Sequence record: PZ445417.1
Reading direction: 5' to 3' (one strand)
Length of the DNA: 44,550 bases
From: a phage
In this document: piece after piece, positions 1 to 44,550 of the stretch
How the letters are laid out: each line of letters opens with the position of its first letter
How positions within the stretch are numbered: position 1 is the stretch's first letter
Notes under the pieces: generated by a model
Told to the model about the DNA's origin: nothing
The model's input: only the letters and a program-made list of their open reading frames with translations
The model's database searches: none
Program-made: the position numbers and the translations under genes

Positions 1-1386
1 ATGCGTAACTATGCGGCAGAACATCGCGCCCTTGAACGCGCGATCGCAAAGCGAAACCGACCGCCGCGACCAACACGCGTTGCGCAGGCCGTCCGCCTTT
101 ACCAGCCTGATTGCTTGCCGCACCAGGTTGAACTACTGCGAGACACGAAGACTAAAATCCTCGGCCTGTGTTCCGGCTTCGGGGGTGGGAAGTCGTGGGT
201 CGCTGCGCGAAAGGTCATCCAGCTTTTAACACTGAACCCCGGTCATGATGGCATCGTTACAGAACCGACTATTCCCCTCCTGGTTAAAATCATGTACCCG
301 GAATTGGAAAAGGCATTCGACGAGGCTGGATTCCGGTGGAAGTTCAATAAGCAGGACAAGATCTACAACGTGCTGGTGAAAGGCAAATGGACTCGCGTTA
401 TCTGTGAGTCAATGGAGAACTATACCCGCCTGATCGGTATCAACGCCGCGTGGATTGTTGCCGACGAGTTCGACACCACGAAGCAAGACGTCGCGATGGC
501 GGCTTATCACAAATTGCTTGGTCGTCTGCGTGCGGGCCTGGTACGTCAATTCGTCATCGTGTCCACGCCTGAAGGCTTCCGGGCGATGTACCAGATTTTC
601 GAAGTGGAGAAGGATAGCCAGAAGCGTTTGATCCGGGCGAAGACTACCGATAATCACCACTTACCGGCAGACTTTATCGACACTCTGCGCAGCCAGTATC
701 CGGCAAACCTGATTGATGCGTATCTGAACGGCTTGTTTGTCAACCTCACATCTGGCGCGGTATACAAGATGTTTAACCGTGAGGAGAACGCCAGCACTGA
801 AGAAGTGCAACCCGACGACACGCTGATTATCGGTATGGACTTTAACGTCACGAAGATGGCGGCGGTCGTGTACGTCAGACGGCAGCGCATCACCGAGAAC
901 AAGGAGTTCCGCGACGAGATCCACGCAGTGGATGAATTTGTGGACCTGTTTGACACCCCGGCTATGATTGAGGCGATCGAGGAGCGCTACCCAGATCATT
1001 GTGCTGCCGGTCGTGTTGTCGTTTACCCGGATAGCAGTGGTAAGTCTCGTAAGACGGTTAACGCATCGTCGTCAGATATCGCACAACTGGAAGACGCGGG
1101 CTTCGAGGTGGAGTATGACAGCGTTAACCCTCCTGTGAAAGACCGATTGATCGCGATGAATACGATGATGTGCAACTCGAAGGGCGTGCGCCAGTATTTT
1201 GTCAACCTGGATAAATGCCCTACACTAGCGAAATGTCTGGAACAGCAGGTTTACGACCTGAAGAAAGGCGAGCCGGATAAAACCGCCGGTGTGGACCACA
1301 TGAACGATGCCGCGGGCTATCCAATTGCGCACCTGTTCCCAGTGATTCGACCAATCGCCGTTGTTCCAACTGTAGACTTCTACTAA
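1..1386 (+). CDS. terL: terminase large subunit
   Basis: 461-aa ORF starting at base 1. Walker A-like GLCSGFGGGKS and Walker B-like WIVADEFD motifs. Followed by the portal gene; the small terminase ORF at the window end would stop with TAA using base 1 (TAATG overlap). Confidence 0.85.
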   Translation: MRNYAAEHRALERAIAKRNRPPRPTRVAQAVRLYQPDCLPHQVELLRDTKTKILGLCSGFGGGKSWVAARKVIQLLTLNPGHDGIVTEPTIPLLVKIMYPELEKAFDEAGFRWKFNKQDKIYNVLVKGKWTRVICESMENYTRLIGINAAWIVADEFDTTKQDVAMAAYHKLLGRLRAGLVRQFVIVSTPEGFRAMYQIFEVEKDSQKRLIRAKTTDNHHLPADFIDTLRSQYPANLIDAYLNGLFVNLTSGAVYKMFNREENASTEEVQPDDTLIIGMDFNVTKMAAVVYVRRQRITENKEFRDEIHAVDEFVDLFDTPAMIEAIEERYPDHCAAGRVVVYPDSSGKSRKTVNASSSDIAQLEDAGFEVEYDSVNPPVKDRLIAMNTMMCNSKGVRQYFVNLDKCPTLAKCLEQQVYDLKKGEPDKTAGVDHMNDAAGYPIAHLFPVIRPIAVVPTVDFY

Positions 1387-1396
1387 GGAAACGAAC

Positions 1397-2917
1397 ATGA
1401 CCGTTAACGTTGACAACCAGCACCCCCTCTATGCGCGCATCGCGCCAGAGTGGAAAATGATCCGGGATTGTGTAGCAGGGGAGCGCGCTGTGAAGGCGTG
1501 CGGCCCTTTGTACCTGCCGCATCCCGCCAGTGGTGACAATACTGACCCGAAAGCACGGGCGCGGTATAAGGCGTACAAGCAACGCGCTGTATTCCTGAAC
1601 GCCACCGCCCGCACACTTAACGCGCTGTTAGGCGTTGCCTTTGCTAAACCGGTAAGTCTGGACCTTTCCGGGGCGATGGCTGACCTGATTGACGACGTAG
1701 ACGGCAGCGGTATGCCGCTGCCGCAACTCCTGCGCGGTGCTATGTCGGAAGTGCTGCAATCGGGCCGCGCTGGCTTTATGGTGGACTACGACCGCCAGGC
1801 TAACTTTGATGAACTGGGTAACGTAGTGCCGCAGACAGCCGCTGAGATGGCCGCACACCGCCCGCTTATCCGCCTGTATACGGCTGAGCAGATCATCAAC
1901 TGGCGGCAGACCCACGGCGTCGACACGCTAATCGTGCTGAAGGAGACGGACGAAATCAGCACCGAAGACCCGGACGACTTCGCAAACCACGAGGTAACGA
2001 TCTGGACTGAGCTTCGCATGATTAACGGTGTGGCGCATGGTCGCCGCTGGTATTACAACGCGGACACGTCCGAGGTGCAAATGGACTTGCCGCGCGGCTT
2101 CACCCGAACCGACCTTGTACCACTGGTGGATGCCGCCGGTAACGCGCTTACTCAACTGCCATTTTGCTGGTGTGGTGCTGTGGACAACAACGCGACGCCG
2201 GACGCCGCACCGCTGGCGGATATTGCATCCATCAACATTAAGCACTACAACGCCGAAGCAGACGTCGCCGAGATTGCGCACATTGTGGGCCAACCTACAC
2301 TCATTGCGACGGGGCTAACCCAATCATGGGCTGATAAAAACCTGAAGGGTGGCATCGCGCTAGGCGCGACTAAGGGCGTTATCCTGGGTCAGAACATGGA
2401 CGCTAAACTGCTTCAGGCTGAGGAGAGAAACCTGTCAGTTGCGCTGTGTGAGCGACGCGAGTTGCAAATGGCTAAACTTGGCGCGGCCCTGGTCGAGAAG
2501 GGAACCGCACCTAAGACGGCAACTGAAGCGGCCTACGATGCGCAGACTGATAACAGTATCCTGTCACTGATTGCCGGTAACGTTGAGAAGGCTTTCAACC
2601 GTGCGCTGCAAATAGTCAAGCTGTTCACTGGTGACACCGCCGACCAGCGTGTGACGCTGAATAAGTTCTACACCGAGATCACGGTTGACGCACAGCTTAT
2701 GACCGCGATGATGGCAGGTGTGCAGACCGGTACTGTCCGACTGGCTGACTTCATCAAGTGGATGATGGCCCAGGGCGTTATTGATGACTCGCAAACCGTC
2801 GAGCAGGTGGAAGACGAGTTGCGAAATCAGAACCCATTGCCTCAAATGTCCCCGGATGCGGTAGAATCTACCGAAGAAGACCCGGACAAGGTAGCGGACG
2901 ATGGCGAGAACAATTAA
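1397..2917 (+). CDS. portal protein
   Basis: 506-aa ORF, ATG with AAGGAAA RBS, directly after terL. Size, position and acidic C-terminus are typical of portal proteins. Confidence 0.7.
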   Translation: MTVNVDNQHPLYARIAPEWKMIRDCVAGERAVKACGPLYLPHPASGDNTDPKARARYKAYKQRAVFLNATARTLNALLGVAFAKPVSLDLSGAMADLIDDVDGSGMPLPQLLRGAMSEVLQSGRAGFMVDYDRQANFDELGNVVPQTAAEMAAHRPLIRLYTAEQIINWRQTHGVDTLIVLKETDEISTEDPDDFANHEVTIWTELRMINGVAHGRRWYYNADTSEVQMDLPRGFTRTDLVPLVDAAGNALTQLPFCWCGAVDNNATPDAAPLADIASINIKHYNAEADVAEIAHIVGQPTLIATGLTQSWADKNLKGGIALGATKGVILGQNMDAKLLQAEERNLSVALCERRELQMAKLGAALVEKGTAPKTATEAAYDAQTDNSILSLIAGNVEKAFNRALQIVKLFTGDTADQRVTLNKFYTEITVDAQLMTAMMAGVQTGTVRLADFIKWMMAQGVIDDSQTVEQVEDELRNQNPLPQMSPDAVESTEEDPDKVADDGENN

Positions 2918-4004
2918 TCAATATATGGCGGACCGCATGATCCGCCGTCACATCTTCACCCAGCGCCTGAGCAATGACCAGGCGCGGAGGGTGTTGGCTA
3001 TGTGGGAGAAGTTCCGGCCCACGTTACTGGGTAAGCTGACCGAGTTACTTGATGGCAAAAAGTCCATGAACAACAAGGCACTTACCACTTTGTTAGCGCA
3101 ACTTGACAAGACCGTTAAAACAGAACTGCGCACCGAGTTTAAGGCGTTGGCTGAAAGCCTTCAGGAGTTCGCCGACACGGAGGCTGATTATCTCACCGAC
3201 ACATTAACGGCAGCGATCCAGCCGGTGGTCGCCGTACCGGCGGTCGAGGTGGTTGGCGTAGTGACCGGTGCGCAGATCGCAGCGACGGCAATGAAAAACC
3301 CGTTCCTGGGTAATACGATGATGCAATGGCCTGACTCACTTTCTGAGTGGACAAGGACGCAGATCGGCAATCAGGTGCGCGCCGGATTCATCCAGGGCAA
3401 GCCAACGACGGAAATTATCGCGGACGTGAGGCGCGCGCTAGGTGGTCGTAGTGCGCAAGCCATCTCAAGCGTTGTTAAGTCCGCAGTCAACCACTATGCG
3501 GCGACCGCCCGCGAACTAATGGTAAAAGCAAATGACGATATTCTCGAAGGTCGCCAATGGTTATCTACATTGGACACGCATACTTCTCCCATGTGCCAGC
3601 TACGCGATCGCCTGTTTTATCCGGTTGATGCTACTCCCGACACCAAAGGAAAGCGCGGCGGGAAAGTGGTGGCGGGATCACAATATGGCGCTGGTCCGGG
3701 CAAGCTACATTATTGCTGCCGTTCGACTGAGACGTGGAAAGTCAAAGGTATGGAAGACTGGCCCAGTGGTAAGCGTCCGGCACTGAAGGCTGACGCGGGT
3801 CGGTTGCTGAGTGAGCAGGCGGACGCGCAGACTGATTTCTTCTCATGGGTGCAGCGCCAGCCGCGCCATATCCTGGAAGAATTATACGGGGTGCAACGCG
3901 CCGACCAGATTATGCGCGGTGTGAAAGTGCCTAAGATGTTCACCGACACCGGCGAACTAATGACTATTGCACAGCTTAAAAACCGGGGGTTGTGGCGTGA
4001 TTAA
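2901..4004 (+). CDS. head morphogenesis protein (Mu gpF / SPP1 gp7-like minor head protein)
   Basis: 367-aa ORF overlapping the portal 3' end. Assigned by position after portal and by overall resemblance recalled from memory, not by search. Confidence 0.55.
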   Translation: MARTINQYMADRMIRRHIFTQRLSNDQARRVLAMWEKFRPTLLGKLTELLDGKKSMNNKALTTLLAQLDKTVKTELRTEFKALAESLQEFADTEADYLTDTLTAAIQPVVAVPAVEVVGVVTGAQIAATAMKNPFLGNTMMQWPDSLSEWTRTQIGNQVRAGFIQGKPTTEIIADVRRALGGRSAQAISSVVKSAVNHYAATARELMVKANDDILEGRQWLSTLDTHTSPMCQLRDRLFYPVDATPDTKGKRGGKVVAGSQYGAGPGKLHYCCRSTETWKVKGMEDWPSGKRPALKADAGRLLSEQADAQTDFFSWVQRQPRHILEELYGVQRADQIMRGVKVPKMFTDTGELMTIAQLKNRGLWRD

Positions 4005-4305
4005 GTATGCAGCGATTGGGTTGGTAATAGGTCTGGCGGTTGGATTCTGGCAGGGTAATTCCTACCGCGCGGGCGTTGTGGCGAGAGCGGCGCAAGAAGC
4101 GCAAGCCGAAGCCCAACGGCAGCAAACTAAAGTTATTGAGCGCTCCGCGCAGGCCGAACAAGCCCGCGATGTGGAATACCGGACTATCACGAAAGAGGTT
4201 GTGAAATATGTTACGCGTCCTAACCGTCCTGATTGTAGTTTTGATGCTGAGCGCGTGCGGATCAAGCAAAGCGCCATCGACGCCGCTAACCGAGTCGGTC
4301 TATAG
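3997..4305 (+). CDS. Rz: Rz-like i-spanin
   Basis: GTG start with GGGGG RBS. N-terminal TM segment YAAIGLVIGLAVGFW followed by an A/Q/E/R-rich coiled-coil region. Contains the embedded Rz1 ORF in another frame. Confidence 0.6.
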   Translation: MIKYAAIGLVIGLAVGFWQGNSYRAGVVARAAQEAQAEAQRQQTKVIERSAQAEQARDVEYRTITKEVVKYVTRPNRPDCSFDAERVRIKQSAIDAANRVGL

Positions 4306-4438
4306 GCCGCCTTGCACCTTTGAGAATGCCTCGGCAGACCCAGACGAAGACTTGCTGGTCGATGTTAAGAATATGGAATGTGGTGCGAAGCTGAGGGCGC
4401 AAGTGCTGGAGTTGCAGAAAATAATTCGGGGGCCGTGA
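4208..4438 (+). CDS. Rz1: Rz1-like o-spanin (outer-membrane lipoprotein)
   Basis: ATG with AAGAGG RBS. Signal peptide MLRVLTVLIVVLMLSAC with lipobox LSAC, proline-rich mature part. Starts inside Rz out of frame and runs past the Rz stop; its stop lies in the terminator hairpin. Confidence 0.6.
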   Translation: MLRVLTVLIVVLMLSACGSSKAPSTPLTESVYRPPCTFENASADPDEDLLVDVKNMECGAKLRAQVLELQKIIRGP

Positions 4439-4452
4439 AGGCCCCCTTTTTG
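4425..4452. terminator. rho-independent terminator, probably bidirectional
   Basis: GGGGGCC-gtgaa-GGCCCCC hairpin followed by TTTTTGTT on plus. It sits between convergent genes Rz1 (+) and 4453-5217 (-). Confidence 0.6.
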
Positions 4453-5217
4453 TTAGCGAGGAATACCGCAGATCTCGTTTAACGTCTTCACGTCCAGCGC
4501 CACCGCCGTGGACTTCGGCTTGTCAGGGTATGGAATGAACTGTTCCACTTCAGGCCACGCCTTGATCAGCTTCGTATCGGTATTGTGCATATCCAGCACG
4601 CCGGTAACGGTTAGTTTGAACGCGTCATACTTAGCTCGCAAATCGCGGCGGGCCTTGTCGTTACGGGCCAGTCGCTTACAGAAAGCATGATCTGCCGGGT
4701 AATCCACGCGACCGCGCGGAAGATATATCGGCAGCGCTTTCCCGTCCTCGTCCAATTCACACACTGACGCGAGCATCACTTCTTCGTATCCGGGTACAAT
4801 ATCGCCGAGGTCAGGCGCGAGCTTGTTCATGTATTTGATGTTCCAGTATCCGCGATGTGTGCGGTTTTGGTGTCCGTCGCCGCTCAATGACAAGGTGCGA
4901 ACATTACCGCCCGCGTTGATTTCGAATGTGGCGTCATAAACTCTTCCGATACCTTTCGGGTGGTCGGTGTTATTGCGATACGTCGCGAGGTTGGTGTAGA
5001 CGTGGACGCTGTACATGGGCGACTTGGCACCGTCTAGTGCTGCGATGTGTGTGCGTAACTCGGCGAAAGTGCGAATGCCTTTTGGCATACAGTCCAGCGT
5101 AATGGCGTACGCCAGGTCGCGAGAGTCCATCATGATTGATTTGGCTTCGGTAGCGATTTCATGGTCGCGCAGGATGTTAGCCAGAATCTGGTTTTTAATG
5201 TCTTTCGTCAGTCTCAT
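4453..5217 (-). CDS. hypothetical protein (254 aa), minus-strand insert in the head gene block
   Basis: Long ORF. Preferred start is the ATG at 5217 (MRLTKD...) with a GAGGA RBS; the track start at 5262 lacks one. Own upstream promoter-like motifs and a downstream hairpin. No recognisable motif. Confidence 0.6.
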   Translation of the reverse strand: MRLTKDIKNQILANILRDHEIATEAKSIMMDSRDLAYAITLDCMPKGIRTFAELRTHIAALDGAKSPMYSVHVYTNLATYRNNTDHPKGIGRVYDATFEINAGGNVRTLSLSGDGHQNRTHRGYWNIKYMNKLAPDLGDIVPGYEEVMLASVCELDEDGKALPIYLPRGRVDYPADHAFCKRLARNDKARRDLRAKYDAFKLTVTGVLDMHNTDTKLIKAWPEVEQFIPYPDKPKSTAVALDVKTLNEICGIPR

Positions 5218-5239
5218 TTGTGTGTCCTCGTTGTTGGTG

Positions 5240-5279
5240 TGCAACCAATATATTGCAACCAATACGCAGATTGCAAGCG
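5240..5279 (-). promoter_or_regulatory. promoter-like region with tandem ATTGGTTGCA motifs
   Basis: On the minus strand: TTGCAA, 18 bp, TATATT, with two ATTGGTTGCA copies, immediately upstream of the RBS of 4453-5217. The leader ATATTGGTTGCACACCAACAA is almost identical to the one at 39388-39410. Confidence 0.45.
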
Positions 5280-5366
5280 AATTTTGCGATTATTTTTATC
5301 GCTGATAATATTAGAAGCGTGAAGTCGAGCGGGTGGCCTGCTCTGCCACAATCCCAGGGGGATAGC

Positions 5367-6071
5367 ATGAAACTTACTAAAGCAGAATATGACGCGTTGC
5401 CGGAAGGTATGAAGGCGCTTTTTGTTGCCGATGGTGACGGGTATAAATCAACGTTCATGACCGCAGAAGAAGTACAGGCGGAAATCAAGGGTCTGAAAGA
5501 CAACAACGCTAAGCTGGTGAGCGAGAAGAAAGCAGAAGCCGAACGCCGCGCCGAAGCCGAGCGCCTTGCGAAAGAGAAAGAGGAAGCCGCCGCGCGCAAA
5601 AATGGCGACCTCGAAGCGATCGATAAGTCCTGGAAGGATAAGTTTGCGAAACACGAAGCAGACACATCGGGAAAAATCGAAGCCTACCGCAAGCAGATCC
5701 ACGACCTAACCATCGGCAGCGCTGCCAAAGACCTGGCCTCGAAGCTGTTCGGTAAGAATGCTGGGATCATGCAACGCCACGTAATGGACCGCCTGACGCT
5801 GGAAGACGGAGAAGACGGCAGCTTGAAAGTGCGTGTCTTGCAGGATGGCAAACCGTCCGCGCTGACGATGGAAGAGCTTGAAAAAGAGTTCCGTCATAAC
5901 GCCGATTTTGCATCCGTCCTGGCTGGCACGCCAGCCGGTGGCGCGCCTAGCAAACCGACGCAGGTTGTCGAAGATGTGAAGTCGAAAATCACTATGGGCC
6001 ATAGCTTCGGTATCACTGACCTTACAAAACAGGCGGGGGATATCATCGCGAAGATGGGCGACGACGAGTAA
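5367..6071 (+). CDS. putative scaffolding protein
   Basis: 234 aa from the ATG at 5367 (RBS GGGGGA). Charged helical region AEAERRAEAERLAKEKEEAAARK. Lies immediately upstream of the major capsid gene. Confidence 0.5.
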   Translation: MKLTKAEYDALPEGMKALFVADGDGYKSTFMTAEEVQAEIKGLKDNNAKLVSEKKAEAERRAEAERLAKEKEEAAARKNGDLEAIDKSWKDKFAKHEADTSGKIEAYRKQIHDLTIGSAAKDLASKLFGKNAGIMQRHVMDRLTLEDGEDGSLKVRVLQDGKPSALTMEELEKEFRHNADFASVLAGTPAGGAPSKPTQVVEDVKSKITMGHSFGITDLTKQAGDIIAKMGDDE

Positions 6072-6075
6072 GCAG

Positions 6076-6100
6076 ATTGCCCGCGAAAGCGGGCAATTTT
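6076..6100 (+). terminator. hairpin with short U-tract (possible attenuator)
   Basis: ATTGCCCGC-gaaa-GCGGGCAAT stem followed by TTTT, between the scaffold and capsid genes. Confidence 0.4.
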
Positions 6101-6168
6101 GCGAGCGCGGAAATCTAAGGTAACATTAACGTCACTGGGCGAATGCTCACAACTCAAAGGATTTCGAT

Positions 6169-7269
6169 ATGTCTTTAACAGTGTTCCAGCGTAAACTCGT
6201 TACCGCGGTTACGCAAATGATCCCCGACAACCTGAACGTTTTCAACGCCGCCGCCAATGGCGCTGTTGTTCTTGGTACGGGTGAAGTGCTGAAGGATGTT
6301 GTAGAGAAAATGTCCGTAGGCTTGATCGCCAACCTTGTTACCGACCGTAACGCCTACGCCCCGGTCGGCACTCCGGCAACCGCTAAAGTGCTGGCGCGTA
6401 TGCTGACCAACTCGGTTAACCTTTCCGCGAAAGTGGGTCCGGTGGCAATCACTAAGGCTATGATGGCTAAGATCGAAACCAACGTTAACAGCGTTGCGGC
6501 TGAGATTGCGGCGCAGGCCACTCAAGCGATTTTGTTGCACTACCTGAAAGCGGGTATCGGTGCGGGTAAAGCGGCGATCGAAAGCAACGCAGCGGCAAAA
6601 TACACCCAACCGGCGCGCGTTGACGGCGTTGGCGGTCGTACCTTCCCGACCCTGGCAGACTTCCCGCTGGCGGCTTCTAAGTTCGGCGATCAGGCGTCTT
6701 TGATTAAATCCTGGTTTATGGACGGCGTTACCTGGGCAAACTTTATTGCATACCAGGCGCTCCCGTCTGCCGAGCAGGTATTCGCAATTGGCGATCTCCA
6801 GGTAATGGGAGATGGCCTGGGCCGTCGCTTCATTATCTCCGATGCCGCTGCCGATGCTATGGGTGCTGGTAACATGCTGGGCCTGGTCCCTGGCGCGGTT
6901 GCAGTTACCACCAACGGCCTTGATATGCTGGCGCAGGAGAAAGGCGGTAACGAGAACATCGAGCGCTGGTGGCAGGGCGAGTTCGACTTCAACGTGGCTG
7001 TTAAAGGCTATCGTCTGAAGGCGTCCGCTCGTACCCCGATCGAAGGCGTCCGCTCGTTCAAACTGGACGATATTACCACTTCCGCTAACTGGGAACTGGA
7101 CCAGGGCCAGGTAGACAACGCACCGGCAACCGTTCAGGATGTTGGCGCTGTGGGTGATGGCGATACTAAAGGTCGTCGTAAGACCCAGGCTGCACAGGCA
7201 GTGCCTACCCGTCACATCAAGGAAACCGCTGGCGTACTGGTTACGCTGACTGCTACCACAGCGTCTTAA
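6169..7269 (+). CDS. major capsid protein
   Basis: 366-aa ORF, ATG with AAAGGA RBS, after the scaffold gene and followed by a strong terminator. Composition typical of major capsid proteins. Confidence 0.7.
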   Translation: MSLTVFQRKLVTAVTQMIPDNLNVFNAAANGAVVLGTGEVLKDVVEKMSVGLIANLVTDRNAYAPVGTPATAKVLARMLTNSVNLSAKVGPVAITKAMMAKIETNVNSVAAEIAAQATQAILLHYLKAGIGAGKAAIESNAAAKYTQPARVDGVGGRTFPTLADFPLAASKFGDQASLIKSWFMDGVTWANFIAYQALPSAEQVFAIGDLQVMGDGLGRRFIISDAAADAMGAGNMLGLVPGAVAVTTNGLDMLAQEKGGNENIERWWQGEFDFNVAVKGYRLKASARTPIEGVRSFKLDDITTSANWELDQGQVDNAPATVQDVGAVGDGDTKGRRKTQAAQAVPTRHIKETAGVLVTLTATTAS

Positions 7270-7287
7270 TCGACGCACATCCCAAAT

Positions 7288-7314
7288 GGGCGGGCTTATG
7301 CCCGCCTTTTTTTT
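7288..7314 (+). terminator. rho-independent terminator
   Basis: GGCGGGC-ttat-GCCCGCC hairpin followed by T8. Confidence 0.7.
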
Positions 7315-7329
7315 ATAGGAGTGAATATA

Positions 7330-7830
7330 ATGTATGGCGACCCGCAAACCTTTGTCGATTATGCCGCTGCGCGAGGCGTTGAAATTACGCTAGGCGATGC
7401 AACGCAACACCTCACCATCGTTAATGACTTCCTTAACGGCATCAACTGGATCGGCGAACCCGCAGACCCGACTGGCGTCGACGCATGGCCCCGCATCAAC
7501 TACCCATCGGACGGTAAGCCGGTGCGCGACACGCTTACTGAAGTTGTGGCGGTAGTGCCTGCCGGGCAAATCGTAGACTTTGCATCAATCCCCGTCGCCG
7601 TTGAGCAGGCCGTTTACCGGCTGGCGCTGTTGGTGGCGGACGAGATCGATATTTCTCCGGTCGGCGATGGTAAAGAGACTATCCGCGAAACGGTTGGCCC
7701 GATCACGATGGAATACGACCCGGCGTCGATTGGTAGCGGGGTATCGTTCCCGTGGTGGGATGGCTTGTTAGGGCACTGGGTTGATTCTGGCGGCAACGCC
7801 GTAGGCAATTTCGACGTATTCAGGGGGTAA
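7330..7830 (+). CDS. putative head-tail adaptor / head completion protein
   Basis: 166 aa from the ATG at 7330 (AGGAG RBS). Position between capsid and tail genes; function inferred from synteny only. Confidence 0.4.
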   Translation: MYGDPQTFVDYAAARGVEITLGDATQHLTIVNDFLNGINWIGEPADPTGVDAWPRINYPSDGKPVRDTLTEVVAVVPAGQIVDFASIPVAVEQAVYRLALLVADEIDISPVGDGKETIRETVGPITMEYDPASIGSGVSFPWWDGLLGHWVDSGGNAVGNFDVFRG

Positions 7831-7831
7831 T

Positions 7832-7951
7832 ATGAATCCTGCATTACTCGCGGCGATTATCGCCGCCAACACTAAACAGCCACCGGAACAAGAACCGGAG
7901 CCAGAACCAGTACCACCGGCACAGGAGAGCGAAGACGATGGCGGGCTTTAA
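7832..7951 (+). CDS. small hypothetical protein (39 aa, Pro/Glu-rich)
   Basis: ATG with AGGGGG RBS. Fills the gap between neighbouring genes and overlaps the next start. Not in the ORF track because it is under 60 aa. Confidence 0.3.
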   Translation: MNPALLAAIIAANTKQPPEQEPEPEPVPPAQESEDDGGL

Positions 7952-8291
7952 TTACGCAGGATTAAAGCGGAAAGTGAATCCGCTGATTAAAAAATTCGGC
8001 ATGACCGTTAAGGTTACGCGTCCGGGATCGGTTGACCGTGTAGACGGCGACGAAGTGGTAATCCCGCCAACGTCGTTTGACGTCATCGGTCTTCGCGAGG
8101 AGTACAAGCCTAGCGAGATCGACGGAACGCGTATCGTTGCCGGTGATGTGAAGTTTTTATGTCGGGCGGTTGAGCAATTGCGGGTGGGCGACCTGGTTAA
8201 CCTGAACGGCACTGACTTCCGGGTCGTCAACCCTAACCCACTGCAACCGGCGGGCACTACCATGCTGTTTCAACTACAGCTAAGGGGCTAA
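7938..8291 (+). CDS. putative head-tail joining protein
   Basis: 117 aa, ATG with AGGAGA RBS. Assigned by synteny in the connector region. Confidence 0.4.
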   Translation: MAGFNYAGLKRKVNPLIKKFGMTVKVTRPGSVDRVDGDEVVIPPTSFDVIGLREEYKPSEIDGTRIVAGDVKFLCRAVEQLRVGDLVNLNGTDFRVVNPNPLQPAGTTMLFQLQLRG

Positions 8292-8292
8292 C

Positions 8293-8886
8293 GTGGCTGA
8301 AGTCTACTCATTCGCCGCCACTATTGCTACGTGGGTGGATACGACGAAGGAGAACAACGACAAGGCGGTGCGGGCGTACGGTATGCAAATACTCGGACGC
8401 CTTATTGAGATCTCCCCGGTAGGCGACCCACGCCGGTGGAAGATTAACAAGGCCTACGCGCTTGCACGCGAACACGCGAACAAGGTGAACGCCGCACAGC
8501 GCCGCAAGAATGGCGGCAAACTGAAGCGCGGGCAGAAGAAGCACGCCAGTGTGCTCATCTCATTCAAAACTAAAAACGGCAACGTCACGTTCCGCCAGCG
8601 TGGCTGGGCGGCGAAGAATTACACCGGCGGACGCTTCCGGGGAAACTGGCAGGTTACGTTCGACCGTCCGGCTGTAGGCGCTATCGACCGCGTGGACAAG
8701 GCCGGAACGGCAACATTAGCCGCAGGGCGTGAAGTGCTGGCGCATTATGATTCTGGCGAATATGGGTCGATCTGGTTTACGAACAATGTGCCGTACGCGC
8801 AGCGACTGGAGTATGGCTGGAGTAAACAAGCGCCTGCGGGTATTGTTCGCGTCGTAGCGGCAGAAATTAATTCGAAGGTGAAATAA
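8293..8886 (+). CDS. putative neck / tail completion protein
   Basis: 197 aa with a probable GTG start after AAGGGG. Assigned by synteny. Confidence 0.4.
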   Translation: MAEVYSFAATIATWVDTTKENNDKAVRAYGMQILGRLIEISPVGDPRRWKINKAYALAREHANKVNAAQRRKNGGKLKRGQKKHASVLISFKTKNGNVTFRQRGWAAKNYTGGRFRGNWQVTFDRPAVGAIDRVDKAGTATLAAGREVLAHYDSGEYGSIWFTNNVPYAQRLEYGWSKQAPAGIVRVVAAEINSKVK

Positions 8887-9308
8887 TGAGCAATACTCTA
8901 ATCCGCAAGGCGCTTAACAGCGTAGTTGAAGAATTAGCGGTGAGCCTGAGCACTAATCCGCGTCCGATCCAGGTTAACTGGGAGAACGTGAGCGGAGACC
9001 ACGCAAACGGCAGCGGTGTCTATCTGGAACCGTACCTGCTTCCGGCCCCGACCCAGTTTGTGGGCTTCCAGCAGAAGGGCCGGATCTATGCAGGTGTCTA
9101 TCAGGTTGCTGTGGTATTTCCTGCGGGCACGGGCACACAGTATGCGAGTGAGCTGGCGGACGCCATCGCGACGTCTGACAAGTGGCAGGCCGTAAGGCTT
9201 ACTGGCGCTTCATTCCAGCTTCAGGACGCGCCCTACACCAGTTCGGTGATTGAGGATGTTGATCGTGCCCGCATCGTGGTCACAGTCCCCTACACCTGTT
9301 GCGCCTGA
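8886..9308 (+). CDS. putative tail terminator protein
   Basis: 140 aa, ATG overlapping the previous stop. Lies immediately upstream of the major tail gene. Confidence 0.4.
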   Translation: MSNTLIRKALNSVVEELAVSLSTNPRPIQVNWENVSGDHANGSGVYLEPYLLPAPTQFVGFQQKGRIYAGVYQVAVVFPAGTGTQYASELADAIATSDKWQAVRLTGASFQLQDAPYTSSVIEDVDRARIVVTVPYTCCA

Positions 9309-9368
9309 TTTGGCGCAATTCTATGCGTGCGGTATCATTAATCCGTATATCTAAACAGGAGCGTCATT

Positions 9369-10094
9369 ATGGGTTATCAACTTCCTAACGGGTCCAGCGT
9401 CCAGATTGGGTCCGTACTGGGCAGCGGCATCGCTGTTACGGCAGCTACCAACGCCGCCGCGTCTATCTCTGATCTTACGCAAGGTTGCGTTATCACCTGC
9501 GCGGCTTCTCATGGCCTGCAAGTCGGCGATGTGGTAATGTTCACTAAAACTCCGTGGGTCCGTGCGCTGAACCGAGCGTTCATCGTGGGTAAAGTGGATA
9601 CCAACGACGTTACGCTGGCGCGCTTCGACACCTCGGACGTGACCAAATATCCTACCGGCGCGTTTAGTGTAGGCACTCCGGGCGAAGTGGTGAAGGTGTC
9701 GAGCTTTATCGACTTCCCTTTCATTACTAACGTTGCCGTGTCTGGTGGCGACCAGCAGACTACTACCTTCCAGCCGTTGCAGGTGAACACCGCGATCAGT
9801 CTGAACACCACGAAAAACCCGTTGGTACAGACTTACACTTTCACCCACGACGAAGAAGACCCGATCCGCCCAATCCTGGAAGACCTGGACGACACACAGA
9901 AAACCACTGTGATTAAGTTCACTAACCCAGCGGCAGCAAGCGGCAAAGGTGAAATCCGTATTTACCCGGCTAAGGTATCTTTCCAGAAGATTCCGTCCGC
10001 AGAAGTAAACAACGTGGAAACGGTGCAATCCACTCTGACCATGCAGTCTGATATGGTTATCTACCGTAAGGATCTGGTCGAGGCATTGTCTTGA
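9369..10094 (+). CDS. major tail (tube) protein
   Basis: 241 aa, CAGGAG RBS. Followed by a strong terminator and then the chaperone gene with a frameshift site, which is the usual major tail / chaperone / tape measure order. Confidence 0.65.
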   Translation: MGYQLPNGSSVQIGSVLGSGIAVTAATNAAASISDLTQGCVITCAASHGLQVGDVVMFTKTPWVRALNRAFIVGKVDTNDVTLARFDTSDVTKYPTGAFSVGTPGEVVKVSSFIDFPFITNVAVSGGDQQTTTFQPLQVNTAISLNTTKNPLVQTYTFTHDEEDPIRPILEDLDDTQKTTVIKFTNPAAASGKGEIRIYPAKVSFQKIPSAEVNNVETVQSTLTMQSDMVIYRKDLVEALS

Positions 10095-10123
10095 TTTGGT
10101 CGCTTAAATAGCGAGTGATAATA

Positions 10124-10149
10124 TGGGGCCAGCACGGCCCCTTTTTTAT
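10124..10149 (+). terminator. rho-independent terminator
   Basis: GGGGCC-agcac-GGCCCC hairpin followed by TTTTTTATT. Confidence 0.7.
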
Positions 10150-10163
10150 TGGAGAATACTACA

Positions 10164-10526
10164 ATGGCTAAAGCACCACTCTTTACACTTGACCCTAAGC
10201 CTACATTTAAGCTGCCGATTGAGATTCCGCGCCCTGGTGAGAACGAGCCGGGTAAGATGACTTTCACCGTTCGCCACCGCCCGATCGACGAATTTTCGCA
10301 AACCATGCAGGACACCGAACGGAAGCTGTCGGAATACGACGACAATGACCCAGACGGCTTTAACGTTATGGTCGAGGCCATCATGCACGTCGCTGAGGGC
10401 TGGAATCTGCCGGACGAATTTAACGCGGAGAACGTCCGCCGCCTGGTGGTCAACTACCCACGCGCGTTCGGTGTGTTCCACACCTCGTACTATCTCGAAC
10501 TGATGGGATTGCGTGAAAAAAACTAA
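10164..10526 (+). CDS. tail assembly chaperone (lambda gpG-like)
   Basis: 120 aa from the ATG at 10164 (GGAGAA RBS). Ends LREKN* with the slippery heptamer A_AAA_AAC spanning the last codons. Confidence 0.65.
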   Translation: MAKAPLFTLDPKPTFKLPIEIPRPGENEPGKMTFTVRHRPIDEFSQTMQDTERKLSEYDDNDPDGFNVMVEAIMHVAEGWNLPDEFNAENVRRLVVNYPRAFGVFHTSYYLELMGLREKN

Positions 10527-10840
10527 TTGAGGCGGCGCGACGCTTTTATGGCCCGCCGCCACCCTCCGAAGATTTAGCCGCGAGTTTATGGGGTGCGGCC
10601 CCCGAAGATGTTTGTCCGCCTGTTGCGCTATGGCCCGACAACGCGAAGGTAGTCGCAGTCTTCACAGATTGCTCCACGCAATGGCGCACCGGATTTGGTG
10701 GCGCATACGGCATCGACTACGGCGTGTTGGAGTGGTTATTTAAGATGCACGGCATCGAAAACGAGCAGCGCGCGTTTAAAGATATTAAGCTAATGGAACG
10801 AATCGCGCTTGATGAAATGGCGCAGCAGAACCCCGCATAA
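10517..10840 (+). CDS. gpT-like extension of the tail chaperone, reached by -1 frameshift
   Basis: The -1 frame is open for 107 codons from the slippery site A_AAA_AAC (10517-10523) to the TAA at 10838-10840, with no in-frame ATG start; checked codon by codon. Confidence 0.55.
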   Translation, partial: KKLIEAARRFYGPPPPSEDLAASLWGAAPEDVCPPVALWPDNAKVVAVFTDCSTQWRTGFGGAYGIDYGVLEWLFKMHGIENEQRAFKDIKLMERIALDEMAQQNPA

Positions 10841-10842
10841 TG

Positions 10843-11157
10843 AAGCGGGGCAGATCGGGACGTCCCGTTTTGTCCCGCCTTTGCAAAACTGCATACCTAC
10901 TCACTTCCACTGCATAATCTAAAAGCGGGACAAGCGGGACGTCCCGATCTGCCCCGCCCTGTAAATGTGCATACCTATTCATATTTCATGCATAAACCAA
11001 ACGGGACAGAAAGCGGGACAAACATGGGGCGGGACAAAGCGGGACAGCACCCCGTCCCCGCCAGTGCTGCCGCGGGTTTTAGCCGATCGGGACAGGCGGG
11101 ACAAAGCCCAGTCTTTCAGACTAGACGGGGGTCAGTGGCCCCCCTCGTCTGAGACTG
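10843..11157. repeat. non-coding repeat element, copy 1 (inverted repeats, CGGGACA iterons, conserved long hairpin)
   Basis: Inverted arms GCGGGGCAGATCGGGACGTCCCG (10845-10867) and CGGGACGTCCCGATCTGCCCCGC (10935-10957); at least 8 CGGGACA copies; imperfect ~19-bp hairpin at 11109-11157. The distal ~160 bp is about 80% identical to 39047-39204. Confidence 0.7.
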
Positions 11158-11225
11158 CATAAGGTTTGTTTTAAAATCGCTGATACAATATCAATCGGCA
11201 ACTGCATAAAAAAGGGGACTGCATA

Positions 11226-13868
11226 ATGGCAGATCAGGCAGCAGGCATCACGCTAAAGGCGGATGTCGCACAAATCAGAACGGCAAATACTGTGCTGGAC
11301 TCCTTCGCACAGAAATCCGAGAACACAGAAAACAAGGTTAAGAAATTAAACGACACCCTCGGCAAATCCAAAAAGGTGACGAGTGACGCCGCGGGTGGAA
11401 TGGAGAAGCTGGCGACTGAATCGCAGCGTGCCGCCGACGGCATGACGAAACAAGAGCGACTTGCCAACCGGTTAGGCATGTCGACCAAAAACCTGGGCTT
11501 TGCCTCGCGTAACGCCGCATTCCAGTTACAGGATATCGCAGTTACGCTTGAGATGGGGATGCCGGTGCACCGCGTCATGCTTCAGCAGTTACCGCAGCTA
11601 ACTGGGGCGTTCGGTGGATTTGGTAACACGCTGCGTTATGTTGCGGGCTTCCTCGGTCCGGTAGGGATCGGCATTGCAGCACTAACGGCAACGTTAGGCG
11701 TAGGAGTGGCGGTTACGTCCCGTGCCGAAAACCAGGTCGCAGCGCTTAACAAGACGCTGGCGCTGTCAGGTAACATTTCCGGCCTCACTGCAAACCAGAT
11801 CCTGGTGCTATCCGAGAACGCCGAGCGCATGGGGGGGTCATTCAGTAAGACGCGTGACACAATCCAGGCACTGGCGGCGGCGGGGGTGAAAGCGGGCGCT
11901 GACTTCGGCGCGCTTGCGAAGGTTGTGAATGACTTCGCGAAGGCGTCTAATCAGCCGATCGCGGACGTGGTGGGGTCTATCGCTAAATTATCCAACGACC
12001 CGGTTGGCGGACTGCGCGCACTGGCGGACCAGTACCACGTCGTTACCGAGGCGCAGATCCAGCAGGTGCAATCGCTTGTAAATATGGGGCGTGAAACGGA
12101 CGCGGTGGCTATGGCTAACAAAACCGCCGCGGCGTCGTTCGCCAGCATGACCAACGATGTCAAGGCCAACATGGGTACGCTTGAGCGGTCGATGAACGTC
12201 GTCACATCGGCAGCTAAATCAATGTGGGATGCCATCCTGGATGTTGGGCGCGCGCAGTCCTCGAATGAGTCCGAGATGAAAGCGCGTGAATCCTTGCAGC
12301 GCATGACCACGGCGTACTATGCCGAGATGAAGGCGGTAAACGCTGCCGGTGGGGTGATGACCGAAGCGCAGAAAGCGCGTATTAACATGCTTTACAGCGA
12401 ACTGGTCGCCCAGGAAAAGGTAGTGGCGTCGCTCACCCTGCGCAACCGTGCCGAGCGAGACAGCGCCAGCGCCGCGGATGAAGCAGCAAAGGCGAACGAG
12501 GAGGCAAACCGCACCGCCCGCGACCGCGCCGCGTTTGAGAAGGAGTACGCGACCAACGCAAAGCGGCGATCCGACGAGATCGCCCGCCTCAATTTGCTGA
12601 ATAAGCGCGGTGTTATTAACGAGAAAGAACTAGCCGAGGCGGTGAAGCAGGTCAACGAACGTTACAAAGACCCCGCCCAGAAGAAGGCCGCCGCTGTTCG
12701 AGTCGATGCCGGGCTGAAAATGCTGGAAGTCGCGCGAAGCGAATTAGCCCAGCTTCGTGAGTCTGGAAAGCAGATCGAAGCCAACGCATCGACGCAGACC
12801 CGCACGCAACGCGCGCAAGCGGCCCTTAACAAGCTGGTGGCGGATCATGAACAGTTAATCGCGGCGAGCAAAGAAAGGGCACTGACGGCGGCAGAAAAGC
12901 AGCAAATGGCGGAGTTCGAGTCGGTTAAATCTGTACGCGAGCAGATCGTAGAAGAAGCCAAATTGCTGGACGCGAAAGAGAAGCAGATCAAGGCACACGC
13001 CCAGGTCGAGGCTTTCATCAAGAACCAGAACGCCGAGCTAAAAGCCACCGCGGCGGGCTATGCGCTTTCTACTCGCGAAGCGGCTAACCTGCGCGAAGAG
13101 TTGCAGCTAATTGACCGTCTTCAGCGTGCCGGTGCTAACGATACTGATATTGACAAGGCGGTGTCTAAGCTGCGTGAGGTTCAGGAAGCACAGACCGGTG
13201 CTAACGCCTCATTATGGGATGGATTCAGTCGCGGGCTTCGCGATAGTGTGGATGAAATGGGTAACGGATACACGCAGATGGCGTCACTCACAAAATTCAC
13301 GTTCGGCGCTATGCAGGACACGATGAACGAGTTTTTCGAGACTGGCAAGCTGAACGCAAAGGATATGGTTAAGTCCATCCTGAGCGAATTAATCAAGCTG
13401 GCTACCTCGCAGGCGTTCAAGTCCATCGTTAGCGCTTTCGGTGGCGACGGCGGCAAAAACGGATTGTTCGGCGCTATCTTCTCTGGCCTCACTAAGAATG
13501 CAGACGGCGGAGCGTACACCGGAGGCAATCTCGCGGCCTATTCGGGGCAAGTGGTAAGCCAGCCCACTTTTTTCAGTTATGGCGTCCAGGCGTTCGCTAA
13601 GGGCGCAGGATTGATGGGGGAGGCGGGACCCGAGGCCATCATGCCGCTTAAGCGCGGGCCAGACGGTAAACTAGGCGTCGCCGCTGCCGGTGGGGTCGGT
13701 GGGATGATTGTAACGACCAACGTTAACATGGGGACCGGTAAGACGGATACCAGTGTTAGCGGACCGGACCCGCGCACCGCGCAGGCGTTCGGAAAGCAAA
13801 TCACCGAGTCGGTCAAGGCCGAGATCGTGAAGGCGACGAAACCGGGTGGTGTACTTTACAAACGATGA
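11226..13868 (+). CDS. tail tape measure protein
   Basis: 880 aa, AAGGGGA RBS. Long Ala/Gln/Glu-rich helical protein with a Gly-rich C-terminal part, located between the chaperone and tail tip genes. Confidence 0.85.
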   Translation: MADQAAGITLKADVAQIRTANTVLDSFAQKSENTENKVKKLNDTLGKSKKVTSDAAGGMEKLATESQRAADGMTKQERLANRLGMSTKNLGFASRNAAFQLQDIAVTLEMGMPVHRVMLQQLPQLTGAFGGFGNTLRYVAGFLGPVGIGIAALTATLGVGVAVTSRAENQVAALNKTLALSGNISGLTANQILVLSENAERMGGSFSKTRDTIQALAAAGVKAGADFGALAKVVNDFAKASNQPIADVVGSIAKLSNDPVGGLRALADQYHVVTEAQIQQVQSLVNMGRETDAVAMANKTAAASFASMTNDVKANMGTLERSMNVVTSAAKSMWDAILDVGRAQSSNESEMKARESLQRMTTAYYAEMKAVNAAGGVMTEAQKARINMLYSELVAQEKVVASLTLRNRAERDSASAADEAAKANEEANRTARDRAAFEKEYATNAKRRSDEIARLNLLNKRGVINEKELAEAVKQVNERYKDPAQKKAAAVRVDAGLKMLEVARSELAQLRESGKQIEANASTQTRTQRAQAALNKLVADHEQLIAASKERALTAAEKQQMAEFESVKSVREQIVEEAKLLDAKEKQIKAHAQVEAFIKNQNAELKATAAGYALSTREAANLREELQLIDRLQRAGANDTDIDKAVSKLREVQEAQTGANASLWDGFSRGLRDSVDEMGNGYTQMASLTKFTFGAMQDTMNEFFETGKLNAKDMVKSILSELIKLATSQAFKSIVSAFGGDGGKNGLFGAIFSGLTKNADGGAYTGGNLAAYSGQVVSQPTFFSYGVQAFAKGAGLMGEAGPEAIMPLKRGPDGKLGVAAAGGVGGMIVTTNVNMGTGKTDTSVSGPDPRTAQAFGKQITESVKAEIVKATKPGGVLYKR

Positions 13869-13903
13869 TAAAATGGCCCTCACTACAACGTGGGGGCTTT
13901 TTT

Positions 13904-14503
13904 ATGTCACAAGGTACAATTACACTAACTAAGGGAAGTAAGACCGTCACGGGCGCGGGAACGGCGTTCTTGAGCGAGATCGGGAAGGTACGCGTGTTCG
14001 CCCGCATCGACGGCAACGACTACACCGGAAAAATTGCGGCATTCAACTCTAACACCGTCATTACCCTGGCGGATAACTGGGCCGGGCCGACAAAAGCCGG
14101 TGCGGCCTATGAGCTAATCGAAGCGCATGACCCGCGATCAAACGAATGGCCCTATTACTGGCACATGCAATTGCAAGGCGGCGGAGACGTGCAGCTGGCT
14201 TTCCGGTCCGAGGAATTGCAATTCGGTAACGGTTACGGTCAGAACATCGCGGACGGCCCGAACGCCGAAACGAAACAGTTCCCCGTGCAATTCATCGGAC
14301 TGACTACTGACAAGTGGTGCAACCCTAAACTGGTTTACAACTTCCTTCGCGGGCACTTCGTCAAACCGTTTGTTGTCACCGCGCCGGATGGCGAAACAGG
14401 TTTATTCGTGGTTGAGCGTTCGAGCTTGTCGTACACTGACAACGGGCACTACACGGCAACGGTATCCGCCACCCTTAAGACTGCTATTGGATTCGTAAGA
14501 TGA
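13904..14503 (+). CDS. minor tail protein (lambda gpM position)
   Basis: 199 aa from the ATG at 13904 (GGGGG RBS), after a hairpin plus T6 that follows the tape measure stop. N-terminal ~70 aa resemble the N-terminus of the tail fibre at 21387. Confidence 0.5.
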   Translation: MSQGTITLTKGSKTVTGAGTAFLSEIGKVRVFARIDGNDYTGKIAAFNSNTVITLADNWAGPTKAGAAYELIEAHDPRSNEWPYYWHMQLQGGGDVQLAFRSEELQFGNGYGQNIADGPNAETKQFPVQFIGLTTDKWCNPKLVYNFLRGHFVKPFVVTAPDGETGLFVVERSSLSYTDNGHYTATVSATLKTAIGFVR

Positions 14504-15288
14504 ATAAACTTTATCACGAGGCGACGCGCTTTGACCCATCGGGACGCGTTCGCCTGATTCACATTGACGCGCAGGACGTGGAGCCTGGCGACGGCGCGAT
14601 CGGCGCGGGCCACCATTATTTTCACTACTGCTTTATTCCGCACACTGCCGAAGATATTGCTGCCGCTGGCGGAGACGAGGACAAGCTAAAGCCCAAATCT
14701 ATCTTCTTCGGCGGGCAGGAGTTCGAATTTTGGCCCTTCGATCTGTCCGGCCTTAACTTCTCTACATCAACGGCAGCAGAACCGCAGCTAACCATCGTTG
14801 ATATTGGCGGCATAATCACCCGTCTGTCGCTGAATCACGACCAGCTACTGGGCGCGAAGGTTGAGATCATTGATACGTTCGCGAAGTTCCTGGATAACGG
14901 GTCGGATCCAGACCCGACGCAAAAACGTGTCCAGGAGTATTACATAGACTCACAGGTCGGGCGCAATCCAGGCAAGCAGATCACCTTCGCACTATCCTCC
15001 CCCGCGGATATGGAAGGGCAGGTCGTCCCGCGTCGCCAAATCATGAACATGTGCGAATGGGCGTTAAATGGGAAGTACGCCAGCGGGGACGGTTGCACAT
15101 GGAACCTTGCACGGCCTGGCATCAAGTATTACGACGAGCGTGGAAACGAAGTTATCGCAATGAATATGGACCGCTGCGGCGGATGCTTGTCCGACTGCTA
15201 TCTTCGTTTTGGACAAGGGCTTGCGGACCCTAAAGCTGCGGTGCTGGACTTCGGCGGTTTTCCGGGGTCCAAATTAATTAAGGGGTAG
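14500..15288 (+). CDS. minor tail protein L-like
   Basis: 262 aa. Cysteine cluster C-x-W...C-T-W...C-G-G-C-x-x-x-C near the C-terminus, reminiscent of the lambda gpL Fe-S site. Synteny M-L-K-I-J. Confidence 0.7.
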   Translation: MNKLYHEATRFDPSGRVRLIHIDAQDVEPGDGAIGAGHHYFHYCFIPHTAEDIAAAGGDEDKLKPKSIFFGGQEFEFWPFDLSGLNFSTSTAAEPQLTIVDIGGIITRLSLNHDQLLGAKVEIIDTFAKFLDNGSDPDPTQKRVQEYYIDSQVGRNPGKQITFALSSPADMEGQVVPRRQIMNMCEWALNGKYASGDGCTWNLARPGIKYYDERGNEVIAMNMDRCGGCLSDCYLRFGQGLADPKAAVLDFGGFPGSKLIKG

Positions 15289-15290
15289 CC

Positions 15291-16031
15291 ATGCTAACGA
15301 AAAAGGTAAAAAGCGATATCGCCGCACATGTCGCGGCATGTCTGCCGGAAGAAGCCTGCGGCCTGGTCGTCATGGTGGGCCGTAAGCAAGTATTCGTCCC
15401 GTGCCTTAACGTGTTTGAAGACCCGACCGGCGTGCGCTCACGCAAAGACGCTTTCACGATTAGTGATATGGCCTGGATGGATGCCGAGGATATGGGCGAC
15501 GTCGTGCGCGTAGTCCACTCGCACCCAGGTCAGCGAGATCTAACCCCGTCGTTGGGCGACGTTAACGGATGCAACGGCAGCGGCGTCGTCTGGACCATCA
15601 CTAACGAATATGGCGACTTTATCGAGATCGACCCAGAAGACCCGCCGCTGGTAGGTCGCCGATTTGTTCTCGGAATTACGGACTGTTACGGCCTCGTTAT
15701 GGACTGGCATAAAAAGCAGGGCGTAAACCTGCCAGACTTCCGTGTACCGTACAACTGGTGGGAGACAGGCGAAAACCTGTATATGGACAATTGGTATGGC
15801 GCGGGCTTCCGGGAGTGTGAGGAGAATACGCCGGGGGCGATGGTCATCATGCAGATTAGCGCGCCAGTGCCTAACCATGCCGGAATCTTCCTTCCGGGCA
15901 ACCAACTTCTACACCATATCTACGGCAGCCTGTCGAGCGTGATTCCCTTCCGGGCAGGATTTTTCCGCGACAATGTGGTTAAATGGGTACGTCATAAAGA
16001 CCTACCGGGGAATATCACAGAATGGCAATGA
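15291..16031 (+). CDS. tail assembly protein K-like (JAB/MPN plus NlpC/P60)
   Basis: 246 aa. JAMM-like VHSHPG motif in the N-terminal half and a Cys/His-containing C-terminal half. Synteny. Confidence 0.7.
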   Translation: MLTKKVKSDIAAHVAACLPEEACGLVVMVGRKQVFVPCLNVFEDPTGVRSRKDAFTISDMAWMDAEDMGDVVRVVHSHPGQRDLTPSLGDVNGCNGSGVVWTITNEYGDFIEIDPEDPPLVGRRFVLGITDCYGLVMDWHKKQGVNLPDFRVPYNWWETGENLYMDNWYGAGFRECEENTPGAMVIMQISAPVPNHAGIFLPGNQLLHHIYGSLSSVIPFRAGFFRDNVVKWVRHKDLPGNITEWQ

Positions 16032-16636
16032 CCACGTTTAAATTGTACGGCGTCTTAGGACGTCGTTTCGGTAAAGTGCATAAGCTGGACTGCTTCACAC
16101 CGGGCGAGGGTATCACCGGCCTGTGCGTGAAGTTACCCGGCTTACAGGACTTTCTAATGTCGGCCCACCTGGACAACATGATGTTCAAAGTGCGCAAGGG
16201 CAATCACACCCTGACCGGCTACGATGAGCTGGGCGAGTTCCACGGCAATCGCGTTGTTACCATCGCACCGGTTATGACCGGTGCAAAGCGCGGACTAGGC
16301 CAATTACTGGCTGGCGTAGCCATCGTGGTGGCGTCGTTCTACACCGGCGGGCTTGCTACTGCCGCTTTTGGTGCTTCAGCCGCTACCGCTGCCGCTATTG
16401 GTACGGCAACGTTTTCGTTCGGGATGTCGATGGCGCTGGGTGGCGTTATGCAATTGCTGTCACCGCAGCCGAAAGGATTGCAAACACGGCAGGACGTGGA
16501 TAACAAGGCGTCGTATGCGTTCGGAGGGCCGGTAAACACGACCGCGCAGGGTACGGCACTTGGTGTATTATGGGGCGAGCGTGAGATCGGTGGCGCTATT
16601 ATTTCCGCCGGAATCGTAACCGAGGATTTGAACTAA
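16022..16636 (+). CDS. tail assembly protein I-like
   Basis: 204 aa, with a C-terminal Gly/Ala-rich hydrophobic segment. Lies between the K-like and J-like genes. Confidence 0.6.
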   Translation: MAMTTFKLYGVLGRRFGKVHKLDCFTPGEGITGLCVKLPGLQDFLMSAHLDNMMFKVRKGNHTLTGYDELGEFHGNRVVTIAPVMTGAKRGLGQLLAGVAIVVASFYTGGLATAAFGASAATAAAIGTATFSFGMSMALGGVMQLLSPQPKGLQTRQDVDNKASYAFGGPVNTTAQGTALGVLWGEREIGGAIISAGIVTEDLN

Positions 16637-19600
16637 TGACGATTATCTACGACGTCACGGGCCATAAAGGCGGCGGTGGTAAACAGCACACTCCGCAGGA
16701 AACGCCCGATAGCCTGCATTCGCAGGCTAAAGCCCGCATCTTGCTCGCACTGGGTGAAGGTGAGTTCGAGGGAATTCCGAGCAACAGCGAATTACGGCAG
16801 CGCGTTTATTTGGACGGCACACCGATCCAGAACTCCGACAGGTCGGAAAACTTCCCCGGCGCGCGCGTGGAGTTCCGCCCTGGCACACAGCACCAGAATG
16901 TGATCCACGGATTTTCAGCGGTAGAAAGCGAACAATCCGTCGGTGTAAAACTGGAAAACGGCAAGCCGTGGGTGCGCCAGATTAATGACACCAGTCTTGA
17001 CGCCGTGCGCATTCGAATCGGCATTCCGGCTTTGTACACCAACGAAGATAATGGCGACCTTGTGGGCGGGCGAGTAAACTACAAAATCGTTGTATATACC
17101 GATAACGCAAATCCGCGTGAATTCAAGTTCGCTGCCGTTGGTAAAACAATGTCGCTGTATGAGCGGGACCACCGCATCGAGCTACCGTCGAACGTGAACA
17201 CCGGCTGGCGCGTGGAAGTTCACCGCACAACGGCAGATTCCACATCGGCGAAAGTGGTGAACGATATCCAGGTACAATCCATCACTGAGATTATCGACGC
17301 CCGCCTGCGCTACCCGCTAACAGCGCTGTTGTTCGTTGAGTTCGACGCTAAAGCGTTCCAGAACATCCCGCGCGTATCCATTAAGTGCAAAGGACGAAAA
17401 GTTCTAATCCCGAACAACTACGACCCGATTAATCATACATATTCGGGCGACTGGGACGGGACGTTTAAACGCGCATGGACGGATAACCCTGCGTGGCACT
17501 GGTACGATATTTGTATTACTGAACGCTTCGGCCTCGGTCGCCGGATCAAACCGCAAATGCTGAACCGGTACGCGCTCTACCAGATTGCGCAGCGCTGCGA
17601 TCAGTTGGTCAGCGACGGCAACGGTGGTCGAGAAATCCGCTTTAAGAATGATATGTACATTCAGTCACAGACAGATGCCTGGACCGTGCTTAAGGATTTA
17701 GCAGCCATCTTTGCTGGTATGACCTGGTGGGGAAACCAGATGTTGAATATCGTCAGTGACCAGCCGGTCGCAGCGGTATCGCACACTATCACCAACGCCT
17801 CGGTTATTGATGGGCGATTCGACTACGCATCGGGTAGCCAGAAAACTCGCTATTCCACGTTCGCGGTAGCATACGGCAACCCGAAAAACCACTACGATGA
17901 TGCCATCGCAACGGGGCAACGTGTCGAACTGGTACGCCGCCATAAGATTAACCGTCTAGACATCACGGCGATCGGCTGTACGCGTGAATCAGAAGCGCAA
18001 CGCCGCGGGCACTGGGCGCTAATCTCCAACCAGCTTGACCAGCAAGTTAGCTTCAAGGTTGGCATGGAAGGACTATTCTTTATTCCTGGTAGCGTAGTCG
18101 CGATCGCAGATACAAACATTTCTGGCGGCTTCGAGACCCGAGGCGGTCGCCTGTTGTCAGATCCTGGTACGCGGACTGTGCTGAATACAGACAGCGAAAT
18201 CACGTTCCGCCCAGGTGATAAATTCCTGGTACGCACCGATAGCGGCAATGTGGAGACCCGCGAGATCGCCAGCGTTAACGGCAACAAGGTAACGCTAAAA
18301 ACCGCGCTGGACTCCGACCCTATCCCAGATCAACCGTTTTGCGTTGATGGCGATGATATCCAGTTGCAGAAGTTCCGAATCACCGACCTGGAATATGACG
18401 ACTCTACCAGCACTTTTTCAGTGCGCGGGATCGAGTACAACGATAGCAAATATGATGCCGTTGATAATGGCGCTCGCCTTGACCCGGGCATCTTCACGCA
18501 AGTGCCTGACGGCGTAATGAAGGGGCCGGAATCCGTGACTATCACCCCGTCGCAGATTTCATCACAAGGCCAGCTAATCACCAACGTGGATATTGTTTTC
18601 CCGCCGGTGAAGGATGCTGTGGTGTATGAAATCCAGTGGCGACGCACCAGCTTGCAGAATATGGCGATCCAGTGGGGTAACGACTGGGTGAACATCCCAC
18701 GCACGGCATCGAACGGCGCGCACATCCCGAACGTGTTTTCCGGAAACTATCAAGCACGCGTTCGCGCGATTGGTATGGGCGAGATTTCATCCCCGTGGGT
18801 GTCGTCTGCCATCACGCCGGTGGAAGGGCGTCTCGGCGGTCTTAACGCGCCAATCATCACCAACGCGATTTCGGGCCTCCACCAGATTTTGTGGAAATGG
18901 AACCACAACAACGCCGCGACGGATATTTCATACACCGAGCTTGAAGTGCGCAAGACTGGTGAAACGGAGTGGGAGTTCTTAACCAACGTCCCATATCCTG
19001 GGTCGGAGTACGCGCAAACGTCGCTGGAGTTTGGCATTTACCAGCAGTTGCGCGCCCGTGTAGCGGATAAAATCGGCAACCTGTCGGACTGGTCAGCCCC
19101 GTTTGAAGGCCAGGTGAGTGACGAAGTCGACGAGTACATGAAGGGGCTTGATGACGCGTTCTTGACTTCCGAGGATGGAAAACACTTCCAGGAAGCGATC
19201 GACACCATGCCGCAAGGTATCTACGAGGCCATGCTCACCGACGCACAGCAATTGTTTAACGCCCGCGCCGAATATAAAGGGATTTATGCAGAAATCAAGG
19301 TGGCGTATAACGTGGCGGTGGATGCTAACGAGGCCGTGGCGCAACTGGAGACGTTGATCGGCACGCGCCTTGACGATGCGGAAGCGTCAATCCACACGTT
19401 GCAGACCGCGCAAAGCACACACGAACAAGCGTTCGCCCAGTACCAGCAAACTGTAGCCGCTAAGTTCGGGGAGCAGGAAGCTGCCATCCAGCAGGTACAA
19501 ACGGCAACGGCAGACGTAGCTGGCGCGCTGGCGGAGTACAAAACGCAGGTCGCAGCACAGTTCGACCAGCAGTCCGCCGCTATTGAGCAAAAGATGACGT

Positions 19601-20055
19601 CTTCGTTTAACCATGCAGGTGGTAACGCCACGTACAGCCTTAAGGCGGGCGTGACGTATAACGGGACTTACTATGATGCTGGTATGCAGCTTTCCGTCGT
19701 GGCGGAAGGTGGCGCGGTTAAATCCCGCATCGCGTTCAAGGCGGACCAGTTTTACATCATGCACCCGTCGAATGGGTCGCTTACGTCCGCGTTTATCGTT
19801 GACGGGGGGCAGGTGTACATTGACACGGCACGCATCAAGGATGCGACTATCAACTTCGCGCAGATCACGGACACGCTTCAGTCGAATAACTACGACGGCA
19901 GCACGCGCGGATGGCGCTTAGGGAAAGACGGAACGTTTATCAACCTGGGAACCGGCAACGGCGGCGCGATGAAACAGACGAACACGCAAATCAGCGTCAG
20001 GGATGGAAACGGCGTTCTCCGCGTGCAGATTGGTGAAATCACGGGTAGTTGGTAG
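16636..20055 (+). CDS. central tail fibre / host specificity protein (lambda gpJ-like)
   Basis: 1139 aa; the ATG overlaps the previous stop (TAATG). Largest ORF of the tail module. Domain content (fibronectin III-like repeats) is recalled, not searched. Confidence 0.8.
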   Translation: MTIIYDVTGHKGGGGKQHTPQETPDSLHSQAKARILLALGEGEFEGIPSNSELRQRVYLDGTPIQNSDRSENFPGARVEFRPGTQHQNVIHGFSAVESEQSVGVKLENGKPWVRQINDTSLDAVRIRIGIPALYTNEDNGDLVGGRVNYKIVVYTDNANPREFKFAAVGKTMSLYERDHRIELPSNVNTGWRVEVHRTTADSTSAKVVNDIQVQSITEIIDARLRYPLTALLFVEFDAKAFQNIPRVSIKCKGRKVLIPNNYDPINHTYSGDWDGTFKRAWTDNPAWHWYDICITERFGLGRRIKPQMLNRYALYQIAQRCDQLVSDGNGGREIRFKNDMYIQSQTDAWTVLKDLAAIFAGMTWWGNQMLNIVSDQPVAAVSHTITNASVIDGRFDYASGSQKTRYSTFAVAYGNPKNHYDDAIATGQRVELVRRHKINRLDITAIGCTRESEAQRRGHWALISNQLDQQVSFKVGMEGLFFIPGSVVAIADTNISGGFETRGGRLLSDPGTRTVLNTDSEITFRPGDKFLVRTDSGNVETREIASVNGNKVTLKTALDSDPIPDQPFCVDGDDIQLQKFRITDLEYDDSTSTFSVRGIEYNDSKYDAVDNGARLDPGIFTQVPDGVMKGPESVTITPSQISSQGQLITNVDIVFPPVKDAVVYEIQWRRTSLQNMAIQWGNDWVNIPRTASNGAHIPNVFSGNYQARVRAIGMGEISSPWVSSAITPVEGRLGGLNAPIITNAISGLHQILWKWNHNNAATDISYTELEVRKTGETEWEFLTNVPYPGSEYAQTSLEFGIYQQLRARVADKIGNLSDWSAPFEGQVSDEVDEYMKGLDDAFLTSEDGKHFQEAIDTMPQGIYEAMLTDAQQLFNARAEYKGIYAEIKVAYNVAVDANEAVAQLETLIGTRLDDAEASIHTLQTAQSTHEQAFAQYQQTVAAKFGEQEAAIQQVQTATADVAGALAEYKTQVAAQFDQQSAAIEQKMTSSFNHAGGNATYSLKAGVTYNGTYYDAGMQLSVVAEGGAVKSRIAFKADQFYIMHPSNGSLTSAFIVDGGQVYIDTARIKDATINFAQITDTLQSNNYDGSTRGWRLGKDGTFINLGTGNGGAMKQTNTQISVRDGNGVLRVQIGEITGSW

Positions 20056-20065
20056 CATAGGGGCT

Positions 20066-20090
20066 TCGGCCCCTTTCTTTTGGAGGTAAT
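20066..20090 (+). terminator. rho-independent terminator
   Basis: AGGGGC-ttcg-GCCCCT hairpin followed by TTCTTTT. Confidence 0.55.
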
Positions 20091-20092
20091 GC

Positions 20093-20395
20093 ATGGCTTT
20101 TGGAGTAGAAACATGGGACGCGCAAGGGCGTCCGAACAACTACGGGATCAAGCCGGTGTCGGTTGTCGGAATTATTAAACTTGCACAAGGTCAAACATCG
20201 GGGTCGTGGTCGTTCACTATCCCGTCAGGGATGAAAGTCGGTTTTGCGGTTACGCTTGACGTGGGAGGCACTACTGTCGGTCGGGCTATCCGCGCCCGCG
20301 GGAACACAATAACCGTGTCGGCGGCAAACAGCGTGGGTATCGGTAACTACCCCGCGTCCGCGTGCGAGGTAGTAGTTTTTGTGGAGAAAGCATAG
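20093..20395 (+). CDS. hypothetical protein (100 aa), probably tail-associated
   Basis: ATG with GGAGG RBS, immediately after the J-like gene. Confidence 0.5.
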   Translation: MAFGVETWDAQGRPNNYGIKPVSVVGIIKLAQGQTSGSWSFTIPSGMKVGFAVTLDVGGTTVGRAIRARGNTITVSAANSVGIGNYPASACEVVVFVEKA

Positions 20396-20397
20396 AA

Positions 20398-21069
20398 ATG
20401 GCAAACTTCGGCGCGTTAATTGATAACAACAACGGCAACCCATTTGTCACGCCAAATTCAACGCCGTTCGCCCTCTACGCTAAGGTGTCGGCAAATTCAG
20501 TGGGGGCGAGCGCGGATTATAAGACCGCTAGTGGCGTCGTGAATATCCCCGCAAACTATCCGGCGATGGTGTTCATGCGGTCTAATAACCGGTGTGTACT
20601 CGCAGCGTCCCGGTCAGGAAACAGGATTTTATTTAGCGGAAGCATTCAGGGGCGGAATAACCCACATTTTACCGTCACGGCGTACGTATTCGCGCGATTC
20701 CCGCAGCCGCTGCCGAAATGGGGTTTTGCTATTTGGGACGCCAGCGGGACTTGCATACTAACCAACGAGAGCAAGGTGCTCACCGATTTAGTAACTGTTG
20801 GCAGCTTCGGTAATAACGGGGGGATCAACATAGACCAGACGCTGCCGGGGAAGTACGCGGTGTCCCCGATGCTAATGGGTGCTACTCTTATTCAGATATT
20901 CGTGCAAGGACAGCCGCAAATTATCCAGATCTCGGCAGGGACAGGAGCTTACGACAACGGAAGCGGCACTCGTATTAACGCAGTCGCTACGCAGGCGGGG
21001 TCGGGTAGCGTCGCAGGGTATCAAAACACCGGCGTTGCGCTGACGGCAATTAACGTGGATGGGATATGA
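20398..21069 (+). CDS. hypothetical protein (223 aa), probably tail-associated
   Basis: ATG at 20398 (GGAGA RBS). Gly/Asn/Ser-rich. Contains a segment (FAIWDASG) resembling the N-terminus of the upstream 100-aa protein (FGVETWDAQG). Confidence 0.5.
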   Translation: MANFGALIDNNNGNPFVTPNSTPFALYAKVSANSVGASADYKTASGVVNIPANYPAMVFMRSNNRCVLAASRSGNRILFSGSIQGRNNPHFTVTAYVFARFPQPLPKWGFAIWDASGTCILTNESKVLTDLVTVGSFGNNGGINIDQTLPGKYAVSPMLMGATLIQIFVQGQPQIIQISAGTGAYDNGSGTRINAVATQAGSGSVAGYQNTGVALTAINVDGI

Positions 21070-21071
21070 AA

Positions 21072-21092
21072 AAGCCCCTTTCGGGGCTTATT
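21072..21092. terminator. bidirectional terminator
   Basis: AAGCCCC-tttc-GGGGCTT hairpin with an A-run upstream and T-rich downstream, between convergent genes. Confidence 0.6.
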
Positions 21093-21306
21093 TGCAGGTT
21101 GTGCTTTTGAAGTGGTCAACTGACACATACTGGAAGTTAAACGGGTAGCCAGCCATGAGCATTTTGTGACCGCTAAAATCTGCGACCCCAAACACAGGGA
21201 CGGAATACTCCATGTCGCTATTCAGGTATGTCGCGTCGCAGATTTTAGACGGCATAGTGGAACAACCGGACAAAAGAACCGCACAAATCATAATTAAAGT
21301 TTTCAT
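21088..21306 (-). CDS. small lipoprotein, candidate superinfection-exclusion protein (Cor/Llp-like)
   Basis: 72 aa from the ATG at 21306. Signal peptide MKTLIMICAVLLSGC with lipobox LSGC and a Cys-containing mature part. Minus-strand gene between the J-like and fibre genes with its own promoter-like motif and terminator. Confidence 0.55.
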   Translation of the reverse strand: MKTLIMICAVLLSGCSTMPSKICDATYLNSDMEYSVPVFGVADFSGHKMLMAGYPFNFQYVSVDHFKSTTCK

Positions 21307-21337
21307 GGTATCATCCCCTATATTTGGTTGAGTTTTA

Positions 21338-21370
21338 GTATTACACCGCTCAACCAGGATTGCAACCAAT
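21338..21370 (-). promoter_or_regulatory. sigma70-like promoter embedded in an ATTGGTTGCAA motif
   Basis: On the minus strand: ATTGGTTGCAA (-35 TTGCAA), 16 bp, TAATAC, ending about 30 nt upstream of the lipoprotein start. Confidence 0.45.
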
Positions 21371-21386
21371 TTATGAGGATTTAGCT

Positions 21387-23537
21387 ATGGCAGCGGGTAC
21401 GCTATCTGTAACGAACAATAGCAAGGCGGTAGTAGGGGTCGGCACAACGTTTACCGCGTTTAAAGCTGGCGACTTCTTAACGCTGGTAGTAGGACAAGTC
21501 CCCTACACCGTGGCGATCGCGTCCGTCGAAAGCGACACGGCGCTTACTCTGGTTCTGCCGTTCGACGGCCCAACGGCAACCGGACTTGCGTGGGATGGCG
21601 TTAAGCGCGATACCATGTCACTGGCAACGATGGGCGTTACCGTACAGGCGCAAAAAGCATTGCGCTTGATGATTGCAGATGAAAACAACTGGCGTGCGAT
21701 CTTCGGCGACGCTGAAGAAATCACAGTGACGTTACCTAACGGGCAGGTTATGCAGGGCATGTCATGGGGCTATCTGTCGCAGCTAATGAAGCAGATCGAC
21801 CCTGTTGAGATGCGCAACCTGCAACAACAAGCAGCCGCATCGGAAGCAGCCGCGCAGGGCTTCCGCGATCAGGCCGAAGAATTGGCGCAAAGCATAAACC
21901 CAGATAACCTGCTAACAAAATCCGGCAACCTGGCAGGACTCACCGACAAAACGCAAGCCTGGCTTAACGTTCGCCCGGACGGGGCAACGCCACTGGCGGG
22001 CAACCCAGTAGGTGACTACGACGCCGCGACAAAGCGTTGGGTAGAGAACCTGATTAACACAGGTACTGTCGGGCCTACTATGAACGGCGTGATGAACTAC
22101 GGTGTAGGTCAGGTTACGCTGTGGCATTCTCGCGCGTTCATTCCGTCTTACGCAGTTGTTGCAGACGGCCAGTTGTTGTCACGTACAGCTTACCCTGAAC
22201 TGTGGGCACATGCTCAGATGCACAACCCTATCAACGACAGCGTATGGTTAACGGGTAGCGGCAATCGCGCTAAATTCTCAACAGGTGACGGTAGTACCAC
22301 GTTCCGTGTACCGGACCTCAACGGTGTTCAAGCTGGGTCGCCGGCGAATCTTTTCGGGCGCGGGTCCAACGGGTCCAGTAATTTGTTACCCGGTACAACC
22401 TTGGAAAGTGCGTTACCTGATATCGCAGGTGAAAGCCCTGCGACTCTGATTCGTTACGTCGACGCAGCTTCTGAGGCGTTTCAGGCTACGGAGGTAAGTA
22501 CTTACGGTTACGGCTCGGATACAAACAACGCGCCTATCAAGTGGAAGCAGCTGAGCTTCCGGGCCTCACGGTCATCTCCTGTTTACGGTCGCTACAATAC
22601 GACCGAGGTTGTACCGAACTCTTTCGTCGGCGTATGGATTATCCGCGCATCTGGTGGGTTCGTGGCGGCGAATACGTCGTGGAGCGTGATTAACGGTGAC
22701 GCGTCTCGTCCGGCAGACGGCACAACTGCTGATGGCGGTAATGTATGTTCGTTGTATAAGGTCAACAACGTCAATGAAGCTGAAGCTAGTTTCCGTGCCC
22801 GTGCCGAGATTGGTGGTAACTATTCTGCTCGTATTTCCGTAACGAACAGTACCACACAAAGAAGCGCGAATCTGGATTTTGACGAAACAGGGACACTAAC
22901 TATACCGAATACCATAGTTGTGAACTCTCCGCGCTCCGATTTTGTTGGTATTTTGAGACTCACTCGTGCCGCAACCACCAATATCGGGTTCCAACCGACT
23001 TATGCCGACGGTAGCGTGGTGCCCGATACTAAGGTTGGGGGGCACATATTCTTCGAAGCCTCGACAGAAGATTCAGGCAATATGGGTCGTATGTCTCTCT
23101 GGCGTCGTCGTAAAGACGGCAACCGTACTGGCGAAGTTGGTATTGCGTTCCCGGCAACAGCAGGAACATTAGCACTGCAAGGAACATCGGGCCGAGAGTA
23201 TAAGAAAGATATTGCCGATGCGGACGCAAGCGAAGCTATGGGCCGCATTAACAGCCAGCGCCTTGTTAACTTCGTGTATAAGGATGATGAGCAAGAGCGT
23301 GTTAGATTTGGTGTAATTGCCGAAGAAGCAGAGTTGATCGCTCCGCAATACATCAAACACAATCAGGTATCTTACGAGGACATTCTTGACGAAGAAGGGA
23401 ATAAGATTGGCGAGAAGACAAGGGACAGACCTTCCGTCGACGTCAACCCAATCGTTATGGATTTGATGGGGTGTGTTCAATATCTCAATAAGCAGGTGGA
23501 GGAGTTGAAGGCCGAGATCGCGGCGTTGAAGAAATAA
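21387..23537 (+). CDS. tail fibre with C-terminal intramolecular chaperone domain
   Basis: 716 aa from the ATG at 21387 (GAGGA RBS). The C-terminal ~120 aa (GREYKKDIADA...VRFGVIAEE...) resemble the self-cleaving chaperone domain of endosialidases and L-shaped fibres. Confidence 0.65.
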   Translation: MAAGTLSVTNNSKAVVGVGTTFTAFKAGDFLTLVVGQVPYTVAIASVESDTALTLVLPFDGPTATGLAWDGVKRDTMSLATMGVTVQAQKALRLMIADENNWRAIFGDAEEITVTLPNGQVMQGMSWGYLSQLMKQIDPVEMRNLQQQAAASEAAAQGFRDQAEELAQSINPDNLLTKSGNLAGLTDKTQAWLNVRPDGATPLAGNPVGDYDAATKRWVENLINTGTVGPTMNGVMNYGVGQVTLWHSRAFIPSYAVVADGQLLSRTAYPELWAHAQMHNPINDSVWLTGSGNRAKFSTGDGSTTFRVPDLNGVQAGSPANLFGRGSNGSSNLLPGTTLESALPDIAGESPATLIRYVDAASEAFQATEVSTYGYGSDTNNAPIKWKQLSFRASRSSPVYGRYNTTEVVPNSFVGVWIIRASGGFVAANTSWSVINGDASRPADGTTADGGNVCSLYKVNNVNEAEASFRARAEIGGNYSARISVTNSTTQRSANLDFDETGTLTIPNTIVVNSPRSDFVGILRLTRAATTNIGFQPTYADGSVVPDTKVGGHIFFEASTEDSGNMGRMSLWRRRKDGNRTGEVGIAFPATAGTLALQGTSGREYKKDIADADASEAMGRINSQRLVNFVYKDDEQERVRFGVIAEEAELIAPQYIKHNQVSYEDILDEEGNKIGEKTRDRPSVDVNPIVMDLMGCVQYLNKQVEELKAEIAALKK

Positions 23538-23543
23538 ATAAAA

Positions 23544-23568
23544 GGGGCCATGCGGCCCCTTTTTTTTT
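23544..23568. terminator. bidirectional rho-independent terminator
   Basis: GGGGCC-atgc-GGCCCC hairpin flanked by an A-run upstream and T9 downstream, between the fibre gene (+) and the end of the minus-strand operon. Confidence 0.75.
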
Positions 23569-24142
23569 AGTTTGAGTTTTCCCAATCCATTTTGCGCCGC
23601 ACCAGAGGACTTTCGTAATATTCCTTGCCTTCCACTTCCACTAAAGGCCAGTCATTAACAATCACGTATGGCTCCGCAATATCCTCGATCACGCCGTGCG
23701 CGTTATGCTGACCGAACGATACGCCAACAAGGATAACACCGGCAACGCGACGTGTCAGATATTCGCGAGCGCAACGTGCCTCAACCAGTCCACGACGGAT
23801 GCCGCTGGTGGCCTTAACTTCGCAGGTCCATACGGCATCGATCACATGCTCGCGGAAGTCTGGACCGGACTTAACCTTGCGTTTACCGACCATGATGATA
23901 TCGCCGCGGTCAATGGTATTGGCGCTGAACAGGCCCGTGCGCATAAGCAAGCCTTGCGGTATACAACTGCGCCCGCCTGCTTGCCCTTCAAGATACATGC
24001 CTGCAAACATCTCGCCCAGCACACCAACAAGACGGCTTTGCTTGCACGCGTCGGACTTTAAGCGCCACTGGTCAAACTCGATGCTTGCTATCATTGCCGC
24101 CAGGTGGAATTGTTTACCGGTTATTTCATATTCGCCGTACAT
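23567..24142 (-). CDS. hypothetical protein (191 aa), possible PD-(D/E)xK-type nuclease
   Basis: ATG with GAGGA RBS. Weak D...E-V-K pattern (IDAVWTCEVK). Last gene of the minus-strand operon. Confidence 0.45.
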   Translation of the reverse strand: MYGEYEITGKQFHLAAMIASIEFDQWRLKSDACKQSRLVGVLGEMFAGMYLEGQAGGRSCIPQGLLMRTGLFSANTIDRGDIIMVGKRKVKSGPDFREHVIDAVWTCEVKATSGIRRGLVEARCAREYLTRRVAGVILVGVSFGQHNAHGVIEDIAEPYVIVNDWPLVEVEGKEYYESPLVRRKMDWENSN

Positions 24143-24184
24143 CGTGTGGTCCTCATTGATGCGGGCCGAAGCCCGCGATTAGAA

Positions 24185-24676
24185 TTATTTAAGTGCGCCA
24201 GTCACCAGTGTTTTTTCCATGTTACGGAAATCTTCCTGCGTCATGAGGATTTTAGATCCGTCTTCGCCGGTGAGCACGACCATAGGCTGGACGTCTTGAT
24301 CTGCGATGCCGAAATTAGCGGCTTTGACCGTCTTGCCCGCGGAAGAATGCCAGCCTTTTAGGCTTTCAAATTGTTCTGCCGTTGTATCGATCTGAATCTC
24401 GTCATGCACAGTCATGTAAGACTCGCCAAGCAGGGCGGCATACGCCACCAGATCCACGATGTTATCATCCTGGTGCTTACGGTGCTGGCGCACCAGCTTC
24501 AGGCAGATCAGGAAGGTCCAGGCTTCTTGCTCGGTCAGGTCGCGACCGGTAAGCGCGTTAAACACGGCAGCGATTTGTTTAGCGCTGCGCTCCTCTTTCG
24601 CGTTGTCATAGCCGTTTTCTTTCCCGCGCTGTTCCATAGTGGTGGCGGCGTTTTTGCAGTATTCGTATGCTTTCAT
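24185..24676 (-). CDS. hypothetical protein (163 aa)
   Basis: Preferred start is the ATG at 24676 with an AAAGGA RBS; the alternative is the ATG at 24700. No recognisable motif. Confidence 0.5.
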   Translation of the reverse strand: MKAYEYCKNAATTMEQRGKENGYDNAKEERSAKQIAAVFNALTGRDLTEQEAWTFLICLKLVRQHRKHQDDNIVDLVAYAALLGESYMTVHDEIQIDTTAEQFESLKGWHSSAGKTVKAANFGIADQDVQPMVVLTGEDGSKILMTQEDFRNMEKTLVTGALK

Positions 24677-24717
24677 TGTGTGGTCCTTTCTAGGGGCCAT
24701 ATTGCCCCGACGCGTTA

Positions 24718-24747
24718 ACTATAGTGCAACCAACCTATTGGTTGCAA
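24718..24747 (-). promoter_or_regulatory. sigma70-like promoter within a 22-bp palindrome TGCAACCAA-ccta-TTGGTTGCA
   Basis: On the minus strand: TTGCAA, 18 bp, TATAGT. The palindrome spans 24725-24746. Confidence 0.45.
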
Positions 24748-25205
24748 GTAAATTTTGCAACGTTTATTGCGTAAATTTTCGGGACTAAATCGCTACACGC
24801 CCGACGAATTGCCGCGATGTTCTTCGGACAGTCTTCAATGATGACCAGTTCCGACACGTCCGCATAGCAGACCATTTTGAACACAGCGCACGCCTTAAAC
24901 TCTGGCGGCGGGGTGTCGTCCAACATATGGCGCATAAACAACCGGCCTACTGGGAAGACCTCTAGTTGTTCGGCGGTGGTCTCCCAGCATTCTCGCTGCC
25001 GGTTGGTCAGATACGCTATCTCGAAGCCTTGCTCTTTATACATGCGCAACAGCGGCAGCATATCCATGTTCAGGTCTTCGCGTACGTGCGCTTTGTGCCA
25101 CTTCGCCCAAAATGTTGATTTGGTTTTTATACCAGGAACCAGGTCGGCGCGTGCATCACTCGAACCATTAATTACGCCATCAAGATCACAAATCAGTAGT
25201 TTCAT
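24735..25205 (-). CDS. HAD-superfamily phosphatase (nucleotidase or 3'-phosphatase-like)
   Basis: 156 aa. HAD motif I LICDLDGV (DxDG) at the N-terminus. Confidence 0.6.
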   Translation of the reverse strand: MKLLICDLDGVINGSSDARADLVPGIKTKSTFWAKWHKAHVREDLNMDMLPLLRMYKEQGFEIAYLTNRQRECWETTAEQLEVFPVGRLFMRHMLDDTPPPEFKACAVFKMVCYADVSELVIIEDCPKNIAAIRRACSDLVPKIYAINVAKFTCNQ

Positions 25206-25426
25206 TTTAAGCTCTCAATAAGGGTGTATCGGACGCTGCGCGCGGAAAACTTGTTACACACAAGATGCCAACGGGCGGTTATGACAAGCCAGCCGGTAAG
25301 ATCCAGGCCCAGGATATATTCCGGACGTGACACGCGCTTCACACGATTGCGGCGTGGGTCGATGTTATAGTCTCTTTGCATTTGGTCTACTACCGCGGGG
25401 TCGCGGTCAACGATTAAGATATTCAA
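25202..25426 (-). CDS. small hypothetical protein (74 aa)
   Basis: Probable TTG start with a strong AAGGAGA RBS. Overlaps both neighbouring genes, suggesting translational coupling. Confidence 0.35.
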   Translation of the reverse strand: MNILIVDRDPAVVDQMQRDYNIDPRRNRVKRVSRPEYILGLDLTGWLVITARWHLVCNKFSARSVRYTLIESLK

Positions 25427-25892
25427 GGAGTTCTCCTTCGCTCATTATTTCAATTTGTGCGCTGCCGGTTGGTGGCGCTTCGTCAAATATTATCAATTGC
25501 TGGCACTTGTTATTGCTCGGACCGACTTCACCGGTGACAGCGTGTATAAATCTAATCCGCCAGTCCAGAAGAATTATCAGGTTTGCAGTCCTCCGGGCCA
25601 GCCTCGCCCACTTCGTCGACGTGTCCTGATTCAGTAGCATGACAGTCCGGCGACCGTGCGCTGCGCACTCGACCCACGGCAGCGGATCGGAATATGGCGG
25701 ATTGCACCACTTCCACCCTTTCAACTCTGCCCAGTCCACATCAAGCGCGCTGTGCTCTGCCGTGAAGTAACGCGGTAGCAGATGATTGGCATCGCTTGCC
25801 GCCATATCGTAACGGAATCGGTATTTCCGACGAAGCGGTTTAAATAACGCTGGCGGCGTGCGCCAGCTATCTTTTTGCTCACTCTTCTGCAT
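25407..25892 (-). CDS. DNA N6-adenine methyltransferase (phage Dam-like)
   Basis: 161 aa. N-terminal DSWRTPPALF and the catalytic NPPY motif (WCNPPYS) of amino-methyltransferases. Confidence 0.75.
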   Translation of the reverse strand: MQKSEQKDSWRTPPALFKPLRRKYRFRYDMAASDANHLLPRYFTAEHSALDVDWAELKGWKWCNPPYSDPLPWVECAAHGRRTVMLLNQDTSTKWARLARRTANLIILLDWRIRFIHAVTGEVGPSNNKCQQLIIFDEAPPTGSAQIEIMSEGELLEYLNR

Positions 25893-26343
25893 GGTCGGTG
25901 TCTATCGCATACAGGGCGATTTTATTGCCGGTCTTGAGAATGCGTTGCACGCGCTTTGACTCCACAGCACTAAGCGGGCGCGCGTCCGGGTAGAAGCTGC
26001 CATTTGTAGGGTTGCGCCACGCCATAAGCACCAAATCTTTACGGTCAACCTTAGACTGGCGACCCTTCGGTCGCACGTACTCCTCAGCACGTTTACAATG
26101 TTCACGCAAACCATCGGCAGTGATGCGGTTTAGTGCAACGCTGGTGGTGTATCCGGTGCGCTGCATAATCCCCATCAGTTCGAAAAGCAGTACGAAGCGC
26201 TCCGCTAGCTCCTGGCGCACTTTCTTCTCTCCTTCATATAGCGCCTGGTTGGTGTCCGCCAACGCGTTCGCACGTTCTGCCTGCTCGCGGGCTTCTAGGC
26301 ATTGCGCGGCCCAGTAATTTTTCTCTTCTTGTAAAATTTTCAT
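25879..26343 (-). CDS. hypothetical protein (154 aa)
   Basis: ATG with GGAGA RBS. Predicted coiled-coil N-terminus. Confidence 0.5.
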   Translation of the reverse strand: MKILQEEKNYWAAQCLEAREQAERANALADTNQALYEGEKKVRQELAERFVLLFELMGIMQRTGYTTSVALNRITADGLREHCKRAEEYVRPKGRQSKVDRKDLVLMAWRNPTNGSFYPDARPLSAVESKRVQRILKTGNKIALYAIDTDHAEE

Positions 26344-26359
26344 CGTGTTGTCTCCGGGT

Positions 26360-26388
26360 ATTAAAAAGGGCGTCCAAACCGGACACCC
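26360..26388 (-). terminator. terminator-like hairpin plus U5 overlapping the predicted start site of the next promoter
   Basis: Minus-strand RNA: GGGUGUCC-gguuu-GGACGCCC followed by UUUUU, immediately upstream of the RBS of 25879-26343. Confidence 0.45.
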
Positions 26389-26390
26389 TC

Positions 26391-26441
26391 AATATAATGC
26401 AACCAATATGATTATGCAACCAATATGATTATGCAACCAAT
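26391..26441 (-). promoter_or_regulatory. three tandem 17-bp repeats ATTGGTTGCATAATCAT with a promoter-like arrangement
   Basis: Three direct copies at 26398-26441. On the minus strand: TTGCAT (copy 2), 17 bp, TATATT. Confidence 0.5.
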
Positions 26442-26765
26442 TTACGCATAAAAGTTCGGGTCGCGTGCAACGTCTACCAGGTAAAGGTTGCTTATGCGGT
26501 TGCCGTAGTGCCCTGGAGTGCGCTGGCGGCACACAACGGCGAAGCCTGGGGGGATTGTATTGCCCGTCTCAATAATCCACGCCACGCGTGCGCCAGACAG
26601 TGTCTTGCCGTTGTATTCGATACGTGTTCCACCATCGGCGGTGTTGATGTTGCCAATCTTGCAGCCCGTGGACTTCAGACGGATGACTCCGGTTTTGCTG
26701 TCGTAGGTGAATAGCTGGTTAGTCATTGCGACCGAAAAATCGATGGTTTCGTATGTAGCGTTCAT
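26442..26765 (-). CDS. HNH-like (homing-endonuclease-related) domain protein, possibly degenerate
   Basis: 107 aa. The pattern GTRIEYNGKTLSGARVAWII...GHYGNRISNLYLVD resembles HNH_3/NUMOD4-type phage proteins but lacks clear catalytic His residues. Confidence 0.35.
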   Translation of the reverse strand: MNATYETIDFSVAMTNQLFTYDSKTGVIRLKSTGCKIGNINTADGGTRIEYNGKTLSGARVAWIIETGNTIPPGFAVVCRQRTPGHYGNRISNLYLVDVARDPNFYA

Positions 26766-27457
26766 TTTAAATTTTCCTCGTTAACCGCTATCGCGAAGCC
26801 GCGCGGAGTGAGCGACCGGATTAATTTTGTGCGGGCTGATTTGCCTCCGAGGCGACTATACTGTTTCGAGTACCCTTTTTCAACGAAAACAGGTTTCTTC
26901 TCTGGCATACGGAAACCGTTGCCGGTCCATAAGCAGGTCAGCTTCGGATATGAATCGCGGGCGTTGATGTATTCCGGGAAGAGCGGGTGTACGTCATCCT
27001 CCGGCAGATATCCCCCATACTCCCACGGATCAAACGAGTGGTCTGGTTTACGCCACTTGGTGGAAAGTACACTGCGCGGATTCTCAATCATATATGGCAC
27101 TTCAAAGAAGTCACCTAAGTAAGCGGCAATCTTCGCGGTGCGCACCGCCTTAAGCTGAAAGGCGGGGTCTCTAGCACGCTTGCGCGGGAAAGCAGGTGCA
27201 CCGCTCACTGCCAGATCCGTGCATGGAGGAAACGCATATATGATATCAGGCGTACCAAAATCGCCATTCATCGCGCGGTCTACAAAGTCCAGATCGATAA
27301 ACTCATTGCGATACCGGATTCCGCGGCCATAAATCCGGTAGTCAAGGTACGACCCGTGATCGGCTTCGGAGTAGTTGAAGCAATAGCACTTATGCCCCAT
27401 CTCGGCAGCACGCTCAATCATCAAGCCGCTGCCGTCAAACAATGACCAGATTATCAT
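26762..27457 (-). CDS. DNA cytosine-5 methyltransferase-like protein
   Basis: 231 aa. Motif I-like LFDGSGL, motif IV-like FPPCTDLAVSG (PC catalytic dipeptide) and motif VI-like ENP, in the canonical order. Short for a complete C5 methyltransferase. Confidence 0.5.
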   Translation of the reverse strand: MIIWSLFDGSGLMIERAAEMGHKCYCFNYSEADHGSYLDYRIYGRGIRYRNEFIDLDFVDRAMNGDFGTPDIIYAFPPCTDLAVSGAPAFPRKRARDPAFQLKAVRTAKIAAYLGDFFEVPYMIENPRSVLSTKWRKPDHSFDPWEYGGYLPEDDVHPLFPEYINARDSYPKLTCLWTGNGFRMPEKKPVFVEKGYSKQYSRLGGKSARTKLIRSLTPRGFAIAVNEENLK

Positions 27458-28878
27458 TTGCGCGCCTTTTTAGCTTTCATGTATTCCATCAAGTCGTCCT
27501 GAATATCTCGCTTACTGTCGCGACGCTCGGCGACCAATTCGTCCAGTGTGCCGCGCGCCTGGATAATGTAGACGAATACCGGTCGAGGGTGTCCGGCCTG
27601 CATCTGGCGAACCGGCCCGATACGTTCAACGATCTGCGAAAAGTGCTCAAAGTTCCAGGTATCGGAGAAGATTGCCAGGTGATGCCCGCCGTCCTGCAAG
27701 TTAAGGCCGTGGCCTGCCGATGCCGGGTGTGCAAACATGATGGGGATCTCGCCCCTGTTCCACGCTTCCATATCCTTATTGCCCTGCTTACCTTTACCCA
27801 ACGCAACGCCGTGCGGAAATTTCTTCTTAAGACGTGCCAGGTCATGCTTGTACTGATACGCAACGAGCAACGGCGCACCGTTCAACTCCTCCACGATACT
27901 TTCCAGTGCGTCCAGCTTCGCGTCGTGAATCTTCACCCACTCGTCGGTCCGTTCGCCGTCTTCGTCCACCTTATACACAGCGCCGGAAGCAAGCTGAAGG
28001 CACTTGATGGTCTTCGATGCCGCGTTCGCCGCCTCCACCGTTCCGCTTTCCAGTTCGGCAAATAGCTCGCTTTCAAACTGGTCGTAAATCTTGCGGGCTT
28101 TCTTCGGCAGGTCCACAACAACCGGCGTATAGATTGGCTTGTCGCACCCGAAGTATTCAGCCGCGTCAACGGTGAGGGATACATCAGACAGGCGTTGTTG
28201 TATCTCTTTCTCGGAGTTCTTTAGCGGAGCGTGCTGCATAGTGAAGCTGCCAGGCTTAACAGGCTTGCTAATAAACCAGCGATCCGTAAATGCCTTATAG
28301 CTACTGCCGAGGCGTTCGCCACCGTCGACAAACCACGTCTGACCCCATAAGTCTTTCAAGCCATTTGGTGCTGGCGTGCCGGTCAGGTTAATCCAGCGCT
28401 TGACGTGCTTATGTGCAATCGCTGCCAGTGCGCGGGCGCGCTTGCTCCCCTGCTTGCTACGATAGCCTTTCAGCTTAGTCGATTCATCGGCAACAACGAC
28501 CGTAAAGGGCCACGCATCGCCGTAATAGTCAACCAGCCACTCAACCACATCATAGTTAACACAAACCACGTTAGCGTTACTCTCCAGCGCGGCTATGCGG
28601 TCCTTCTCTGGTCCAGTGCCGTCTACGACCAGCAGGGATGAGAACCGCCATTTCTCCTGCTCCGGGGGCCATGTACCGGATGCAACGCGAAGCGGGGCCA
28701 GCACCAGTACGCGGTCCTCATGATGGGACAGGACGCCAGTCTGGAACATTTTATTCAGTGCCCACATGGTTGCGCCGGTTTTACCGGAACCCATTGTCGC
28801 CCAGATATTACATCGCTTATGCTTGAGGATGAACGCGGTAATCAACTTCTGATATTCGCGGCGTCGGAATCGTGCCAT
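27454..28878 (-). CDS. ATP-dependent helicase (DEAD/SNF2-like)
   Basis: Walker A MGSGKTGA, DExx-like VVADESTKL, LTGTP motif. Preferred start is the ATG at 28878 (MARFRR, RBS AAGGCGGA) rather than 28968, which would overlap the upstream gene. Confidence 0.7.
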   Translation of the reverse strand: MARFRRREYQKLITAFILKHKRCNIWATMGSGKTGATMWALNKMFQTGVLSHHEDRVLVLAPLRVASGTWPPEQEKWRFSSLLVVDGTGPEKDRIAALESNANVVCVNYDVVEWLVDYYGDAWPFTVVVADESTKLKGYRSKQGSKRARALAAIAHKHVKRWINLTGTPAPNGLKDLWGQTWFVDGGERLGSSYKAFTDRWFISKPVKPGSFTMQHAPLKNSEKEIQQRLSDVSLTVDAAEYFGCDKPIYTPVVVDLPKKARKIYDQFESELFAELESGTVEAANAASKTIKCLQLASGAVYKVDEDGERTDEWVKIHDAKLDALESIVEELNGAPLLVAYQYKHDLARLKKKFPHGVALGKGKQGNKDMEAWNRGEIPIMFAHPASAGHGLNLQDGGHHLAIFSDTWNFEHFSQIVERIGPVRQMQAGHPRPVFVYIIQARGTLDELVAERRDSKRDIQDDLMEYMKAKKARK

Positions 28879-28882
28879 CTCT

Positions 28883-29106
28883 TTATTCCGCCTTTTTCCA
28901 GACTTCAGTTTCACTGTTCCAGTTCCTTTTTGTGGCGTCGTAGTTGGTGGCGTGTCCGATGTGGACACCAGTAGCCCGGAAGCTCTTAAACTTCTGCCAG
29001 CACACCGTCAACGGCAGCGGGGCATTCATGCCCGCGATAAACCATACGCGATCGCCTGGTTTGCATTCGCCCAGCTTGGTGAGTCGGTAATGTTCTTTCA
29101 TCGTCA
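28883..29106 (-). CDS. hypothetical protein (74 aa)
   Basis: ATG at 29106 with a GGGGGA RBS, inside a longer RBS-less ORF from the track. Confidence 0.4.
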
Positions 29107-29144
29107 TGTCCCCCAAAAATGGCGGGACAAGCCCGCCATATTGA

Positions 29145-29318
29145 TTATTCTTGTTCTGCACGATAGCGGCGCTGCCGTTCGCGCTCTTTCTTATTGCGGC
29201 ACGACTTGCACTCGGCCCGATGACCGTCTGGACTTCGCGCAGTTTTGCCGGTGTACTTGTGGAACTGGGATAGCGGCTTGATGCATCCGCAATTACTACA
29301 ACGTTTTTCTTCAATCAT
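29145..29318 (-). CDS. small zinc-ribbon protein (57 aa)
   Basis: ATG at 29318 with GAGGA RBS. CxxC...CxxC pattern (CSNCGC...CKSC). Confidence 0.4.
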   Translation of the reverse strand: MIEEKRCSNCGCIKPLSQFHKYTGKTARSPDGHRAECKSCRNKKERERQRRYRAEQE

Positions 29319-29349
29319 TTCTAAAATCCTCGATAGTGCCAACCTGCAC

Positions 29350-29383
29350 ACTATACCGCTATGCGACCAATTCAGCAACCAAT
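29350..29383 (-). promoter_or_regulatory. sigma70-like promoter with two ATTGGT(T/C)GC motif copies
   Basis: On the minus strand: ATTGGTTGCTGA-ATTGGTCGCA, -35 TTGCTG, 17 bp, TATAGT. Lies in the 3' end of the VRR-NUC gene, upstream of the zinc-ribbon gene. Confidence 0.4.
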
Positions 29384-29637
29384 AAATCGCAGTCTGCTAT
29401 GTTGTCGATAACGCGAACGTCAGCACCGCGGCGGGCCATTCGCTCATGTTCACGTACCTGGTGCGGCTTCGGTTTTCCTCCGGGGCGCTTCACTTCGACG
29501 AACACTATTTTGCCGTTGATGATAATAATCAGGTCGGGCGCACCTGCGCGCCCCTCCCATGCCAGTTTTCGGCAGAATCCGCCAACCTCTTTAACCAGTT
29601 TCATAAGGTGACGCTGCACCTTGCCTTCTGGTGTCAT
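29359..29637 (-). CDS. VRR-NUC domain nuclease
   Basis: 92 aa. PD-(D/E)xK-type pattern GAPDLIIIINGKIVFVEVKRPGGKPKPHQ typical of VRR-NUC. Confidence 0.6.
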   Translation of the reverse strand: MTPEGKVQRHLMKLVKEVGGFCRKLAWEGRAGAPDLIIIINGKIVFVEVKRPGGKPKPHQVREHERMARRGADVRVIDNIADCDLLVAELVA

Positions 29638-29825
29638 TTAGTTTGCAATTCCACGTTACGCAGACGAAGGTCTACCGGTATATCCGATCGACCGGTTAGC
29701 GCCAGCGCCAGGTTTTCAGGCGTGACAAGTGCCGTAATGGTCTTGCCACGTTCCAGTCTAATGACGATTCGAATCTCGTCGTTTTCCGCCGCGCCAGCGC
29801 GCATAATGCTCATTTCTGCTTTCAT
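29634..29825 (-). CDS. small hypothetical protein (63 aa)
   Basis: ATG at 29825 with AGGAAG RBS; the longer track ORF would need a TTG start without an RBS. Confidence 0.35.
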   Translation of the reverse strand: MKAEMSIMRAGAAENDEIRIVIRLERGKTITALVTPENLALALTGRSDIPVDLRLRNVELQTK

Positions 29826-29829
29826 AATC

Positions 29830-32121
29830 TTACTTCCTGTACCTGTACATAATGTCGCCTTCGGCGGCAAGTGGGAAGCCTTTCGCCCAAATAGGCAGGT
29901 CGCACATCAGCGCGCAAAGCTCCTCTGTCGTGTAGTCGTCGGTGTCCGGCACTTCTGTGATCAATTCATCATGCACCGATAGAACGATTTCATAGCCCGC
30001 AGCTTCAACGCCAGGCATTGACCAGGCGAGAATATCACGGCACAACGCCTGTACGATGTTCTCCGTCAGTTTGCCGCCGTAGGTGTACTGGAATCCCCAC
30101 TGGCGCGTCGTCTGATTCTCGCCCTGGTATTTGATGCGGGTGCTGGTGCGCTTCTTGCCGGTGTCTTCGTCAATCTCGGTCGTGACAGACAGCGCGATGC
30201 CTGGGTAGCTCATGATTCGCCCAGACGGCAACTCAATTTTCAACCACCACCCCGCGGCGTTCGGGTCGTCGCGCTCCTCGTCAAAGGTTGGGTCGTGCTT
30301 CGCCTTCGTGCGCACAATCTTGAGCGCTTTCCTACCATCCGGGCGAACGTTCGCGCCAGCCCAGTATGCTTTGCCCGGATTGCGGATTGCACACAACACC
30401 GCGTCCTCAAGCTCGGCCCAAAAGGCTACCGTCTTCGGGTGAGCCTCACGCCACATACGTTTGATTGCGTCACAAGTCAGCCATACGTTTTTCGGCAGTA
30501 TGTATGTTGGGCGCTCGTCTTTCTTGCCAGGCTTCGGCGGGCGCTTCGCTTCGTTAATGCGAGCGTACTCATAACCGCGTTTAGCCGCCGCCCAAATGTG
30601 ATCGGGGAATGTACCCTTCATGACGTCAGCCATAGTGTATAGGTCGAGGCCCAGGTTTTTAGCGAACTGCAAGAACGCCGCGACGCCGCCGCCGTAGCCC
30701 AGCCCCAATTCGCACGCCTTACCAATCTGGCGTAAGTCCTTGCGGTTGGCTTTAATGTATTCCGGGTCAAGACCGAACATCTTACCGGCAGTCTCACAAT
30801 AAATATCGCGTCCGGCCCTAAACACCATTAGCGCGGTTTTCTCGCCAGCGATCCAGGCAAGGCCACGCCCTTCCACGTTGGAGTAGTCCGCTACGACAAA
30901 CTTCTTACCCTTTGCAGGGATAATGCACCCGCGAACGGTCGAGGCCGTTAGCTTCGATATGTCATACGCCCAGTGTGCGGTCCCGCGTAACAGGGAGTTG
31001 ATGCCGTTGGTGAGCATGTGCGATCGGACCCAAAACGAGACGTCGCTTTCACCCTCGCGGCGTTTAATCTTCCCTTCGTGGTCGTCGCTGTACTCGCCAC
31101 GCGCCAGGTTTTGAGGTTGAAAGCCTTTACCGGCCCAGCGTAGCGTGCGCTTTGCCCCACCATACTGAAGACAACCACGGCGGCGACCATCTGCGGATAA
31201 GCCGTTAACTAGCGGATTGTACTTAGTCGATGCCGTTGATGACGCTCCGAGGCGCATTTCGATAAGCGCTTTGCCTTCGTCGGGGAAGTCAGGGTCTTCA
31301 AGCAGGTCGTTAAGTGTGGATTTCTGCGCGTTGTGGATCGTGAACGCCGGGGCGAGGTCGCGCAGCGCTGGCAGGAAGTCATTGCCGGTCAGCTTACCGC
31401 CGAAGCGCTCCCAGGCTTCTTCCTTCAATTCTTCCTTATGCGCCTGCACCGCTTTGATCGCGGCGTTCGCCAGGTCAACGTCCACATAGAAGCCGCGGTC
31501 GTTAATCAACTGGTCGATAAGCAGGATTTCATCTTCCTTCGGAGTATTGCCCCAGTCCGGTATGCGCCAATAGACTTCACGCATTGCGATAATATCCAGC
31601 GCGGCATAGCGCAGAAATTTGGCCCACTCTTCTGGGTGAGTCTCGCGAGTGTAGCGGCGGATTTTGTAGGTCTTAGGGGTAGGCTTACAGAATCGTTTAA
31701 TCAGCGCCTTGCCTGCCTTATCCTTCGCGTGCTCTGCGTCAACTCCCAGCACCTGGCACTGCATATCGAGACTACCCGGCAACGCGTGTCGAAAGGCCAT
31801 AATCATGGTGTCTTCGATCTGGCACACTGGCAGGTCAATACCCCACTTCTCGCGAATAACCAGGCGGTCAAACAGGAGGCCGTTAGCCATCACGATTTTT
31901 GCTTTCTTGCGGGATACCCGGCGGAGCGCCTTGCGCAGTTCACGCGGCATTGTGGGGGACTCGGTGCAATCCCACGTTTGCACGCGGCCTTCATCGATGG
32001 CGTATGTGCAAATCATAATCTCGGTAGTTGGGTGTTCTGCGTAGGCGTACGCACCAACTTTCTTCAGGTCTACCCCGCTAAATGTTTCGGTGTCGAGAAA
32101 CAGGCGTTCGAAGTCTTTCAT
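29830..32121 (-). CDS. DNA polymerase, family A, with 3'-5' exonuclease domain
   Basis: 763 aa. Exo I motif FLDTETFSG; Pol motif A VADYSNVEGR; motif B RQIGKACELGLGYGGG; motif C SVHDEL. GAGGA RBS. Confidence 0.85.
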   Translation of the reverse strand: MKDFERLFLDTETFSGVDLKKVGAYAYAEHPTTEIMICTYAIDEGRVQTWDCTESPTMPRELRKALRRVSRKKAKIVMANGLLFDRLVIREKWGIDLPVCQIEDTMIMAFRHALPGSLDMQCQVLGVDAEHAKDKAGKALIKRFCKPTPKTYKIRRYTRETHPEEWAKFLRYAALDIIAMREVYWRIPDWGNTPKEDEILLIDQLINDRGFYVDVDLANAAIKAVQAHKEELKEEAWERFGGKLTGNDFLPALRDLAPAFTIHNAQKSTLNDLLEDPDFPDEGKALIEMRLGASSTASTKYNPLVNGLSADGRRRGCLQYGGAKRTLRWAGKGFQPQNLARGEYSDDHEGKIKRREGESDVSFWVRSHMLTNGINSLLRGTAHWAYDISKLTASTVRGCIIPAKGKKFVVADYSNVEGRGLAWIAGEKTALMVFRAGRDIYCETAGKMFGLDPEYIKANRKDLRQIGKACELGLGYGGGVAAFLQFAKNLGLDLYTMADVMKGTFPDHIWAAAKRGYEYARINEAKRPPKPGKKDERPTYILPKNVWLTCDAIKRMWREAHPKTVAFWAELEDAVLCAIRNPGKAYWAGANVRPDGRKALKIVRTKAKHDPTFDEERDDPNAAGWWLKIELPSGRIMSYPGIALSVTTEIDEDTGKKRTSTRIKYQGENQTTRQWGFQYTYGGKLTENIVQALCRDILAWSMPGVEAAGYEIVLSVHDELITEVPDTDDYTTEELCALMCDLPIWAKGFPLAAEGDIMYRYRK

Positions 32122-32288
32122 TGCTTAATCCTCACTACGGCGTCAGCGCTGCCGATCATGGAGAAGATGCCGTCTGACAGGGCGATCTCCTCGCCGTTGT
32201 TGCGAATCTCGGCAACTGTGAAATATTCCCCCAGTAGCTTAGACCATACCCGCATTCCGACTTTCACTTCGCTGGCTTTAATACGCAT
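32118..32288 (-). CDS. small hypothetical protein (56 aa)
   Basis: ATG with AGGA RBS. Its stop overlaps the polymerase start (ATGA). Not in the ORF track because it is under 60 aa. Confidence 0.3.
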   Translation of the reverse strand: MRIKASEVKVGMRVWSKLLGEYFTVAEIRNNGEEIALSDGIFSMIGSADAVVRIKQ

Positions 32289-32302
32289 TTTTCATTGTCC
32301 TA

Positions 32303-32328
32303 TTAAAAAGCCCGCATTAAGCGGGCTT
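32303..32328 (-). terminator. rho-independent terminator (minus strand)
   Basis: AAGCCCGC-attaa-GCGGGCTT hairpin followed on the minus strand by UUUUUAAU, just after the SSB-like gene stop. Confidence 0.6.
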
Positions 32329-32346
32329 GAATAGTGGGCTTTGCCC

Positions 32347-33132
32347 TTAACGGCGGCGACGTTTACGTGGCGCTTCGTCTTCGTCGTCTTCGTCCTCATC
32401 TTCGTCATCACGCGACTTGCGACGTTTGCGAGGTTTTTCATCTTCCTCATCGTCGTCGTCATCGCGGCGCTTGGATTTCTTGGACTTGCGCGGCTTGTCA
32501 TCCTCGTCATCGTCATCACGACGTTTTGACTTCTTAGCCTTACGCGGGCTTTCATCTTCGTCATCGTCGCCCAGGTCTTCGTCGGAACATGAAGACCCGC
32601 CACCTCCGAAGGCTTCGCCGTCCTCACGGAATCGCAGACCCAGCAAGCCAGCACCGAGTCCCTTGCCGTTGGTATTGTTCCATGCCCAAATATCAAGGGA
32701 CACGTTGCAATAACAACCGGAGTAGATCTCCTGGCCTTCAATCTCGTCGCCGTCGATGGTCAGACCTTGTTCAGTCTGCTTCTCGCCGAGTGACGTTTGA
32801 ATGATTGGTTGTTTGAACGATTTGGCGTTGATATACAACATGCCTTCGAATTCTTCGGTTACTTCATCGCGCTCGTCGCCGTCGCGAACTGCACATTCCT
32901 TAGAATCCTGGGCGTAGTGGCGGTCCATCCACTTATCGGCATTCTTCTCGGATTTCAGCTTGTCGGTGAGCACTGCGCGTGCTGCCGCTTCCACTTTGTC
33001 CACCTGCGGATCTTCTTTATCCAGAAGAATCACGGCACGGTATGCCGGTTTTTGTCCATCCTGTTTAGGGGTATCACGTTCCCAAATTTTCAGGAAGCAT
33101 ACGCGCACATTTTTCAGGTTGACTTTAGCCAT
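32347..33132 (-). CDS. single-strand DNA-binding protein-like (T7 gp2.5-type) with charged tandem-repeat C-terminal tail
   Basis: 261 aa from the ATG at 33132 (GAGGA RBS). N-terminus MAKVNLKNVRVCF and an FGGGG motif before the tail, as in gp2.5-type SSBs. The last ~70 aa are alternating acidic and basic blocks, mirrored by ~60-bp DNA tandem repeats. Confidence 0.5.
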   Translation of the reverse strand: MAKVNLKNVRVCFLKIWERDTPKQDGQKPAYRAVILLDKEDPQVDKVEAAARAVLTDKLKSEKNADKWMDRHYAQDSKECAVRDGDERDEVTEEFEGMLYINAKSFKQPIIQTSLGEKQTEQGLTIDGDEIEGQEIYSGCYCNVSLDIWAWNNTNGKGLGAGLLGLRFREDGEAFGGGGSSCSDEDLGDDDEDESPRKAKKSKRRDDDDEDDKPRKSKKSKRRDDDDDEEDEKPRKRRKSRDDEDEDEDDEDEAPRKRRRR

Positions 33133-33222
33133 TTTCCAATTCCTCATTTTCACATGTATCGGGGTTATTGGAAGCCACCCCGTTCGGCTTGGTTGCTAAT
33201 TTACTTGGTTGCGCCTAAGCGG

Positions 33223-33465
33223 TCAAGCATTTTCATTAAAAAGATTTCTGGTAACGTAGTTGGTAGCGTTCTCGATCCAGCTTAACGGCGGGCGGTCGCC
33301 ATGTCTCGCGATCCACGCCACGGCAATGGTGCTGTAACCATCGTCCAGCCATTGGGTTGGATGGCGAATCATCCAGGCCACCATTAACACGCCTTGCACA
33401 CAATGCAGGATAAAGCCCAGCGCGCCGATAACAAACATCAATAAGATTGCGAATACTTTATTCAT
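33223..33465 (-). CDS. small membrane protein (80 aa)
   Basis: Two predicted hydrophobic helices (FAILLMFVIGALGFIL, GVLMVAWMI). Confidence 0.4.
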   Translation of the reverse strand: MNKVFAILLMFVIGALGFILHCVQGVLMVAWMIRHPTQWLDDGYSTIAVAWIARHGDRPPLSWIENATNYVTRNLFNENA

Positions 33466-34888
33466 TGCTTAAGTCCTCGTCAGTAGCTACAGACCACGCA
33501 GGGCGCGGGTCGTCGATGGGTGCTAATACCGGTTTAGCCGGTGCGCGCGTGATTTTATCACACAACTTGGCCCACACTTTCGGCTTCTCGTCCTTCAATA
33601 CCTTCTCGGCGTCGGTAGGACTGAGTAATGTTTCTTTGTACATCACGTCGCGCTTGATCCGGGCCTTCGTGAAGATTTCAATCACTTCGCTTTCGTCCGC
33701 CCACTTGCGGATCCCTTCCTTACCGGCAACCATCTTGAGGCCCAGCGCTTCGCCATCGCCAGCCATAACCGCCTTGAATACCGCGGACTCGATAGCCTTG
33801 ATGTGCTGGCGCATTGCGTCTAGACCTTCATATGCCTTGCGCAGTTCCGCGGCGGTCATAGCGCCGGGGGCCGCTTCTTTCTTGCCACGCTTCGCACGTC
33901 GTGCCGCTTTGCGGGCTTCGCGGGCCATATTGCGGTCGTGATTGGCGCATTCTTCCTCTGTCGCAATACTCACGTCGTCGCCCAGGTCTTCGTCTGTTGC
34001 CGTTGGAGGGGTCATCGTGTCGATTGCGGCCTTAGCGCGTGCACTACACTGATCCGCAAATCGGCACCACTGACACGCATCAACGCTCGGTCGGAAGTCG
34101 GCACGGGTGAGTCCTTTCTTACCTCGGGCGTACGCTTCCAGGGCGGAGATAGCACGCTTGGACGCAAACTTCGCGAATATCTCCAGGGCTTCTACCGAAA
34201 TATCCCACTCCGACGCCCCGCCGCAATACGGCTGGAAGATAACAAGGCGCACGGTCGTGATGTCGTACATGGATTGCAGCTTGCGCAGCAGGCCGAGCGC
34301 GTACAGCATAAGCTGTTTGTTTTCTTTCGCCTCGACCTTATGCCGCCCCGTCTTCAGGTCGCCAACAATCAGCATGTACGTGCCGTCGGTCTTCTTCATG
34401 ACCATGACCATATCCGCAGTGCCGAACGTCTTAACCCGGTTGCCGTCGATCTCGAAGCCTGAGTGAAGGACGCGGGTCAGATCGGCGCGCATCTCAAGCT
34501 GAACAAACTCCGCCACTTCGAGGAGCGGTCGCCAGTGGTCGATGTACGCGTCGCACTGTTTCACCATGTCGTCGTTGACCAGTACGCCGCCTTTCGGTGC
34601 TTTCGGGTGGGCCTTTACCGGCCCCTTACCTTCGTTCTCGACGTAGCACCCTTTGTACGTCTTAGCGGTTATCAGCTTCTCACCGGCGATAATACGGTTG
34701 AGAACGACTTCAGATACGGTGTGCATACTCGTACCGTTAATCGCCGCTTGCCCGGATTCGTTCGGGATATCTTTTTCCACCACCAGGGCGGCAGGGCAAC
34801 CCATCCATTTTTTAGCACCGGATGGCCCGAGTAATGAATGTTCCGTATTACTACCGGATTGCGTTTTACGTTTTGGTTTAATCGCCAT
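33458..34888 (-). CDS. Cas4/RecB-like exonuclease (PD-(D/E)xK with Fe-S cysteines)
   Basis: 476 aa. N-terminal Cys (WMGCPA) plus C-terminal cluster C-x2-C-x5-C (CQWCRFADQC) as in Cas4/AddB-type nucleases. Adjacent to the SSB-like gene. Confidence 0.6.
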   Translation of the reverse strand: MAIKPKRKTQSGSNTEHSLLGPSGAKKWMGCPAALVVEKDIPNESGQAAINGTSMHTVSEVVLNRIIAGEKLITAKTYKGCYVENEGKGPVKAHPKAPKGGVLVNDDMVKQCDAYIDHWRPLLEVAEFVQLEMRADLTRVLHSGFEIDGNRVKTFGTADMVMVMKKTDGTYMLIVGDLKTGRHKVEAKENKQLMLYALGLLRKLQSMYDITTVRLVIFQPYCGGASEWDISVEALEIFAKFASKRAISALEAYARGKKGLTRADFRPSVDACQWCRFADQCSARAKAAIDTMTPPTATDEDLGDDVSIATEEECANHDRNMAREARKAARRAKRGKKEAAPGAMTAAELRKAYEGLDAMRQHIKAIESAVFKAVMAGDGEALGLKMVAGKEGIRKWADESEVIEIFTKARIKRDVMYKETLLSPTDAEKVLKDEKPKVWAKLCDKITRAPAKPVLAPIDDPRPAWSVATDEDLSNE

Positions 34889-35069
34889 TATTCCACCCGT
34901 GTAAACTGGACAATTACATATTTGCAGATATTAGCCAAGCCCGCTTTTTCGACACGTCTGTGCACTTCACGCTGCGCATCGGTCCAGCACGTCTAGGCGT
35001 CCTTGTTAATAACAATAAAAGAAGTGTGGTCGTTTAATTCGTGGCATGTTGCCAGCACGAAGAATTTCA

Positions 35070-35321
35070 TTATTTCGTCTCCCAGCGGTCAATCGTTCTT
35101 GCTTCGGATGCAACTGCAAAGCGAACATATTCCAGATTGGAGTCCGCCCAAATATAAAAGTCGGGGTTAGTAAAGGTGGTGCGCTTAATTTGCGCGGGAG
35201 TATTGCGGCGTTTATCAATTACGGCAACGCGTGACTGAAAGCTGCCGATGCGTTCGAATAGCCAATAGTACGGGCGCTGGTCGCGGGAGTCCACCGCCTC
35301 GATTAGCGTGAAGCGTGCCAT
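35070..35321 (-). CDS. hypothetical protein (83 aa)
   Basis: ATG with GAGGA RBS, immediately after a terminator hairpin. Confidence 0.45.
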   Translation of the reverse strand: MARFTLIEAVDSRDQRPYYWLFERIGSFQSRVAVIDKRRNTPAQIKRTTFTNPDFYIWADSNLEYVRFAVASEARTIDRWETK

Positions 35322-35332
35322 TGTCTCGTCCT

Positions 35333-35361
35333 CTAAAAAGAGGCCCGCAGATTAGCGGGCC
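35333..35361 (-). terminator. rho-independent terminator (minus strand)
   Basis: GGCCCGC-agatta-GCGGGCC hairpin followed on the minus strand by CUUUUU, after the stop of 35370-35879. Confidence 0.55.
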
Positions 35362-35369
35362 GGAATATA

Positions 35370-35879
35370 TTAATCTTCCAGTTCGAAATAGGTTTCGACG
35401 ATTTCTTTTAAATCTTTGTGGAAGTCTTCGACGTCGTCATCTTCCAGCTTGGCGATTGATTTGATTTCGAACGCGTCCAGCAGGTCGTCGAATTCGTCGT
35501 TCGCGTCGTCGTCGTCACCGCCGGCAATAATCGCGGCATACTGTTTGATTTCGTCGCGCATCTCTGCCAGCGGATCGGCATCTTTCTTACCTTTGCCTTT
35601 CGCCGGTGCTTTCTTAGCCTTAGCCGGTTTTTCGTCTTCGGCATCTTCGTCGTCATCTTCTACGACTTCTTTTTTGGCCTTACCTTTAGCCGGTGCTTTT
35701 TTAGTTTTCGCTGGTGCTTCGTCTTCAGCGTCGTCATCTTCTACGACTTCTTTTTTGGCCTTAGACGGCTTTTTATCTTCCTGCTTACCAACGGCAGCGC
35801 CAACGGTTTCATAATGTTTAGCGATGATTTCCAGTGCTACTACGCCGCGAGTGATCAGGTTTACGATTTGCTCAAACAT
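35370..35879 (-). CDS. acidic repeat protein (169 aa), first gene of the leftward early operon
   Basis: ATG at 35879 (GGAGA RBS). Internal ~22-aa tandem repeat KAKKEVVEDDDxEDExPAKxKKAPAKGK and a strongly acidic C-terminus, mirrored by a DNA tandem repeat around 35647-35763. Confidence 0.55.
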   Translation of the reverse strand: MFEQIVNLITRGVVALEIIAKHYETVGAAVGKQEDKKPSKAKKEVVEDDDAEDEAPAKTKKAPAKGKAKKEVVEDDDEDAEDEKPAKAKKAPAKGKGKKDADPLAEMRDEIKQYAAIIAGGDDDDANDEFDDLLDAFEIKSIAKLEDDDVEDFHKDLKEIVETYFELED

Positions 35880-36082
35880 GGTATATCTCCGATTGGTTAA
35901 GTTTAGGTGTCGACAGTTAACTTCGTCGGTGGCCTTAACATAGTGCCTGGTTGCGCGTTCTCCCTTTCGGGTAGTGGACCAGGTTATATAATCACGGTTG
36001 GGAATCCTGACACTTCGATCCGGCCCCTGCGTTGCCCCTCTCCAGTTTGCGTCCTGCATCCTGTCGACGGGGTGAATAATAG

Positions 36083-36115
36083 ATTGGTTGCAGGATAGGT
36101 GTCAACAACTAATTT
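36083..36115 (+). promoter_or_regulatory. rightward early promoter P1 (ATTGGTTGCAG motif)
   Basis: ATTGGTTGCAG (-35 TTGCAG), 16 bp, TAATTT. Confidence 0.45.
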
Positions 36116-36116
36116 C

Positions 36117-36175
36117 AAAAAAAAAAGCGCCGAAGCAAAATGCGACGGCGCTAACCAATAAGAGACAATGAGACG
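36117..36175 (-). ncRNA. candidate ~58-nt antisense small RNA
   Basis: Minus-strand promoter (plus coordinates 36181-36209): TTGAAA, 17 bp, TGT-AATAAT. Minus-strand terminator GCGCCG...CGGCGC plus U10 at 36117-36151. No ORF. Antisense to the leader of P1 transcripts. Confidence 0.3.
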
Positions 36176-36222
36176 GGAGTATTATTACACGCGTGCGCGC
36201 CCGTTTCAATATTCCAAAGGAG

Positions 36223-36251
36223 TTGACACCCCGCGGTTTTAGGTGTAGTTT
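36223..36251 (+). promoter_or_regulatory. rightward early promoter P2
   Basis: TTGACA, 17 bp, TAGTTT, about 30 nt upstream of the RBS of the HTH gene. Confidence 0.55.
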
Positions 36252-36282
36252 CGTTGGTCATTAACCAACCGGAGACAGAACA

Positions 36283-36612
36283 ATGAATATCGACGACGCA
36301 ATCGAAATGTTAACTAAGACTGTTTGCAGTGAGACAAGCCGGTCCTGGGCATATACCGATGCCGTGGGGGCGGTGTTATTCGAAATCGAACGTCTGCGCC
36401 GTGTCGAAAAAGAATTGCGCGCGAAGCTGGAATTACTCAACGGTACAGCAGCCAGCAAGCTGCAAAAGCACAATGAAGAAATGGAAGAATACAAAAAACA
36501 GGTTATCCGTTTGCGCGATGAGGGAAAGTCATGGGCGATGATTGCCGAGTTAACCGGAATTAATCAGAGCACAGTGCGCTCCTGGGTACGCAATAATAAA
36601 ACTTCTAAGTAA
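36283..36612 (+). CDS. HTH DNA-binding protein (putative regulator or replication accessory protein)
   Basis: 109 aa, GGAGA RBS. C-terminal helix-turn-helix KSWAMIAELTGINQSTVRSWV; coiled-coil middle part. Confidence 0.55.
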   Translation: MNIDDAIEMLTKTVCSETSRSWAYTDAVGAVLFEIERLRRVEKELRAKLELLNGTAASKLQKHNEEMEEYKKQVIRLRDEGKSWAMIAELTGINQSTVRSWVRNNKTSK

Positions 36613-36616
36613 GGCA

Positions 36617-38887
36617 ATGGCAATGAGCTTAATTAAATTCGCGGTAACAAGACCCGCTAAAAAAGGCGAAAAAGCCAGGGCGGAAAACTTCCAGATGACC
36701 ACCGACGAGTTTTTCGAATTTATCAACGATGCTAAAGAAATATCCTCGGTGCATATCAACAAGACGGAAGATAAAGCCGAGTATGCGCGCCGCAAGCGTA
36801 AGGCCGATGGCATTGTGGCTTATACCAGTGATGGGCTGCGCCGCAAGACCAGTGCGGTGGATCGCTCGATCCTGTTCTTCGATATTGACCGTACCGACAC
36901 CCGCACCCTGCGCCGCTGCCGTAAGGCTTTCATCGACGCAGGACTGGAACATGTATTTCACACCACAACCGGCGACCGCCACCCGCTGAAAGGAGGCACG
37001 CGTTGCGCTCGTTTCCTGGTGCTCACCGATAAGCCTGTACCTGCTGAAGACCTGGGCCGCGTCCAGTATGCACTATTACACCAACTGGGCCTGTCAGATG
37101 TGGACTTCGATGATTGTACGAAAGACACAAACCGCCTTATGTACCTGCCTCACCAGCAATCGGTTATTAAGTGTCACTACGGCAAACGTGCCCGCGTCCG
37201 TCGTCTGCTTCGCCTGGCTGATAAGCTGGGAGTGGAAAAAGAGGAAGTACGCCGCGAACTAACCCAGGGCGATGACGGCGTGGCTGACGGTATTCTGGAT
37301 TGGTGCTTCCAGGCGGGATTCGAACCGCTGTCGTCCGGGCGTGGCTATGAAGTGCCGTGCCCTAACGAACACCTGCACAGCGGCGAAGGGTCCACCGCTA
37401 TCATGGTTAAGGATGGAGAGATCCGTTTCAAGTGTATGCACACCGGCAACGAGTGTTGCTCGGAACTGAACAGACACCAGCACCTGGCGCTACGTCTTAT
37501 CGGGATACCGGACCACCTGAACGTCGAACCACACAACATGTCTCGTAAGCAAATCGCCGCCATCCTTCCGGGACTGGACGACGAGGAAGTCGAATCGTGC
37601 TATGAACATATCGTTGATGCGGTCGGTGACGGCGACGAGTACGGCGGATGTACGGACGCAGACCTGGACAACGAGCCGGTTGCACTGTTCAGCAAGCACG
37701 ACCCGATCATCGAGGGGTTGATTAACTTTAAATCGACCTGGTACATGGCTGGCGAGTCGAACATCGGTAAATCTTTCTACGTGCTGGGGCAGATGGGTGC
37801 GATTGCCGCGGGCATTCCGTTTGGCGGTGCGAAGGTCGTCCAGTCTCATTGCTTCTATTTCGACGCGGAAGGTGGCGAAGCCTCTAACCAGCGTAAGGAG
37901 GCATTGCAGATCAAATATGAGCACGACCTGGACAAGCTGCACATTATAGACCTGCAATCACGCGGCTGGGATATCACCAGCAAATCCGGCTTGCGTGAAG
38001 TTATCAGCTTCATCAACCGCACCGCTAACGGCGAACCGGTGGGCCTGGTGGCGTTCGACTCACTCAACCAGACTGTTGCGCTGCGGTCCGCCGATGCTAA
38101 ACCGTTCGACGAGAACAACGCCAGCGATATGGGCGAAGTGGTCAAGGCGCTGAAGGCCATCGCAGAAAATACAGGCGGCAGTGCGGGCGTCATCCACCAC
38201 CCGGCGAAGGGTGCAAACGGCAGTAGATCCCCCCGCGGGTCCGGCGCGCTGCATGGTGCTGTCGATTCCGCGTTCTTCCTGGAGCAACCGGACGACAATC
38301 AGCCGGGCCAATTGAACCTGTATCACGAAAAAGCACGTAACGGCATCAAGCAAGCGCCGCGTGGCTTCGTCCTGCTCAAGTGCAAGGTTAAGGTGGATCT
38401 CCGCAAGTCCGAGGCGTTCGAATCGCACCAGTCCACCAGCACCGGGCCGGACTTCGGCGATGTGGTTGCCGGTTGGGACGTCAAGCCAATTGCCTCCACG
38501 CCACGCGACGAGACTCTTTACCTCGTACCGGTCGCCCTGGCGCCGTTCGCAATCGAACAGGCAAAGGCAGCGGGCAAAGCAGCAGTTAAGGAAGAGAACA
38601 CCGCCGGACCGCGCAACGAAAAAGAGAAAGTGCTTTATGCGGCACTGGAAAAACTGATGGAAGATAACCCGGACCATACCGGATTCAGTAAATCGGCGAT
38701 TGTCCGCCAGGCGGGATTGGCAAAAGGTGGCACATCGACGAAGGCAATCGACGATATGGTCGAGCGCGGCGTACTCGGTTTTTATACAGATCCGCACACT
38801 GGGGCCATCTATGGGTCGTCGAATATCGTCATTAAAACAAGTATACCCATCACGCTTTCGGCGACAGATGACGACCTGAAAGATTAA
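36617..38887 (+). CDS. DNA primase/helicase (prim-pol-like N-terminal domain plus RecA-like ATPase)
   Basis: 756 aa. N-terminal acidic motif LFFDIDR and HVFHTTTG (archaeo-eukaryotic primase-like), a Cys/His cluster, and Walker A GESNIGKS with Walker B-like VAFDSLNQ. Confidence 0.7.
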   Translation: MAMSLIKFAVTRPAKKGEKARAENFQMTTDEFFEFINDAKEISSVHINKTEDKAEYARRKRKADGIVAYTSDGLRRKTSAVDRSILFFDIDRTDTRTLRRCRKAFIDAGLEHVFHTTTGDRHPLKGGTRCARFLVLTDKPVPAEDLGRVQYALLHQLGLSDVDFDDCTKDTNRLMYLPHQQSVIKCHYGKRARVRRLLRLADKLGVEKEEVRRELTQGDDGVADGILDWCFQAGFEPLSSGRGYEVPCPNEHLHSGEGSTAIMVKDGEIRFKCMHTGNECCSELNRHQHLALRLIGIPDHLNVEPHNMSRKQIAAILPGLDDEEVESCYEHIVDAVGDGDEYGGCTDADLDNEPVALFSKHDPIIEGLINFKSTWYMAGESNIGKSFYVLGQMGAIAAGIPFGGAKVVQSHCFYFDAEGGEASNQRKEALQIKYEHDLDKLHIIDLQSRGWDITSKSGLREVISFINRTANGEPVGLVAFDSLNQTVALRSADAKPFDENNASDMGEVVKALKAIAENTGGSAGVIHHPAKGANGSRSPRGSGALHGAVDSAFFLEQPDDNQPGQLNLYHEKARNGIKQAPRGFVLLKCKVKVDLRKSEAFESHQSTSTGPDFGDVVAGWDVKPIASTPRDETLYLVPVALAPFAIEQAKAAGKAAVKEENTAGPRNEKEKVLYAALEKLMEDNPDHTGFSKSAIVRQAGLAKGGTSTKAIDDMVERGVLGFYTDPHTGAIYGSSNIVIKTSIPITLSATDDDLKD

Positions 38888-38962
38888 ATTTTGCGCGCAT
38901 TGGTTGCCGATATGGGAATTCCCATATCGCTAAAAGATTAAATTTTGCGCGCATTGGTTGCC
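38881..38962. repeat. two perfect 28-bp direct repeats flanking a perfect 22-bp palindrome
   Basis: AGATTAAATTTTGCGCGCATTGGTTGCC at 38881-38908 and 38935-38962. Palindrome CGATATGGGAATTCCCATATCG at 38908-38929. Each repeat contains ATTGGTTGCC. Confidence 0.8.
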
Positions 38963-39046
38963 ATTTTGGGCGTTTTTAACTGGTCGTATTGGTTGCCGTG
39001 TAGTGTAAATATAATGAATAGTTATGCAATAAAACTGCATAAAGTA

Positions 39047-39204
39047 AGCGGGACAAAAAGCGGGACAAACAAGGGGCGGGACAAAGCGGGACAGCACCCC
39101 TGTCCCGCCCCGGATGACGCGGCCTGGAGAGGAGCGGGACAGCGGGACAGCACCCCAGTCTTTCAGACTAGACGGGGGTCAACGGCCCCCCTCGTCTGAG
39201 ACTG
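39047..39204. repeat. non-coding repeat element, copy 2 (CGGGACA iterons plus conserved hairpin)
   Basis: Six CGGGACA copies, a GCGGGACAG-cacccc-TGTCCCGCC dyad, and a hairpin at 39156-39204 that differs from copy 1 only in its loop. Confidence 0.7.
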
Positions 39205-39360
39205 AATAAAATCCGGGAATTGCAAAAATACACGGCAGCATGACGCGAAGTGCGGTCGCGGATGAACTAGGCAACCAATGCTAGTTGCATTATGCTGAGT
39301 GAAAAATGCAGTTTGCAGTCACAGCAGATAGCGATCAACTTTTTCATGCGCGTGATTAAT

Positions 39361-39401
39361 ATTGGTTGCATCCGCCCTGGCACCCTGCTATATTGGTTGC
39401 A
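39361..39401 (+). promoter_or_regulatory. sigma70-like promoter with two ATTGGTTGCA copies
   Basis: ATTGGTTGCAT (-35 TTGCAT), 17 bp, TATATT, then a leader GGTTGCACACCAACAAGAGGAC nearly identical to the one upstream of 4453-5217. Confidence 0.5.
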
Positions 39402-39422
39402 CACCAACAAGAGGACTGAACA

Positions 39423-39728
39423 ATGAAAGCACTAATCTGGAACTACTCATTAGCAGTGGCGAAGCTGGACGAAGCGAAGGCACTCAACGGCAACGTAGAT
39501 CAGGCGCTTCAGGTTGCGATACTGGCGCATCAATCCCTTCGCAGCGCGCTCTATGGTATGGGCGCCAGCATGGACGAACTGAGGCCGTTGCGCGCGGCTA
39601 TCAGGGCTTACGCGCTGGCATTTGCCCGTGAGCGCCTGGCGTATCGCTTCGGGATCGGCGAGACGGCAGTGACAAACGTCGCCCGGATTAAAGCCCAGCG
39701 CGAACTATTCGCCCAGCTTGCGAAATAA
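39423..39728 (+). CDS. hypothetical protein (101 aa)
   Basis: ATG with AGAGGA RBS; Ala/Leu-rich, predicted helical. Confidence 0.5.
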   Translation: MKALIWNYSLAVAKLDEAKALNGNVDQALQVAILAHQSLRSALYGMGASMDELRPLRAAIRAYALAFARERLAYRFGIGETAVTNVARIKAQRELFAQLAK

Positions 39729-39737
39729 GGGGCCAAA

Positions 39738-40013
39738 ATGAGCCGTAGGCGAGCTAAACAGCTTTCGTGGAGCATACCGCTGCATTGCATACGAATATGG
39801 GCTGAGAATGCGAATGCGGGGGATTCTGTATTCTGGTGTTATCGCGATGACGTTAAGCCGTTGACGCAGACTCTCTACCTGCACCAGTTCGCAGCACAAC
39901 ACGATTTCAGGGTGCGGACTTCCTTGCAACCAATGGGGATCCGTATTACATTACGCCGAAAGCCTGCCGTTGAGCGGGTAGGCAAACACTGGAGACTGAG
40001 CAAATGTTACTAG
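39738..40013 (+). CDS. hypothetical protein (91 aa)
   Basis: ATG ORF, basic, closely following the previous gene. Confidence 0.45.
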   Translation: MSRRRAKQLSWSIPLHCIRIWAENANAGDSVFWCYRDDVKPLTQTLYLHQFAAQHDFRVRTSLQPMGIRITLRRKPAVERVGKHWRLSKCY

Positions 40014-40138
40014 GCGACTTCCCGCAGGAGCTTATGGACCTGCATATGTGCGTACTTGGCTACGAACAGAACGGCATCGCTACGGTATGCGACGGCGACA
40101 CGAAGACTATCGACGAGCTTGAGGAGACTGAACTATGA
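40004..40138 (+). CDS. small hypothetical protein (44 aa)
   Basis: ATG with GGAG RBS. Overlaps both neighbours, ending in an ATGA junction with the next gene. Confidence 0.3.
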   Translation: MLLGDFPQELMDLHMCVLGYEQNGIATVCDGDTKTIDELEETEL

Positions 40139-40689
40139 AATTACTATTCCGCCGCAAATCAGACGGAAAAATCCTGAAGCCGATCCAGACCCTGGATTCC
40201 TACGTCCGCATACAAAACGCGGCGGGCAATCGGGTGTGGTGGGCGAAGAAAGACAAGCTGCCTGAAAACTTTGACGTACTCACACACGATATTGAGCGCG
40301 GCGATGTGCTGCGTGATATCCGCGACGGGCAATTGTGGATTGTGGAGCACGCCCACCAGAATGGCTTGCGGTTGAAGTCCGGGATCTTGTTGAAGGGCAT
40401 GACGTACTTCGGGCTAATCCACTTTGAACGAGTGGGCCGCAATTACAGCCTTCGCAAACGCCAGCCGCATGAGCGCGTGGAGTTCCGCAAGTCGCAGCCC
40501 GCCTATGCCACCTACGACGCGAGCAAAGTGATGGATCCGATCCGCCAGGCGACGCATGAGATTATTAATCGCTTTGATGCCGTGACGAACGCACAGCGCC
40601 AGGCTAAGGAATACGGTGTGGGATTCATCCGTGTCGAACCAGACGGCAGCATGAACGCCATTGACCCGCGCTCGGTGATTCTGAAATGA
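40135..40689 (+). CDS. hypothetical protein (184 aa)
   Basis: ATG ORF; no recognisable motif. Confidence 0.5.
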   Translation: MKLLFRRKSDGKILKPIQTLDSYVRIQNAAGNRVWWAKKDKLPENFDVLTHDIERGDVLRDIRDGQLWIVEHAHQNGLRLKSGILLKGMTYFGLIHFERVGRNYSLRKRQPHERVEFRKSQPAYATYDASKVMDPIRQATHEIINRFDAVTNAQRQAKEYGVGFIRVEPDGSMNAIDPRSVILK

Positions 40690-40856
40690 ATAAATTCGAT
40701 TTAGTGCGGGATAAATTAACCCGCGATTTATACTTGGTGGTCGCCGTAACCCATTACCAGGTTAAACTACGTAATGCGGCTACTAAGCAAGCGCACTGGG
40801 CGCCACGCCATAACCCACACCTGGAGGTAGTATCCCGTGTCGGCTGTGATTCGTGA
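40686..40856 (+). CDS. small hypothetical protein (56 aa)
   Basis: ATG overlapping the previous stop (ATGA). Confidence 0.3.
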   Translation: MNKFDLVRDKLTRDLYLVVAVTHYQVKLRNAATKQAHWAPRHNPHLEVVSRVGCDS

Positions 40857-40961
40857 TATGCTCATGCACAACCGCTTTGAGATAGGCGGTCGGGTGTTTC
40901 GCAATTACTTCGTGGCGCGTGCCTGGGCGCGCCATATTGGCAGACCGGAGGGGGCAATACG

Positions 40962-41249
40962 ATGTTACACGATTTAATATATTGGTTTGGATTGGGGTGC
41001 GCGGCACTCTTTGCTGCGGTGCTGGCGCTGTTGGTATGGGTGTTCCTGATTTGGCCCGCGGTGGAAGCCGCCAGCATTACCCGCATGACGTTCCAGATAT
41101 ACAAGCGCCGTGGCATCACGGGGCACCCGACCAGGTTGCGCATGTGGTGGCTATGGTATCGCGATATGATAGGGGGCCGGATGTTCGAGGCCGTCCGATC
41201 GGAAGGGTGGGAGTGGAAAGGCGTCGGCAAGTGGTCCATTTTCGAATAA
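40962..41249 (+). CDS. membrane protein (95 aa)
   Basis: ATG with GGAGGGGG RBS. Hydrophobic N-terminal region (LIYWFGLGCAALFAAVLALLVWVFLIW) and a basic C-terminus. Confidence 0.45.
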   Translation: MLHDLIYWFGLGCAALFAAVLALLVWVFLIWPAVEAASITRMTFQIYKRRGITGHPTRLRMWWLWYRDMIGGRMFEAVRSEGWEWKGVGKWSIFE

Positions 41250-41266
41250 TTATGCAAGCGTGATAT

Positions 41267-41302
41267 AGTCCCAGTGAGCTAAAACTTACTGGGACTTTTT
41301 TT
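41267..41302 (+). terminator. rho-independent terminator abutting the holin start
   Basis: AGTCCCAGT-12 nt loop-ACTGGGACT hairpin followed by T7; the holin ATG follows immediately. Confidence 0.6.
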
Positions 41303-41593
41303 ATGGATAAGCTAAACGAGTGGTTATTTGCCATCGCATGTCTGGCTGGCGGCTTCGTAGGCGCACGCATTCATGGCGAGGCAACGAAGGGGCCGCTAAA
41401 CTTCGTTTTATATATCGTAGTTGGCTTCCTGTGTGCCATATTTGGTGCACCAGCTATCGCCGAGTGGGCGGGCTTATCGGGCGAGCGCACGGTCGCCGGT
41501 TTGGGCTTCGTAACTGCAATCTTCTGGATGCCAATAGCCGCCCGGATCAGGGAGACTATTGCGTCGTTCCGACTTCCGGGGGGCGCAAAATGA
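41303..41593 (+). CDS. putative holin (three transmembrane segments)
   Basis: 96 aa with three hydrophobic segments and a charged C-terminus; lies two genes upstream of the endolysin. Confidence 0.5.
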   Translation: MDKLNEWLFAIACLAGGFVGARIHGEATKGPLNFVLYIVVGFLCAIFGAPAIAEWAGLSGERTVAGLGFVTAIFWMPIAARIRETIASFRLPGGAK

Positions 41594-41835
41594 TTATCTC
41601 CGTCCTGTTGTTTGTTATCATAGGGGCTTCGTCCCTGTTTAACGTGTATGCGCCGTCCGTTCAGGATGGCATTTTAGGCCGGGTGTTATATCTGCTAACG
41701 GCGATGATCTGCGTTATCGGATTGTTGCAAACAGGAGACGTATCTGACACCACCTGGACCGCGTTAATCTGGCTGTTTGCATTGCGCACGCTGCGTAATG
41801 CTGTTTTGAATGGGGTAAAACATGCGATTCAGTGA
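41590..41835 (+). CDS. small membrane protein (81 aa), possible second holin or antiholin
   Basis: ATG overlapping the holin stop (ATGA). Two hydrophobic segments. Overlaps the endolysin start. Confidence 0.45.
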   Translation: MIISVLLFVIIGASSLFNVYAPSVQDGILGRVLYLLTAMICVIGLLQTGDVSDTTWTALIWLFALRTLRNAVLNGVKHAIQ

Positions 41836-42313
41836 TAACGGTCTCCGATTTACGGCAGCATGGGAGACTTTCAGCCCAGTGCCGTATTTCGCGACGAAGA
41901 AAGAGCAGGCCCGCGGCCTGTACACCTGGGGCTATGGTCACACCGGCACTAATCCGCCGCGGAGCATTACCCGTGCAGAAGCGCTGGAGCTGCTCAAGCG
42001 AGATGTGGCGTATGCTGAGGACTGGGTGAACAAATACGCCCATAAGAGCATTAACCAGGCGCAATTTGACGCGCTGGTTGACCTGGTAATCAATGCTGGT
42101 CAAGGTCCGATCATGCCGGACGACGTCGCCGGTGACTTCGACGATGCTGTCCGCCTGGGTGACTGGGCGAAGGTCCGTGCTACTCTGCCACAGTTCCGCA
42201 AGCAAGGCGGGGAAGTGCTGAAAGGGCTGGTCCGCCGAGCAATCGGCAGACAAGCGCTATTTGATGGTAAGCAGTGGGACGTTGCCGAGAAAATCGGACG
42301 TAACGCAGCATAA
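41822..42313 (+). CDS. endolysin (phage lysozyme, glycoside hydrolase 24-like)
   Basis: 163 aa. N-terminal region LRFTAAWETFSPVPYF...GLYTWGYGHT matches the catalytic region pattern of P22/T4-type lysozymes (from memory). Confidence 0.65.
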   Translation: MRFSDNGLRFTAAWETFSPVPYFATKKEQARGLYTWGYGHTGTNPPRSITRAEALELLKRDVAYAEDWVNKYAHKSINQAQFDALVDLVINAGQGPIMPDDVAGDFDDAVRLGDWAKVRATLPQFRKQGGEVLKGLVRRAIGRQALFDGKQWDVAEKIGRNAA

Positions 42314-42329
42314 TACGGGGTAACACAGT

Positions 42330-42491
42330 ATGTTAAAAAGTATTCTTGATCATAACGCCGACGCGCTCGCTGCGCTGGCTAAAACCGAAGACCCAGGCGC
42401 ACGCGCCATTATCGCGGACACAATCAGTCATGCGGGTGTCTTTGATGCGAAGCTGCCGAGTCCGCCACCGTCCGCAGAGCCAGAAGAGTAA
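42330..42491 (+). CDS. small hypothetical protein (53 aa)
   Basis: ATG ORF after the endolysin, ending just before a terminator. Confidence 0.3.
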   Translation: MLKSILDHNADALAALAKTEDPGARAIIADTISHAGVFDAKLPSPPPSAEPEE

Positions 42492-42497
42492 ACCACA

Positions 42498-42524
42498 AGC
42501 CCGGTAATTCCGGGCTTTTTATTT
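42498..42524 (+). terminator. rho-independent terminator
   Basis: AGCCCGG-taatt-CCGGGCT hairpin followed by TTTTTATTT. Confidence 0.7.
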
Positions 42525-42585
42525 CTTGACTTGCAACCAACATAGACGCCATACTGCGACCAATCAACAAGAGGAGTATTACACT

Positions 42586-42666
42586 ATGGCACGTAATGAT
42601 ATTTGGGTATTGGCAATCTGGTCCGCCGCGGCATTTATCGGTATGGTTATTTGCGAATTGCTATAA
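42586..42666 (+). CDS. very small hydrophobic peptide (26 aa)
   Basis: ATG with strong AGAGGAG RBS at 9-nt spacing. Sequence MARNDIWVLAIWSAAAFIGMVICELL is a single predicted transmembrane helix. Preceded by ATTGGT(T/C)GCA motifs. Confidence 0.25.
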   Translation: MARNDIWVLAIWSAAAFIGMVICELL

Positions 42667-42727
42667 CCCGCTGCAATAGGGACCGTGGTATATTGTCCTC
42701 GGTCCCATAATCAGGAAGTGGATTAAT

Positions 42728-43870
42728 ATGCACCCGCAAACTAAAATCACCGACGAGCAATTGATCGCCGAGTTGCAATCCGGCACTACCGCGAAAGAGA
42801 TTGCGAAGAAGTACGGTCTTTCCCTCCGAAATGTCTACATGCGAAAAGCCCGCCTGTCGAAGAAAGGGATTGGTCACGGTAACGATGCCGTAATCCGTAA
42901 GCGCGTTGCCGATGGCTTTGGCGTTAAGCGCGTATCCGCCCTGGTGCGCGGAAATGGCGAAGAAGTCATGTCGTGGGTTATCACTGAGCAGGACAAGGAG
43001 CGCCAGCTTGAGGCAATGCGCGCCGTTGTCGAGGGTATGAACAGCGAAATCACACCGGCAGCACCAGTAAGCGCCCCACCAGTCCCGATCCAGGCACTTG
43101 ACCTACTCAACCTGTATACCGTGTCCGACTTCCACCTGGGCATGTTGGCCTGGGGCGAGGAGACTGGAGAAGACTGGGATATGGCGATCGCCGAAGACCT
43201 GTTCTACCGCTGGTTTGTCGAAGCCTTCGCACGCGCCCCGGACGCAGGCACTGCCGTAATTAATATCCTCGGAGATATGGCGCATTTTGATAGCCTCGAT
43301 GCCGTCACCCCGGCCAGTGGTCACGTACTGGACGCGGATACCCGCTACCAGAAGCTGGTCCGCTACATGATTCGCATGGTGCGCAACGTGGTAGACCTGG
43401 CGCTGCAAAAGCACCACAAAGTCAAACTGCTAATTGTCCAGGGCAATCATGACGAGTCTGGCATGATTTGGCTTGCGGAGATGTTCAATACCCTGTACGA
43501 GAACGAGCCGCGCGTCGATGTGGACACGTCCCCGGACGTATACAAAATGGTGCAGCACGGTAAAACAACGCTGTTCTTCCACCACGGGCACAAAGCGCGC
43601 TTCGATGCTATCGAAACCGTCATGATTTCTAAATTCAGACAGGCTTTCGGATCCAGCGAGTACAGCTACGCGCATGTAGGCCACTTGCATCACCAGAAGA
43701 TTGTTGAATCCCGCAACATGATTGTTGAACAGCACCGGACTCTCGCAGCGAAAGACGCCTACGCCAGTCGTGGCGGTTGGATGTCCGGTCGCAGCGCCAA
43801 CGTCATTACCTACAGCGCCAACTACGGCGAAGTAGCACGCTTAACCATTAGCCCGGAAATGTTGAAGTAA
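42728..43870 (+). CDS. HTH domain fused to a calcineurin-like metallophosphoesterase
   Basis: 380 aa, AGGAAG RBS. N-terminal HTH (TTAKEIAKKYGLSLRNVYMRK). Phosphoesterase-like motifs in the canonical order: DFH, GDMAHFD, GNHDE, HHGH, GHLHH. Confidence 0.6.
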   Translation: MHPQTKITDEQLIAELQSGTTAKEIAKKYGLSLRNVYMRKARLSKKGIGHGNDAVIRKRVADGFGVKRVSALVRGNGEEVMSWVITEQDKERQLEAMRAVVEGMNSEITPAAPVSAPPVPIQALDLLNLYTVSDFHLGMLAWGEETGEDWDMAIAEDLFYRWFVEAFARAPDAGTAVINILGDMAHFDSLDAVTPASGHVLDADTRYQKLVRYMIRMVRNVVDLALQKHHKVKLLIVQGNHDESGMIWLAEMFNTLYENEPRVDVDTSPDVYKMVQHGKTTLFFHHGHKARFDAIETVMISKFRQAFGSSEYSYAHVGHLHHQKIVESRNMIVEQHRTLAAKDAYASRGGWMSGRSANVITYSANYGEVARLTISPEMLK

Positions 43871-43901
43871 CGGCGACCCGTAACCCTCCCAGCCTGCCGA
43901 T

Positions 43902-43930
43902 TTGGTGGGCTTTTTTGTGCCTGTTATAAT
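43902..43930 (+). promoter_or_regulatory. extended -10 promoter upstream of the small terminase gene
   Basis: TTGGTG, 17 bp, TGT-TATAAT. Confidence 0.4.
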
Positions 43931-43999
43931 CCCCTTAGATGGCAGGGCCGTCTCCTATGTTGCCGATGGTCGGCGCATATGAACAAAAGGGCTTATATC

Positions 44000-44550
44000 A
44001 TGGCAGAAATCAAAGTTAAGGGCCGACGCGCCAAACTGGACGGACGAGTAGCAGTAACCCCGCGCCGTAAACCAGGCGAGCAAACCGAGCACACCAATCT
44101 TGGACCTGAAATCGAGTACGGGAAGCGACGTAAAGGCGGCAAATGTGGACGCCCTACTGACTACAGATCCGTTTACTGCGACCAGCTTCGCCGCTATTTT
44201 GCCGACGCCGACGCCTGGCAGGTCAACTACTCCGATAAAGGCGCTGCGCAAGTAATCCCCCGCAACAAAATGCCAACCTTCGGTCGATTTGCCGCGGAAA
44301 TCGGTGTGGGCGTAGCTTGCCTGTATCGCTGGGCGCGCGCACATGAGGAGTTCGCCGAGGCGATGGCTGACGCGATGGAGTTGCAGAAAACTTTCCTGAT
44401 GGAAGCTGGCGGCGTGACCATCGCGGCTGGCTTCGCGACCTTCCTGCTTAAAGCTAACCACGGCATCCGGGACGATATTCCGCTGGATGACGACGAAGAT
44501 GATAACGGCGACGTAGTTGTCGAACCTTCCGGCAAAGGCCAGGGTGAATA
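44000..44550 (+). CDS. terS: terminase small subunit (3' end runs off the window)
   Basis: ATG with AAAGGG RBS. Open to the last base (183 codons plus 2 nt). HTH-like segment FAAEIGVGVACLYRWARAHEEF. Bases 44549-44550 plus base 1 form TAA, overlapping the terL ATG. Confidence 0.6.
   Translation, partial: MAEIKVKGRRAKLDGRVAVTPRRKPGEQTEHTNLGPEIEYGKRRKGGKCGRPTDYRSVYCDQLRRYFADADAWQVNYSDKGAAQVIPRNKMPTFGRFAAEIGVGVACLYRWARAHEEFAEAMADAMELQKTFLMEAGGVTIAAGFATFLLKANHGIRDDIPLDDDEDDNGDVVVEPSGKGQGE

Follow-up and report, generated by a model that had tools for sequence, protein, structure and literature searches.

A recurrent intergenic 10-mer in a Dhillonvirus genome as a candidate operator for a small phage-encoded helix-turn-helix protein

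This work addresses a short tandem array in sequence record PZ445417.1, the complete genome (44,550 nt, referred to here as the window) of a Dhillonvirus, an HK578/SO-1-like siphophage of E. coli. The array carries three copies of the 10-mer ATTGGTTGCA and overlaps a predicted promoter, which raises the question of what the repeated sequence is for and what reads it:

26398-26407, 26415-26424 and 26432-26441, minus strand: three 17-bp tandem units, one ATTGGTTGCA each, immediately past the stop codon of the HNH gene.
26419-26391, minus strand: predicted promoter of gene 25879-26343 (pattern match), with −35 TTGCAT at 26419-26414, a 17-nt spacer and −10 TATATT at 26396-26391.

TRF analysis of the array gave a period of 17, 2.6 copies and a 100% match. 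The third unit is specific to the window, and five relatives have two. Relative to the predicted promoter, one copy lies at the −35, one adjoins the −10 from within the spacer and one is farther upstream. A terminator-like hairpin (26388-26363) begins directly after this −10.

Genome-wide, ATTGGTTGCA is the most over-represented 10-mer, with 11 exact copies versus 0.12 expected; with up to one mismatch allowed, 20 copies are present versus 3.52 expected, a count reached in none of 100 shuffles. Exact copies of its invariant core, TTGGTTGC, are predominantly intergenic (17 of 21, p = 3e-17, intergenic DNA being 6.5% of the genome), and two further cores are placed at the 3′ edge of a gene. The invariant, best-conserved bases are TTGG, and the bases 3′ of GCA vary. 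Gaps between neighboring copies are 9, 12, 13, 14, 16, 17, 23, 31, 35 or 54 bp; given this spread, no simple dimer geometry applies. Of about 21 copies, 8 are antisense to local transcription. The late intergenic regions (6072-20092) contain no copy, and promoter-like sites before the TerS, scaffold and major capsid genes lack the motif. The preliminary description of this DNA had placed the motif at 11 intergenic sites, and a copy is present at every coordinate that it gave. Two copies absent from that list are both intragenic:

39925-39934, minus strand: exact copy within 39738-40013, conserved in SO-1 and CHD5UKE2.
15897-15906, minus strand: GTTGGTTGCC, inside a minor tail gene and conserved in relatives, probably a coding coincidence.

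Ten sites in the window fit a sigma70-type −35/−10 pattern and face a gene start within ∼20 to 60 nt. The pattern comprises TTGACA-like and TATAAT-like hexamers 16 to 18 bp apart; the sites either match at 9 or more of 12 positions or were picked out by eye. All promoters described here are such consensus matches, which in a promoter scan were not in excess over shuffles; we infer that the boxes at these sites are real promoters. The remaining promoters and their motif copies, along with those copies that flank a cluster of GCGGGACA iterons, are as follows:

5276-5247, minus strand: predicted promoter (TTGCAA-18-TATATT) of the reverse-oriented Nmad5 gene 4453-5217; two direct copies on the minus strand (5240-5249 and 5254-5263), one in the spacer and one over −10/+1.
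21365-21338, minus strand: predicted promoter (TTGCAA-16-TAATAC) preceding the reverse-oriented Cor-like gene 21088-21306; a single copy on the minus strand (21361-21370) forms the −35.
24718-24747, minus strand: predicted promoter (TTGCAA-18-TATAGT) of 24185-24676; an inverted pair, or palindrome (24725-24734, minus strand; 24737-24746, plus strand), with one copy over the −35 and the other abutting the −10.
29378-29350, minus strand: predicted promoter (TTGCTG-17-TATAGT) preceding the Lar-like gene 29148-29318; two direct copies on the minus strand with 1 mismatch each (29362-29371 and 29374-29383).
33226-33198, minus strand: predicted promoter (TTGACC-17-TAAATT) of the gp2.5-like SSB gene; two inverted copies on the plus strand with 2 mismatches each (33188-33197 and 33204-33213), at +1 and in the spacer abutting the −10.
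36105-36076, minus strand: predicted leftward early promoter (TTGACA-18-TATTAT), which agrees with the sigma70 consensus at 11 of 12 positions and outscores all other sigma70-like sites in the early region; an inverted copy on the plus strand (36083-36092) lies in the spacer, 1 nt from the −10.
36223-36251, plus strand: predicted rightward early promoter (TTGACA-17-TAGTTT).
36253-36269: GTTGGTCATTAACCAAC, just after the rightward early promoter, either a degenerate inverted copy or a TTGGT-N5-ACCAA palindrome; relatives have a full inverted copy in its place.
39366-39394, plus strand: predicted promoter (TTGCAT-17-TATATT) serving 39423-39728; two direct copies on the plus strand (39361-39370 and 39392-39401), one at the −35 and one over −10/+1.
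42526-42555, plus strand: predicted promoter (TTGACT-18-CATACT) of a 26-aa open reading frame (42587-42667) and of 42728-43870; two inverted copies on the minus strand (42532-42541 and 42555-42564), beside the −35 and at +1.
38899, 38953 and 38988 (span 38899-38997), plus strand: three copies of the variant GCATTGGTTGCC, ending in C, downstream of the primase-helicase gene.
39270-39279, minus strand: GGCAACCAATGC, an inverted copy flanking the iteron cluster on its right side.

Nearly all predicted early and accessory-gene promoters carry the motif. At the ten sigma70-like promoters, it is found at the −35 (direct only), next to the −10 inside the spacer (direct or inverted) or over −10/+1. 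Such a range of three or more placements in the promoter core means that the motif is not a fixed promoter element. Predicted promoters with a TTGAC(A/C/T) −35 of their own (36105-36076, 33226-33198 and 42526-42555) carry it inverted. Positions were also counted for 63 exact cores from the window and four ∼71%-identical relatives, using promoters of the form TTGnnn, 16 to 18 bp, and a −10. Of these cores, 32 fall within −30 to +19 of the −10, versus 4.2% of random positions, and they occupy discrete zones at −26 to −28 (n = 9, direct only), −9 to −11 (6 direct and 5 inverted), +4 to +7 (n = 4) and +13 to +15 (n = 5). Repressor sites would be expected between −40 and +20, where their occupancy excludes RNA polymerase, and these counts agree with such a placement. 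Because both orientations share the spacer position and additional copies lie at +1, steric occlusion fits better than a fixed contact with polymerase.

These positions bear on the two readings offered by the preliminary description. An operator agrees with the promoter anatomy, whereas a −35 element facing the downstream gene describes a minority of copies, the others being in the spacer, over −10/+1 or inverted. The same description had held that a pure promoter reading was incomplete, citing three sites that do not face a gene; this judgment stands, and the three are explained as inverted copies in predicted opposite-strand promoters or as flanks of the iteron cluster. It had further reported a shared leader, ATATTGGTTGCACACCAACAA(C)GAGGAC, before 4453-5217 and 39423, and nearly identical leaders were indeed found at both. 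An RNA-level reading of this leader as a TTGGT..ACCAA hairpin was rejected, given a minimum free energy of −2.4 kcal/mol with z = +0.2 for both leaders and the many antisense copies, and no known RNA family was matched in Rfam.

In core Dhillonviruses, invariant columns make up 85% of the motif and 67% of the remaining intergenic sequence (Mann-Whitney p = 4e-6), and the inter-copy spacers and copy number vary. The motif is common to phages of E. coli, Shigella and Sodalis. Five metagenomic relatives with ∼71% identity (L009, L010, L012, L028 and L029) keep the same promoter architecture. In four of these (L009, L010, L012 and L029), the leftward promoter retains its layout despite differing surrounding sequence: after TTGAC(A/G), the spacer is filled by one or two inverted copies, and the −10 follows. 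In L009, L010 and L012, a full inverted copy lies 8 nt after the −10 of the predicted promoter of the candidate regulator gene considered below. A scan of IMG/VR for further relatives yielded 15 loci, nearly all of them core Dhillonviruses. For Jersey-type phages, an equivalent dispersed motif was considered and rejected, as the enriched k-mers (TGCCGTTGT) appear by eye to be mostly coding.

The best candidate reader of the motif is encoded at the head of the rightward early operon, 4 nt upstream of the primase-helicase gene:

36283-36612, plus strand: candidate reader (109 aa, SO-1 gp47), a long helix plus a C-terminal helix-turn-helix (HTH).

No early protein other than this product has a clear HTH. 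Its best Pfam matches include HTH_23 (4.6e-7), Sigma70_r4_2 (2e-6) and HTH_28, and it also scores weakly against ECF sigma (2.5e-4) and IS630 transposase models; the sigma region 4, ECF and IS630 matches are all under the curated cutoffs of the full families. A structure model (pLDDT of 84) gave the long helix and C-terminal HTH. Within the family, the C-terminal 60 residues are nearly invariant and the N terminus is replaced. The match to HTH_3 (Cro/CI) falls short of membership (E = 0.007, 16.8 bits versus a cutoff of 23). A fold search with the model returned only generic HTH matches, none with an E value of <0.4, and a sequence search of the PDB returned only one “CAP REPEAT” entry and coiled-coil noise. 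The label “transposase” or “Gam-like,” copied across at least 150 genomes, is probably wrong for this protein. We rejected a transposase identity since the protein consists of the helix and HTH, with no catalytic domain, and the likeness is limited to the N-terminal HTH of transposases; a sigma factor identity was rejected since region 2 is lacking. The product of 42728-43870, which combines a weak N-terminal HTH with a metallophosphatase, was likewise rejected as the reader, as it occurs in motif-less Jersey phages and is missing from the motif-rich L012. The SO-1 annotation of its homolog reads “putative transcriptional regulator.”

The HTH protein and the motif occur together in all Dhillonviruses examined and in the five metagenomic relatives. 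SS3e, buks and FSL SP-031 have neither, and their equivalent gene position is occupied by other HTH proteins. Among close relatives, the primase-helicase and the HTH protein co-occur with the motif equally well, so that its distribution does not discriminate between the two. A distant member of the HTH family (P0025, from L029) has changes in the recognition helix, yet the motif there is unchanged; as such, the link between protein and motif is one of co-occurrence, not covariation. In Serratia phage Otaku, GTTGGTTGCA is the second most enriched 10-mer, with 12 cores, mostly in coding sequence and with four at the 3′ end of the primase-helicase gene. No homolog of the 36283-36612 product was found in Otaku, even with a profile search of six-frame open reading frames, and the window protein gave no alignment with the lambda-repressor-like protein of Otaku.

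Taken together, these observations point to ATTGGTTGCA as an operator for the 109-aa HTH protein, through which early and accessory promoters would be turned down, a reading to which we give an even chance. Under this model, ATTGGTTGCA would be a short, asymmetric, DNA-level site for a phage-encoded regulator, located inside host-sigma70-type promoter cores of the early and replication operons and of reverse-oriented accessory genes. The protein, made first from the rightward early promoter, would accumulate and fill the one to three sites at each promoter. With these sites occupied over the −35, in the spacer beside the −10 or over −10/+1, RNA polymerase would be excluded and the promoters would go down, presumably including the protein's own promoter through the weaker site at +1, much as Cro acts during the lytic growth of lambda. 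Late head and tail promoters, which have no site, would remain on. The GCATTGGTTGCC copies flanking the GCGGGACA iterons may reflect a second role of the same protein at a replication origin. Both binding of the motif by this protein and repression upon binding are inferred from promoter anatomy and comparison among relatives.

Other explanations were considered. One would dispense with a phage factor altogether and treat the motif as the extended −35 element of a family of early promoters for which host sigma70 RNA polymerase suffices, with ATTGG enhancing −35 recognition from upstream. TTGCA(A/T) does agree with TTGACA at 4 of 6 positions, and across lineages, the offset is exactly −26 to −28 for nine direct copies. 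The preliminary description had placed a −10-like hexamer 16 to 18 bp downstream of TTGCA in most cases; this was an overstatement, as it applies to 7 of 23 copies, or about 6 of the 11 sites, still above a background of 3.5%. However, the best-conserved TTGG falls at −40 to −36, outside the region recognized by sigma70. Furthermore, eleven copies adjoin a −10 in either orientation and others lie over −10/+1, three window promoters with a TTGAC −35 of their own hold the motif inverted, and the four copies beside the iteron cluster have no promoter geometry, all of which makes this explanation improbable. The fixed −27 offset of the direct copies would also suit an activator or dual switch that turns “middle” promoters on and represses consensus early promoters, analogous to T4 MotA (which binds at −30), lambda CII (which binds TTGC repeats at −35) or phi29 p4. 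The resemblance of the reader HTH to sigma region 4 (Sigma70_r4_2 and ECF sigma, as above) is in keeping with such a switch, and the Cor-like promoter, whose one copy (at 21361) is its only −35, could equally serve activation. A dual switch also predicts the clearly repressive position of the motif at consensus early promoters. We nonetheless regard activation as unlikely, in that most promoters with a −35 copy add a second, polymerase-blocking copy by the −10 or over +1 (5240, 26398 and 39392) and the −35 hexamers formed by the motif already match at 4 of 6 positions, with good −10 boxes. In addition, among ∼35 non-structural window proteins, a set covering all but a few very small open reading frames, there was no Pfam match to the MotA, AsiA or CII families and no PHROG match to MotA or AsiA.

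A further explanation is a replication element at an origin, at which either a helicase loader or the primase-helicase would bind (the latter through ∼220 uncharacterized residues at its C terminus), with the promoter copies being secondary. At every locus examined, the HTH protein gene is directly upstream of the primase-helicase gene. The GCGGGACA cluster, just downstream of the latter gene, is bracketed by three direct copies on the left and one inverted copy on the right, and relatives carry a copy in the 3′ end of the helicase gene. Otaku combines a helicase of 46% identity with four copies at the 3′ end of its gene and has no HTH protein. Against this, roughly three-quarters of the copies are spread over ten promoter cores across 37 kb and are precisely placed relative to the −10; a second iteron cluster (10871-11103) has no copy; and the FSL SP-031 helicase is 44% identical to that of the window, yet that phage shows no enrichment of the motif. 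We therefore assign a replication site a low probability. A host transcription factor exploited by the phage, such as a LacI-family reader of GTTGCA half-sites, is a highly improbable source of the pattern. GTTGCA overlaps the octamer read by CytR, GTTGCATT, whose half-sites can vary in spacing and orientation; the shared presence of the motif in phages of E. coli, Shigella and Sodalis is also compatible with a host factor. However, the conserved ATTGG lies outside the octamer, the bases past GCA are not conserved, and same-host phages that lack the HTH protein also lack the motif (buks, from E. coli K-12, and SS3e and SP-031, from Salmonella). We know of no E. coli factor with a consensus of the ATTGGTTGCA type. 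By inspection, spacing and flank conservation weighed against sigma54 (GG-N10-GC) and CytR readings, and both were rejected. A more elaborate proposal, which we consider distinctly unlikely, is that the 109-aa protein is a mimic of sigma region 4 that rivals sigma70 for TTGCA elements and also organizes the iteron origin by the primase-helicase gene, with its hypervariable, repeatedly replaced N-terminal module tuning contacts with partners or the host. If true, a virulent phage would use one small protein to link early transcription shutoff with replication initiation.

Few E. coli siphophages are isolated as often as Dhillonviruses, and the BASEL reference set includes members; in the phage collection searched, 162 records match the first 6-kb query. 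Full-text literature searched for the motif string, Dhillonvirus promoters, HK578 and SO-1 does not describe the motif, nor do the YD-2008.s, eiAU and BASEL papers, and nothing on a Dhillonvirus transcription program was found in the literature searched or in the inspected GenBank records of relatives. The motif maps approximately ten early and accessory promoters and points to a single candidate regulator. If confirmed, repression by the HTH protein at ATTGGTTGCA would constitute a simple timing circuit in a virulent siphophage, a Cro-like turn-down without lysogeny. It would also define compact regulated promoter cassettes that phages reuse before different accessory genes, and it would offer a handle for engineering Dhillonviruses. 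Most likely, the motif circuit is new but conceptually represents ordinary repressor-operator phage control.

Among known systems, lambda Cro is similarly a small HTH protein encoded by the first gene of a rightward operon at divergent early promoters, and in both cases, the leftward and rightward early promoters, among them the one that drives the regulator gene, have sites over their cores. Genuine Cro/CI-type HTH proteins occupy the gene position of 36283-36612 in Otaku and FSL SP-031. Unlike Cro, the window protein belongs to an HTH_23/sigma-r4/transposase-like fold family, with a weak HTH_3 match. Its putative site is a 10-bp asymmetric unit rather than a 17-bp pseudo-palindrome, and these sites lie over approximately ten promoters genome-wide, compared to the two operator clusters of lambda. 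The window phage, in contrast to lambda, is virulent and has no CI partner. P1 C1 provides a precedent for the arrangement of sites, as its asymmetric operators are scattered genome-wide, singly or in pairs and in either orientation, and overlap the −35 or −10; the window likewise has asymmetric sites of this arrangement at many scattered promoters. However, C1 is an unrelated protein of 283 aa with a 17-bp site that maintains lysogeny, compared to 109 aa and 10 bp in a lytic phage.

The T4 MotA box is comparable in being a 9- to 10-bp phage motif with TTGC that replaces or overlaps the −35, with the sigma70 −10 kept, and the nine direct copies at a fixed offset resemble it. The MotA box is confined to a single position (−30) and orientation, whereas the window motif occupies four zones in both orientations, also over +1, and the −35-like hexamers of the window promoters are still usable, unlike those of MotA promoters. 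Lambda CII and P22 C1 sites (TTGC-N6-TTGC) share TTGC direct repeats that straddle the −35 and a small phage HTH reader (a candidate here). In the window, by contrast, the unit is TTGGTTGC, the spacing is 9 to 54 bp, copies also lie over −10/+1 and in spacers, and no TTGC-N6-TTGC repeat centered on the −35 was found for the motif. Finally, the HTH of the candidate reader scores weakly alike to those of sigma70 region 4 and IS630/Tc1-type transposases, and its presumed site holds a −35-like TTGCA. Monomeric HTH domains of the sigma-r4/transposase type read asymmetric sites of roughly 10 bp.

The window is a complete Dhillonvirus genome of 44,550 bp, an HK578/SO-1-like virulent E. coli siphophage with 91 to 94% identity to Zumzum, Oekolampad, and others; 162 phage records match it. 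Its gene map was obtained by carrying over the Oekolampad annotation with tblastn.

Operons and accessory genes of the window (transferred annotation)
44000 (TerS) through the tail genes to 20055, plus strand: late operon
~36060 down to 23567, leftward: replication operon
From 36283, rightward: operon of a 109-aa protein, the primase-helicase, small genes, and the lysis cassette
4453-5217, reverse-oriented, inside or beside the late operon: accessory gene, Nmad5 protein (Pfam, 1.3e-51)
21088-21306, reverse-oriented, inside or beside the late operon: accessory gene, Cor-like

Copies of the motif, the 10-mer ATTGGTTGCA with core TTGGTTGC, were present at every position where the preliminary description had placed one. 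Matches with at most one mismatch number 20 (3.5 expected), a count equaled by 0 of 100 shuffles, and an unbiased k-mer scan returned ATTGGTTGCA as the most overrepresented 10-mer of the genome (11 copies versus 0.12 expected). In an alignment of all copies the core is invariant, with mostly A on either side and no conservation further out; this invariance is partly circular because the copies were chosen for resemblance to the pattern. Exact cores are intergenic in 17 of 21 cases, in a genome of which only 6.5% is intergenic (p = 3e-17), and two of the remaining four lie at the 3′ edge of a gene. The late structural block (6072-20092) has no copy in its intergenic regions. The array at 26397-26441 comprises three perfect 17-bp units; since all five aligned relatives (5/5) have two, the third unit is a recent duplication. 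Sites are kept at the same places in all core Dhillonviruses examined (Oekolampad, WFI, Zumzum, CHD5UKE2, SO-1, and 14 IMG/VR contigs). Within this group, 85% of motif columns are invariant versus 67% of other intergenic columns (Mann-Whitney p = 4e-6); the bases separating tandem copies change, and copy number varies.

Most copies had been thought to place TTGCA(A/T) 16 to 18 bp upstream of a -10 hexamer. This spacing does exceed the 3.5% background, but it holds for a minority of copies (7 of 23). The promoter anatomy is more complete when both strands are read; all promoters are consensus matches.

Predicted promoters with motif copies inside them
36105-36076, minus strand: TTGACA-18-TATTAT, the strongest sigma70-like site of the early region (11/12 matches)
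33226-33198, upstream of the SSB gene: TTGACC-17-TAAATT, consensus match
42526-42555, upstream of a 26-codon ORF and gene 42728-43870: TTGACT-18-CATACT, consensus match

In predicted promoter 36105-36076, the spacer contains the copy at 36083-36092 in inverted orientation, one base off the -10. The pair at 33188-33213, previously termed degenerate, is inverted relative to predicted promoter 33226-33198, with one copy in its spacer and one at +1; the pair at 42532-42564 is likewise inverted, inside predicted promoter 42526-42555. In the predicted promoters of 39423 and of 4453-5217, the -35 or spacer is covered by one copy and the -10/+1 by another, an arrangement that accounts for their near-identical leaders. 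Predicted promoters 26419-26391 and 29378-29350 each draw their -35 from one copy and have their spacer filled by another. The three sites that had been described as not facing a gene are thereby accounted for.

Two local features accompany these promoters. Directly 3′ of predicted promoter 42526-42555 lies an unannotated hydrophobic 26-codon ORF (42587-42667, MARNDIWVLAIWSAAAFIGMVICELL) with a GAGGAG ribosome-binding site. Within 26363-26396, the -10 of the promoter predicted for 25879-26343 is followed directly by a terminator-like hairpin with a T-run, and a start 6 to 8 nt past that -10 would land within the 5′ arm; upstream transcripts could terminate at the hairpin while those from the 25879-26343 promoter escape.

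For position statistics, the window was pooled with four relatives of ~71% nucleotide identity, giving 63 exact cores. For 32 of these, the offset from the -10 of a full TTGnnn-16/18-(-10) promoter is between -30 and +19, versus 4.2% of random positions. Core offsets from the -10 fall in discrete zones: -26 to -28 (9, all in direct orientation), -9 to -11 (6 direct and 5 inverted), +4 to +7 (4), and +13 to +15 (5). Because the motif takes several positions, occupies the spacer in both orientations, and is added to promoters that have a consensus -35, it behaves as an operator would, and not as an element recognized by polymerase. Judged from sequence, it is very probably an operator-type protein site.

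Five metagenomic relatives (L009, L010, L012, L028, and L029), ~71 to 73% identical across the roughly half of the sequence that aligns, carry 7 to 15 cores per 10 kb, with details rearranged and the logic unchanged. The predicted leftward promoter of L009, L010, L012, and L029 has TTGAC(A/G) and a -10, and the spacer between them is filled by one or two inverted copies. In L009, L010, and L012, a full inverted copy sits eight bases past the -10 of the predicted promoter of the 109-aa protein gene, a placement classically associated with autoregulation; at the corresponding spot, the window (36253-36269) and SO-1 show only a degenerate form, GTTGGTCATTAACCAAC.

Late-gene promoter-like sites, located before the TerS, scaffold, and capsid genes, are free of the operator.

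Promoter-like sites without the motif
43922-43930: extended -10 TGTTATAAT, immediately following a terminator-like hairpin and ~70 nt upstream of the small terminase gene; candidate late-operon promoter
5284-5311 and 6099-6126: AATTTTGCGA-N16-TAAYAT (TAATAT/TAACAT), preceding the scaffold and major capsid genes

The latter pair may represent a second promoter class lacking ATTGGTTGCA. The AAATTTTGCG string found in this pair also occurs at 38884-38898 and 38938-38952, in each case preceding a motif copy in the post-helicase region. In SO-1 (5082-5632), a different gene stands behind the same motif-bearing promoter and leader as 4453-5217, so a regulated promoter cassette appears to have been reused in front of different accessory genes.

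Among about 35 nonstructural proteins scanned, only the products of 36283-36612 and 42728-43870 gave HTH signals. The latter was rejected as reader of the motif because it is present in motif-less Jersey phages and absent from motif-rich L012. The former, the 109-aa protein, matches HTH_23 (4.6e-7), Sigma70_r4_2 (2e-6), and HTH_28 (4e-6), with weak NCBIfam matches to ECF-sigma and IS630; its AlphaFold model (pLDDT 84) has a long helix (residues 26 to 79) followed by a terminal three-helix HTH. Foldseek with this model retrieved generic HTH domains only (IstA, LuxR/GerE, and resolvase), none significant. Database labels for the protein are transposase, resolvase, and Gam (in GenBank, Gam-like nuclease inhibitor). 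None suits a 109-aa helix-plus-HTH protein, and a transposase is ruled out, as helix and HTH are all it contains. The protein belongs to a very small family, with 24 clusters at 90% identity and, at 50% identity, three full-length representatives among 1.84 billion. Across the protein and its homologs (P0001 to P0025), the last ~60 residues are almost invariant and the first ~45 hypervariable or wholly replaced; the CHD5UKE2 version has 149 aa.

Protein and motif occur together in the core Dhillonviruses examined and in the five metagenomic relatives, and both are absent from Jerseyviruses SS3e and buks and Cornellvirus FSL SP-031, which share the replication genes with the window but have other HTH proteins at that gene position. 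The link is one of co-occurrence, with no covariation. The most distant homolog, P0025 (from L029), has the recognition helix VSTIKNWIYRK versus QSTVRSWVRNNK, yet the motif is unchanged. Serratia phage Otaku counts against the link: it yielded no homolog, even by profile search of six-frame ORFs, yet has 12 cores, 9 of them in coding sequence, and GTTGGTTGCA as its second most enriched 10-mer. Its motif places are 24856, 24931, 29422, and 26646-26767, the last having four cores in a 115-bp stretch at the 3′ end of the primase-helicase gene, adjoining 585 bp of noncoding sequence. We regard the 109-aa protein as the probable reader.

The primase-helicase co-occurs with the motif among close relatives as well as the HTH protein does, and the region after its gene contains iterons of GCGGGACA. 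In the window as a whole these iterons number 14 exact copies versus 1.9 expected, in two clusters.

Iteron clusters of the window
39048-39149: just downstream of the primase-helicase gene
10871-11103: within the tail-gene block, with the tail chaperone gene on one side and the tape-measure gene on the other

Because the cluster right after the helicase gene is bracketed by three GCATTGGTTGCC copies and one inverted copy, the motif may have an origin-related role or be read by the primase-helicase; against this, FSL SP-031 has a 44% identical helicase and no motif. The two clusters, both marked in the SO-1 GenBank record (repeat regions A and B), may form a two-part origin, reminiscent of P4 ori/crr. 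CTGCATA recurs in both. Nearby, a perfect 20-bp palindrome (38909-38928, GATATGGGAATTCCCATATC) is flanked by 41-bp direct repeats (38876-38916 and 38930-38970), each with a motif copy.

With the 109-aa protein as reader, we propose that after injection host sigma70 polymerase would fire the divergent consensus promoters 36105-36076 and 36223-36251. The HTH protein, as the first rightward product, would then fill operators in about ten promoters, those of replication operon segments, 4453-5217, 21088-21306, the gene 39423 cluster, 42587/42728, and, weakly, its own, and occupancy would turn them down. On balance, the predicted net effect of binding is repression. The main functional rival is a protein of the MotA, CII, or p4 type acting as an activator or dual switch; it is disfavored, since most promoters in which a copy covers the -35 have another against the -10 or over +1.

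We found neither the motif nor Dhillonvirus promoters described in the searchable literature or in the GenBank records of relatives, in which terminators alone are annotated. The 109-aa protein does not belong to the Cro/CI family, since its HTH_3 match is below the cutoff and it does not resemble the Cro-like proteins that relatives encode at the syntenic place. The motif is not a MotA box, as its position and orientation vary and the roughly 35 nonstructural proteins scanned include no MotA or AsiA, nor is it a CII site, for which unit and spacing are wrong. As proposed, the system works as a repressor-operator turn-down circuit that is useful, directly testable, and unsurprising to phage biologists. 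Lambda Cro exerts the same turn-down in lytic growth, and the operators of P1 C1 have a distribution resembling that in the window.

Follow-up and report, generated by a model that had tools for sequence, protein, structure and literature searches.

The SSB (single-stranded DNA-binding protein) coded on the minus strand of the window, which is the whole analysed stretch of 44,550 nt (AC No: PZ445417.1), ends with a tail of alternating acidic and basic tandem repeats and an arginine-rich terminus. No description of such a mixed-charge repeat tail was found in the searchable literature and, as far as this literature shows, it is a distinct and undescribed variant of the SSB C-terminal tail on a protein of an already known kind. 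The best overall explanation, with a probability of roughly 0.5, is that the tail is an intrinsically disordered C-terminal extension of a Dhillonvirus SSB, composed of three layers: a proximal SDEDLGDD motif, one to four charged units, and an arginine-rich end that replaces the acidic/hydrophobic tip. The identity and architecture of the protein and its tail, as described below, are close to certain.

The SSB gene region has 84–97% DNA identity to 153 phage records, nearly all from Dhillonvirus (HK578-like siphophages) of Escherichia or Shigella, and the SSB core is 98–100% identical to proteins of Dhillonvirus phages such as Teewinot, BF9, and SECphi4, so the window represents a near-complete Dhillonvirus genome. 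The minus-strand module is arranged in the order DUF2800 exonuclease, 80-aa protein, SSB, terminator hairpin, 56-aa protein, and family A polymerase, with a SNF2-type helicase further downstream. This is the neighbourhood expected of members of the family PF10991 (DUF2800 exonuclease upstream and family A polymerase downstream), and the exonuclease–SSB–polymerase order is conserved among distant relatives. The features of the region are the following:

36617–38887, strand opposite to the SSB: helicase-primase
33458..34888, minus strand: DUF2800 / PD-(D/E)XK exonuclease, upstream of the SSB (Pfam PF10926, E 9e-67)
33198..33226, minus strand: promoter-like TTGACC-17-TAAATT upstream of the SSB gene (consensus match only)
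32350..33132, minus strand: SSB gene, 261 aa (ORF list, PF10991, phrog_112, Dhillonvirus cores of 99–100% identity)
32596..33132, minus strand: SSB OB-fold core, residues 1–179, ending with FGGGG
32347–32349, minus strand: SSB stop codon TAA
32302..32328, minus strand: hairpin AGCCCGC-TTAAT-GCGGGCT followed by a T run, likely an intrinsic terminator after the SSB gene (sequence reading)
29830..32121, minus strand: family A DNA polymerase, downstream of the SSB (Pfam PF00476, phrog_17)

The ATG at 33132, with GAGGA 8 nt upstream, is the likely start of the SSB gene. Its product of 261 aa has the length of the main public protein cluster (P0001), and this start was preferred to the GTG at 33153, which gives 268 aa in the mechanical ORF list. 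Features named 'terminator' are annotated under the matched region in the relatives PTXU06, WFI, and WF5505; the hairpin 3' of the SSB gene is absent from the list produced by a consensus terminator scan of the window. The family A DNA polymerase is a candidate partner of the tail.

The family assignment of the protein was based on profile searches, which the preliminary description had proposed as a check of the SSB fold. Pfam family PF10991 (Enc34_ssDNA-bd, formerly DUF2815) was recognized with 109.4 bits (gathering cut-off 26; E 2.1e-31), with residues 10–200 of the 268-aa reading aligned to profile positions 2–172 of 176. The family phrog_112, 'Gp2.5-like ssDNA binding and annealing protein', was matched with E 1.8e-54, and the sequence also matches three solved structures of the PF10991 family, the Enc34 SSB among them. 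The beta-barrel capped by a long helix, which marks the gp2.5-type OB fold, was found in the core. For the DNA-contact residues of the family (the Lys corresponding to Enc34 Lys46 and the aromatic stack), the HMMER alignments show, as candidates only, K39 (LLDKED) at the position of the PK motif of 4klk, 4jg2, and 5odj and an almost unvarying Y137 within the Y-x-G-C motif. The T7 gp2.5 structure 1je5 was absent among phmmer matches at E up to 1, and the bacterial SSB domain PF00436 gave no match at E up to 0.01. The label 'T7 gp2.5-type SSB' used in the preliminary description is right at the level of fold, with sequence membership in the Enc34/DUF2815 family; the protein is gp2.5-like and not an orthologue of gp2.5, and the relationship is visible only at the fold level. 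Judged from its sequence, it is a Dhillonvirus replication/recombination SSB with an OB fold of the Enc34/T7-gp2.5 type and with predicted ssDNA binding. Within PF10991, preferential ssDNA binding has been demonstrated for Enc34 ORF6 (PMC5686142).

The tail after FGGGG is 82 aa long, extends to position 32595, and is predicted to be disordered, with pLDDT of 46–54 in the predicted structure along the repeat units (residues 181 onward). Its order is SSCSDEDLG, four units of the type [D/E block]-x-Pro-[K/R block], and the end PRKRRRR, as follows:

32569..32595, minus strand: proximal acidic/hydrophobic motif SSCSDEDLG, residues 180–188, equivalent to the classical tail of the family
32518..32568, minus strand: repeat unit 1, DDDEDE-SP-RKAKKSKRR, 17 aa, 51 bp, in the 54-bp array of Tandem Repeats Finder
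32464..32517, minus strand: repeat unit 2, DDDDEDD-KP-RKSKKSKRR, 18 aa, 54 bp
32410..32463, minus strand: repeat unit 3, DDDDDEEDE-KP-RKRRKSR, 18 aa, 54 bp
32350..32409, minus strand: repeat unit 4, DDEDEDEDDEDE-AP-RKRRRR, 20 aa, 60 bp, then stop
32350–32373, minus strand: arginine-rich C-terminus (final 8 residues), retained in all variants of unit number

The general formula of the unit is [6-12 D/E]-x-Pro-[6-8 K/R with S/A]. Tandem Repeats Finder reports a period of 54 bp in 2.3 copies with 79% matches at 32443–32568. Since the units are only 58–75% identical in pairwise DNA comparison, the repeats are old and diverged and not recent duplicates. The repeat tail quoted in the preliminary description after FGGGG is exactly what the minus strand encodes. 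The coordinates proposed there for the tail (32347–32560) leave out the first 8 nt of unit 1, which begins at 32568. A protein search with only the tail as query gave no scored match among 8000 candidates, presumably as an effect of composition filtering; the tail has a weak match to phrog_15004, another 'SSB' family (E 3e-4).

There are 28 K/R and 37 D/E among the 82 tail residues, which gives a charged fraction of 0.79 and a net charge per residue of −0.11. The kappa value is 0.56, compared with 0.11 ± 0.04 in 5000 shuffles, none of which reached the observed value. In the six-frame translation of the window, no stretch other than the tail combines 20 or more charged residues in 30 with 7 or more of each sign. 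It is a strongly segregated, disordered polyampholyte of near-neutral net charge. A classical SSB tail is net acidic with essentially no basic residues and has a hydrophobic or aromatic residue at or beside the C-terminus; neither property was found here, where the protein ends with ...EAPRKRRRR. The remaining classical element, a short acidic and hydrophobic motif, is present as the proximal SDEDLGDD directly after the core, and we infer that it docks on a partner. An acidic motif with F, L, or W after the core is seen across the PF10991 family.

The tail is encoded in frame in 153 phage records, and the match spans at least 80% of the gene region in 152 of them. Translated Dhillonvirus alleles range from one to four units, which bears out the variation in repeat number between related phages anticipated in the preliminary description, and 16 IMG/VR loci carry four, three, or two units. 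Translated four-unit alleles have 256–261 aa, three-unit alleles 236–247 aa (e.g., HK578-like L010, EK99P-1-like L007, and SECphi4), and the two-unit allele of EP23-like L012 224 aa. The one-unit allele (202 aa) belongs to phage 'welsh', an isolate grown on K-12, and its tail reads ...SDEDLDNDDEDEAPRKRRRR. Sixty records were sampled evenly across the 153 matches, with unit number inferred from the length of the match span and not from translation: about 48 (about 80%) have four units, nine have three, one has two, one has one, and one is a partial row. Unit 2 is missing from the aligned three-unit relatives, such as L007, L010, and L011, and unit 3 from the two-unit and one-unit relatives. In the alignment of Dhillonvirus loci, unit 1 and the terminal ..EAPRKRRRR are kept in every case, and PRKRRRR ends every intact Dhillonvirus tail translated except that of the most divergent locus, L016 (PRSRRNRR). 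The arginine-rich terminus behaves as an indispensable part of the tail. Changes in unit number are in-frame deletions or duplications with junctions in or beside GAY/GAR acidic codon runs.

In a set of 16 Dhillonvirus sequences (the window and 15 IMG/VR loci), pN/pS is 0.10–0.17 in the tail and 0.06–0.08 in the core, and synonymous divergence (pS) is 0.32–0.35 and 0.25–0.31, respectively. Of the alignment columns that vary in the tail, about half show exchanges within D/E or within K/R. With pN/pS this low and pS at least equal to that of the core, the tail peptide is under purifying selection, and these values show that the charge pattern is maintained by selection on the protein and not on the DNA.

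Tail frequencies in the PF10991 family were computed from an exhaustive core-only HMMER search of 1.8 billion cluster representatives, in which 140 representatives had a near-complete core. A full-length homologue search, giving nearly all mixed-charge tails, was left out of the frequencies because tail words bias its index. Purely acidic tails, with a median length of 24 aa and no basic block, were found in 125 of the 140 representatives (89%), and in 123 of these 125 a hydrophobic residue lies within the last three positions, e.g., ..DDDIPF, ..DDLPW, or ..EDDLI. One basic block is present in six representatives and two or more in nine. Among named phages, the tail is purely acidic in Bordetella BPP-1, Marinobacter PS6, and the Chi-like phage E21. 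The tail had been called unusual in the preliminary description, which is correct for the family as a whole, but within its own clade of enterobacterial siphophages such a tail is the rule.

In a neighbor-joining (NJ) tree of 248 cores, the whole clade of the window protein has mixed-charge tails that end with a basic run, with or without a few acidic residues. A single unit is seen in Jerseyvirus and in Kagunavirus (..DDLEDDEDETPRRERRRNR and ..DLEDDEEDEAPRRERRRR), with the tail ends PRRERRRNR and PRRERRRR, Cornellvirus has two units plus ..YEDDEE, and Eiauvirus has three units with the end ..RRSRDDD. Many metagenomic relatives end with ERPRRRRR or QPRRRSRR. The acidic-to-basic junction is always Pro, and the polarity of the unit is the same even in relatives at 27–37% identity. 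A second, distant mixed-charge clade has 3–9 counted basic blocks with a period of 13–14 aa, e.g., DDDEDERPKRRSR, and most of its tails end with a hydrophobic residue after a few acidic ones, e.g., ..DDDDVA. Further mixed-charge tails are scattered among acidic-tailed lineages. Parsimony on this crude NJ tree counts 15 changes of tail type, which suggests that mixed-charge tails have been repeatedly gained or lost in PF10991. Two distant members with mixed tails, P0103 (second clade) and P0096 (off the tree), lie within the exonuclease–SSB module; the polymerase was recognized by Pfam in the P0096 contig, and a protein of 694 aa without Pfam match is in that position in the P0103 contig. The distant relatives P0114 and P0096 have mixed-charge repeats but end with ..DDDDDIPF or ..DDDDDLPF.

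The proximal motif of the SSB was identified also on the exonuclease encoded upstream. The C-terminus of the DUF2800 exonuclease (...SVATDEDLSNE, 33461–33487) repeats it, as does an internal TDEDLGDD (33974–33997, within TATDEDLGDD). In 11 of 13 loci, the exonuclease C-terminus carries the proximal acidic-plus-hydrophobic motif of its own SSB, and the weakest two are Jerseyvirus, where the automated best match lies outside the motif, and L031. The form of the motif differs from lineage to lineage: the pairs (exonuclease and SSB, respectively) are ..ATDEDLSNE and ..CSDEDLGDD in the window, SAQSDFSQF and SAKQDFKGF in L026, and EVWDD and EAWDD in E21, while both proteins have DEFDDLD in PS6 and DDDFE in L027. 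The mean of the best 7-mer BLOSUM scores is 24.1 for own-locus pairs and 16.5 for cross-locus pairs, and 0 of 20000 permuted pairings reach 24.1, in a small set of 13 loci, some of which are not independent. These similarities suggest that the same docking motif is offered by exonuclease and SSB to a shared site. The site could be the SSB groove, which in the Enc34 crystal receives the tail of the neighbouring molecule (PMC5686142), or the polymerase. Because the two proteins share the proximal docking motif, the classical tail function is probably retained beside the core, with the mixed-charge repeats as a distal addition.

The repeats may alternatively be a neutral low-complexity expansion, left behind when a purine-rich tract of codons recombined or slipped, with no function beyond that of a short charged tail. 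Viable isolates with one, two, three, or four units, deletion junctions in or beside acidic codon runs, and a disorder that makes repeats tolerable would all agree with this. Against it, the pN/pS of the tail indicates purifying selection, the acid-x-Pro-base polarity and near charge balance are kept at 27–37% core identity in units of differing length, four units are by far the commonest state, and the first and last units are essentially invariant, so an expansion of this kind is unlikely. As a DNA-level element, the 51–60-bp repeats would serve as iterons, as an origin, or for regulation within the 3' end of the SSB gene, and the peptide would be incidental. Tandem repeats in the middle of a replication module would suit such a role, and lambda ori lies inside gene O; however, pS is at least as high in the tail as in the core, unit DNA identity is low, unit number varies from 1 to 4, and distant relatives encode the same peptide pattern with unrelated DNA. 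The AAGCGGGAC clusters at 10923–11045 and 39046–39092 are better cis candidates, and a DNA-level element in the SSB gene is very improbable.

Another explanation is immune evasion: the tail would diversify in its length and charge so that host defences directed at phage SSBs fail to sense it. Near-identical Dhillonvirus SSBs trigger Retron-Eco8 and also type III Sir2-HerA, mutations in the SSB help SECphi4 and SECphi18 to escape ShosTA, and copy number is polymorphic within the genus. However, the recorded Retron-Eco8 escape mutations spare the tail: they are T56P in the SSB core and, in a SECphi4 mutant, a promoter change in the 'intergenic region upstream'. In addition, several genera share the tail type. 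Activation of Eco8 by T7 gp2.5 needs the OB fold but not the C-tail (PMC13402713), and an anti-defence role of the tail is on the whole improbable. Misassembly of the repeat or a frameshifted reading of the true C-terminus would be of a different nature. The IMG/VR contig L014 breaks inside the repeat and continues as apparent adapter-derived sequence, and the public protein clusters P0005 and P0008 carry a frameshifted tail, but the 153 records with an in-frame tail include isolates of many laboratories, the SECphi4 and SECphi18 sequences in a published table carry it in frame, and the reading frame ends just upstream of the terminator hairpin. The probability of an artefact is negligible. 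Programmed frameshifting was rejected as well: the alternative open frame at 32292–32741 is a by-product of GAY/AAR codons, and frameshifted public versions are only rare singletons. A reading of SPRK/KKSKRR as a nuclear localization-like or CDK site was discarded, as the host is bacterial and the Ser is not conserved.

Within the preferred reading of a three-layer disordered extension, and by analogy with T7 gp2.5, T4 gp32, and Enc34 ORF6, the tail is most likely a self-neutralising polyampholyte that tunes DNA binding, SSB–SSB contacts, and partner contacts. The mechanism of acidic blocks, basic blocks, and arginine tip taken as a whole is tentative, with odds somewhat below even. As they do in T7 gp2.5 and Enc34 ORF6, the acidic blocks would mimic ssDNA and, by folding back, occupy the basic cleft that binds DNA, and would sharpen the preference for ssDNA over dsDNA and dock partners; in Enc34 ORF6, deletion of the tail leads to dsDNA binding (PMC5686142). 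The interleaved basic blocks would partly neutralise the acidic blocks and add another set of electrostatic contacts, either to the DNA backbone or to acidic blocks on a neighbouring SSB. Such a blocky polyampholyte could tune cooperativity, annealing, or self-association on ssDNA, with unit number setting the strength. The arginine-rich tip would take the place of the hydrophobic tip as the indispensable end and probably contacts nucleic acid or an acidic partner.

As the one-unit phage 'welsh' is viable, internal units are dispensable for viability, and any effect of unit number may therefore be subtle. In T7 gp2.5 and E. coli SSB, the last residue is hydrophobic or aromatic and essential, and because the tail ends without such a residue, partner docking may differ greatly from the proposal. 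When the Plasmodium SSB linker was swapped into E. coli SSB, highly charged linkers reportedly lowered cooperativity and did not raise it, so the effect on cooperativity may go in either direction. It is possible, though doubtful, that mixed-charge, arginine-tipped tails are a second mode of SSB communication, in which the blocks zip neighbouring SSBs together, the tip contacts nucleic acid or an acidic site, and the docking motif has moved beside the core and is shared with the exonuclease. Zipping of the blocks would then give tunable cooperativity or condensate formation on ssDNA. If this were true, the recurrence of such tails in several PF10991 lineages of the NJ tree would point to a general physical principle and not to a quirk of one clade.

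The tail of T7 gp2.5 is strongly net acidic with the essential aromatic end ..DEDGDF, whereas the SSB of the window has a near-neutral repeated polyampholyte ending with RRRR. E. coli-type SSBs are similar in having a core, a disordered linker of variable length, and a terminal motif (the DDDIPF tip in E. coli), but they belong to another OB family; the linker is Gly/Gln/Pro-rich and nearly uncharged in E. coli SSB and about 85% charged in the window protein, whose terminal motif is basic. T4 gp32 has a basic (K/R)3(S/T)2 'LAST' segment for cooperativity and an acidic segment for partner binding and autoinhibition. The basic blocks, such as RKSKKSKRR, are similar to LAST in composition, which would be a functional analogy only; the gp32 segments are single-copy, lie at opposite termini, and are part of another fold family. 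Work on replisome coordination with T7 gp2.5, T4 gp32, and E. coli SSB is built on the classical acidic tail. The tail of Enc34 ORF6 (PDB 5odj/5odk/5odl), the founder of PF10991, is of the purely acidic type, with D/E at 16 of the last 29 positions, and ends with WDEDEV according to a cloning primer, without basic blocks, repeats, or arginine tip (PMC5686142). In the same paper, an acidic tail is given as characteristic of all prokaryotic and phage SSBs (PMC5686142). The near-neutral, repetitive, basic-tipped tails contradict this usual generalisation in a large and well-sampled phage group.

The SSBs of SECphi4 and SECphi18 have a core 98–99% identical to that of the window protein and the same tail type, with three units in SECphi4 and four in SECphi18. 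Both were predicted as SSBs, superposed on T7 gp2.5, and recognized as triggers of Retron-Eco8 (bioRxiv 10.1101/2022.08.27.505566). Only residues 1–186 were displayed in that study, and the 'flexible C-terminal residues' were neither shown nor discussed (bioRxiv 10.1101/2022.08.27.505566). Constructs that stop at residue ~186 lack a conserved portion of the SSB. Dhillonvirus, Jerseyvirus, Kagunavirus, Cornellvirus, and Eiauvirus comprise hundreds of isolates used in phage therapy and in research on defence systems. The tail is readily testable, as natural alleles with one, two, three, and four units exist, the protein has been cloned as a trigger of Retron-Eco8 and Sir2-HerA, and the phages grow on E. 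coli K-12. Automated annotation at times frameshifts or truncates the SSB gene.

The acidic and hydrophobic motif at the start of the SSB tail (32569-32595, minus strand) recurs at the C-terminus of the DUF2800 exonuclease in 11 out of 13 loci compared (the window together with relatives L017, L019-L022, L024-L029, and L031). Two copies are located in the exonuclease gene of the window:

33461-33487, minus strand: acidic and hydrophobic motif, exonuclease C-terminus
33974-33997, minus strand: acidic and hydrophobic motif, exonuclease

The exonuclease and SSB motifs vary together by lineage, with the forms DEDL, DEFDDLD, DFxxF, and [AV]WDD, and motif scores were higher in own-locus pairs than in cross-locus pairs, the own-pair mean being reached in 0 out of 20,000 permutations. 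The likeness of these sequences, their co-variation, and the higher own-locus scores suggest one docking motif common to both recombination proteins.

When the SSB tail alone (gene 32347-33153) was compared with phrog_15004, a separate PHROG annotated as SSB, a weak match was obtained at positions 301-392 (E 3e-4), which hints at like charged tails in an unrelated phage SSB family. The repeat in the tail appears to be liable to sequencing, assembly, and annotation errors. A frameshifted tail (..AMTKMKHRARLRS.. running on to ..GFLLGQ) is present in two public records of SSB homologues, P0005 (NCBI, Escherichia phage vB_EcoS-22664B1) and P0008, and the IMG/VR contig L014 breaks within the repeat and continues in apparently adapter-derived sequence (..AVSYTHLRAHET).

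Two further small genes were annotated in the replication module, one of them with an internal repeat:

32118-32288, minus strand: 56-aa gene, phrog_10102, between SSB and polymerase
35370-35879, minus strand: phrog_3127 gene, 169 aa counted from M61 of the ORF
35596-35763, minus strand: tandem repeat within the phrog_3127 gene, 81-bp period, 82% matches, encoding 27-aa repeats

The first encodes a homologue of a SECphi4 protein listed as a "56aa protein of unknown function", and E21fs frameshift mutants of the gene for that protein are listed among the defence-escape mutants of SECphi4 and SECphi6 (supplement, 10.1101/2022.08.27.505566). The phrog_3127 product has no Pfam match, and its PHROG is annotated as "unknown function". 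It carries two mixed-charge repeats of 27 aa (KAKKEVVEDDDAEDEAPAKTKKAPAKG), and its gene is, besides that of the SSB, the second of this kind in the module. In an OLD escaper, the mutated HK578 gene was described as near exonuclease and SSB (bioRxiv 10.64898/2026.07.10.737580), and the phrog_3127 gene may be its counterpart.

Repeats were also found elsewhere in the window:

10923-11045 and 39046-39092, plus strand: two tight clusters of the 9-mer AAGCGGGAC
26397-26441: perfect tandem repeat, 17 bp x 2.6 (ATGCAACCAATATGATT), between ORFs in the early/replication region

The 9-mer is present on the plus strand in seven copies against 0.47 expected, a number reached in no shuffle. Its clusters, candidate regulatory or origin-type repeats, sit inside longer tandem arrays, such as the one at 10843-11008 with 2.1 copies of a 78-bp unit.

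Follow-up and report, generated by a model that had tools for sequence, protein, structure and literature searches.

Temperate phages offer many well-documented regulatory RNAs (OOP, sar, c4, PreS), while in virulent phages such RNAs are still scarce. In lambda, a constitutive promoter produces the short and abundant 6S RNA, and the unit that makes it (pR′-tR′) is the substrate on which Q antitermination acts to extend transcription into the late genes. The c4 RNA of P1 and P7 is processed from the transcript of its own targets, belongs to the immunity region of a temperate phage, and pairs by means of its loops. This small RNA stops translation through imperfect pairing with its target sites, a ribosome-binding site among them, and it lies near those targets without overlapping them (PMC12197685). 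Lambda OOP, with 77 nt, has its own sigma-70 promoter and intrinsic terminator, and it is placed opposite to the early rightward operon, near replication genes (PMC12197685). It overlaps the 3′ end of cII, and it pairs perfectly with the pR transcript. P22 sar is a small RNA found in a compact control region with close opposing promoters, and it acts on a ribosome-binding site (PMC12197685); it is fully antisense to the ribosome-binding region of ant, and it is transcribed from inside that leader. Overlapping the target is the defining feature of both OOP and sar. Enterobacterial Hfq sRNAs, on the other hand, combine a conserved single-stranded 5′ seed, a U/A-rich stretch, and a Rho-independent terminator, and they use short imperfect pairings to ribosome-binding sites; the lambda sRNA LPR1/PreS, which is one of them, acts on dnaN (bioRxiv 10.1101/2024.10.31.621285).

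How does the Dhillonvirus locus that we present here compare? As in OOP, a promoter and an intrinsic terminator delimit a short unit opposite to an early rightward operon and near replication genes, but the Dhillonvirus unit has no credible transcript crossing it, and its RNA differs from OOP and sar in not overlapping its predicted targets. It has no Rfam or sequence match to OOP or to any other curated RNA family. With sar it shares the small size of the RNA, the compact control region with close opposing promoters, and the predicted action on ribosome-binding sites; its complementarity to them, in contrast, is partial, and the sites are 100-270 nt away on other transcripts. The closest system in working principle is c4: the RNA would act in trans, by imperfect pairing that blocks a ribosome-binding site, and it would be encoded nearby without overlap. 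Unlike c4, the Dhillonvirus RNA has its own promoter and terminator and a linear 5′ seed, the predicted targets are two and lie on divergent transcripts of a virulent phage, and the two RNAs have no sequence similarity. The closest in gene anatomy are the Hfq sRNAs (LPR1/PreS included), from which it differs in that it is predicted to act on early genes of the phage itself instead of host genes, the carrier is a strictly virulent siphovirus, and Hfq binding is putative. Similar to the lambda 6S unit, there is a promoter, a close terminator, and a short RNA upstream of an operon, but here the terminator is followed by an independent strong promoter, and the operon is an early or middle one. The Dhillonvirus unit would belong to a class already known, that of phage-encoded small regulatory RNAs.

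The divergent early region

The window that we have analyzed is the whole stretch of 44,550 nucleotides in record PZ445417.1, a complete or near-complete Dhillonvirus genome of the group of HK578, EP23, and SSL-2009a, virulent siphoviruses of E. coli. The structural genes run rightward from 1 to ~23.5 kb. A leftward block (~23.6 to 35.9 kb) includes the DNA polymerase, SSB, exonuclease, and other genes, and from 36283 the genes are again rightward, with an HTH protein (109 aa), a helicase-primase (756 aa), and then the lysis genes. The HTH protein has domain matches of the HTH_23 and sigma-70 region 4 types. The candidate RNA locus sits inside the 403-bp divergent gap between the two sets of genes (35880-36282); the region 35800-36700 matches 170 phage records with identities of 80-99%. 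It had been proposed from the sequence that no minus-strand gene lies upstream that would need a terminator here, and this holds for ~3 kb, a stretch taken up by the plus-strand genes for the HTH protein and the helicase-primase. These are the features of the region, from left to right:

35879, minus strand: ATG start of the first leftward gene
35886-35899, minus strand: ribosome-binding motif TAACCAATCGGAGA of the first leftward gene, a TAACCAAYNNGAGA copy and candidate target
36076-36105, minus strand: P_L, main leftward early promoter, TTGACA-18-TATTAT, an 11/12 match
36083-36092, plus strand: copy of the 10-mer ATTGGTTGCA in the P_L spacer, which includes the TTGCAG of P1
36088-36115, plus strand: P1, a weak match, TTGCAG (36088-36093)-16-TAATTT (36110-36115)
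36117-36126, minus strand: U tract, U10 (8-14 nt in relatives)
36117-36174, minus strand: predicted small RNA of ~56-58 nt, from a predicted +1 at G36174 to the U tract
36126-36152, minus strand: terminator hairpin by folding, with helices of 7 bp and 3 bp separated by a 2x2 internal loop and capped by UUU
36152-36165, plus strand: antisense of the RNA body, the third TAACCAAYNNGAGA copy
36153-36174, minus strand: candidate seed GUCUCAUUGUCUCUUAUUGGUU, a single-stranded 5′ segment, unpaired in the MFE and centroid folds
36175-36180, minus strand: P_s discriminator (−10 to predicted start), varying in sequence and length among relatives
36181-36189, minus strand: P_s extended −10, TGTAATAAT, invariant in all variants
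36190-36203, minus strand: G+C-rich alternating purine/pyrimidine part of the P_s spacer, as read from the sequence
36204-36209, minus strand: P_s −35 hexamer, TTGAAA, invariant in all 22+ distinct variants
36223-36251, plus strand: P_R, rightward promoter, TTGACA-17-TAGTTT, as read from the sequence
36262-36275, plus strand: ribosome-binding motif TAACCAACCGGAGA of the HTH gene, a TAACCAAYNNGAGA copy and candidate target
36283, plus strand: ATG start of the HTH gene

A candidate small-RNA gene

A preliminary description of this DNA, made from its letters, had pointed to a minus-strand promoter-like element followed by a strong terminator, and both elements are found where it had placed them. 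The promoter, which we name P_s, is TTGAAA-17-TGTAATAAT (full spacer, 36187-36203), and it matches the sigma-70 consensus at 10/12 positions plus the TG. The support for P_s comes from consensus matching, scored out of 12. In a custom scan of both strands of the 44.5 kb, P_s is one of only 4 sites with a score of at least 10/12, and two of those 4 are found in tandem here, P_s and the leftward P_L. About 55 nt separate P_s from the downstream terminator. A rough estimate of the chance that one of the top-4 promoters occurs 30-120 nt upstream of such a terminator and on the same strand is ~0.03.

The hairpin is AGCGCCG-UC-GCA-UUU-UGC-UU-CGGCGCU (36152-36126, minus strand). With a folding energy of −16.5 kcal/mol, z = −2.97 relative to shuffled sequences, and a U10 tract, it has the properties of an intrinsic terminator. 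A terminator scan does not report 36152-36126, since it takes the middle of the hairpin for a loop of more than 8 nt. Our own custom scan finds 8 hairpin-plus-T6 sites genome-wide, and the longest T run among them is that of the terminator of the RNA gene.

The predicted +1 is the 7th nucleotide after the −10, and conservation begins exactly at that nucleotide. Nucleotides 1-22 of the predicted RNA, the seed, are unpaired in the fold and nearly invariant in relatives. In enterobacterial sRNAs, the Hfq-binding module combines a U/A-rich stretch with a terminal hairpin and a tail of 7 or more U, and the predicted layout of this RNA (5′ seed, then UCUUAUUGGUUA, the hairpin, and U8-14) matches it. 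The preliminary description claimed no open reading frame between promoter and terminator, which agrees with what we observe in relatives, where ORFs on both strands are broken. A 24-codon plus-strand ORF (36169-36243) and a 36-codon minus-strand ORF (36151-36261), the latter given as a protein in a few records, were both considered and rejected, as they appear frame-shifted, truncated, or without a start in relatives.

The Rfam models report no family at gathering score in the whole window, and for 35800-36350 at E-values up to 10 they produce only weak sub-threshold matches driven by the terminator. A literature search found no Dhillonvirus transcriptome, no sRNA report, and no paper with these sequences.

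Conservation in relatives

A 101-bp unit containing the locus is present in 153 phage records, all of them Dhillonvirus, with no less than 80% of its length covered in each. They make up virtually all of the genomes whose primase is more than 80% identical (155 records). We collected more than 22 distinct versions of the unit from GenBank, IMG/VR, and metagenome loci. Their variation is arranged as one would expect of an RNA gene. While the two P_s hexamers do not change at all, the substitutions in the P_s spacer are transitions only, in addition to a 2-nt deletion in one clade that results in a 15-nt spacer. The discriminator appears as ACTCCC, AATTCCC, AATCCCC, ACTTTCC, AAAAACC, and AATAATCAC. 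The 22-nt body that starts at G36174 is invariant with two exceptions, a clade that has lost 1 nt and the isolate Opt212, in which 5 nt are duplicated. The changes in the hairpin are either at unpaired positions or preserve the pairing, such that 150/150 stem cells (100%) are paired.

Two stem pairs have changed on both sides (G-C to U-A and G-C to C-G), and one A-U has become G-U. These changes are found in the most divergent clade (LM40P1, Ioannina, and two uncultured genomes), and because they all come from one lineage, the two compensatory pairs amount to one evolutionary event. Invariant hexamers, a variable discriminator, an invariant body, and a stem that is kept together make a functional promoter-RNA-terminator unit likely here. 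The conservation and the compensatory stem changes support the noted ~58-nt non-coding unit, running on the minus strand from promoter to terminator in the divergent early region, and we consider it probable, with good though not full confidence, that a discrete short RNA is made from it.

How far does the unit extend beyond these phages? Cornellvirus genomes (Shemara, and metagenome contigs with 43-46% primase identity) and Kagunavirus have the same divergent HTH/primase layout, and the RNA-body sequence is absent from these relatives. In Shemara, where the divergent gap is 146 bp, and in fTaEco03, both inspected in detail, there is no comparable promoter-terminator unit. As the distant relatives do not have the RNA body, there is no deep covariation to exploit. 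From these comparisons the unit is limited to Dhillonvirus. Outside the dhillonviruses, an IMG/VR scan with 17-mers of the RNA body returned one unrelated family, with three contigs of ~94-98 kb and two of 7-10 kb, which we judged to be a chance match.

Annotations of the locus are sparse. The HK578 record (JQ086375) annotates the two minus-strand promoters, P_L included, and one plus-strand promoter at the place of P_R, and the WF5505 record annotates the terminator, in both cases by consensus search. Among the records inspected, none annotates an RNA at the locus, most annotate nothing, and several place a spurious ‘hypothetical protein’ over it.

The neighboring promoters and a recurrent 10-mer

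P_L is the best promoter in the genome, and it begins 11 nt past the U tract. We take P_L to drive the leftward operon. In the other direction, P_R has its hexamers and its 17-nt spacing kept in 17/18 variants, while its spacer sequence varies, and its predicted start is near 36257, downstream of the RNA gene. With a start there, the mRNA for the HTH protein and the primase would most likely stay clear of the small RNA.

The P_L spacer includes one copy of a 10-mer, ATTGGTTGCA, that is recurrent in this genome, with 20 sites at no more than one mismatch relative to 3.5 expected, 11 of them perfect. In EP23 there are 9 perfect sites at syntenic positions relative to 0.06 expected. Genome-wide, ATTGGTTGCA occurs in or beside promoters. 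It often abuts a good −10 (ATTGGTTGCA-N-TATAKT), and sometimes it is the ATTGGTTGCA itself that supplies a TTGCAW −35; there are plausible such −35 boxes at 21365-21337, ahead of a real lipoprotein gene, and at 39366-39394. The copy at 36083 is followed by no good −10, and the bases after it are not conserved. Probably, ATTGGTTGCA marks a phage regulon. That its binder is the HTH protein, with its resemblance to sigma-70 region 4, is our speculation. Also of note is a small lipoprotein gene with its own promoter and terminator that lies between tail genes on the opposite strand.

Complementarity to two ribosome-binding sites

The single-stranded 5′ part of the RNA, 5′-GUCUCAUUGUCUCUUAUUGGUUA, is complementary to TAACCAATAAGAGAC. 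A repeat finder and a pattern search locate three perfect copies, and no more, of the motif TAACCAAYNNGAGA in the 44.5-kb genome, all of them within this 400-bp region: one in each ribosome-binding region of the two divergent first genes, and one as the antisense of the RNA body. Allowing one mismatch, there are 4 matches relative to 0.25 expected, and 0/100 shuffled genomes reached 4. In the left predicted duplex, runs of 8 and 7 bp flank a mismatch of 1 nt, and in the right one, runs of 7 and 8 bp flank a mismatch of 2 nt; both duplexes cover the GGAG. The duplex energies are −17.9 to −18.8 kcal/mol for the left site and −19.5 to −22.7 kcal/mol for the right site. Shuffled seeds have means of ~−9 to −10 kcal/mol, compared with −17.9 and −19.5 for the real ones (p ≤ 0.005). 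The pairing potential is kept in the divergent clade, with left and right energies of −13.4 and −16.4, and in Opt212, with its 5-nt insertion, where they are −19.9 and −20.1.

The target motifs largely persist where their surroundings are exchanged. The left motif is kept across three unrelated types of leftward leader, and in HK578, where both the right-hand gene and its leader have been replaced, the right ribosome-binding site keeps AACCAACCGGAGAC, with GAACC instead of TAACC. The left leader resembles that of T7 gene 10 (TTAAC...GGAGATATAC), a likeness in line with a possible translational-enhancer role of the motif.

The two GUCUC repeats of the seed complement Shine-Dalgarno sequences of the GGAGAC type. 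GAGAC is found in 7/33 ribosome-binding regions of non-structural genes versus 0/24 of structural genes. When the 57 annotated ribosome-binding regions of EP23 are ranked by duplex energy, the right target is 2nd and the left target 10th. The GUCUC of the seed is also a generic anti-Shine-Dalgarno sequence, and in a genome-wide duplex scan, G-U-rich sites in coding regions score as well as the ribosome-binding sites or better, so that duplex energy alone fails to single out the targets. We observe no covariation between seed and targets: the seed is nearly invariant, and the pairing in the divergent clade is slightly weaker, without compensation. Instead of reflecting pairing, the three copies of the motif could be the remnant of a duplication, a translational enhancer, or a shared site acting in DNA.

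The leader of the leftward operon deserves an observation of its own. It includes a structured RNA of ~175 nt (35896-36070, minus strand), apparently undescribed and with no Rfam match, which recurs with the same orientation in intergenic gaps of Drexlerviridae (tunus, slyngel, PHB17, KMI8), and also in Murrayvirus, Sortsnevirus, BUCT618, and uncultured phage contigs. The single-sequence fold of this leader is no better than that of shuffled sequences; it is the comparative analysis that shows a real structure. A covariance model finds 24 copies with 165-182 bits, 98.6% of the cells are paired, and 7/25 pairs are compensatory, compared with 0-2 in slid controls. Within the dhillonviruses this leader RNA is optional, and it sits inside a GUCGAC stem.

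Alternative explanations

The preliminary description had likened the locus to lambda OOP, with transcripts from a rightward promoter P1 crossing 36117-36174 and a small RNA that pairs with that leader. It would lower the expression of the HTH protein and the primase, either through RNase III cleavage or through the collision of promoters placed face to face. The convergent geometry would result in 58 nt of perfect complementarity, the TTGCAG of P1 falls within ATTGGTTGCA, which provides plausible −35 boxes at the two other loci given above, and the 10-mer and the TAATTT are both invariant in relatives. The short non-coding promoter-terminator unit is supported, but the antisense mechanism is not, as no credible rightward transcript crosses the RNA. 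P1 matches the consensus at 6/12 positions (3/6 in the −35 and 3/6 in the −10), it is not called by the scan, and the length of its spacer varies among relatives (15, 16, or 17 nt). The same bases are the spacer, the −35, and the upstream region of the overlapping 11/12 P_L, which suffices to explain why they are conserved. Other ATTGGTTGCA promoters have a good −10 (TATATT, TATAGT, AATACT), and P1 has none. The conserved P_R, with its predicted start at ~36257, would leave the HTH/primase mRNA without overlap to the RNA that had been described as complementary to its leader. We consider this cis-antisense reading improbable, with a small chance left for a weak or factor-dependent P1. A role at the level of DNA and transcription, in which the RNA is a by-product, fares a little better, and is still unlikely in our assessment. 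The terminator would insulate P_L, the T tract would be an UP element, and P_s would partner P_R, the two being coupled through supercoiling or competition for polymerase. The T run is at about −48 to −57 from the P_L start and is followed by GAAATTAG, where the UP element of that next promoter would be expected; P_s and P_R point away from each other, their −35 boxes being 13 bp apart; the alternating purines and pyrimidines of the P_s spacer could respond to supercoiling; and a terminator followed by a TTGACn promoter with TGCAACCAAY in its spacer occurs again at ~42500-42560. This explanation would account neither for a near-invariant transcribed body of 22 nt beside a stretch before the start that varies freely, nor for the complementarity of that body to both flanking ribosome-binding motifs, and an insulating terminator would be needless if the firing of P_s were not required.

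If the RNA is made, it might be an Hfq-dependent sRNA aimed mainly at host mRNAs, with the match to the phage ribosome-binding sites being secondary. The 5′ seed, the U/A-rich stretch before the hairpin, and the long U tail agree with that proposal, as does a seed that is invariant across 153 genomes as if constrained by a conserved host sequence, and there is a precedent in lambda LPR1/PreS (bioRxiv 10.1101/2024.10.31.621285). The threefold motif being confined to the locus points instead to phage targets, and we give a mainly host-directed RNA a low probability. A BLAST search of the 37-nt seed region against E. coli genomes found no match, a result that is uninformative at a database size of 28 Gb. 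An attenuator or antitermination unit in the manner of lambda pR′-6S RNA-tR′, by which a later phage factor would permit read-through into the leftward replication operon, would fit a strong promoter with a close and strong terminator upstream of a long operon. We find it very unlikely, since an 11/12 P_L right after the terminator would permit expression of the operon without read-through, and the genes downstream of P_L are for replication and recombination, not late genes. The explanation to which we give the least credit of all is that the RNA serves a replication origin, as a primer or in an R-loop. The region is divergent and beside the helicase-primase gene, an A/T run adjoins the hairpin, and the cumulative GC skew is lowest at about 35-36 kb. 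On the contrary side, the GC skew tracks gene orientation and is therefore no indicator of an origin, the region shows neither iterons nor an extended AT-rich unwinding element, a strong terminator would release the RNA, and OOP, the historical precedent, proved not to be a primer (PMC12197685).

Proposed function and significance

The reading that we prefer is that of a small RNA acting in trans on the phage's own early genes. Host sigma-70 RNA polymerase would start at about G36174 from the extended −10 promoter P_s and stop at the intrinsic terminator. The product, of ~56-58 nt, would begin with 22 unstructured nucleotides and continue into the hairpin and a long U tail. It would come from a free-standing gene that overlaps neither early mRNA. 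Its seed, GUCUC-AUU-GUCUC-UUA-UUGGUUA, would pair imperfectly with UAACCAAY-NN-GAGAYA in the ribosome-binding sites of both first genes, with ~15 bp per duplex around a mismatch of 1-2 nt, and the Shine-Dalgarno sequence would be covered. Acting in trans and near the site of its synthesis, the RNA may damp or time how the HTH protein and the first leftward protein are translated. Other early genes with a Shine-Dalgarno sequence of the GGAGAC type are possible further targets.

The sequence itself shows the matches to promoter and terminator, the pattern of conservation, the compensatory changes in the stem, and the complementarity; from these we infer the production of the RNA, its exact ends, the involvement of Hfq, the pairing, and the direction of regulation. 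Assuming that the RNA exists, the chance that it works by pairing to both ribosome-binding sites comes near to even, perhaps somewhat short of it. That the RNA is both made and active in trans on the two sites is a tentative proposal, which we hold at rather less than even confidence. More doubtful is the broader picture of one sRNA that governs the translation of both early operons, possibly with a regulon of GGAGAC-type genes and possibly with the help of host Hfq.

Dhillonviruses are among the most often isolated coliphages, and the 153 records with the unit include members of the BASEL collection and therapy candidates. The genome annotations at the locus need correcting in any case. Even if the small RNA is not real, the locus still packs a terminator, an UP-like tract, and three promoters into 200 bp. 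If the RNA is real, it would add a post-transcriptional layer to the early program of a simple phage that depends on the host polymerase, and a 58-nt gene with two nearby targets would make a compact and easily mutated model.

Promoter elements and operon junctions

The 10-mer ATTGGTTGCA is strongly over-represented in the whole window, where we find 20 sites with at most one mismatch vs. 3.5 expected, 11 of them perfect. In the related dhillonvirus EP23, there are 9 perfect sites vs. 0.06 expected, at syntenic positions. The sites cluster in the intergenic control regions, and the 10-mer often adjoins a -10 box, in the arrangement ATTGGTTGCA-N-TATAKT. It can alternatively be placed as a TTGCAW -35 element, or reversed within the promoter spacer, as in the main leftward early promoter P_L and at 42526-42555.

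Sites of ATTGGTTGCA in the window (20)
5240, 5254, 21361, 24725, 24737, 26398, 26415, 26432, 29362, 29374
36083, 38899, 38953, 38988, 39270, 39361, 39392, 39925, 42532, 42555

The 10-mer probably serves a phage regulon as its operator or as a promoter element, and a candidate for the protein that binds it is the sigma-70 region 4-like HTH protein (36283-36612) encoded by the first rightward early gene. In public records, this gene is commonly named 'transposase' or 'resolvase' on the basis of the HTH domain alone.

~42500-42560, plus strand: intrinsic terminator GCCCGG...CCGGGC TTTTTATTT, then a promoter

The promoter that immediately follows this terminator has a TTGACT -35 and a CATACT -10, and its spacer contains the 10-mer in reverse (TGCAACCAAC). 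The layout is identical to that at P_L, and its repetition suggests that 'terminator then regulated promoter' is a recurring junction between operons.

The small-RNA promoter region

The spacer of the minus-strand promoter of the predicted small RNA (36190-36203) is a G+C-rich tract of 13-14 nt in which purines and pyrimidines alternate (minus strand, GCGCGCACGCGTG). This tract could adopt the Z-DNA form or be sensitive to supercoiling. All substitutions found in relatives are transitions, and thus the purine-pyrimidine alternation is trivially preserved.

Some GenBank/RefSeq dhillonvirus records annotate short 'hypothetical proteins' over this promoter and RNA region (36151-36261, minus strand, and equivalents); examples are Oekolampad gp49 and Bas85_0052/0053. 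The reading frame of these ORFs is not conserved, and they are probably annotation artefacts.

A lipoprotein gene among the tail genes

Between the tail genes, and on the opposite strand to them, lies a small gene that has a promoter and a terminator of its own.

~21090-21365, minus strand: whole unit
Promoter, minus strand: ATTGGTTGCAA (-35), 17 nt, TGTAATACT
ATG at 21305, minus strand: ORF encoding MKTLIMICAVLLSGC..., a lipoprotein signal with lipobox
Terminator, minus strand: GCCCCGAAAGGGGCTTTTT

We infer that the product is probably a small lipoprotein of the superinfection-exclusion type. The gene is not annotated in EP23.

The leftward operon and its leader RNA

35373-35879, minus strand: first leftward gene; Lys/Asp/Glu-rich repeat protein of 169 aa, phrog_3127 (unknown function)
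35896-36070, minus strand: structured RNA of ~175 nt, in the leader of the leftward operon

The protein has no Pfam match. Its gene contains an 81-bp tandem duplication (within 35640-35760). The 28-nt strings at positions 35649 and 35730 are identical, and were picked up as terminator-like sites. Gene names around the duplication are inconsistent in public records, and include 'hypothetical protein', 'transposase', and 'DNA recombination nuclease inhibitor gamma', among others.

The leader RNA has no match in Rfam. It is common to unrelated phage groups at 74-94% identity; outside the dhillonviruses, it is carried by Drexlerviridae (tunus, slyngel, PHB17, KMI8), Murrayvirus Lumpael, Sortsnevirus IME279, BUCT618, and IMG/VR contigs. 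All copies are sense-oriented and occupy a gap between genes, and in at least some cases, such as BUCT618, the RNA has its own promoter directly upstream. Among dhillonviruses the RNA is optional, and there it is enclosed by a GUCGAC stem.

A covariance model detects 24 copies, which score 165-182 bits. In these copies 98.6% of cells are paired and 7 of 25 pairs are compensatory, and by visual inspection there are additional helices with covariation. The leader RNA may represent an undescribed phage RNA family, acting as a riboswitch or ribozyme or standing alone as a non-coding RNA.

What the first reader, a model, noticed from the sequence alone, without database searches (positions are those of the whole stretch)
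38881..39422. 535-bp non-coding region after the primase gene with nested repeats: two perfect 28-bp direct repeats around a perfect 22-bp palindrome
The region holds AGATTAAATTTTGCGCGCATTGGTTGCC twice (38881-38908 and 38935-38962) flanking CGATATGGGAATTCCCATATCG, then a third ATTGGTTGCC copy, copy 2 of the iteron/hairpin element, and a promoter-like pair of ATTGGTTGCA motifs. The density of symmetric and repeated sites next to the primase gene makes this the best candidate for the replication origin or main late control region. The ORFs predicted here are repeat artefacts.
Basis: partly seen in the sequence, partly recalled or inferred. Interest (0 to 1): 0.6.

Follow-up and report, generated by a model that had tools for sequence, protein, structure and literature searches.

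The report
Phage replication-origin-like control region after primase
The repeats are real, but the eye-catching 28-bp repeat plus palindrome is a dispensable 54-bp insertion; the conserved core beside it (repeated protein-binding sites, an AT-rich patch and a long hairpin next to a primase-helicase that carries its own DNA-binding domain) looks like this phage family's so far undescribed replication origin, followed by a regulated promoter.

Summary
The window is a complete Dhillonvirus (E. coli siphophage) genome.

The headline feature is not the important part. The two 28-bp repeats and the 22-bp palindrome form a 54-bp insertion/deletion polymorphism: present in 8 of 17 related genomes, reduced to one repeat in 8, and absent in 1.

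Three other parts are conserved:
- **ATTGGTTGC sites.** This genome-wide motif (16 copies against 0.56 expected) coincides with sigma-70-type -35 elements and overlaps promoters like an operator.
- **A ~200-bp module.** It holds the most AT-rich stretch of the genome, seven GCGGGACA iterons and a long hairpin. It occurs exactly twice per Dhillonvirus genome and keeps its architecture after the primase gene in relatives only 37-49% identical, with changed iterons.
- **A promoter** for the downstream operon.

The neighbouring protein is a fusion of an AEP primase, a RepA-like helicase and a C-terminal winged helix. The start of its recognition helix changes together with the iteron sequence.

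Best reading (about 0.5): a replication origin bound by the primase-helicase, followed by a regulated promoter. The function is inferred, not shown. I found no description of it in the literature searched.

The parts
36283..36612 (+). Small helix-turn-helix protein (109 aa), first gene of the rightward HTH/primase operon; candidate regulator
   Evidence: Pfam HTH_23 and Sigma70_r4_2 matches at residues 65-105; PHROG 9366. The same gene position is occupied by Cro/CI-type HTH_3 proteins in distant relatives.
36617..38887 (+). Helicase-primase: N-terminal AEP primase, central RepA-like helicase, C-terminal winged helix
38876..38929 (.). 54-bp insertion/deletion unit: one copy of the 28-bp repeat plus the 22-bp palindrome (38908-38929). 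Dispensable.
   Evidence: Alignment A2: present in 7 of 15 genomes and absent in 8. With L048 (present) and L146 (no repeat copy at all) the tally is 8 / 8 / 1 of 17.
38899..38997 (+). Three ATTGGTTGCC sites (38899-38908, 38953-38962, 38988-38997) upstream of the module; the first lies in the dispensable unit
   Evidence: Equivalent TTGGNNGC sites bracket the module in distant relatives.
39006..39045 (.). AT-rich patch, the most AT-rich 40-nt window of the genome (80% AT). It holds TATAAT (39010-39015), the conserved TGAATAGTTATGCA (39015-39028) and the hairpin TTATGCA-N7-TGCATAA (39022-39042).
   Evidence: AT profile; conservation; hairpin loop flipped in some genomes; TGAATAGTTATGCA retained in relatives with 37-45% primase identity.
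39048..39149 (.). Iteron array: GCGGGACA at 39048, 39060, 39076, 39086, 39134 and 39142 (+) and at 39101 (-). The inverted copy forms the hairpin 39073-39083 / 39101-39111.
   Evidence: This and the second copy are the strongest 6-mer clusters of the genome.
39156..39204 (.). Long three-segment hairpin (CAGTCT..CAGAC..GACGGGGG / CCCCCCTCGTC..GTCTG..AGACTG). Stems are invariant in the genus; the loop is hypervariable.
   Evidence: A hairpin with the same layout but unrelated sequence occurs in L023, TS33, L024 and L028 (St162 keeps only the left and central hairpins), at -21 to -33 kcal/mol.
39230..39240 (+). ACACGGCAGCA box, retained downstream of the hairpin in distant relatives
39270..39279 (-). 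Inverted ATTGGTTGCC site, invariant in the genus
39361..39401 (+). Sigma-70-type promoter for the downstream operon: -35 TTGCAT (39366-39371), 17-nt spacer, -10 TATATT (39389-39394). Two ATTGGTTGCA sites cover the -35 and the -10/+1. The SD sequence GAGGA lies just downstream at 39411-39415 and the ATG at 39423.
   Evidence: Sequence; motif/-10 spacing statistics; the same arrangement in L166 and at 5241/5255.
10842..11225 (.). Second copy of the module, in a 384-bp non-coding gap between the tail-chaperone and tape-measure genes. It has iterons, a long hairpin (11109-11157), AT-rich flanks and an extra long inverted repeat, but no ATTGGTTGC sites.

Best explanation
The conserved core of the gap (about 39000-39245) is the phage's replication origin, or one of two.

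**Proposed mechanism (inferred)**
1. The helicase-primase is made from the gene immediately upstream. It binds the GCGGGACA iterons through its C-terminal winged helix.
2. It assembles its RepA-like helicase on the adjacent AT-rich patch, the easiest place in the genome to melt.
3. Its AEP primase starts DNA synthesis, possibly using the long conserved hairpin as a single-strand initiation signal once the duplex is open. This resembles RSF1010 RepB' at ssiA/ssiB.

**The other elements**
- The second copy of the module, in the tail-gene cluster, would be a second origin or an auxiliary or fork-arresting site, like SPP1 oriR or P4 crr.
- The ATTGGTTGC sites belong to a separate recognition system. 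They bracket the origin and overlap the -35 and -10/+1 of the promoter at 39366-39394, so a phage DNA-binding protein probably couples promoter control to this region.
- The 28-bp repeat plus palindrome is a tolerated 54-bp insertion that merely adds one more ATTGGTTGCC site.

**Shown:** the anatomy, its conservation, the protein folds, and the covariation between helix and iteron.
**Inferred:** which protein binds which site, DNA melting, priming, and any origin activity at all.
For: 1. **Classical origin anatomy.** Seven iterons in 102 bp, in direct and inverted orientation, lie directly next to the most AT-rich 40-nt window of the whole genome and directly behind the initiator-type gene.
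2. **Top repeat clusters.** The two modules are the top 6-mer clusters of the genome.
3. **Conserved architecture.** All 16 Dhillonvirus genomes examined have the module. After the primase gene of relatives with 37-49% identity the order AT-rich box, iterons, hairpin, CGGCAGCA-type box and promoter is broadly kept, most completely in L023, L024, L028 and St162, while the iteron sequence changes (GGGATA, CCGACA, GGGGAT, GGGGAGA, GGGGATC, CTCGCAA, TTCCGCACA).
4. **A DNA-binding domain on the neighbouring protein.** The helicase-primase ends in a winged helix. This is its most divergent part: 18-38% identity against 60-70% in the helicase core.
5. **Covariation.** The first residues of the recognition helix sort with iteron type:
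   - TSTK/TNTT with GGGACA
   - xRRP with GGGAT- or CCGACA-type iterons
   - xRY with GGGGA-type iterons
   - NYKK/HYGK with TCGCAA
   - RYSD with CCGCACA
6. **Protein architecture.** An AEP primase with a RepB'-like fold, an AAA_25/RepA-like helicase and a winged helix. This is the functional set of the RSF1010 RepB'/RepA/RepC proteins, and of P4 alpha and pRN1 ORF904, whose origins lie next to or downstream of their genes (PMC4234260).
7. **Precedent for two origins.** SPP1 has two similar origins of direct repeats plus an AT-rich element, one of them interrupting the late structural genes (PMC6316719).
8. **IHF site.** A perfect IHF consensus lies between the two iteron sets in L023 and TS33, one of only two such sites in each sequence searched (the 40-kb TS33 genome and the 10-kb L023 locus). 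This fits function at the DNA level.
9. **Strand test.** The long hairpin folds as well or better on the non-transcribed strand in all 6 lineages, which argues against an element selected within the mRNA.
Against: - There are no functional data of any kind. I found no paper on origins or regulatory motifs in Dhillonvirus or Guernseyvirinae.
- The helix/iteron covariation is confounded by shared descent.
- Other phage proteins could bind the iterons.
- Iteron spacings (12, 16, 10, 8 nt) are irregular.
- Both module copies point the same way as transcription and sit at the ends of gene blocks, which would also suit an RNA-level or termination-related role.
- Whole genomes of TS33 and St162 have only one module, so a second copy is not a general requirement.
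- GC skew gives no signal independent of transcription direction.
Confidence: 0.5

Rival explanations
1. The module works at the RNA or transcription level. It would be a terminator, attenuator, RNase III processing or stabilising site, or a cis-acting antitermination RNA (as with HK022 put or lambda nut). It would be transcribed as part of the rightward mRNAs, with one copy at the start of the long rightward gene block and one in its middle.
For: - Both copies are co-oriented with transcription and lie at boundaries of gene blocks.
- The region folds more stably than shuffled sequence (z = -4.0).
- The long bulged hairpin has the size of an RNase III substrate (my own knowledge of T7 sites).
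- Hairpin stems covary between lineages.
- The annotators of phage CS16 marked a 'terminator' in this gap.
Against: - No hairpin is followed by a U-tract, and the terminator scan finds none in the gap on the + strand.
- Rfam has no match.
- The hairpin is as stable or more stable on the non-transcribed strand in 6 of 6 lineages.
- In some genomes the inverted iteron pair is a zero-loop palindrome (GGGACGTCCC), which is typical of a duplex binding site.
- Iteron sequence changes together with a DNA-binding domain.
- An IHF site lies inside the module in one lineage.
Confidence: 0.2
2. The gap is purely a transcriptional control region. The iterons and the ATTGGTTGC sites would be binding arrays for phage regulators that time expression of the downstream lysis, packaging and structural genes, with no role in replication.
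For: - ATTGGTTGC is genome-wide and almost always intergenic, and its positions are conserved in KarlBarth.
- In 7 of 16 sites the TTGCNN part is followed by a -10-like hexamer at 16-18 nt, against 3.9% background (p about 1e-6).
- Second copies overlap the spacer, -10 or +1. One lies in the spacer of the strong leftward promoter TTGACA-18-TATTAT.
- A small HTH gene heads the operon.
Against: - This explains the ATTGGTTGC sites but not the iteron/hairpin module.
- The second module copy has no ATTGGTTGC site and no convincing promoter.
- In TS33 and St162 the equivalent TTGGCTGC sites are almost confined to the flanks of the primase gene rather than spread over promoters.
- Lineages with unrelated small HTH proteins (HTH_23 against HTH_3) share the TTGGTTGC motif, so the reader of the motif is unknown.
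Confidence: 0.15
3. The duplicated module is a selfish or mobile repeat (MITE-like, spread by gene conversion), or a packaging (pac) signal.
For: - There are two copies per genome, with alternative sequence variants shared between the two loci. This indicates exchange between copies.
- The gap is an insertion hot spot: the 54-bp unit, and an extra ~170-190 bp in several phages, one of which (CS16) has an additional small ORF annotated in the gap.
Against: - There are exactly two copies at fixed positions in all 16 genomes.
- There are no terminal inverted repeats or target duplications around the module.
- The post-primase position is kept across subfamilies with diverged sequence.
- The module is about 4.8 kb from the terminase small-subunit gene, where pac sites normally lie.
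Confidence: 0.05

Closest known systems
IncQ plasmid RSF1010 oriV with RepA, RepB' and RepC
   Different: In the phage the three activities are on one polypeptide, and the iteron reader would be a fused winged helix rather than RepC. There is one long palindromic hairpin rather than two ssi sites on opposite strands. There is no detectable sequence homology apart from a weak RepA hit (E = 0.11). The phage brings its own DNA polymerase I.
Satellite phage P4: alpha protein with ori and crr
   Same: It has a single primase-helicase with a C-terminal winged helix that binds repeats at the origin (PMC4234260). It also has two separated cis sites carrying the same repeats (ori and crr; my own knowledge of P4).
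   Different: P4 alpha has a TOPRIM primase and an SF3 helicase. The phage protein has an AEP primase and a RecA-type (RepA-like) helicase. The resemblance is therefore analogy of architecture, not homology.
Archaeal plasmid pRN1: orf56/orf904 operon and downstream stem-loop origin
   Same: A small DNA-binding regulator gene is followed by a prim-pol/helicase/winged-helix replication protein. The origin, a long stem-loop, lies just downstream of that gene. The authors noted similar stem-loops 3' of such genes in some phages (PMC4234260).
   Different: pRN1 has no iterons and uses an SF3 helicase. In the phage the iterons are prominent and the helicase is RepA-like.
Bacillus phage SPP1 oriL and oriR
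   Same: SPP1 is a 44-kb siphophage with two origins of similar build (direct repeats plus an AT-rich unwinding element), 13 kb apart on the circular map. One lies with the replication genes and one in a non-coding gap that interrupts the late structural genes. The initiator binds both, and oriR is proposed to stall forks and trigger the switch to concatemer synthesis (PMC6316719).
   Different: The SPP1 initiator gp38 is a separate origin-binding protein with a DnaB-type helicase and loader, and oriL lies inside gene 38. Here the modules are 16.4 kb apart on the circular map, and binding is only inferred.

Membership tests
Iteron-type replication origin | Cluster of three or more short direct repeats | tested here: met
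   Seven GCGGGACA in 102 bp (six direct, one inverted), 14 in the genome against 1.9 expected. Together with the second copy it is the top 6-mer cluster of the genome.
Iteron-type replication origin | Adjacent AT-rich DNA unwinding element | tested here: met
   39006-39045 is 80% AT, the maximum of the genome (mean 46%, 99th percentile 67.5%). The second copy is flanked by windows of 70-72% AT.
Iteron-type replication origin | An initiator protein binds the iterons specifically | not testable with these tools
   Indirect evidence only: the neighbouring primase-helicase has a C-terminal winged helix whose recognition helix sorts with iteron type across 9 lineages. Shared descent confounds this.
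Iteron-type replication origin | Replication starts there, or the fragment supports autonomous replication | not testable with these tools
   This needs marker-frequency analysis, 2D gels or a plasmid assay. GC skew is uninformative.
RSF1010 (IncQ) RepABC/oriV system | RepB'-type AEP primase and RepA-type helicase | tested here: met
RSF1010 (IncQ) RepABC/oriV system | Separate RepC iteron-binding protein, and two ssi hairpins on opposite strands | tested here: not met
   No separate RepC-like gene was recognised; a winged helix is fused to the helicase instead. There is one long palindromic hairpin per module, not an ssiA/ssiB pair. It may work like this system but is not a member of the family.
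P4 alpha-type primase-helicase with ori/crr | TOPRIM primase and SF3 helicase homologous to alpha | tested here: not met
   The N-terminal fold is AEP and the helicase is AAA_25/RepA-like. Single-sequence and profile searches of the PDB sequences found no alpha-protein entry.
Rho-independent terminator | GC-rich hairpin followed by a U-tract | tested here: not met
   The scan finds no + strand site in 38888-39422. The hairpins at 39073-39111 and 39156-39204 are followed by GGATGACG and AATAAAAT.
Any curated RNA family (Rfam 15) | Match at or above the gathering score | tested here: not met
   No matches in the whole window.
Sigma-70 promoter with overlapping operators | -35-like and -10-like hexamers 16-18 nt apart, with repeated sites overlapping them | tested here: met
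   TTGCAT, 17 nt, TATATT at 39366-39394, with ATTGGTTGCA over the -35 and over the -10/+1. In 7 of 16 motif sites a -10-like hexamer lies at the right spacing, against 3.9% background. Promoter activity and repression were not tested.

The most novel reading that the evidence does not exclude
A large group of enterobacterial siphophages (Dhillonvirus, Guernseyvirinae and relatives) starts replication with a single all-in-one initiator: an AEP primase, a RepA-like helicase and an iteron-reading winged helix. It would work in an IncQ-like way, by iteron binding, melting of the AT-rich patch and priming on an extruded conserved hairpin. In Dhillonvirus the origin module has been duplicated into the tail-gene cluster, where it would serve as a second origin or as a programmed fork-arrest site that switches replication to concatemer synthesis, as proposed for SPP1 oriR.
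Probability: 0.3. Interest if true: 0.6.

Novelty: new member of a known kind. Interest (0 to 1): 0.42.

Why it matters
Dhillonvirus and Guernseyvirinae phages are among the most commonly isolated coliphages and Salmonella phages, and they are used in therapy and defence-system research. I found nothing published on their origins or regulatory sites.

- **A testable origin.** A defined candidate origin of about 200 bp, a candidate initiator domain and a genome-wide operator/-35 motif would make replication and gene timing in this group directly testable.
- **Engineering.** It would help the design of origin-bearing plasmids, decoy plasmids that titrate the initiator, and safe insertion points. 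The 54-bp unit marks a tolerated insertion site.
- **A natural specificity series.** The set of iteron and recognition-helix pairs across lineages could serve as a natural series for studying winged-helix DNA specificity.

Tried and rejected
- **Rfam.** A scan of the whole window found nothing.
- **Literature.** Searches for the motif sequence and for origins or promoters in Dhillonvirus, Jersey-like phages and Kagunavirus found nothing relevant.
- **GC skew.** Cumulative skew only follows gene orientation.
- **Homologue search with the C-terminal 196 aa alone.** It returned nothing, so I used the full-length protein instead.
- **Sigma-54 promoter.** I considered this for TTGGCTGC...TTGCA in Guernseyvirinae. 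It was rejected because the GG-to-GC spacing is one base short, and in Dhillonvirus it is entirely different.
- **DnaA box.** I considered this for TTATGCA. Only 7 of 9 positions match and the critical last two positions vary, so I do not claim it.
- **CsrA-sponge RNA.** I considered this because most iterons contain GGA. It was rejected because one lineage uses CCGACA and because iterons occur in both orientations.
- **The small HTH protein as reader of TTGGTTGC.** This is left open, because lineages with unrelated HTH families share the motif.
- **Small peptides.** A 26-aa peptide on the reverse strand (39347 downwards) and the 44-aa + strand ORF were examined. Their start codons or residues are not conserved, so I do not claim them.
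Full report
**What the window is.** The finding region is 88-93% identical to more than 130 Escherichia phages of the genus Dhillonvirus; the closest is KarlBarth/Bas17. The window is a whole 44.5-kb genome that starts at the large terminase gene. The gene map was taken from the ORF list and the KarlBarth annotation:
- Structural genes lie on the + strand from 1 to about 23.5 kb.
- A leftward block of replication and modification genes runs from 36.06 kb down to 23.6 kb.
- A divergent promoter region lies at 36.06-36.28 kb.
- A rightward operon holds a 109-aa helix-turn-helix protein (36283-36612) and the 756-aa helicase-primase (36617-38887).
- The 535-bp gap follows (38888-39422).
- After it come small genes, lysis genes and the small terminase gene, which run on into the structural genes.

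**Check of the observation.**
- ATTGGTTGC occurs 16 times in the genome against 0.56 expected and is the commonest 9-mer.
- GCGGGACA occurs 14 times against 1.9 expected, in two clusters.
- The 'copy 2' statement is right: 39043-39206 is 85% identical to 10997-11159.

**The headline feature is a dispensable indel.** I aligned the gap from 15 Dhillonvirus genomes.
- One copy of the 28-bp repeat plus the palindrome form a 54-bp unit. It is present in 7 genomes and cleanly absent in 8.
- With two more contigs the tally is 8 with the unit, 8 with a single repeat copy, and 1 with no copy at all.
- Where present, the palindrome loses symmetry by single changes without compensation (GGGGATTCCC, GGGAATCCCC, CGGTATGGG).
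- The first repeat copy includes the last codons and the stop codon of the primase gene, so the unit looks like a duplication or insertion at the gene's end.
- It therefore cannot be an essential origin or control site. Its only obvious effect is one extra ATTGGTTGCC.

**What is conserved.** The rest of the gap is nearly invariant within the genus. In order:
- two ATTGGTTGCC sites;
- an AT-rich segment containing TATA(A/G)T, TGAATAGTTATGCA and a small hairpin (TTATGCA-N7-TGCATAA);
- four direct GCGGGACA repeats and one inverted copy, which forms an 11-bp hairpin;
- two more GCGGGACA;
- a 49-nt, three-segment hairpin whose stems never vary and whose loop varies freely;
- an ACACGGCAGCA box;
- an inverted ATTGGTTGCC;
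- a promoter-like stretch.

The iteron/hairpin module occurs exactly twice in the two whole genomes I could scan, and at both expected positions in the 15 other contigs examined. The second copy lies in a 384-bp non-coding gap between the tail-chaperone and tape-measure genes. Alternative sequence variants of the module turn up at both loci in different genomes, which indicates exchange between the two copies.

**Distant relatives.** Loci encoding primase-helicases only 37-49% identical to this one include Kagunavirus St162, Hafnia phage TS33 and several metagenomic contigs. Apart from one group (L019/L020 type), where convergent genes and terminators follow the primase gene instead, they have a non-coding gap of roughly 400-650 bp after the gene; 555-645 bp was measured in three of them. 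The order of parts is broadly kept, most completely in L023, L024, L028 and St162:
- TTGGNNGC-type sites (TTGGTTGC, TTGGCTGC, TTGGCCGC or TTGGCAGC, depending on lineage);
- often the same GAATAGTTATGCA box;
- an iteron array with direct and inverted copies;
- a long hairpin;
- a CGGCAGCA-type box;
- a sigma-70 promoter (for example TTGACT-17-TATTAT) and the first small gene.

The iteron sequence differs by lineage: GGGACA, GGGATA, GGGGATC, CCGACA, GGGGAT, GGGGAGA, CTCGCAA or TTCCGCACA. The hairpin keeps its layout with unrelated sequence, at -21 to -33 kcal/mol. Iteron type and TTGGNNGC variant change independently of each other: L288 and L289 share TCGCAA iterons but carry TTGGTTGC and TTGGCCGC. 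Two different readers are therefore implied. TS33 and St162 have a single module, so the duplication appears specific to Dhillonvirus.

**The neighbouring protein.**
- Pfam sees only a RepA-like AAA_25 helicase core.
- This domain is the most divergent part of the protein: 18-38% identity against 60-70% in the helicase core.
- The first residues of its recognition helix sort with iteron type in nine lineages. This is what an iteron reader would show, but shared ancestry could produce the same pattern.

**Other evidence on DNA-level versus RNA-level function.**
- The 40-nt window 39006-39045, immediately 5' of the iterons, is the most AT-rich of the genome (80% AT). The second copy also has top-1% AT windows on both sides.
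- In L023 and TS33 a perfect IHF consensus lies between the two iteron sets. It is one of only two such sites in each sequence searched, the 40-kb TS33 genome and the 10-kb L023 locus.
- No hairpin is followed by a U-tract.
- Rfam finds nothing.
- The long hairpin is as stable or more stable on the non-transcribed strand in all six lineages. A structure selected within the mRNA should show the opposite.
- Against this, both copies are co-oriented with transcription and lie at gene-block boundaries, so an RNA-level role is not excluded.

**The ATTGGTTGC sites.**
- Fifteen of the 16 exact sites are intergenic and point towards the gene downstream. Their positions are conserved in KarlBarth.
- The TTGCNN inside the motif is followed by a -10-like hexamer at 16-18 nt in 7 of 16 cases, against 3.9% for any TTGNNN (p about 1e-6).
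- In the gap this gives TTGCAT (39366-39371), 17 nt, TATATT (39389-39394). The second motif copy lies over the -10 and the predicted start, 20-odd nt before the ATG at 39423.
- The same two-site design precedes the reverse-strand gene at 5217 and the corresponding operon in L166.
- At 36083 the motif lies in the spacer of the strong leftward promoter TTGACA-18-TATTAT.
- Sites over the spacer, -10 and +1 suggest an operator for a repressor. Sites over the -35 suggest that the motif also supplies promoter strength.
- Because the motif occurs in the divergent promoter region upstream of the replication genes, at internal promoter-like sites of the leftward replication operon and at isolated reverse-strand genes (one encodes a Cor-like exclusion protein), it is not a late-specific signal.
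- Its reader is unknown. The small HTH protein is the obvious candidate, but lineages with unrelated HTH families share TTGGTTGC.

**Comparison with known systems.** The anatomy matches iteron origins placed next to their initiator genes. The nearest functional analogues are:
- RSF1010: an AEP primase RepB', the helicase RepA, and iterons plus primase-recognised stem-loops.
- P4 alpha: a primase-helicase with a C-terminal winged helix that binds origin repeats.
- pRN1: a regulator gene followed by a prim-pol/helicase/winged-helix protein, with a stem-loop origin just downstream of that gene.

All three are as summarised in PMC4234260. For the two copies the analogue is SPP1 oriL/oriR, where one origin interrupts the late genes and is proposed to stall forks (PMC6316719). 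Membership in any of these families by homology fails or cannot be tested. The resemblance is one of architecture and probable mechanism.

**Verdict.** The gap is most likely a replication origin plus an operator-controlled promoter (confidence about 0.5). The evidence lies in the conserved iteron, AT-rich and hairpin module and in the winged helix of the primase-helicase, not in the 28-bp repeats and the palindrome, which are a tolerated insertion. I file it as a new, undescribed member of a known kind. Interest is moderate, raised somewhat by the family-wide conservation, the iteron and recognition-helix series, and the second copy among the tail genes.

Noticed in passing
window 38911-38928 (within the palindrome 38908-38929): The 18-nt core ATATGGGAATTCCCATAT has more than 120 exact matches in IMG/VR, in unrelated contexts including giant-virus contigs. 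In many it lies inside genes that look KilA-N-like from the peptide alone (conserved GTWVH motif; no domain search was run), where it encodes DMGIPIS. In E. coli lambdoid prophages it lies about 200 nt upstream of hokD. In the window the same frame reads ILRALVADMGIPISLKD*, which ends like the primase (..DDLKD*). The 54-bp unit might therefore be a gene remnant rather than a designed palindrome.
   Followed up: partly
window 39029-39035: The 7-nt loop of the hairpin TTATGCA-N7-TGCATAA is ATAAAAC in some Dhillonvirus genomes and its exact reverse complement GTTTTAT in others (L006, L013, L015, L017, KarlBarth). This is a small inversion between the hairpin arms and suggests that the hairpin or cruciform forms in vivo.
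   Followed up: partly
window 10842-10960: Upstream of the second module copy lies a long inverted repeat (GCGGGGCAGATCGGGACGTCCCG..GTCCCGC and its complement). It is built from the same GGGAC units and encloses about 45 nt containing two CTGCATA(A/C) motifs.
   Followed up: no
window 10910, 11155, 11202, 11219, 39035: CTGCATAA occurs 8 times against 1.2 expected. Five copies lie in the two module regions, and three of them within about 75 nt upstream of the tape-measure start codon. It could be a promoter-like or protein-binding element.
   Followed up: no
window 26399-26441 (- strand): Three tandem ATTGGTTGCAT sites at 17-nt spacing give TTGCAT-17-TATATT. They are followed at once by a terminator-like hairpin with a T-run (GGGTGTCC..GGACGCCC TTTTT) before the gene 25879-26343. 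A promoter followed by an attenuator-like hairpin is unexplained.
   Followed up: no
window 24725-24746: Two motif copies form an inverted pair (TGCAACCAAcctATTGGTTGCA) between two leftward genes. Unlike the other sites, no good -10 hexamer follows.
   Followed up: no
window 21088-21306 (-) and 4453-5217 (-): Two isolated reverse-strand genes inside the structural block each have their own ATTGGTTGCA promoter. One encodes a Cor-like superinfection-exclusion protein (PHROG 1119) and the other a 254-aa protein of unknown function.
   Followed up: partly
L023 6395-6407 and L164 (TS33) 10969-10981: A perfect IHF consensus (AATCAATAGCTTA / AATCAATAACTTA) lies between the two iteron sets in this lineage only. 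The window's modules have none.
   Followed up: partly
L002 (CS16) 3723-3911; H5, H9, H14, H22 and H28: In several Dhillonviruses the match to this region spans an extra ~170-190 bp, split in two pieces. CS16 has an additional 189-bp ORF annotated directly upstream of the 306-bp gene. The exact insertion point in the others was not located, but the gap appears to be a hot spot for insertions.
   Followed up: no

Follow-up and report, generated by a model that had tools for sequence, protein, structure and literature searches.

A gene just upstream of the terminase genes of a Dhillonvirus-like coliphage encodes a helix-turn-helix (HTH) fused to a metallophosphoesterase (MPE) domain, which has an intact, conserved active site and which, by structure and profile comparison, is most like the Mre11/SbcD/T4 gp47 nucleases. 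On balance, we think it likely that the protein is an HTH-tethered, Rad50-independent, Mre11-like DNA nuclease that serves phage DNA metabolism or breaks down host DNA. The window, the whole 44,550-nucleotide stretch of DNA analysed (PZ445417.1), is a complete, circularly permuted genome. The open reading frame list places the gene at 42728..43870 (+), complete with its ATG start and stop codon, and gives a product of 380 amino acids. Purifying selection on the gene is strong: comparisons with three relatives give 55–64 synonymous and 2–6 nonsynonymous codon differences, and synonymous changes outnumber nonsynonymous ones by ~10–30 to 1 among close relatives.

As a find, the gene is an ordinary one: it has been catalogued before and is no new discovery. 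Along its whole length, the product matches PHROG 704 (“DNA repair exonuclease”; E 3.2e-161; residues 5–380 against profile positions 2–390 of 390), a family with more than 2,000 phage records and ~4,700 clusters at 50% identity. It is the ortholog of phage T1 ORF16 (ST16), with 45% identity along its full length (377 residues compared), and the same profile is also matched by ST16 and by homologs from Vibrio, Ruegeria and Lactobacillus phages. Next to these and to the homologs from Dhillonvirus, Klebsiella Webervirus and Jerseyvirus, the window protein is an ordinary member with nothing material to set it apart, and all have in common an HTH-hairpin-linker-MPE architecture. Deposited Dhillonvirus proteins are up to 99.7% identical to it, and near-identical entries are named “calcineurin-like phosphoesterase”, “DNA repair exonuclease” or “transcriptional regulator”. 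The PHROG name is an annotation transfer; we found no biochemical or genetic data for any member of the family in the searchable literature, and no functional study under Dhillonvirus/HK578 phosphoesterase, phrog_704 or T1 host-DNA degradation. A single mention in the virion proteomics literature reports virion association (PMC5945888). NCBIfam matches to UhpA, ECF sigma factors and PdeM were at noise level only, and a preprint on PUA-Cal-HAD proteins concerns T2 denA and is irrelevant to this gene.

Domain architecture and active site

The fusion of an HTH to a metallophosphoesterase, proposed in the sequence-only reading, is real. AlphaFold2, given a 64-sequence alignment, models residues 1–50 (42728..42877, +) as an HTH of the resolvase, LuxR/FixJ or sigma region 4 type, with helices at 9–17, 22–29 and 33–45 (mean pLDDT 93.4) that form a three-helix bundle matching solved DNA-binding domains. 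The window protein itself matches Pfam HTH models weakly (E 0.01–0.1), and better matches occur among its relatives (Sigma70_r4_2 down to 1.5e-9, GerE down to 2.4e-8). The HTH is present throughout the family, evolves fast and is duplicated in some members. It is followed by a short helix, a long beta-hairpin (64–73 and 79–88) and a helix at 90–106 (42878..43045, +), in which G77 and W83 are near-invariant. A structural match to this element was looked for and none was found, repeat-protein matches to residues 67–100 in a single-sequence PDB search being judged spurious; it possibly has a role in docking, dimerisation or DNA contact. A Pro/Ala-rich linker of low conservation (residues 107–120; 43046..43087, +), modelled by AlphaFold2 with no regular secondary structure, leads into the enzyme domain.

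The calcineurin-like domain (residues 121–380; 43088..43867, +) is Mre11/SbcD/gp47/DP1-like, lacks a capping domain and has a beta-alpha-beta-alpha-beta sandwich fold that matches solved members of the superfamily. All five metal-binding phosphoesterase motifs are present and, as the sequence-only reading held, in the canonical superfamily order (DxH / GD / GNH[DE] / H / GHxH). Motif I is SDFHLG (43124..43141, +), which aligns with GDWHLG of T4 gp47 and SDWHLG of Thermotoga Mre11; motif II is LGDMAH (43268..43285, +), motif III GNHD (43442..43453, +), motif IV HHGH (43580..43591, +) and motif V GHLHH (43679..43693, +). Across an alignment of 64 diverse relatives at 32–48% identity, D134 and H136 (motif I), G182 and D183 (II), N240 and H241 (III), H286 (IV), and G318 and H321 (V) are invariant in 64/64, and H186 (II), H285 and H288 (IV) and H319 (V) are at least 90% conserved, as is G287 (IV). 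Between motifs II and III lies a family-specific conserved insert, VTPxSGHxLDxDxR (residues 192–206). The Pfam Metallophos and Metallophos_2 models score 22.9 and 20.1 bits against gathering cut-offs of 27 and 21.5, which are operational, and only 15/64 relatives match Metallophos at E ≤0.01; judged by these scores, the family appears divergent from the Pfam Metallophos seed models.

Comparison with nucleases and other metallophosphoesterases

Three partly independent measures of affinity put the domain closer to Mre11, SbcD and T4 gp47 than to other MPE classes, and so on the nuclease side of the phosphatase-or-nuclease question raised by the sequence-only reading. Foldseek returned Mre11 and DP1 as the best matches. 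In hhalign, the family profile aligned with T4 gp47 at 86.8% probability (E 4.2e-6, 187 columns), an alignment that spans motifs I–V and a common TLAAxD...RGxW segment; lambda NinI, LpxH, CpdA, YfcE and Bxb1 gp47 scored 0.4–9% in this comparison, for which seven single sequences were picked by hand. A profile of the MPE domain alone matched only nucleases among PDB metallophosphoesterases, each at a sub-significant level (E at least 0.065). These sub-significant scores count against an Mre11-type reading, as do two other results: E. coli SbcD did not align past motif III with the family profile (hhalign 2.8%), and T4 gp47 falls into another PHROG and gives no cross-match.

The same comparisons bear on whether the protein could be a PPP-family Ser/Thr/Tyr protein phosphatase with host or phage proteins as its substrates, in the manner of lambda NinI. 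That Ser/Thr phosphatase is phage-encoded and belongs to the same superfamily, which gives a precedent, but the window protein has neither the PPP signature (GDxHG / GDxxDRG / GNHE) nor profile similarity to the family: its motif II is GDxxH as in Mre11, aligning to GDLLH of Thermotoga Mre11, rather than GDxxDRG, and lambda phosphatase scored below 10% in hhalign. We regard this function as extremely unlikely.

Fold neighbours leave the substrate unfixed, because metallophosphoesterases are functionally promiscuous. One candidate substrate would be the cyclic (oligo)nucleotide signals of host immunity, which a counter-defence phosphodiesterase would destroy; the cyclic-nucleotide phosphodiesterases CpdA and Rv0805 are models for its chemistry, and Acb1 and Apyc1 for its biological logic. 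This is very unlikely. CpdA aligns poorly (hhalign 2.8%), a DNA-binding HTH has no obvious use against a soluble signal, and PADLOC gave no match to the protein, which was also the ground for rejecting it as a known anti-phage defence component. Anti-defence genes are usually variable and accessory. The present gene, in contrast, belongs to the persistent core of Drexlerviridae (508/522 genomes; PMC13164509).

The window protein differs from the canonical nucleases in what surrounds the catalytic core. Residues 221–339 of T4 gp47, its capping region, have no counterpart in the window protein, which stops ~25 residues past the aligned core and for which AlphaFold2 gives no additional C-terminal domain. 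Mre11, SbcD and gp47 are usually encoded next to an SMC-like ATPase, whereas this gene has a 26-amino-acid open reading frame and terS as neighbours, and no Rad50/SbcC/gp46-like gene was found in the window genome or in annotated relatives. The N-terminal HTH and the VTPxSGHxLDxDxR insert, in turn, are carried by the window protein and not by these nucleases. DP1, the small subunit of PolD and an archaeal 3'-5' proofreading exonuclease, is 13% identical, has an OB fold and acts within a polymerase complex; the window protein shows no sign of a polymerase partnership.

The best functional analogue is the MPE of Cluster A mycobacteriophages (A10ZJ24 Gp48, Bxb1 gp47, L5 gp54; PHROG 221), which also stands alone, without a Rad50 partner. 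A10ZJ24 Gp48 is a phosphodiesterase that in vitro degrades double-stranded DNA and in vivo the DNA of the host (PMC12287305), and the Cluster A MPE is needed for phage DNA replication and likewise has Mre11 and DP1 as its top structural neighbours (PMC11795197). Membership of one family was rejected: hhalign with the Gp48/Bxb1 gp47 family gives only 5.7% and 3.6%, over motifs III–V, a similarity at superfamily level, Bxb1 gp47 maps to phrog_221 and not 704, the window protein has no phrog_221 match, and Bxb1 gp47 has 255 residues and no N-terminal HTH. PdeM, from a ligase-associated repair cluster of Pseudomonas putida, is another stand-alone MPE, a Mn-dependent DNA endonuclease (cited in PMC12287305), with a weak profile match to the window protein around motif III (E 0.11).

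Genomic position and neighbouring genes

The gene does lie just upstream of the terminase genes in the window, where terS starts at 44000, 129 nt 3' of it, and terL occupies 1–1386. The sequence-only reading had taken this position as a hint of packaging, which the comparison with other phages does not support. Across 13 contexts sampled in different phage groups and a published 522-genome pangenome, adjacency to terS is confined to Dhillonvirus, some relatives in that group having an extra gene in between; it is absent from T1, where ORF16 is ~32 kb from terS, and from Drexlerviridae, Jersey-/Kaguna-like phages, phiEa1H, VAP7 and Ruegeria phage V11, so there is no conserved linkage to terS/terL across relatives. 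Lysis, replication/repair or tail-module genes are the neighbours in other groups, and a packaging role deduced from synteny was rejected. A role in DNA packaging is unlikely, and an accessory nuclease that assists TerS/TerL, whether at pac or on concatemers, is highly improbable. Besides the Dhillonvirus arrangement, PEAT2 has the gene ~1.3 kb upstream of terS, and in T1, in Jerseyvirus and in a Vibrio phage the gene is followed by one for an HNH endonuclease, both of which would suit such a nuclease; against it, TerL itself carries an RNaseH-like nuclease domain, and the gene is set off from terS by a terminator and by a distinct promoter-like element.

The elements around the gene may delimit a small unit. 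An intrinsic-terminator-like hairpin (42497..42517, +), kept in three relatives, closes the lysis-gene transcript, and 3' of it is a sigma-70 promoter-like site, TTGACT, 18 nt, CATACT (42526..42555, +), a candidate promoter of the unit that is conserved in relatives, although such sites are regionally not above chance. A hydrophobic 26-amino-acid open reading frame (MARNDIWVLAIWSAAAFIGMVICELL; 42586..42666, +) with an AGAGGAG ribosome-binding site follows directly 5' of the MPE gene; it is conserved in relatives and is probably co-transcribed with that gene. An inverted repeat, GGGACCGTGG / CCTCGGTCCC (42679..42706, +), lies 22 nt 5' of the start codon, is conserved in relatives and flanks an extended -10-like TGgTATATT (42686–42694). 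It occurs once in the genome (1 match, 0.01 expected), has an RNA fold of -22.6 kcal/mol (z -2.1) and is a candidate RNA hairpin or operator. Directly 3' of the MPE gene are a conserved terminator-like hairpin and T-run (43891..43911, +) and then, before terS, a promoter-like extended -10 (43922..43930). T1 ORF16 also has an annotated terminator directly 3' of it.

These elements could suit a protein whose main task is to bind DNA and regulate late or lysis transcription, or its own expression, with the MPE domain as a sensor or a moonlighting activity. Sigma region 4/LuxR-type HTHs are typical of transcription factors, one relative is annotated as a transcriptional regulator, the conserved repeat covers a -10-like element just 5' of the gene, and the gene sits at the boundary of the lysis and late operons here. 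In Drexlerviridae it precedes the holin-endolysin-spanin cassette in 508/522 genomes (PMC13164509), and Bxb1 gp47, which is also a recombination directionality factor, offers a precedent for moonlighting (PMC11795197). We nevertheless consider a mainly regulatory role improbable, since catalytic residues that do not vary within the family make catalysis the selected function. The inverted repeat is found only once in the genome, and general autoregulation through it was ruled out because many relatives' genes lack an upstream intergenic region of their own. The promoter-like element of terS, moreover, is an extended -10, and extended -10 promoters generally work without an activator.

Neighbours in other phages point more towards DNA metabolism. 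In phiEa1H the order is 5'-3' exonuclease, endonuclease VII, MPE, kinase/phosphatase, one hypothetical gene and ligase; in VAP7 it is helicase, MPE, primase; another phage has Dam, three small genes, MPE, polynucleotide kinase and dNMP kinase; and in Jersey/Kaguna-like phages the gene is in an island within the tail module. Such DNA-metabolism genes favour a nuclease and also invite the idea of end-healing, in which the MPE, together with polynucleotide kinase and ligase, would strip broken DNA or RNA ends of 3'-phosphates or 2',3'-cyclic phosphates, a role to be compared with that of the MPE domain of bacterial Pnkp. A polynucleotide kinase/phosphatase is the next gene in several phages, with the phiEa1H ligase two genes later, this kinase and dNMP kinase are frequent downstream neighbours (PMC13164509), and MPEs are often both monoesterases and diesterases. 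Yet there is already a HAD-type phosphatase module in this phage, at 24735–25205 and far from the MPE gene, the profile and fold neighbours are nucleases and not lambda-phosphatase-like enzymes, and the HTH suggests binding to duplex DNA over recognition of ends; end-healing is therefore quite unlikely.

A proposed stand-alone nuclease and its possible roles

Canonical Mre11 and SbcD depend for DNA engagement on a capping domain and the Rad50/SbcC ATPase. Because both are absent here, we infer that the fused HTH supplies DNA engagement, which would make the protein a stand-alone, ATP-independent nuclease. The HTH, the beta-hairpin/helix element and the flexible linker would hold it on double-stranded DNA, while cutting would fall to the C-terminal phosphodiesterase domain, which is of the Mre11/SbcD/T4 gp47 type and would use two metal ions (probably Mn2+). 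Its job would most likely be in phage DNA metabolism, in host-DNA breakdown and/or the processing of ends and replication-recombination intermediates, for which T4 gp46/47, whose annotation states that recombination and host-DNA degradation require it, and mycobacteriophage Gp48 are precedents. Classical T1 “gene 2.5” mutants reportedly do not degrade host DNA. On the other side, a late-region locus between lysis and packaging genes is an odd place for a gene of early host-DNA degradation, and a second nuclease is not obviously needed because the phage already encodes a PD-(D/E)XK exonuclease.

A bolder version of this nuclease joins an unrecognised class of Rad50-independent Mre11-type enzymes to late-made, self-sparing DNA destruction; we hold this combination to be unlikely, if not strikingly so. 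The rapidly diversifying HTH would then stand in for the capping domain and Rad50, and the protein would be made late, DNA-bound and perhaps even carried in the virion. Host or competitor DNA would be destroyed either as the next infection begins or towards the end of the ongoing one, and the phage's own Dam-methylated genome would escape.

Several enterobacterial siphophage groups that are among those isolated most often keep the gene in their persistent core; they include T1-like Drexlerviridae, Dhillonvirus, Jersey-/Kaguna-like phages and Klebsiella Webervirus, and many of these phages are phage-therapy candidates. For annotation, the three names in current use, “DNA repair exonuclease”, “transcriptional regulator” and “phosphoesterase”, could be brought into agreement. 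If the family is a stand-alone, HTH-guided Mre11-like nuclease, it would show the Mre11 catalytic module working without Rad50, it could explain how T1-like phages break down host DNA or process replication intermediates, and it could matter for the risk of transduction and for the triggering of DNA-damage-sensing defences.

An apparent small transcription unit between the lysis genes and terS

The sequence is a whole genome, circularly permuted and opened at terL (1-1386), and belongs to a siphophage of Escherichia coli that is Dhillonvirus-like (HK578-like). Its final 2.75 kb are 91-95% identical to many Dhillonvirus records, with 155 records matched in total. The gene order is holins, endolysin (41822-42313; Phage_lysozyme E 4e-21), a 53-aa ORF, the metallophosphoesterase (MPE) gene (42728-43870, +, 380 aa) and then terS, which starts at 44000 and runs past the 3' end of the window (44550), so the MPE gene does lie upstream of terS as first proposed. 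The terS product is P22 gp3/Sf6-like by weak Pfam hits, and its TAA overlaps the terL ATG once the genome is circularised; a 168-aa ORF at 43955-44461 (-) is a shadow ORF of terS.

Judged from sequence, the MPE gene appears to form a small transcription unit of its own. A terminator-like hairpin (42497-42517) marks the upstream end, followed by a promoter-like TTGACT, 18 nt, CATACT (42526-42555), and between this site and the MPE gene lies a 26-aa hydrophobic ORF with a good ribosome-binding site, MARNDIWVLAIWSAAAFIGMVICELL (42586-42666, +), directly upstream of the MPE gene. An inverted repeat, GGGACCGTGG / CCTCGGTCCC (42679-42706, +), lies 22 nt ahead of the MPE start codon, with the ribosome-binding site AGGAAG between the two. 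A second terminator-like hairpin (43891-43911) follows the gene, and an extended -10-like TGTTATAAT (43922-43930) precedes terS; every one of these elements is conserved in all three relatives compared. The inverted repeat is unique in the genome (one match, 0.01 expected), encloses an extended -10-like TGgTATATT and folds as RNA at -22.6 kcal/mol (z -2.1). Candidate roles are those of an operator, a hairpin for processing or stabilising RNA, or an element controlling translation. Some homologs also have a tiny membrane-like ORF directly upstream: its product measures 29 aa in Klebsiella phage K50 and 59-63 aa in Jersey- and Kaguna-like phages, where it carries the annotation 'superinfection immunity protein'. 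The pairing may recur among phages or may have arisen by chance.

The leader from the terminator to terS (43888-44000, +) is almost 100% identical across four phages, while coding DNA differs by 5-8%, and it holds two short repeats, AGATGGC..GCCGTCT and GCCGA..TCGGC, that can form hairpins. By its sequence it is probably a late-operon promoter and leader, and is possibly pac-related. In the relatives AV129 and McMelon a 70-aa ORF ('gp59'), with an ATG that overlaps the stop codon of the MPE gene, separates that gene from its terminator, and hence from terS (L002 5075-5287; L007 43861-44073). The ORF is absent from this genome (between 43867 and 43888) and from phage welsh, a clear-cut case of presence/absence polymorphism.

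Architecture and family of the protein

The sequence-only reading described an N-terminal helix-turn-helix (HTH) fused to a full set of phosphoesterase motifs in canonical order, and both parts are borne out. AlphaFold2, run on an alignment of 64 sequences that are 32-48% identical to the query, confidently predicted a structure (mean pLDDT 93.4, pTM 0.82) in which three HTH helices (residues 9-17, 22-29 and 33-45) and a short helix lead into a long beta-hairpin (64-73 and 79-88), a helix (90-106), an unstructured Pro/Ala-rich linker (107-120) and a compact alpha/beta domain (121-380). Pfam HTH matches are weak in the protein itself; among relatives the best scores are for Sigma70_r4_2 (1.5e-9) and GerE (2.4e-8). 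The HTH is present in all family members, its Pfam type varies, and the long member P0142 apparently has two. It is the fastest-evolving part, with a mean identity of 21% versus 44% for the enzyme domain. The five motifs occur in order within the C-terminal domain, and across the alignment D134, H136, G182, D183, N240, H241, H286, G318 and H321 are invariant, with H186, H285, H288 and H319 at least 90% conserved. Because synonymous/nonsynonymous codon differences against three relatives are 55/3, 64/2 and 62/6, the gene is under strong purifying selection.

The protein matches the PHROG 704 ('DNA repair exonuclease') profile end to end (E 3.2e-161). Relatives were found by tblastn in 2,058 phage records, in 1,668 of which one match spans at least 80% of the protein, and the hosts include Escherichia, Klebsiella, Salmonella, Vibrio, Campylobacter, Flavobacterium, Rhodobacter, Ruegeria and Lactobacillus. 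An exhaustive HMMER search gave 4,683 clusters at 50% identity, mostly of 370-420 aa and aligned nearly full length. The phage T1 ortholog, ORF16/ST16, is 45% identical over 377 residues, HTH included. Database names range over 'calcineurin-like phosphoesterase', 'putative phosphoesterase', 'DNA repair exonuclease', 'transcriptional regulator', 'winged helix-turn-helix domain-containing protein' and 'metallophosphoesterase'. Elsewhere in the genome, two labels used in relatives look, from the sequences here, like annotation over-reach. The counterpart of their 'polynucleotide kinase', at 24735-25205 (-), finds no match beyond a HAD-type phosphatase profile (Acid_phosphat_B, E 4e-5, under that profile's cut-off), and the 153-aa protein of 25879-26343 (-), called 'DNA ligase' in McMelon, is without a Pfam hit and not long enough to be an entire ligase.

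A nuclease-like domain with a proposed HTH route to DNA

Between the targeted nuclease and the phosphatase offered by the sequence-only reading, several measures agree in partly supporting a nuclease-like domain rather than a phosphatase-like one. The top Foldseek matches are Mre11 and DP1. When other enzymes were compared with the protein, scores were 15.8 for the PolD DP1 3'-5' exonuclease, 15.0 for Thermotoga Mre11, 14.7 for S. aureus SbcD, 13.8 for LpxH, 13.5 for MJ0936 and 8.4-9.3 for the protein phosphatases PP1 and PP5. A profile of the MPE domain only, searched against PDB sequences, matched only nucleases among metallophosphoesterases (Thermotoga Mre11/SbcD, a P. putida nuclease MPE and Pyrococcus Mre11), all sub-significantly (E 0.065-1.7). 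The profile comparison proposed for separating the two subfamilies was run with hhalign, family profile against seven individual reference proteins: T4 gp47 reached a probability of 86.8% (E 4.2e-6, 187 columns), versus 9.0% for YfcE, 5.7% for Bxb1 gp47, 2.8% each for E. coli SbcD and CpdA, 0.6% for the lambda NinI phosphatase and 0.4% for LpxH. The gp47 alignment spans motifs I-V and a common TLAAxD...RGxW segment. Motifs I (DxHLG) and II (GDxxH) resemble those of Mre11, and motif II is unlike the GDxxDRG of PPP phosphatases.

The protein nevertheless differs from Mre11, SbcD and gp47 in having no capping domain, since it stops ~25 residues past the aligned core and leaves gp47 residues 221-339 without counterpart. 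No Rad50/SbcC/gp46-like ATPase gene is present in this genome, whose large proteins are the terminase, portal, tail proteins, an SNF2-type helicase, DNA polymerase, a PD-(D/E)XK (DUF2800) exonuclease and a primase-helicase. In place of a capping domain and Rad50-type partner, PHROG 704 has the N-terminal HTH, and between motifs II and III it conserves an insert, VTPxSGHxLDxDxR, that gp47 lacks. We suggest that the HTH would take over DNA engagement from the capping domain and Rad50, a role that the beta-hairpin perhaps shares.

Genomic context and possible roles

A role in packaging had been read from the terS neighbourhood. We find no evidence for it: adjacency to terS is specific to Dhillonvirus among the contexts sampled, and other groups differ. 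In T1 the ortholog is ~32 kb from terS, in the order Dam, three small genes, ORF16, terminator, HNH, small gene, holin, endolysin, spanin, and SECphi27, Klebsiella K50 and Pantoea AAS23 are consistent with this Drexlerviridae pattern of an MPE gene before the lysis cassette. Jersey- and Kaguna-like phages carry the gene in a reverse-oriented island inside the tail module. The order is 5'-3' exonuclease, endonuclease VII, MPE, kinase/phosphatase, hypothetical gene, ligase in Erwinia phiEa1H, helicase, MPE, primase in Vibrio VAP7, and MPE followed by a DNA methylase in Ruegeria V11. What recurs across these settings is DNA metabolism and the boundary between lysis and late genes, rather than packaging.

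Mass spectrometry of purified virions of the Dhillonvirus vB_EcoS-B2 identified the ortholog, ORF44 (380 aa, with flanking genes equal in length to those here), from 13 peptides at 36.6% coverage (PMC5945888). Contamination is quite possible, because DNA polymerase I was found in the same preparation (PMC5945888). Alternatively, ORF44 is a virion-associated DNA-bound protein; virion carriage, if true, would fit the gene's late-region position and DNA-binding domain.

Precedents for phage MPEs acting on DNA exist. By annotation, T4 gp46/47 is needed for recombination and for degrading host DNA. Mycobacteriophage A10ZJ24 Gp48, a stand-alone MPE and phosphodiesterase, breaks down dsDNA in vitro, whether linear, plasmid or genomic, as well as the DNA of its host in vivo, acting early as a counter-defence (PMC12287305). 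Its family, PHROG 221, is only distantly related to PHROG 704, which makes it an analogue from a separate family. Bxb1 gp47 (255 aa; L014 6021-6788) aligns to positions 110-363 of the 367 in the PHROG 221 profile, so other members carry a ~110-residue N-terminal extension, reminiscent of the PHROG 704 HTH/hairpin module. Product names in the RefSeq Bxb1 record (L014 5876-6788) are apparently shifted: 'Site-specific recombination directionality factor RDF' is on the 46-aa gp46 and gp47 is labelled 'metallo-phosphoesterase', with further odd labels nearby such as 'phosphofructokinase' and 'sigma-K factor'. Bxb1 gp47 is the published RDF (PMC11795197).

With many deposited relatives and no functional study of any PHROG 704 member found in a full-text literature search, the MPE gene is long catalogued and ordinary as a gene, but not understood. 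We infer its product's activity, substrate, DNA specificity and timing alike, and lean, with moderate confidence, towards an HTH-tethered, Rad50-independent Mre11/gp47-like DNA nuclease in phage DNA metabolism or host-DNA breakdown. In biochemical terms the protein belongs to a known kind of enzyme, of which its architecture is an uncharacterised variant.
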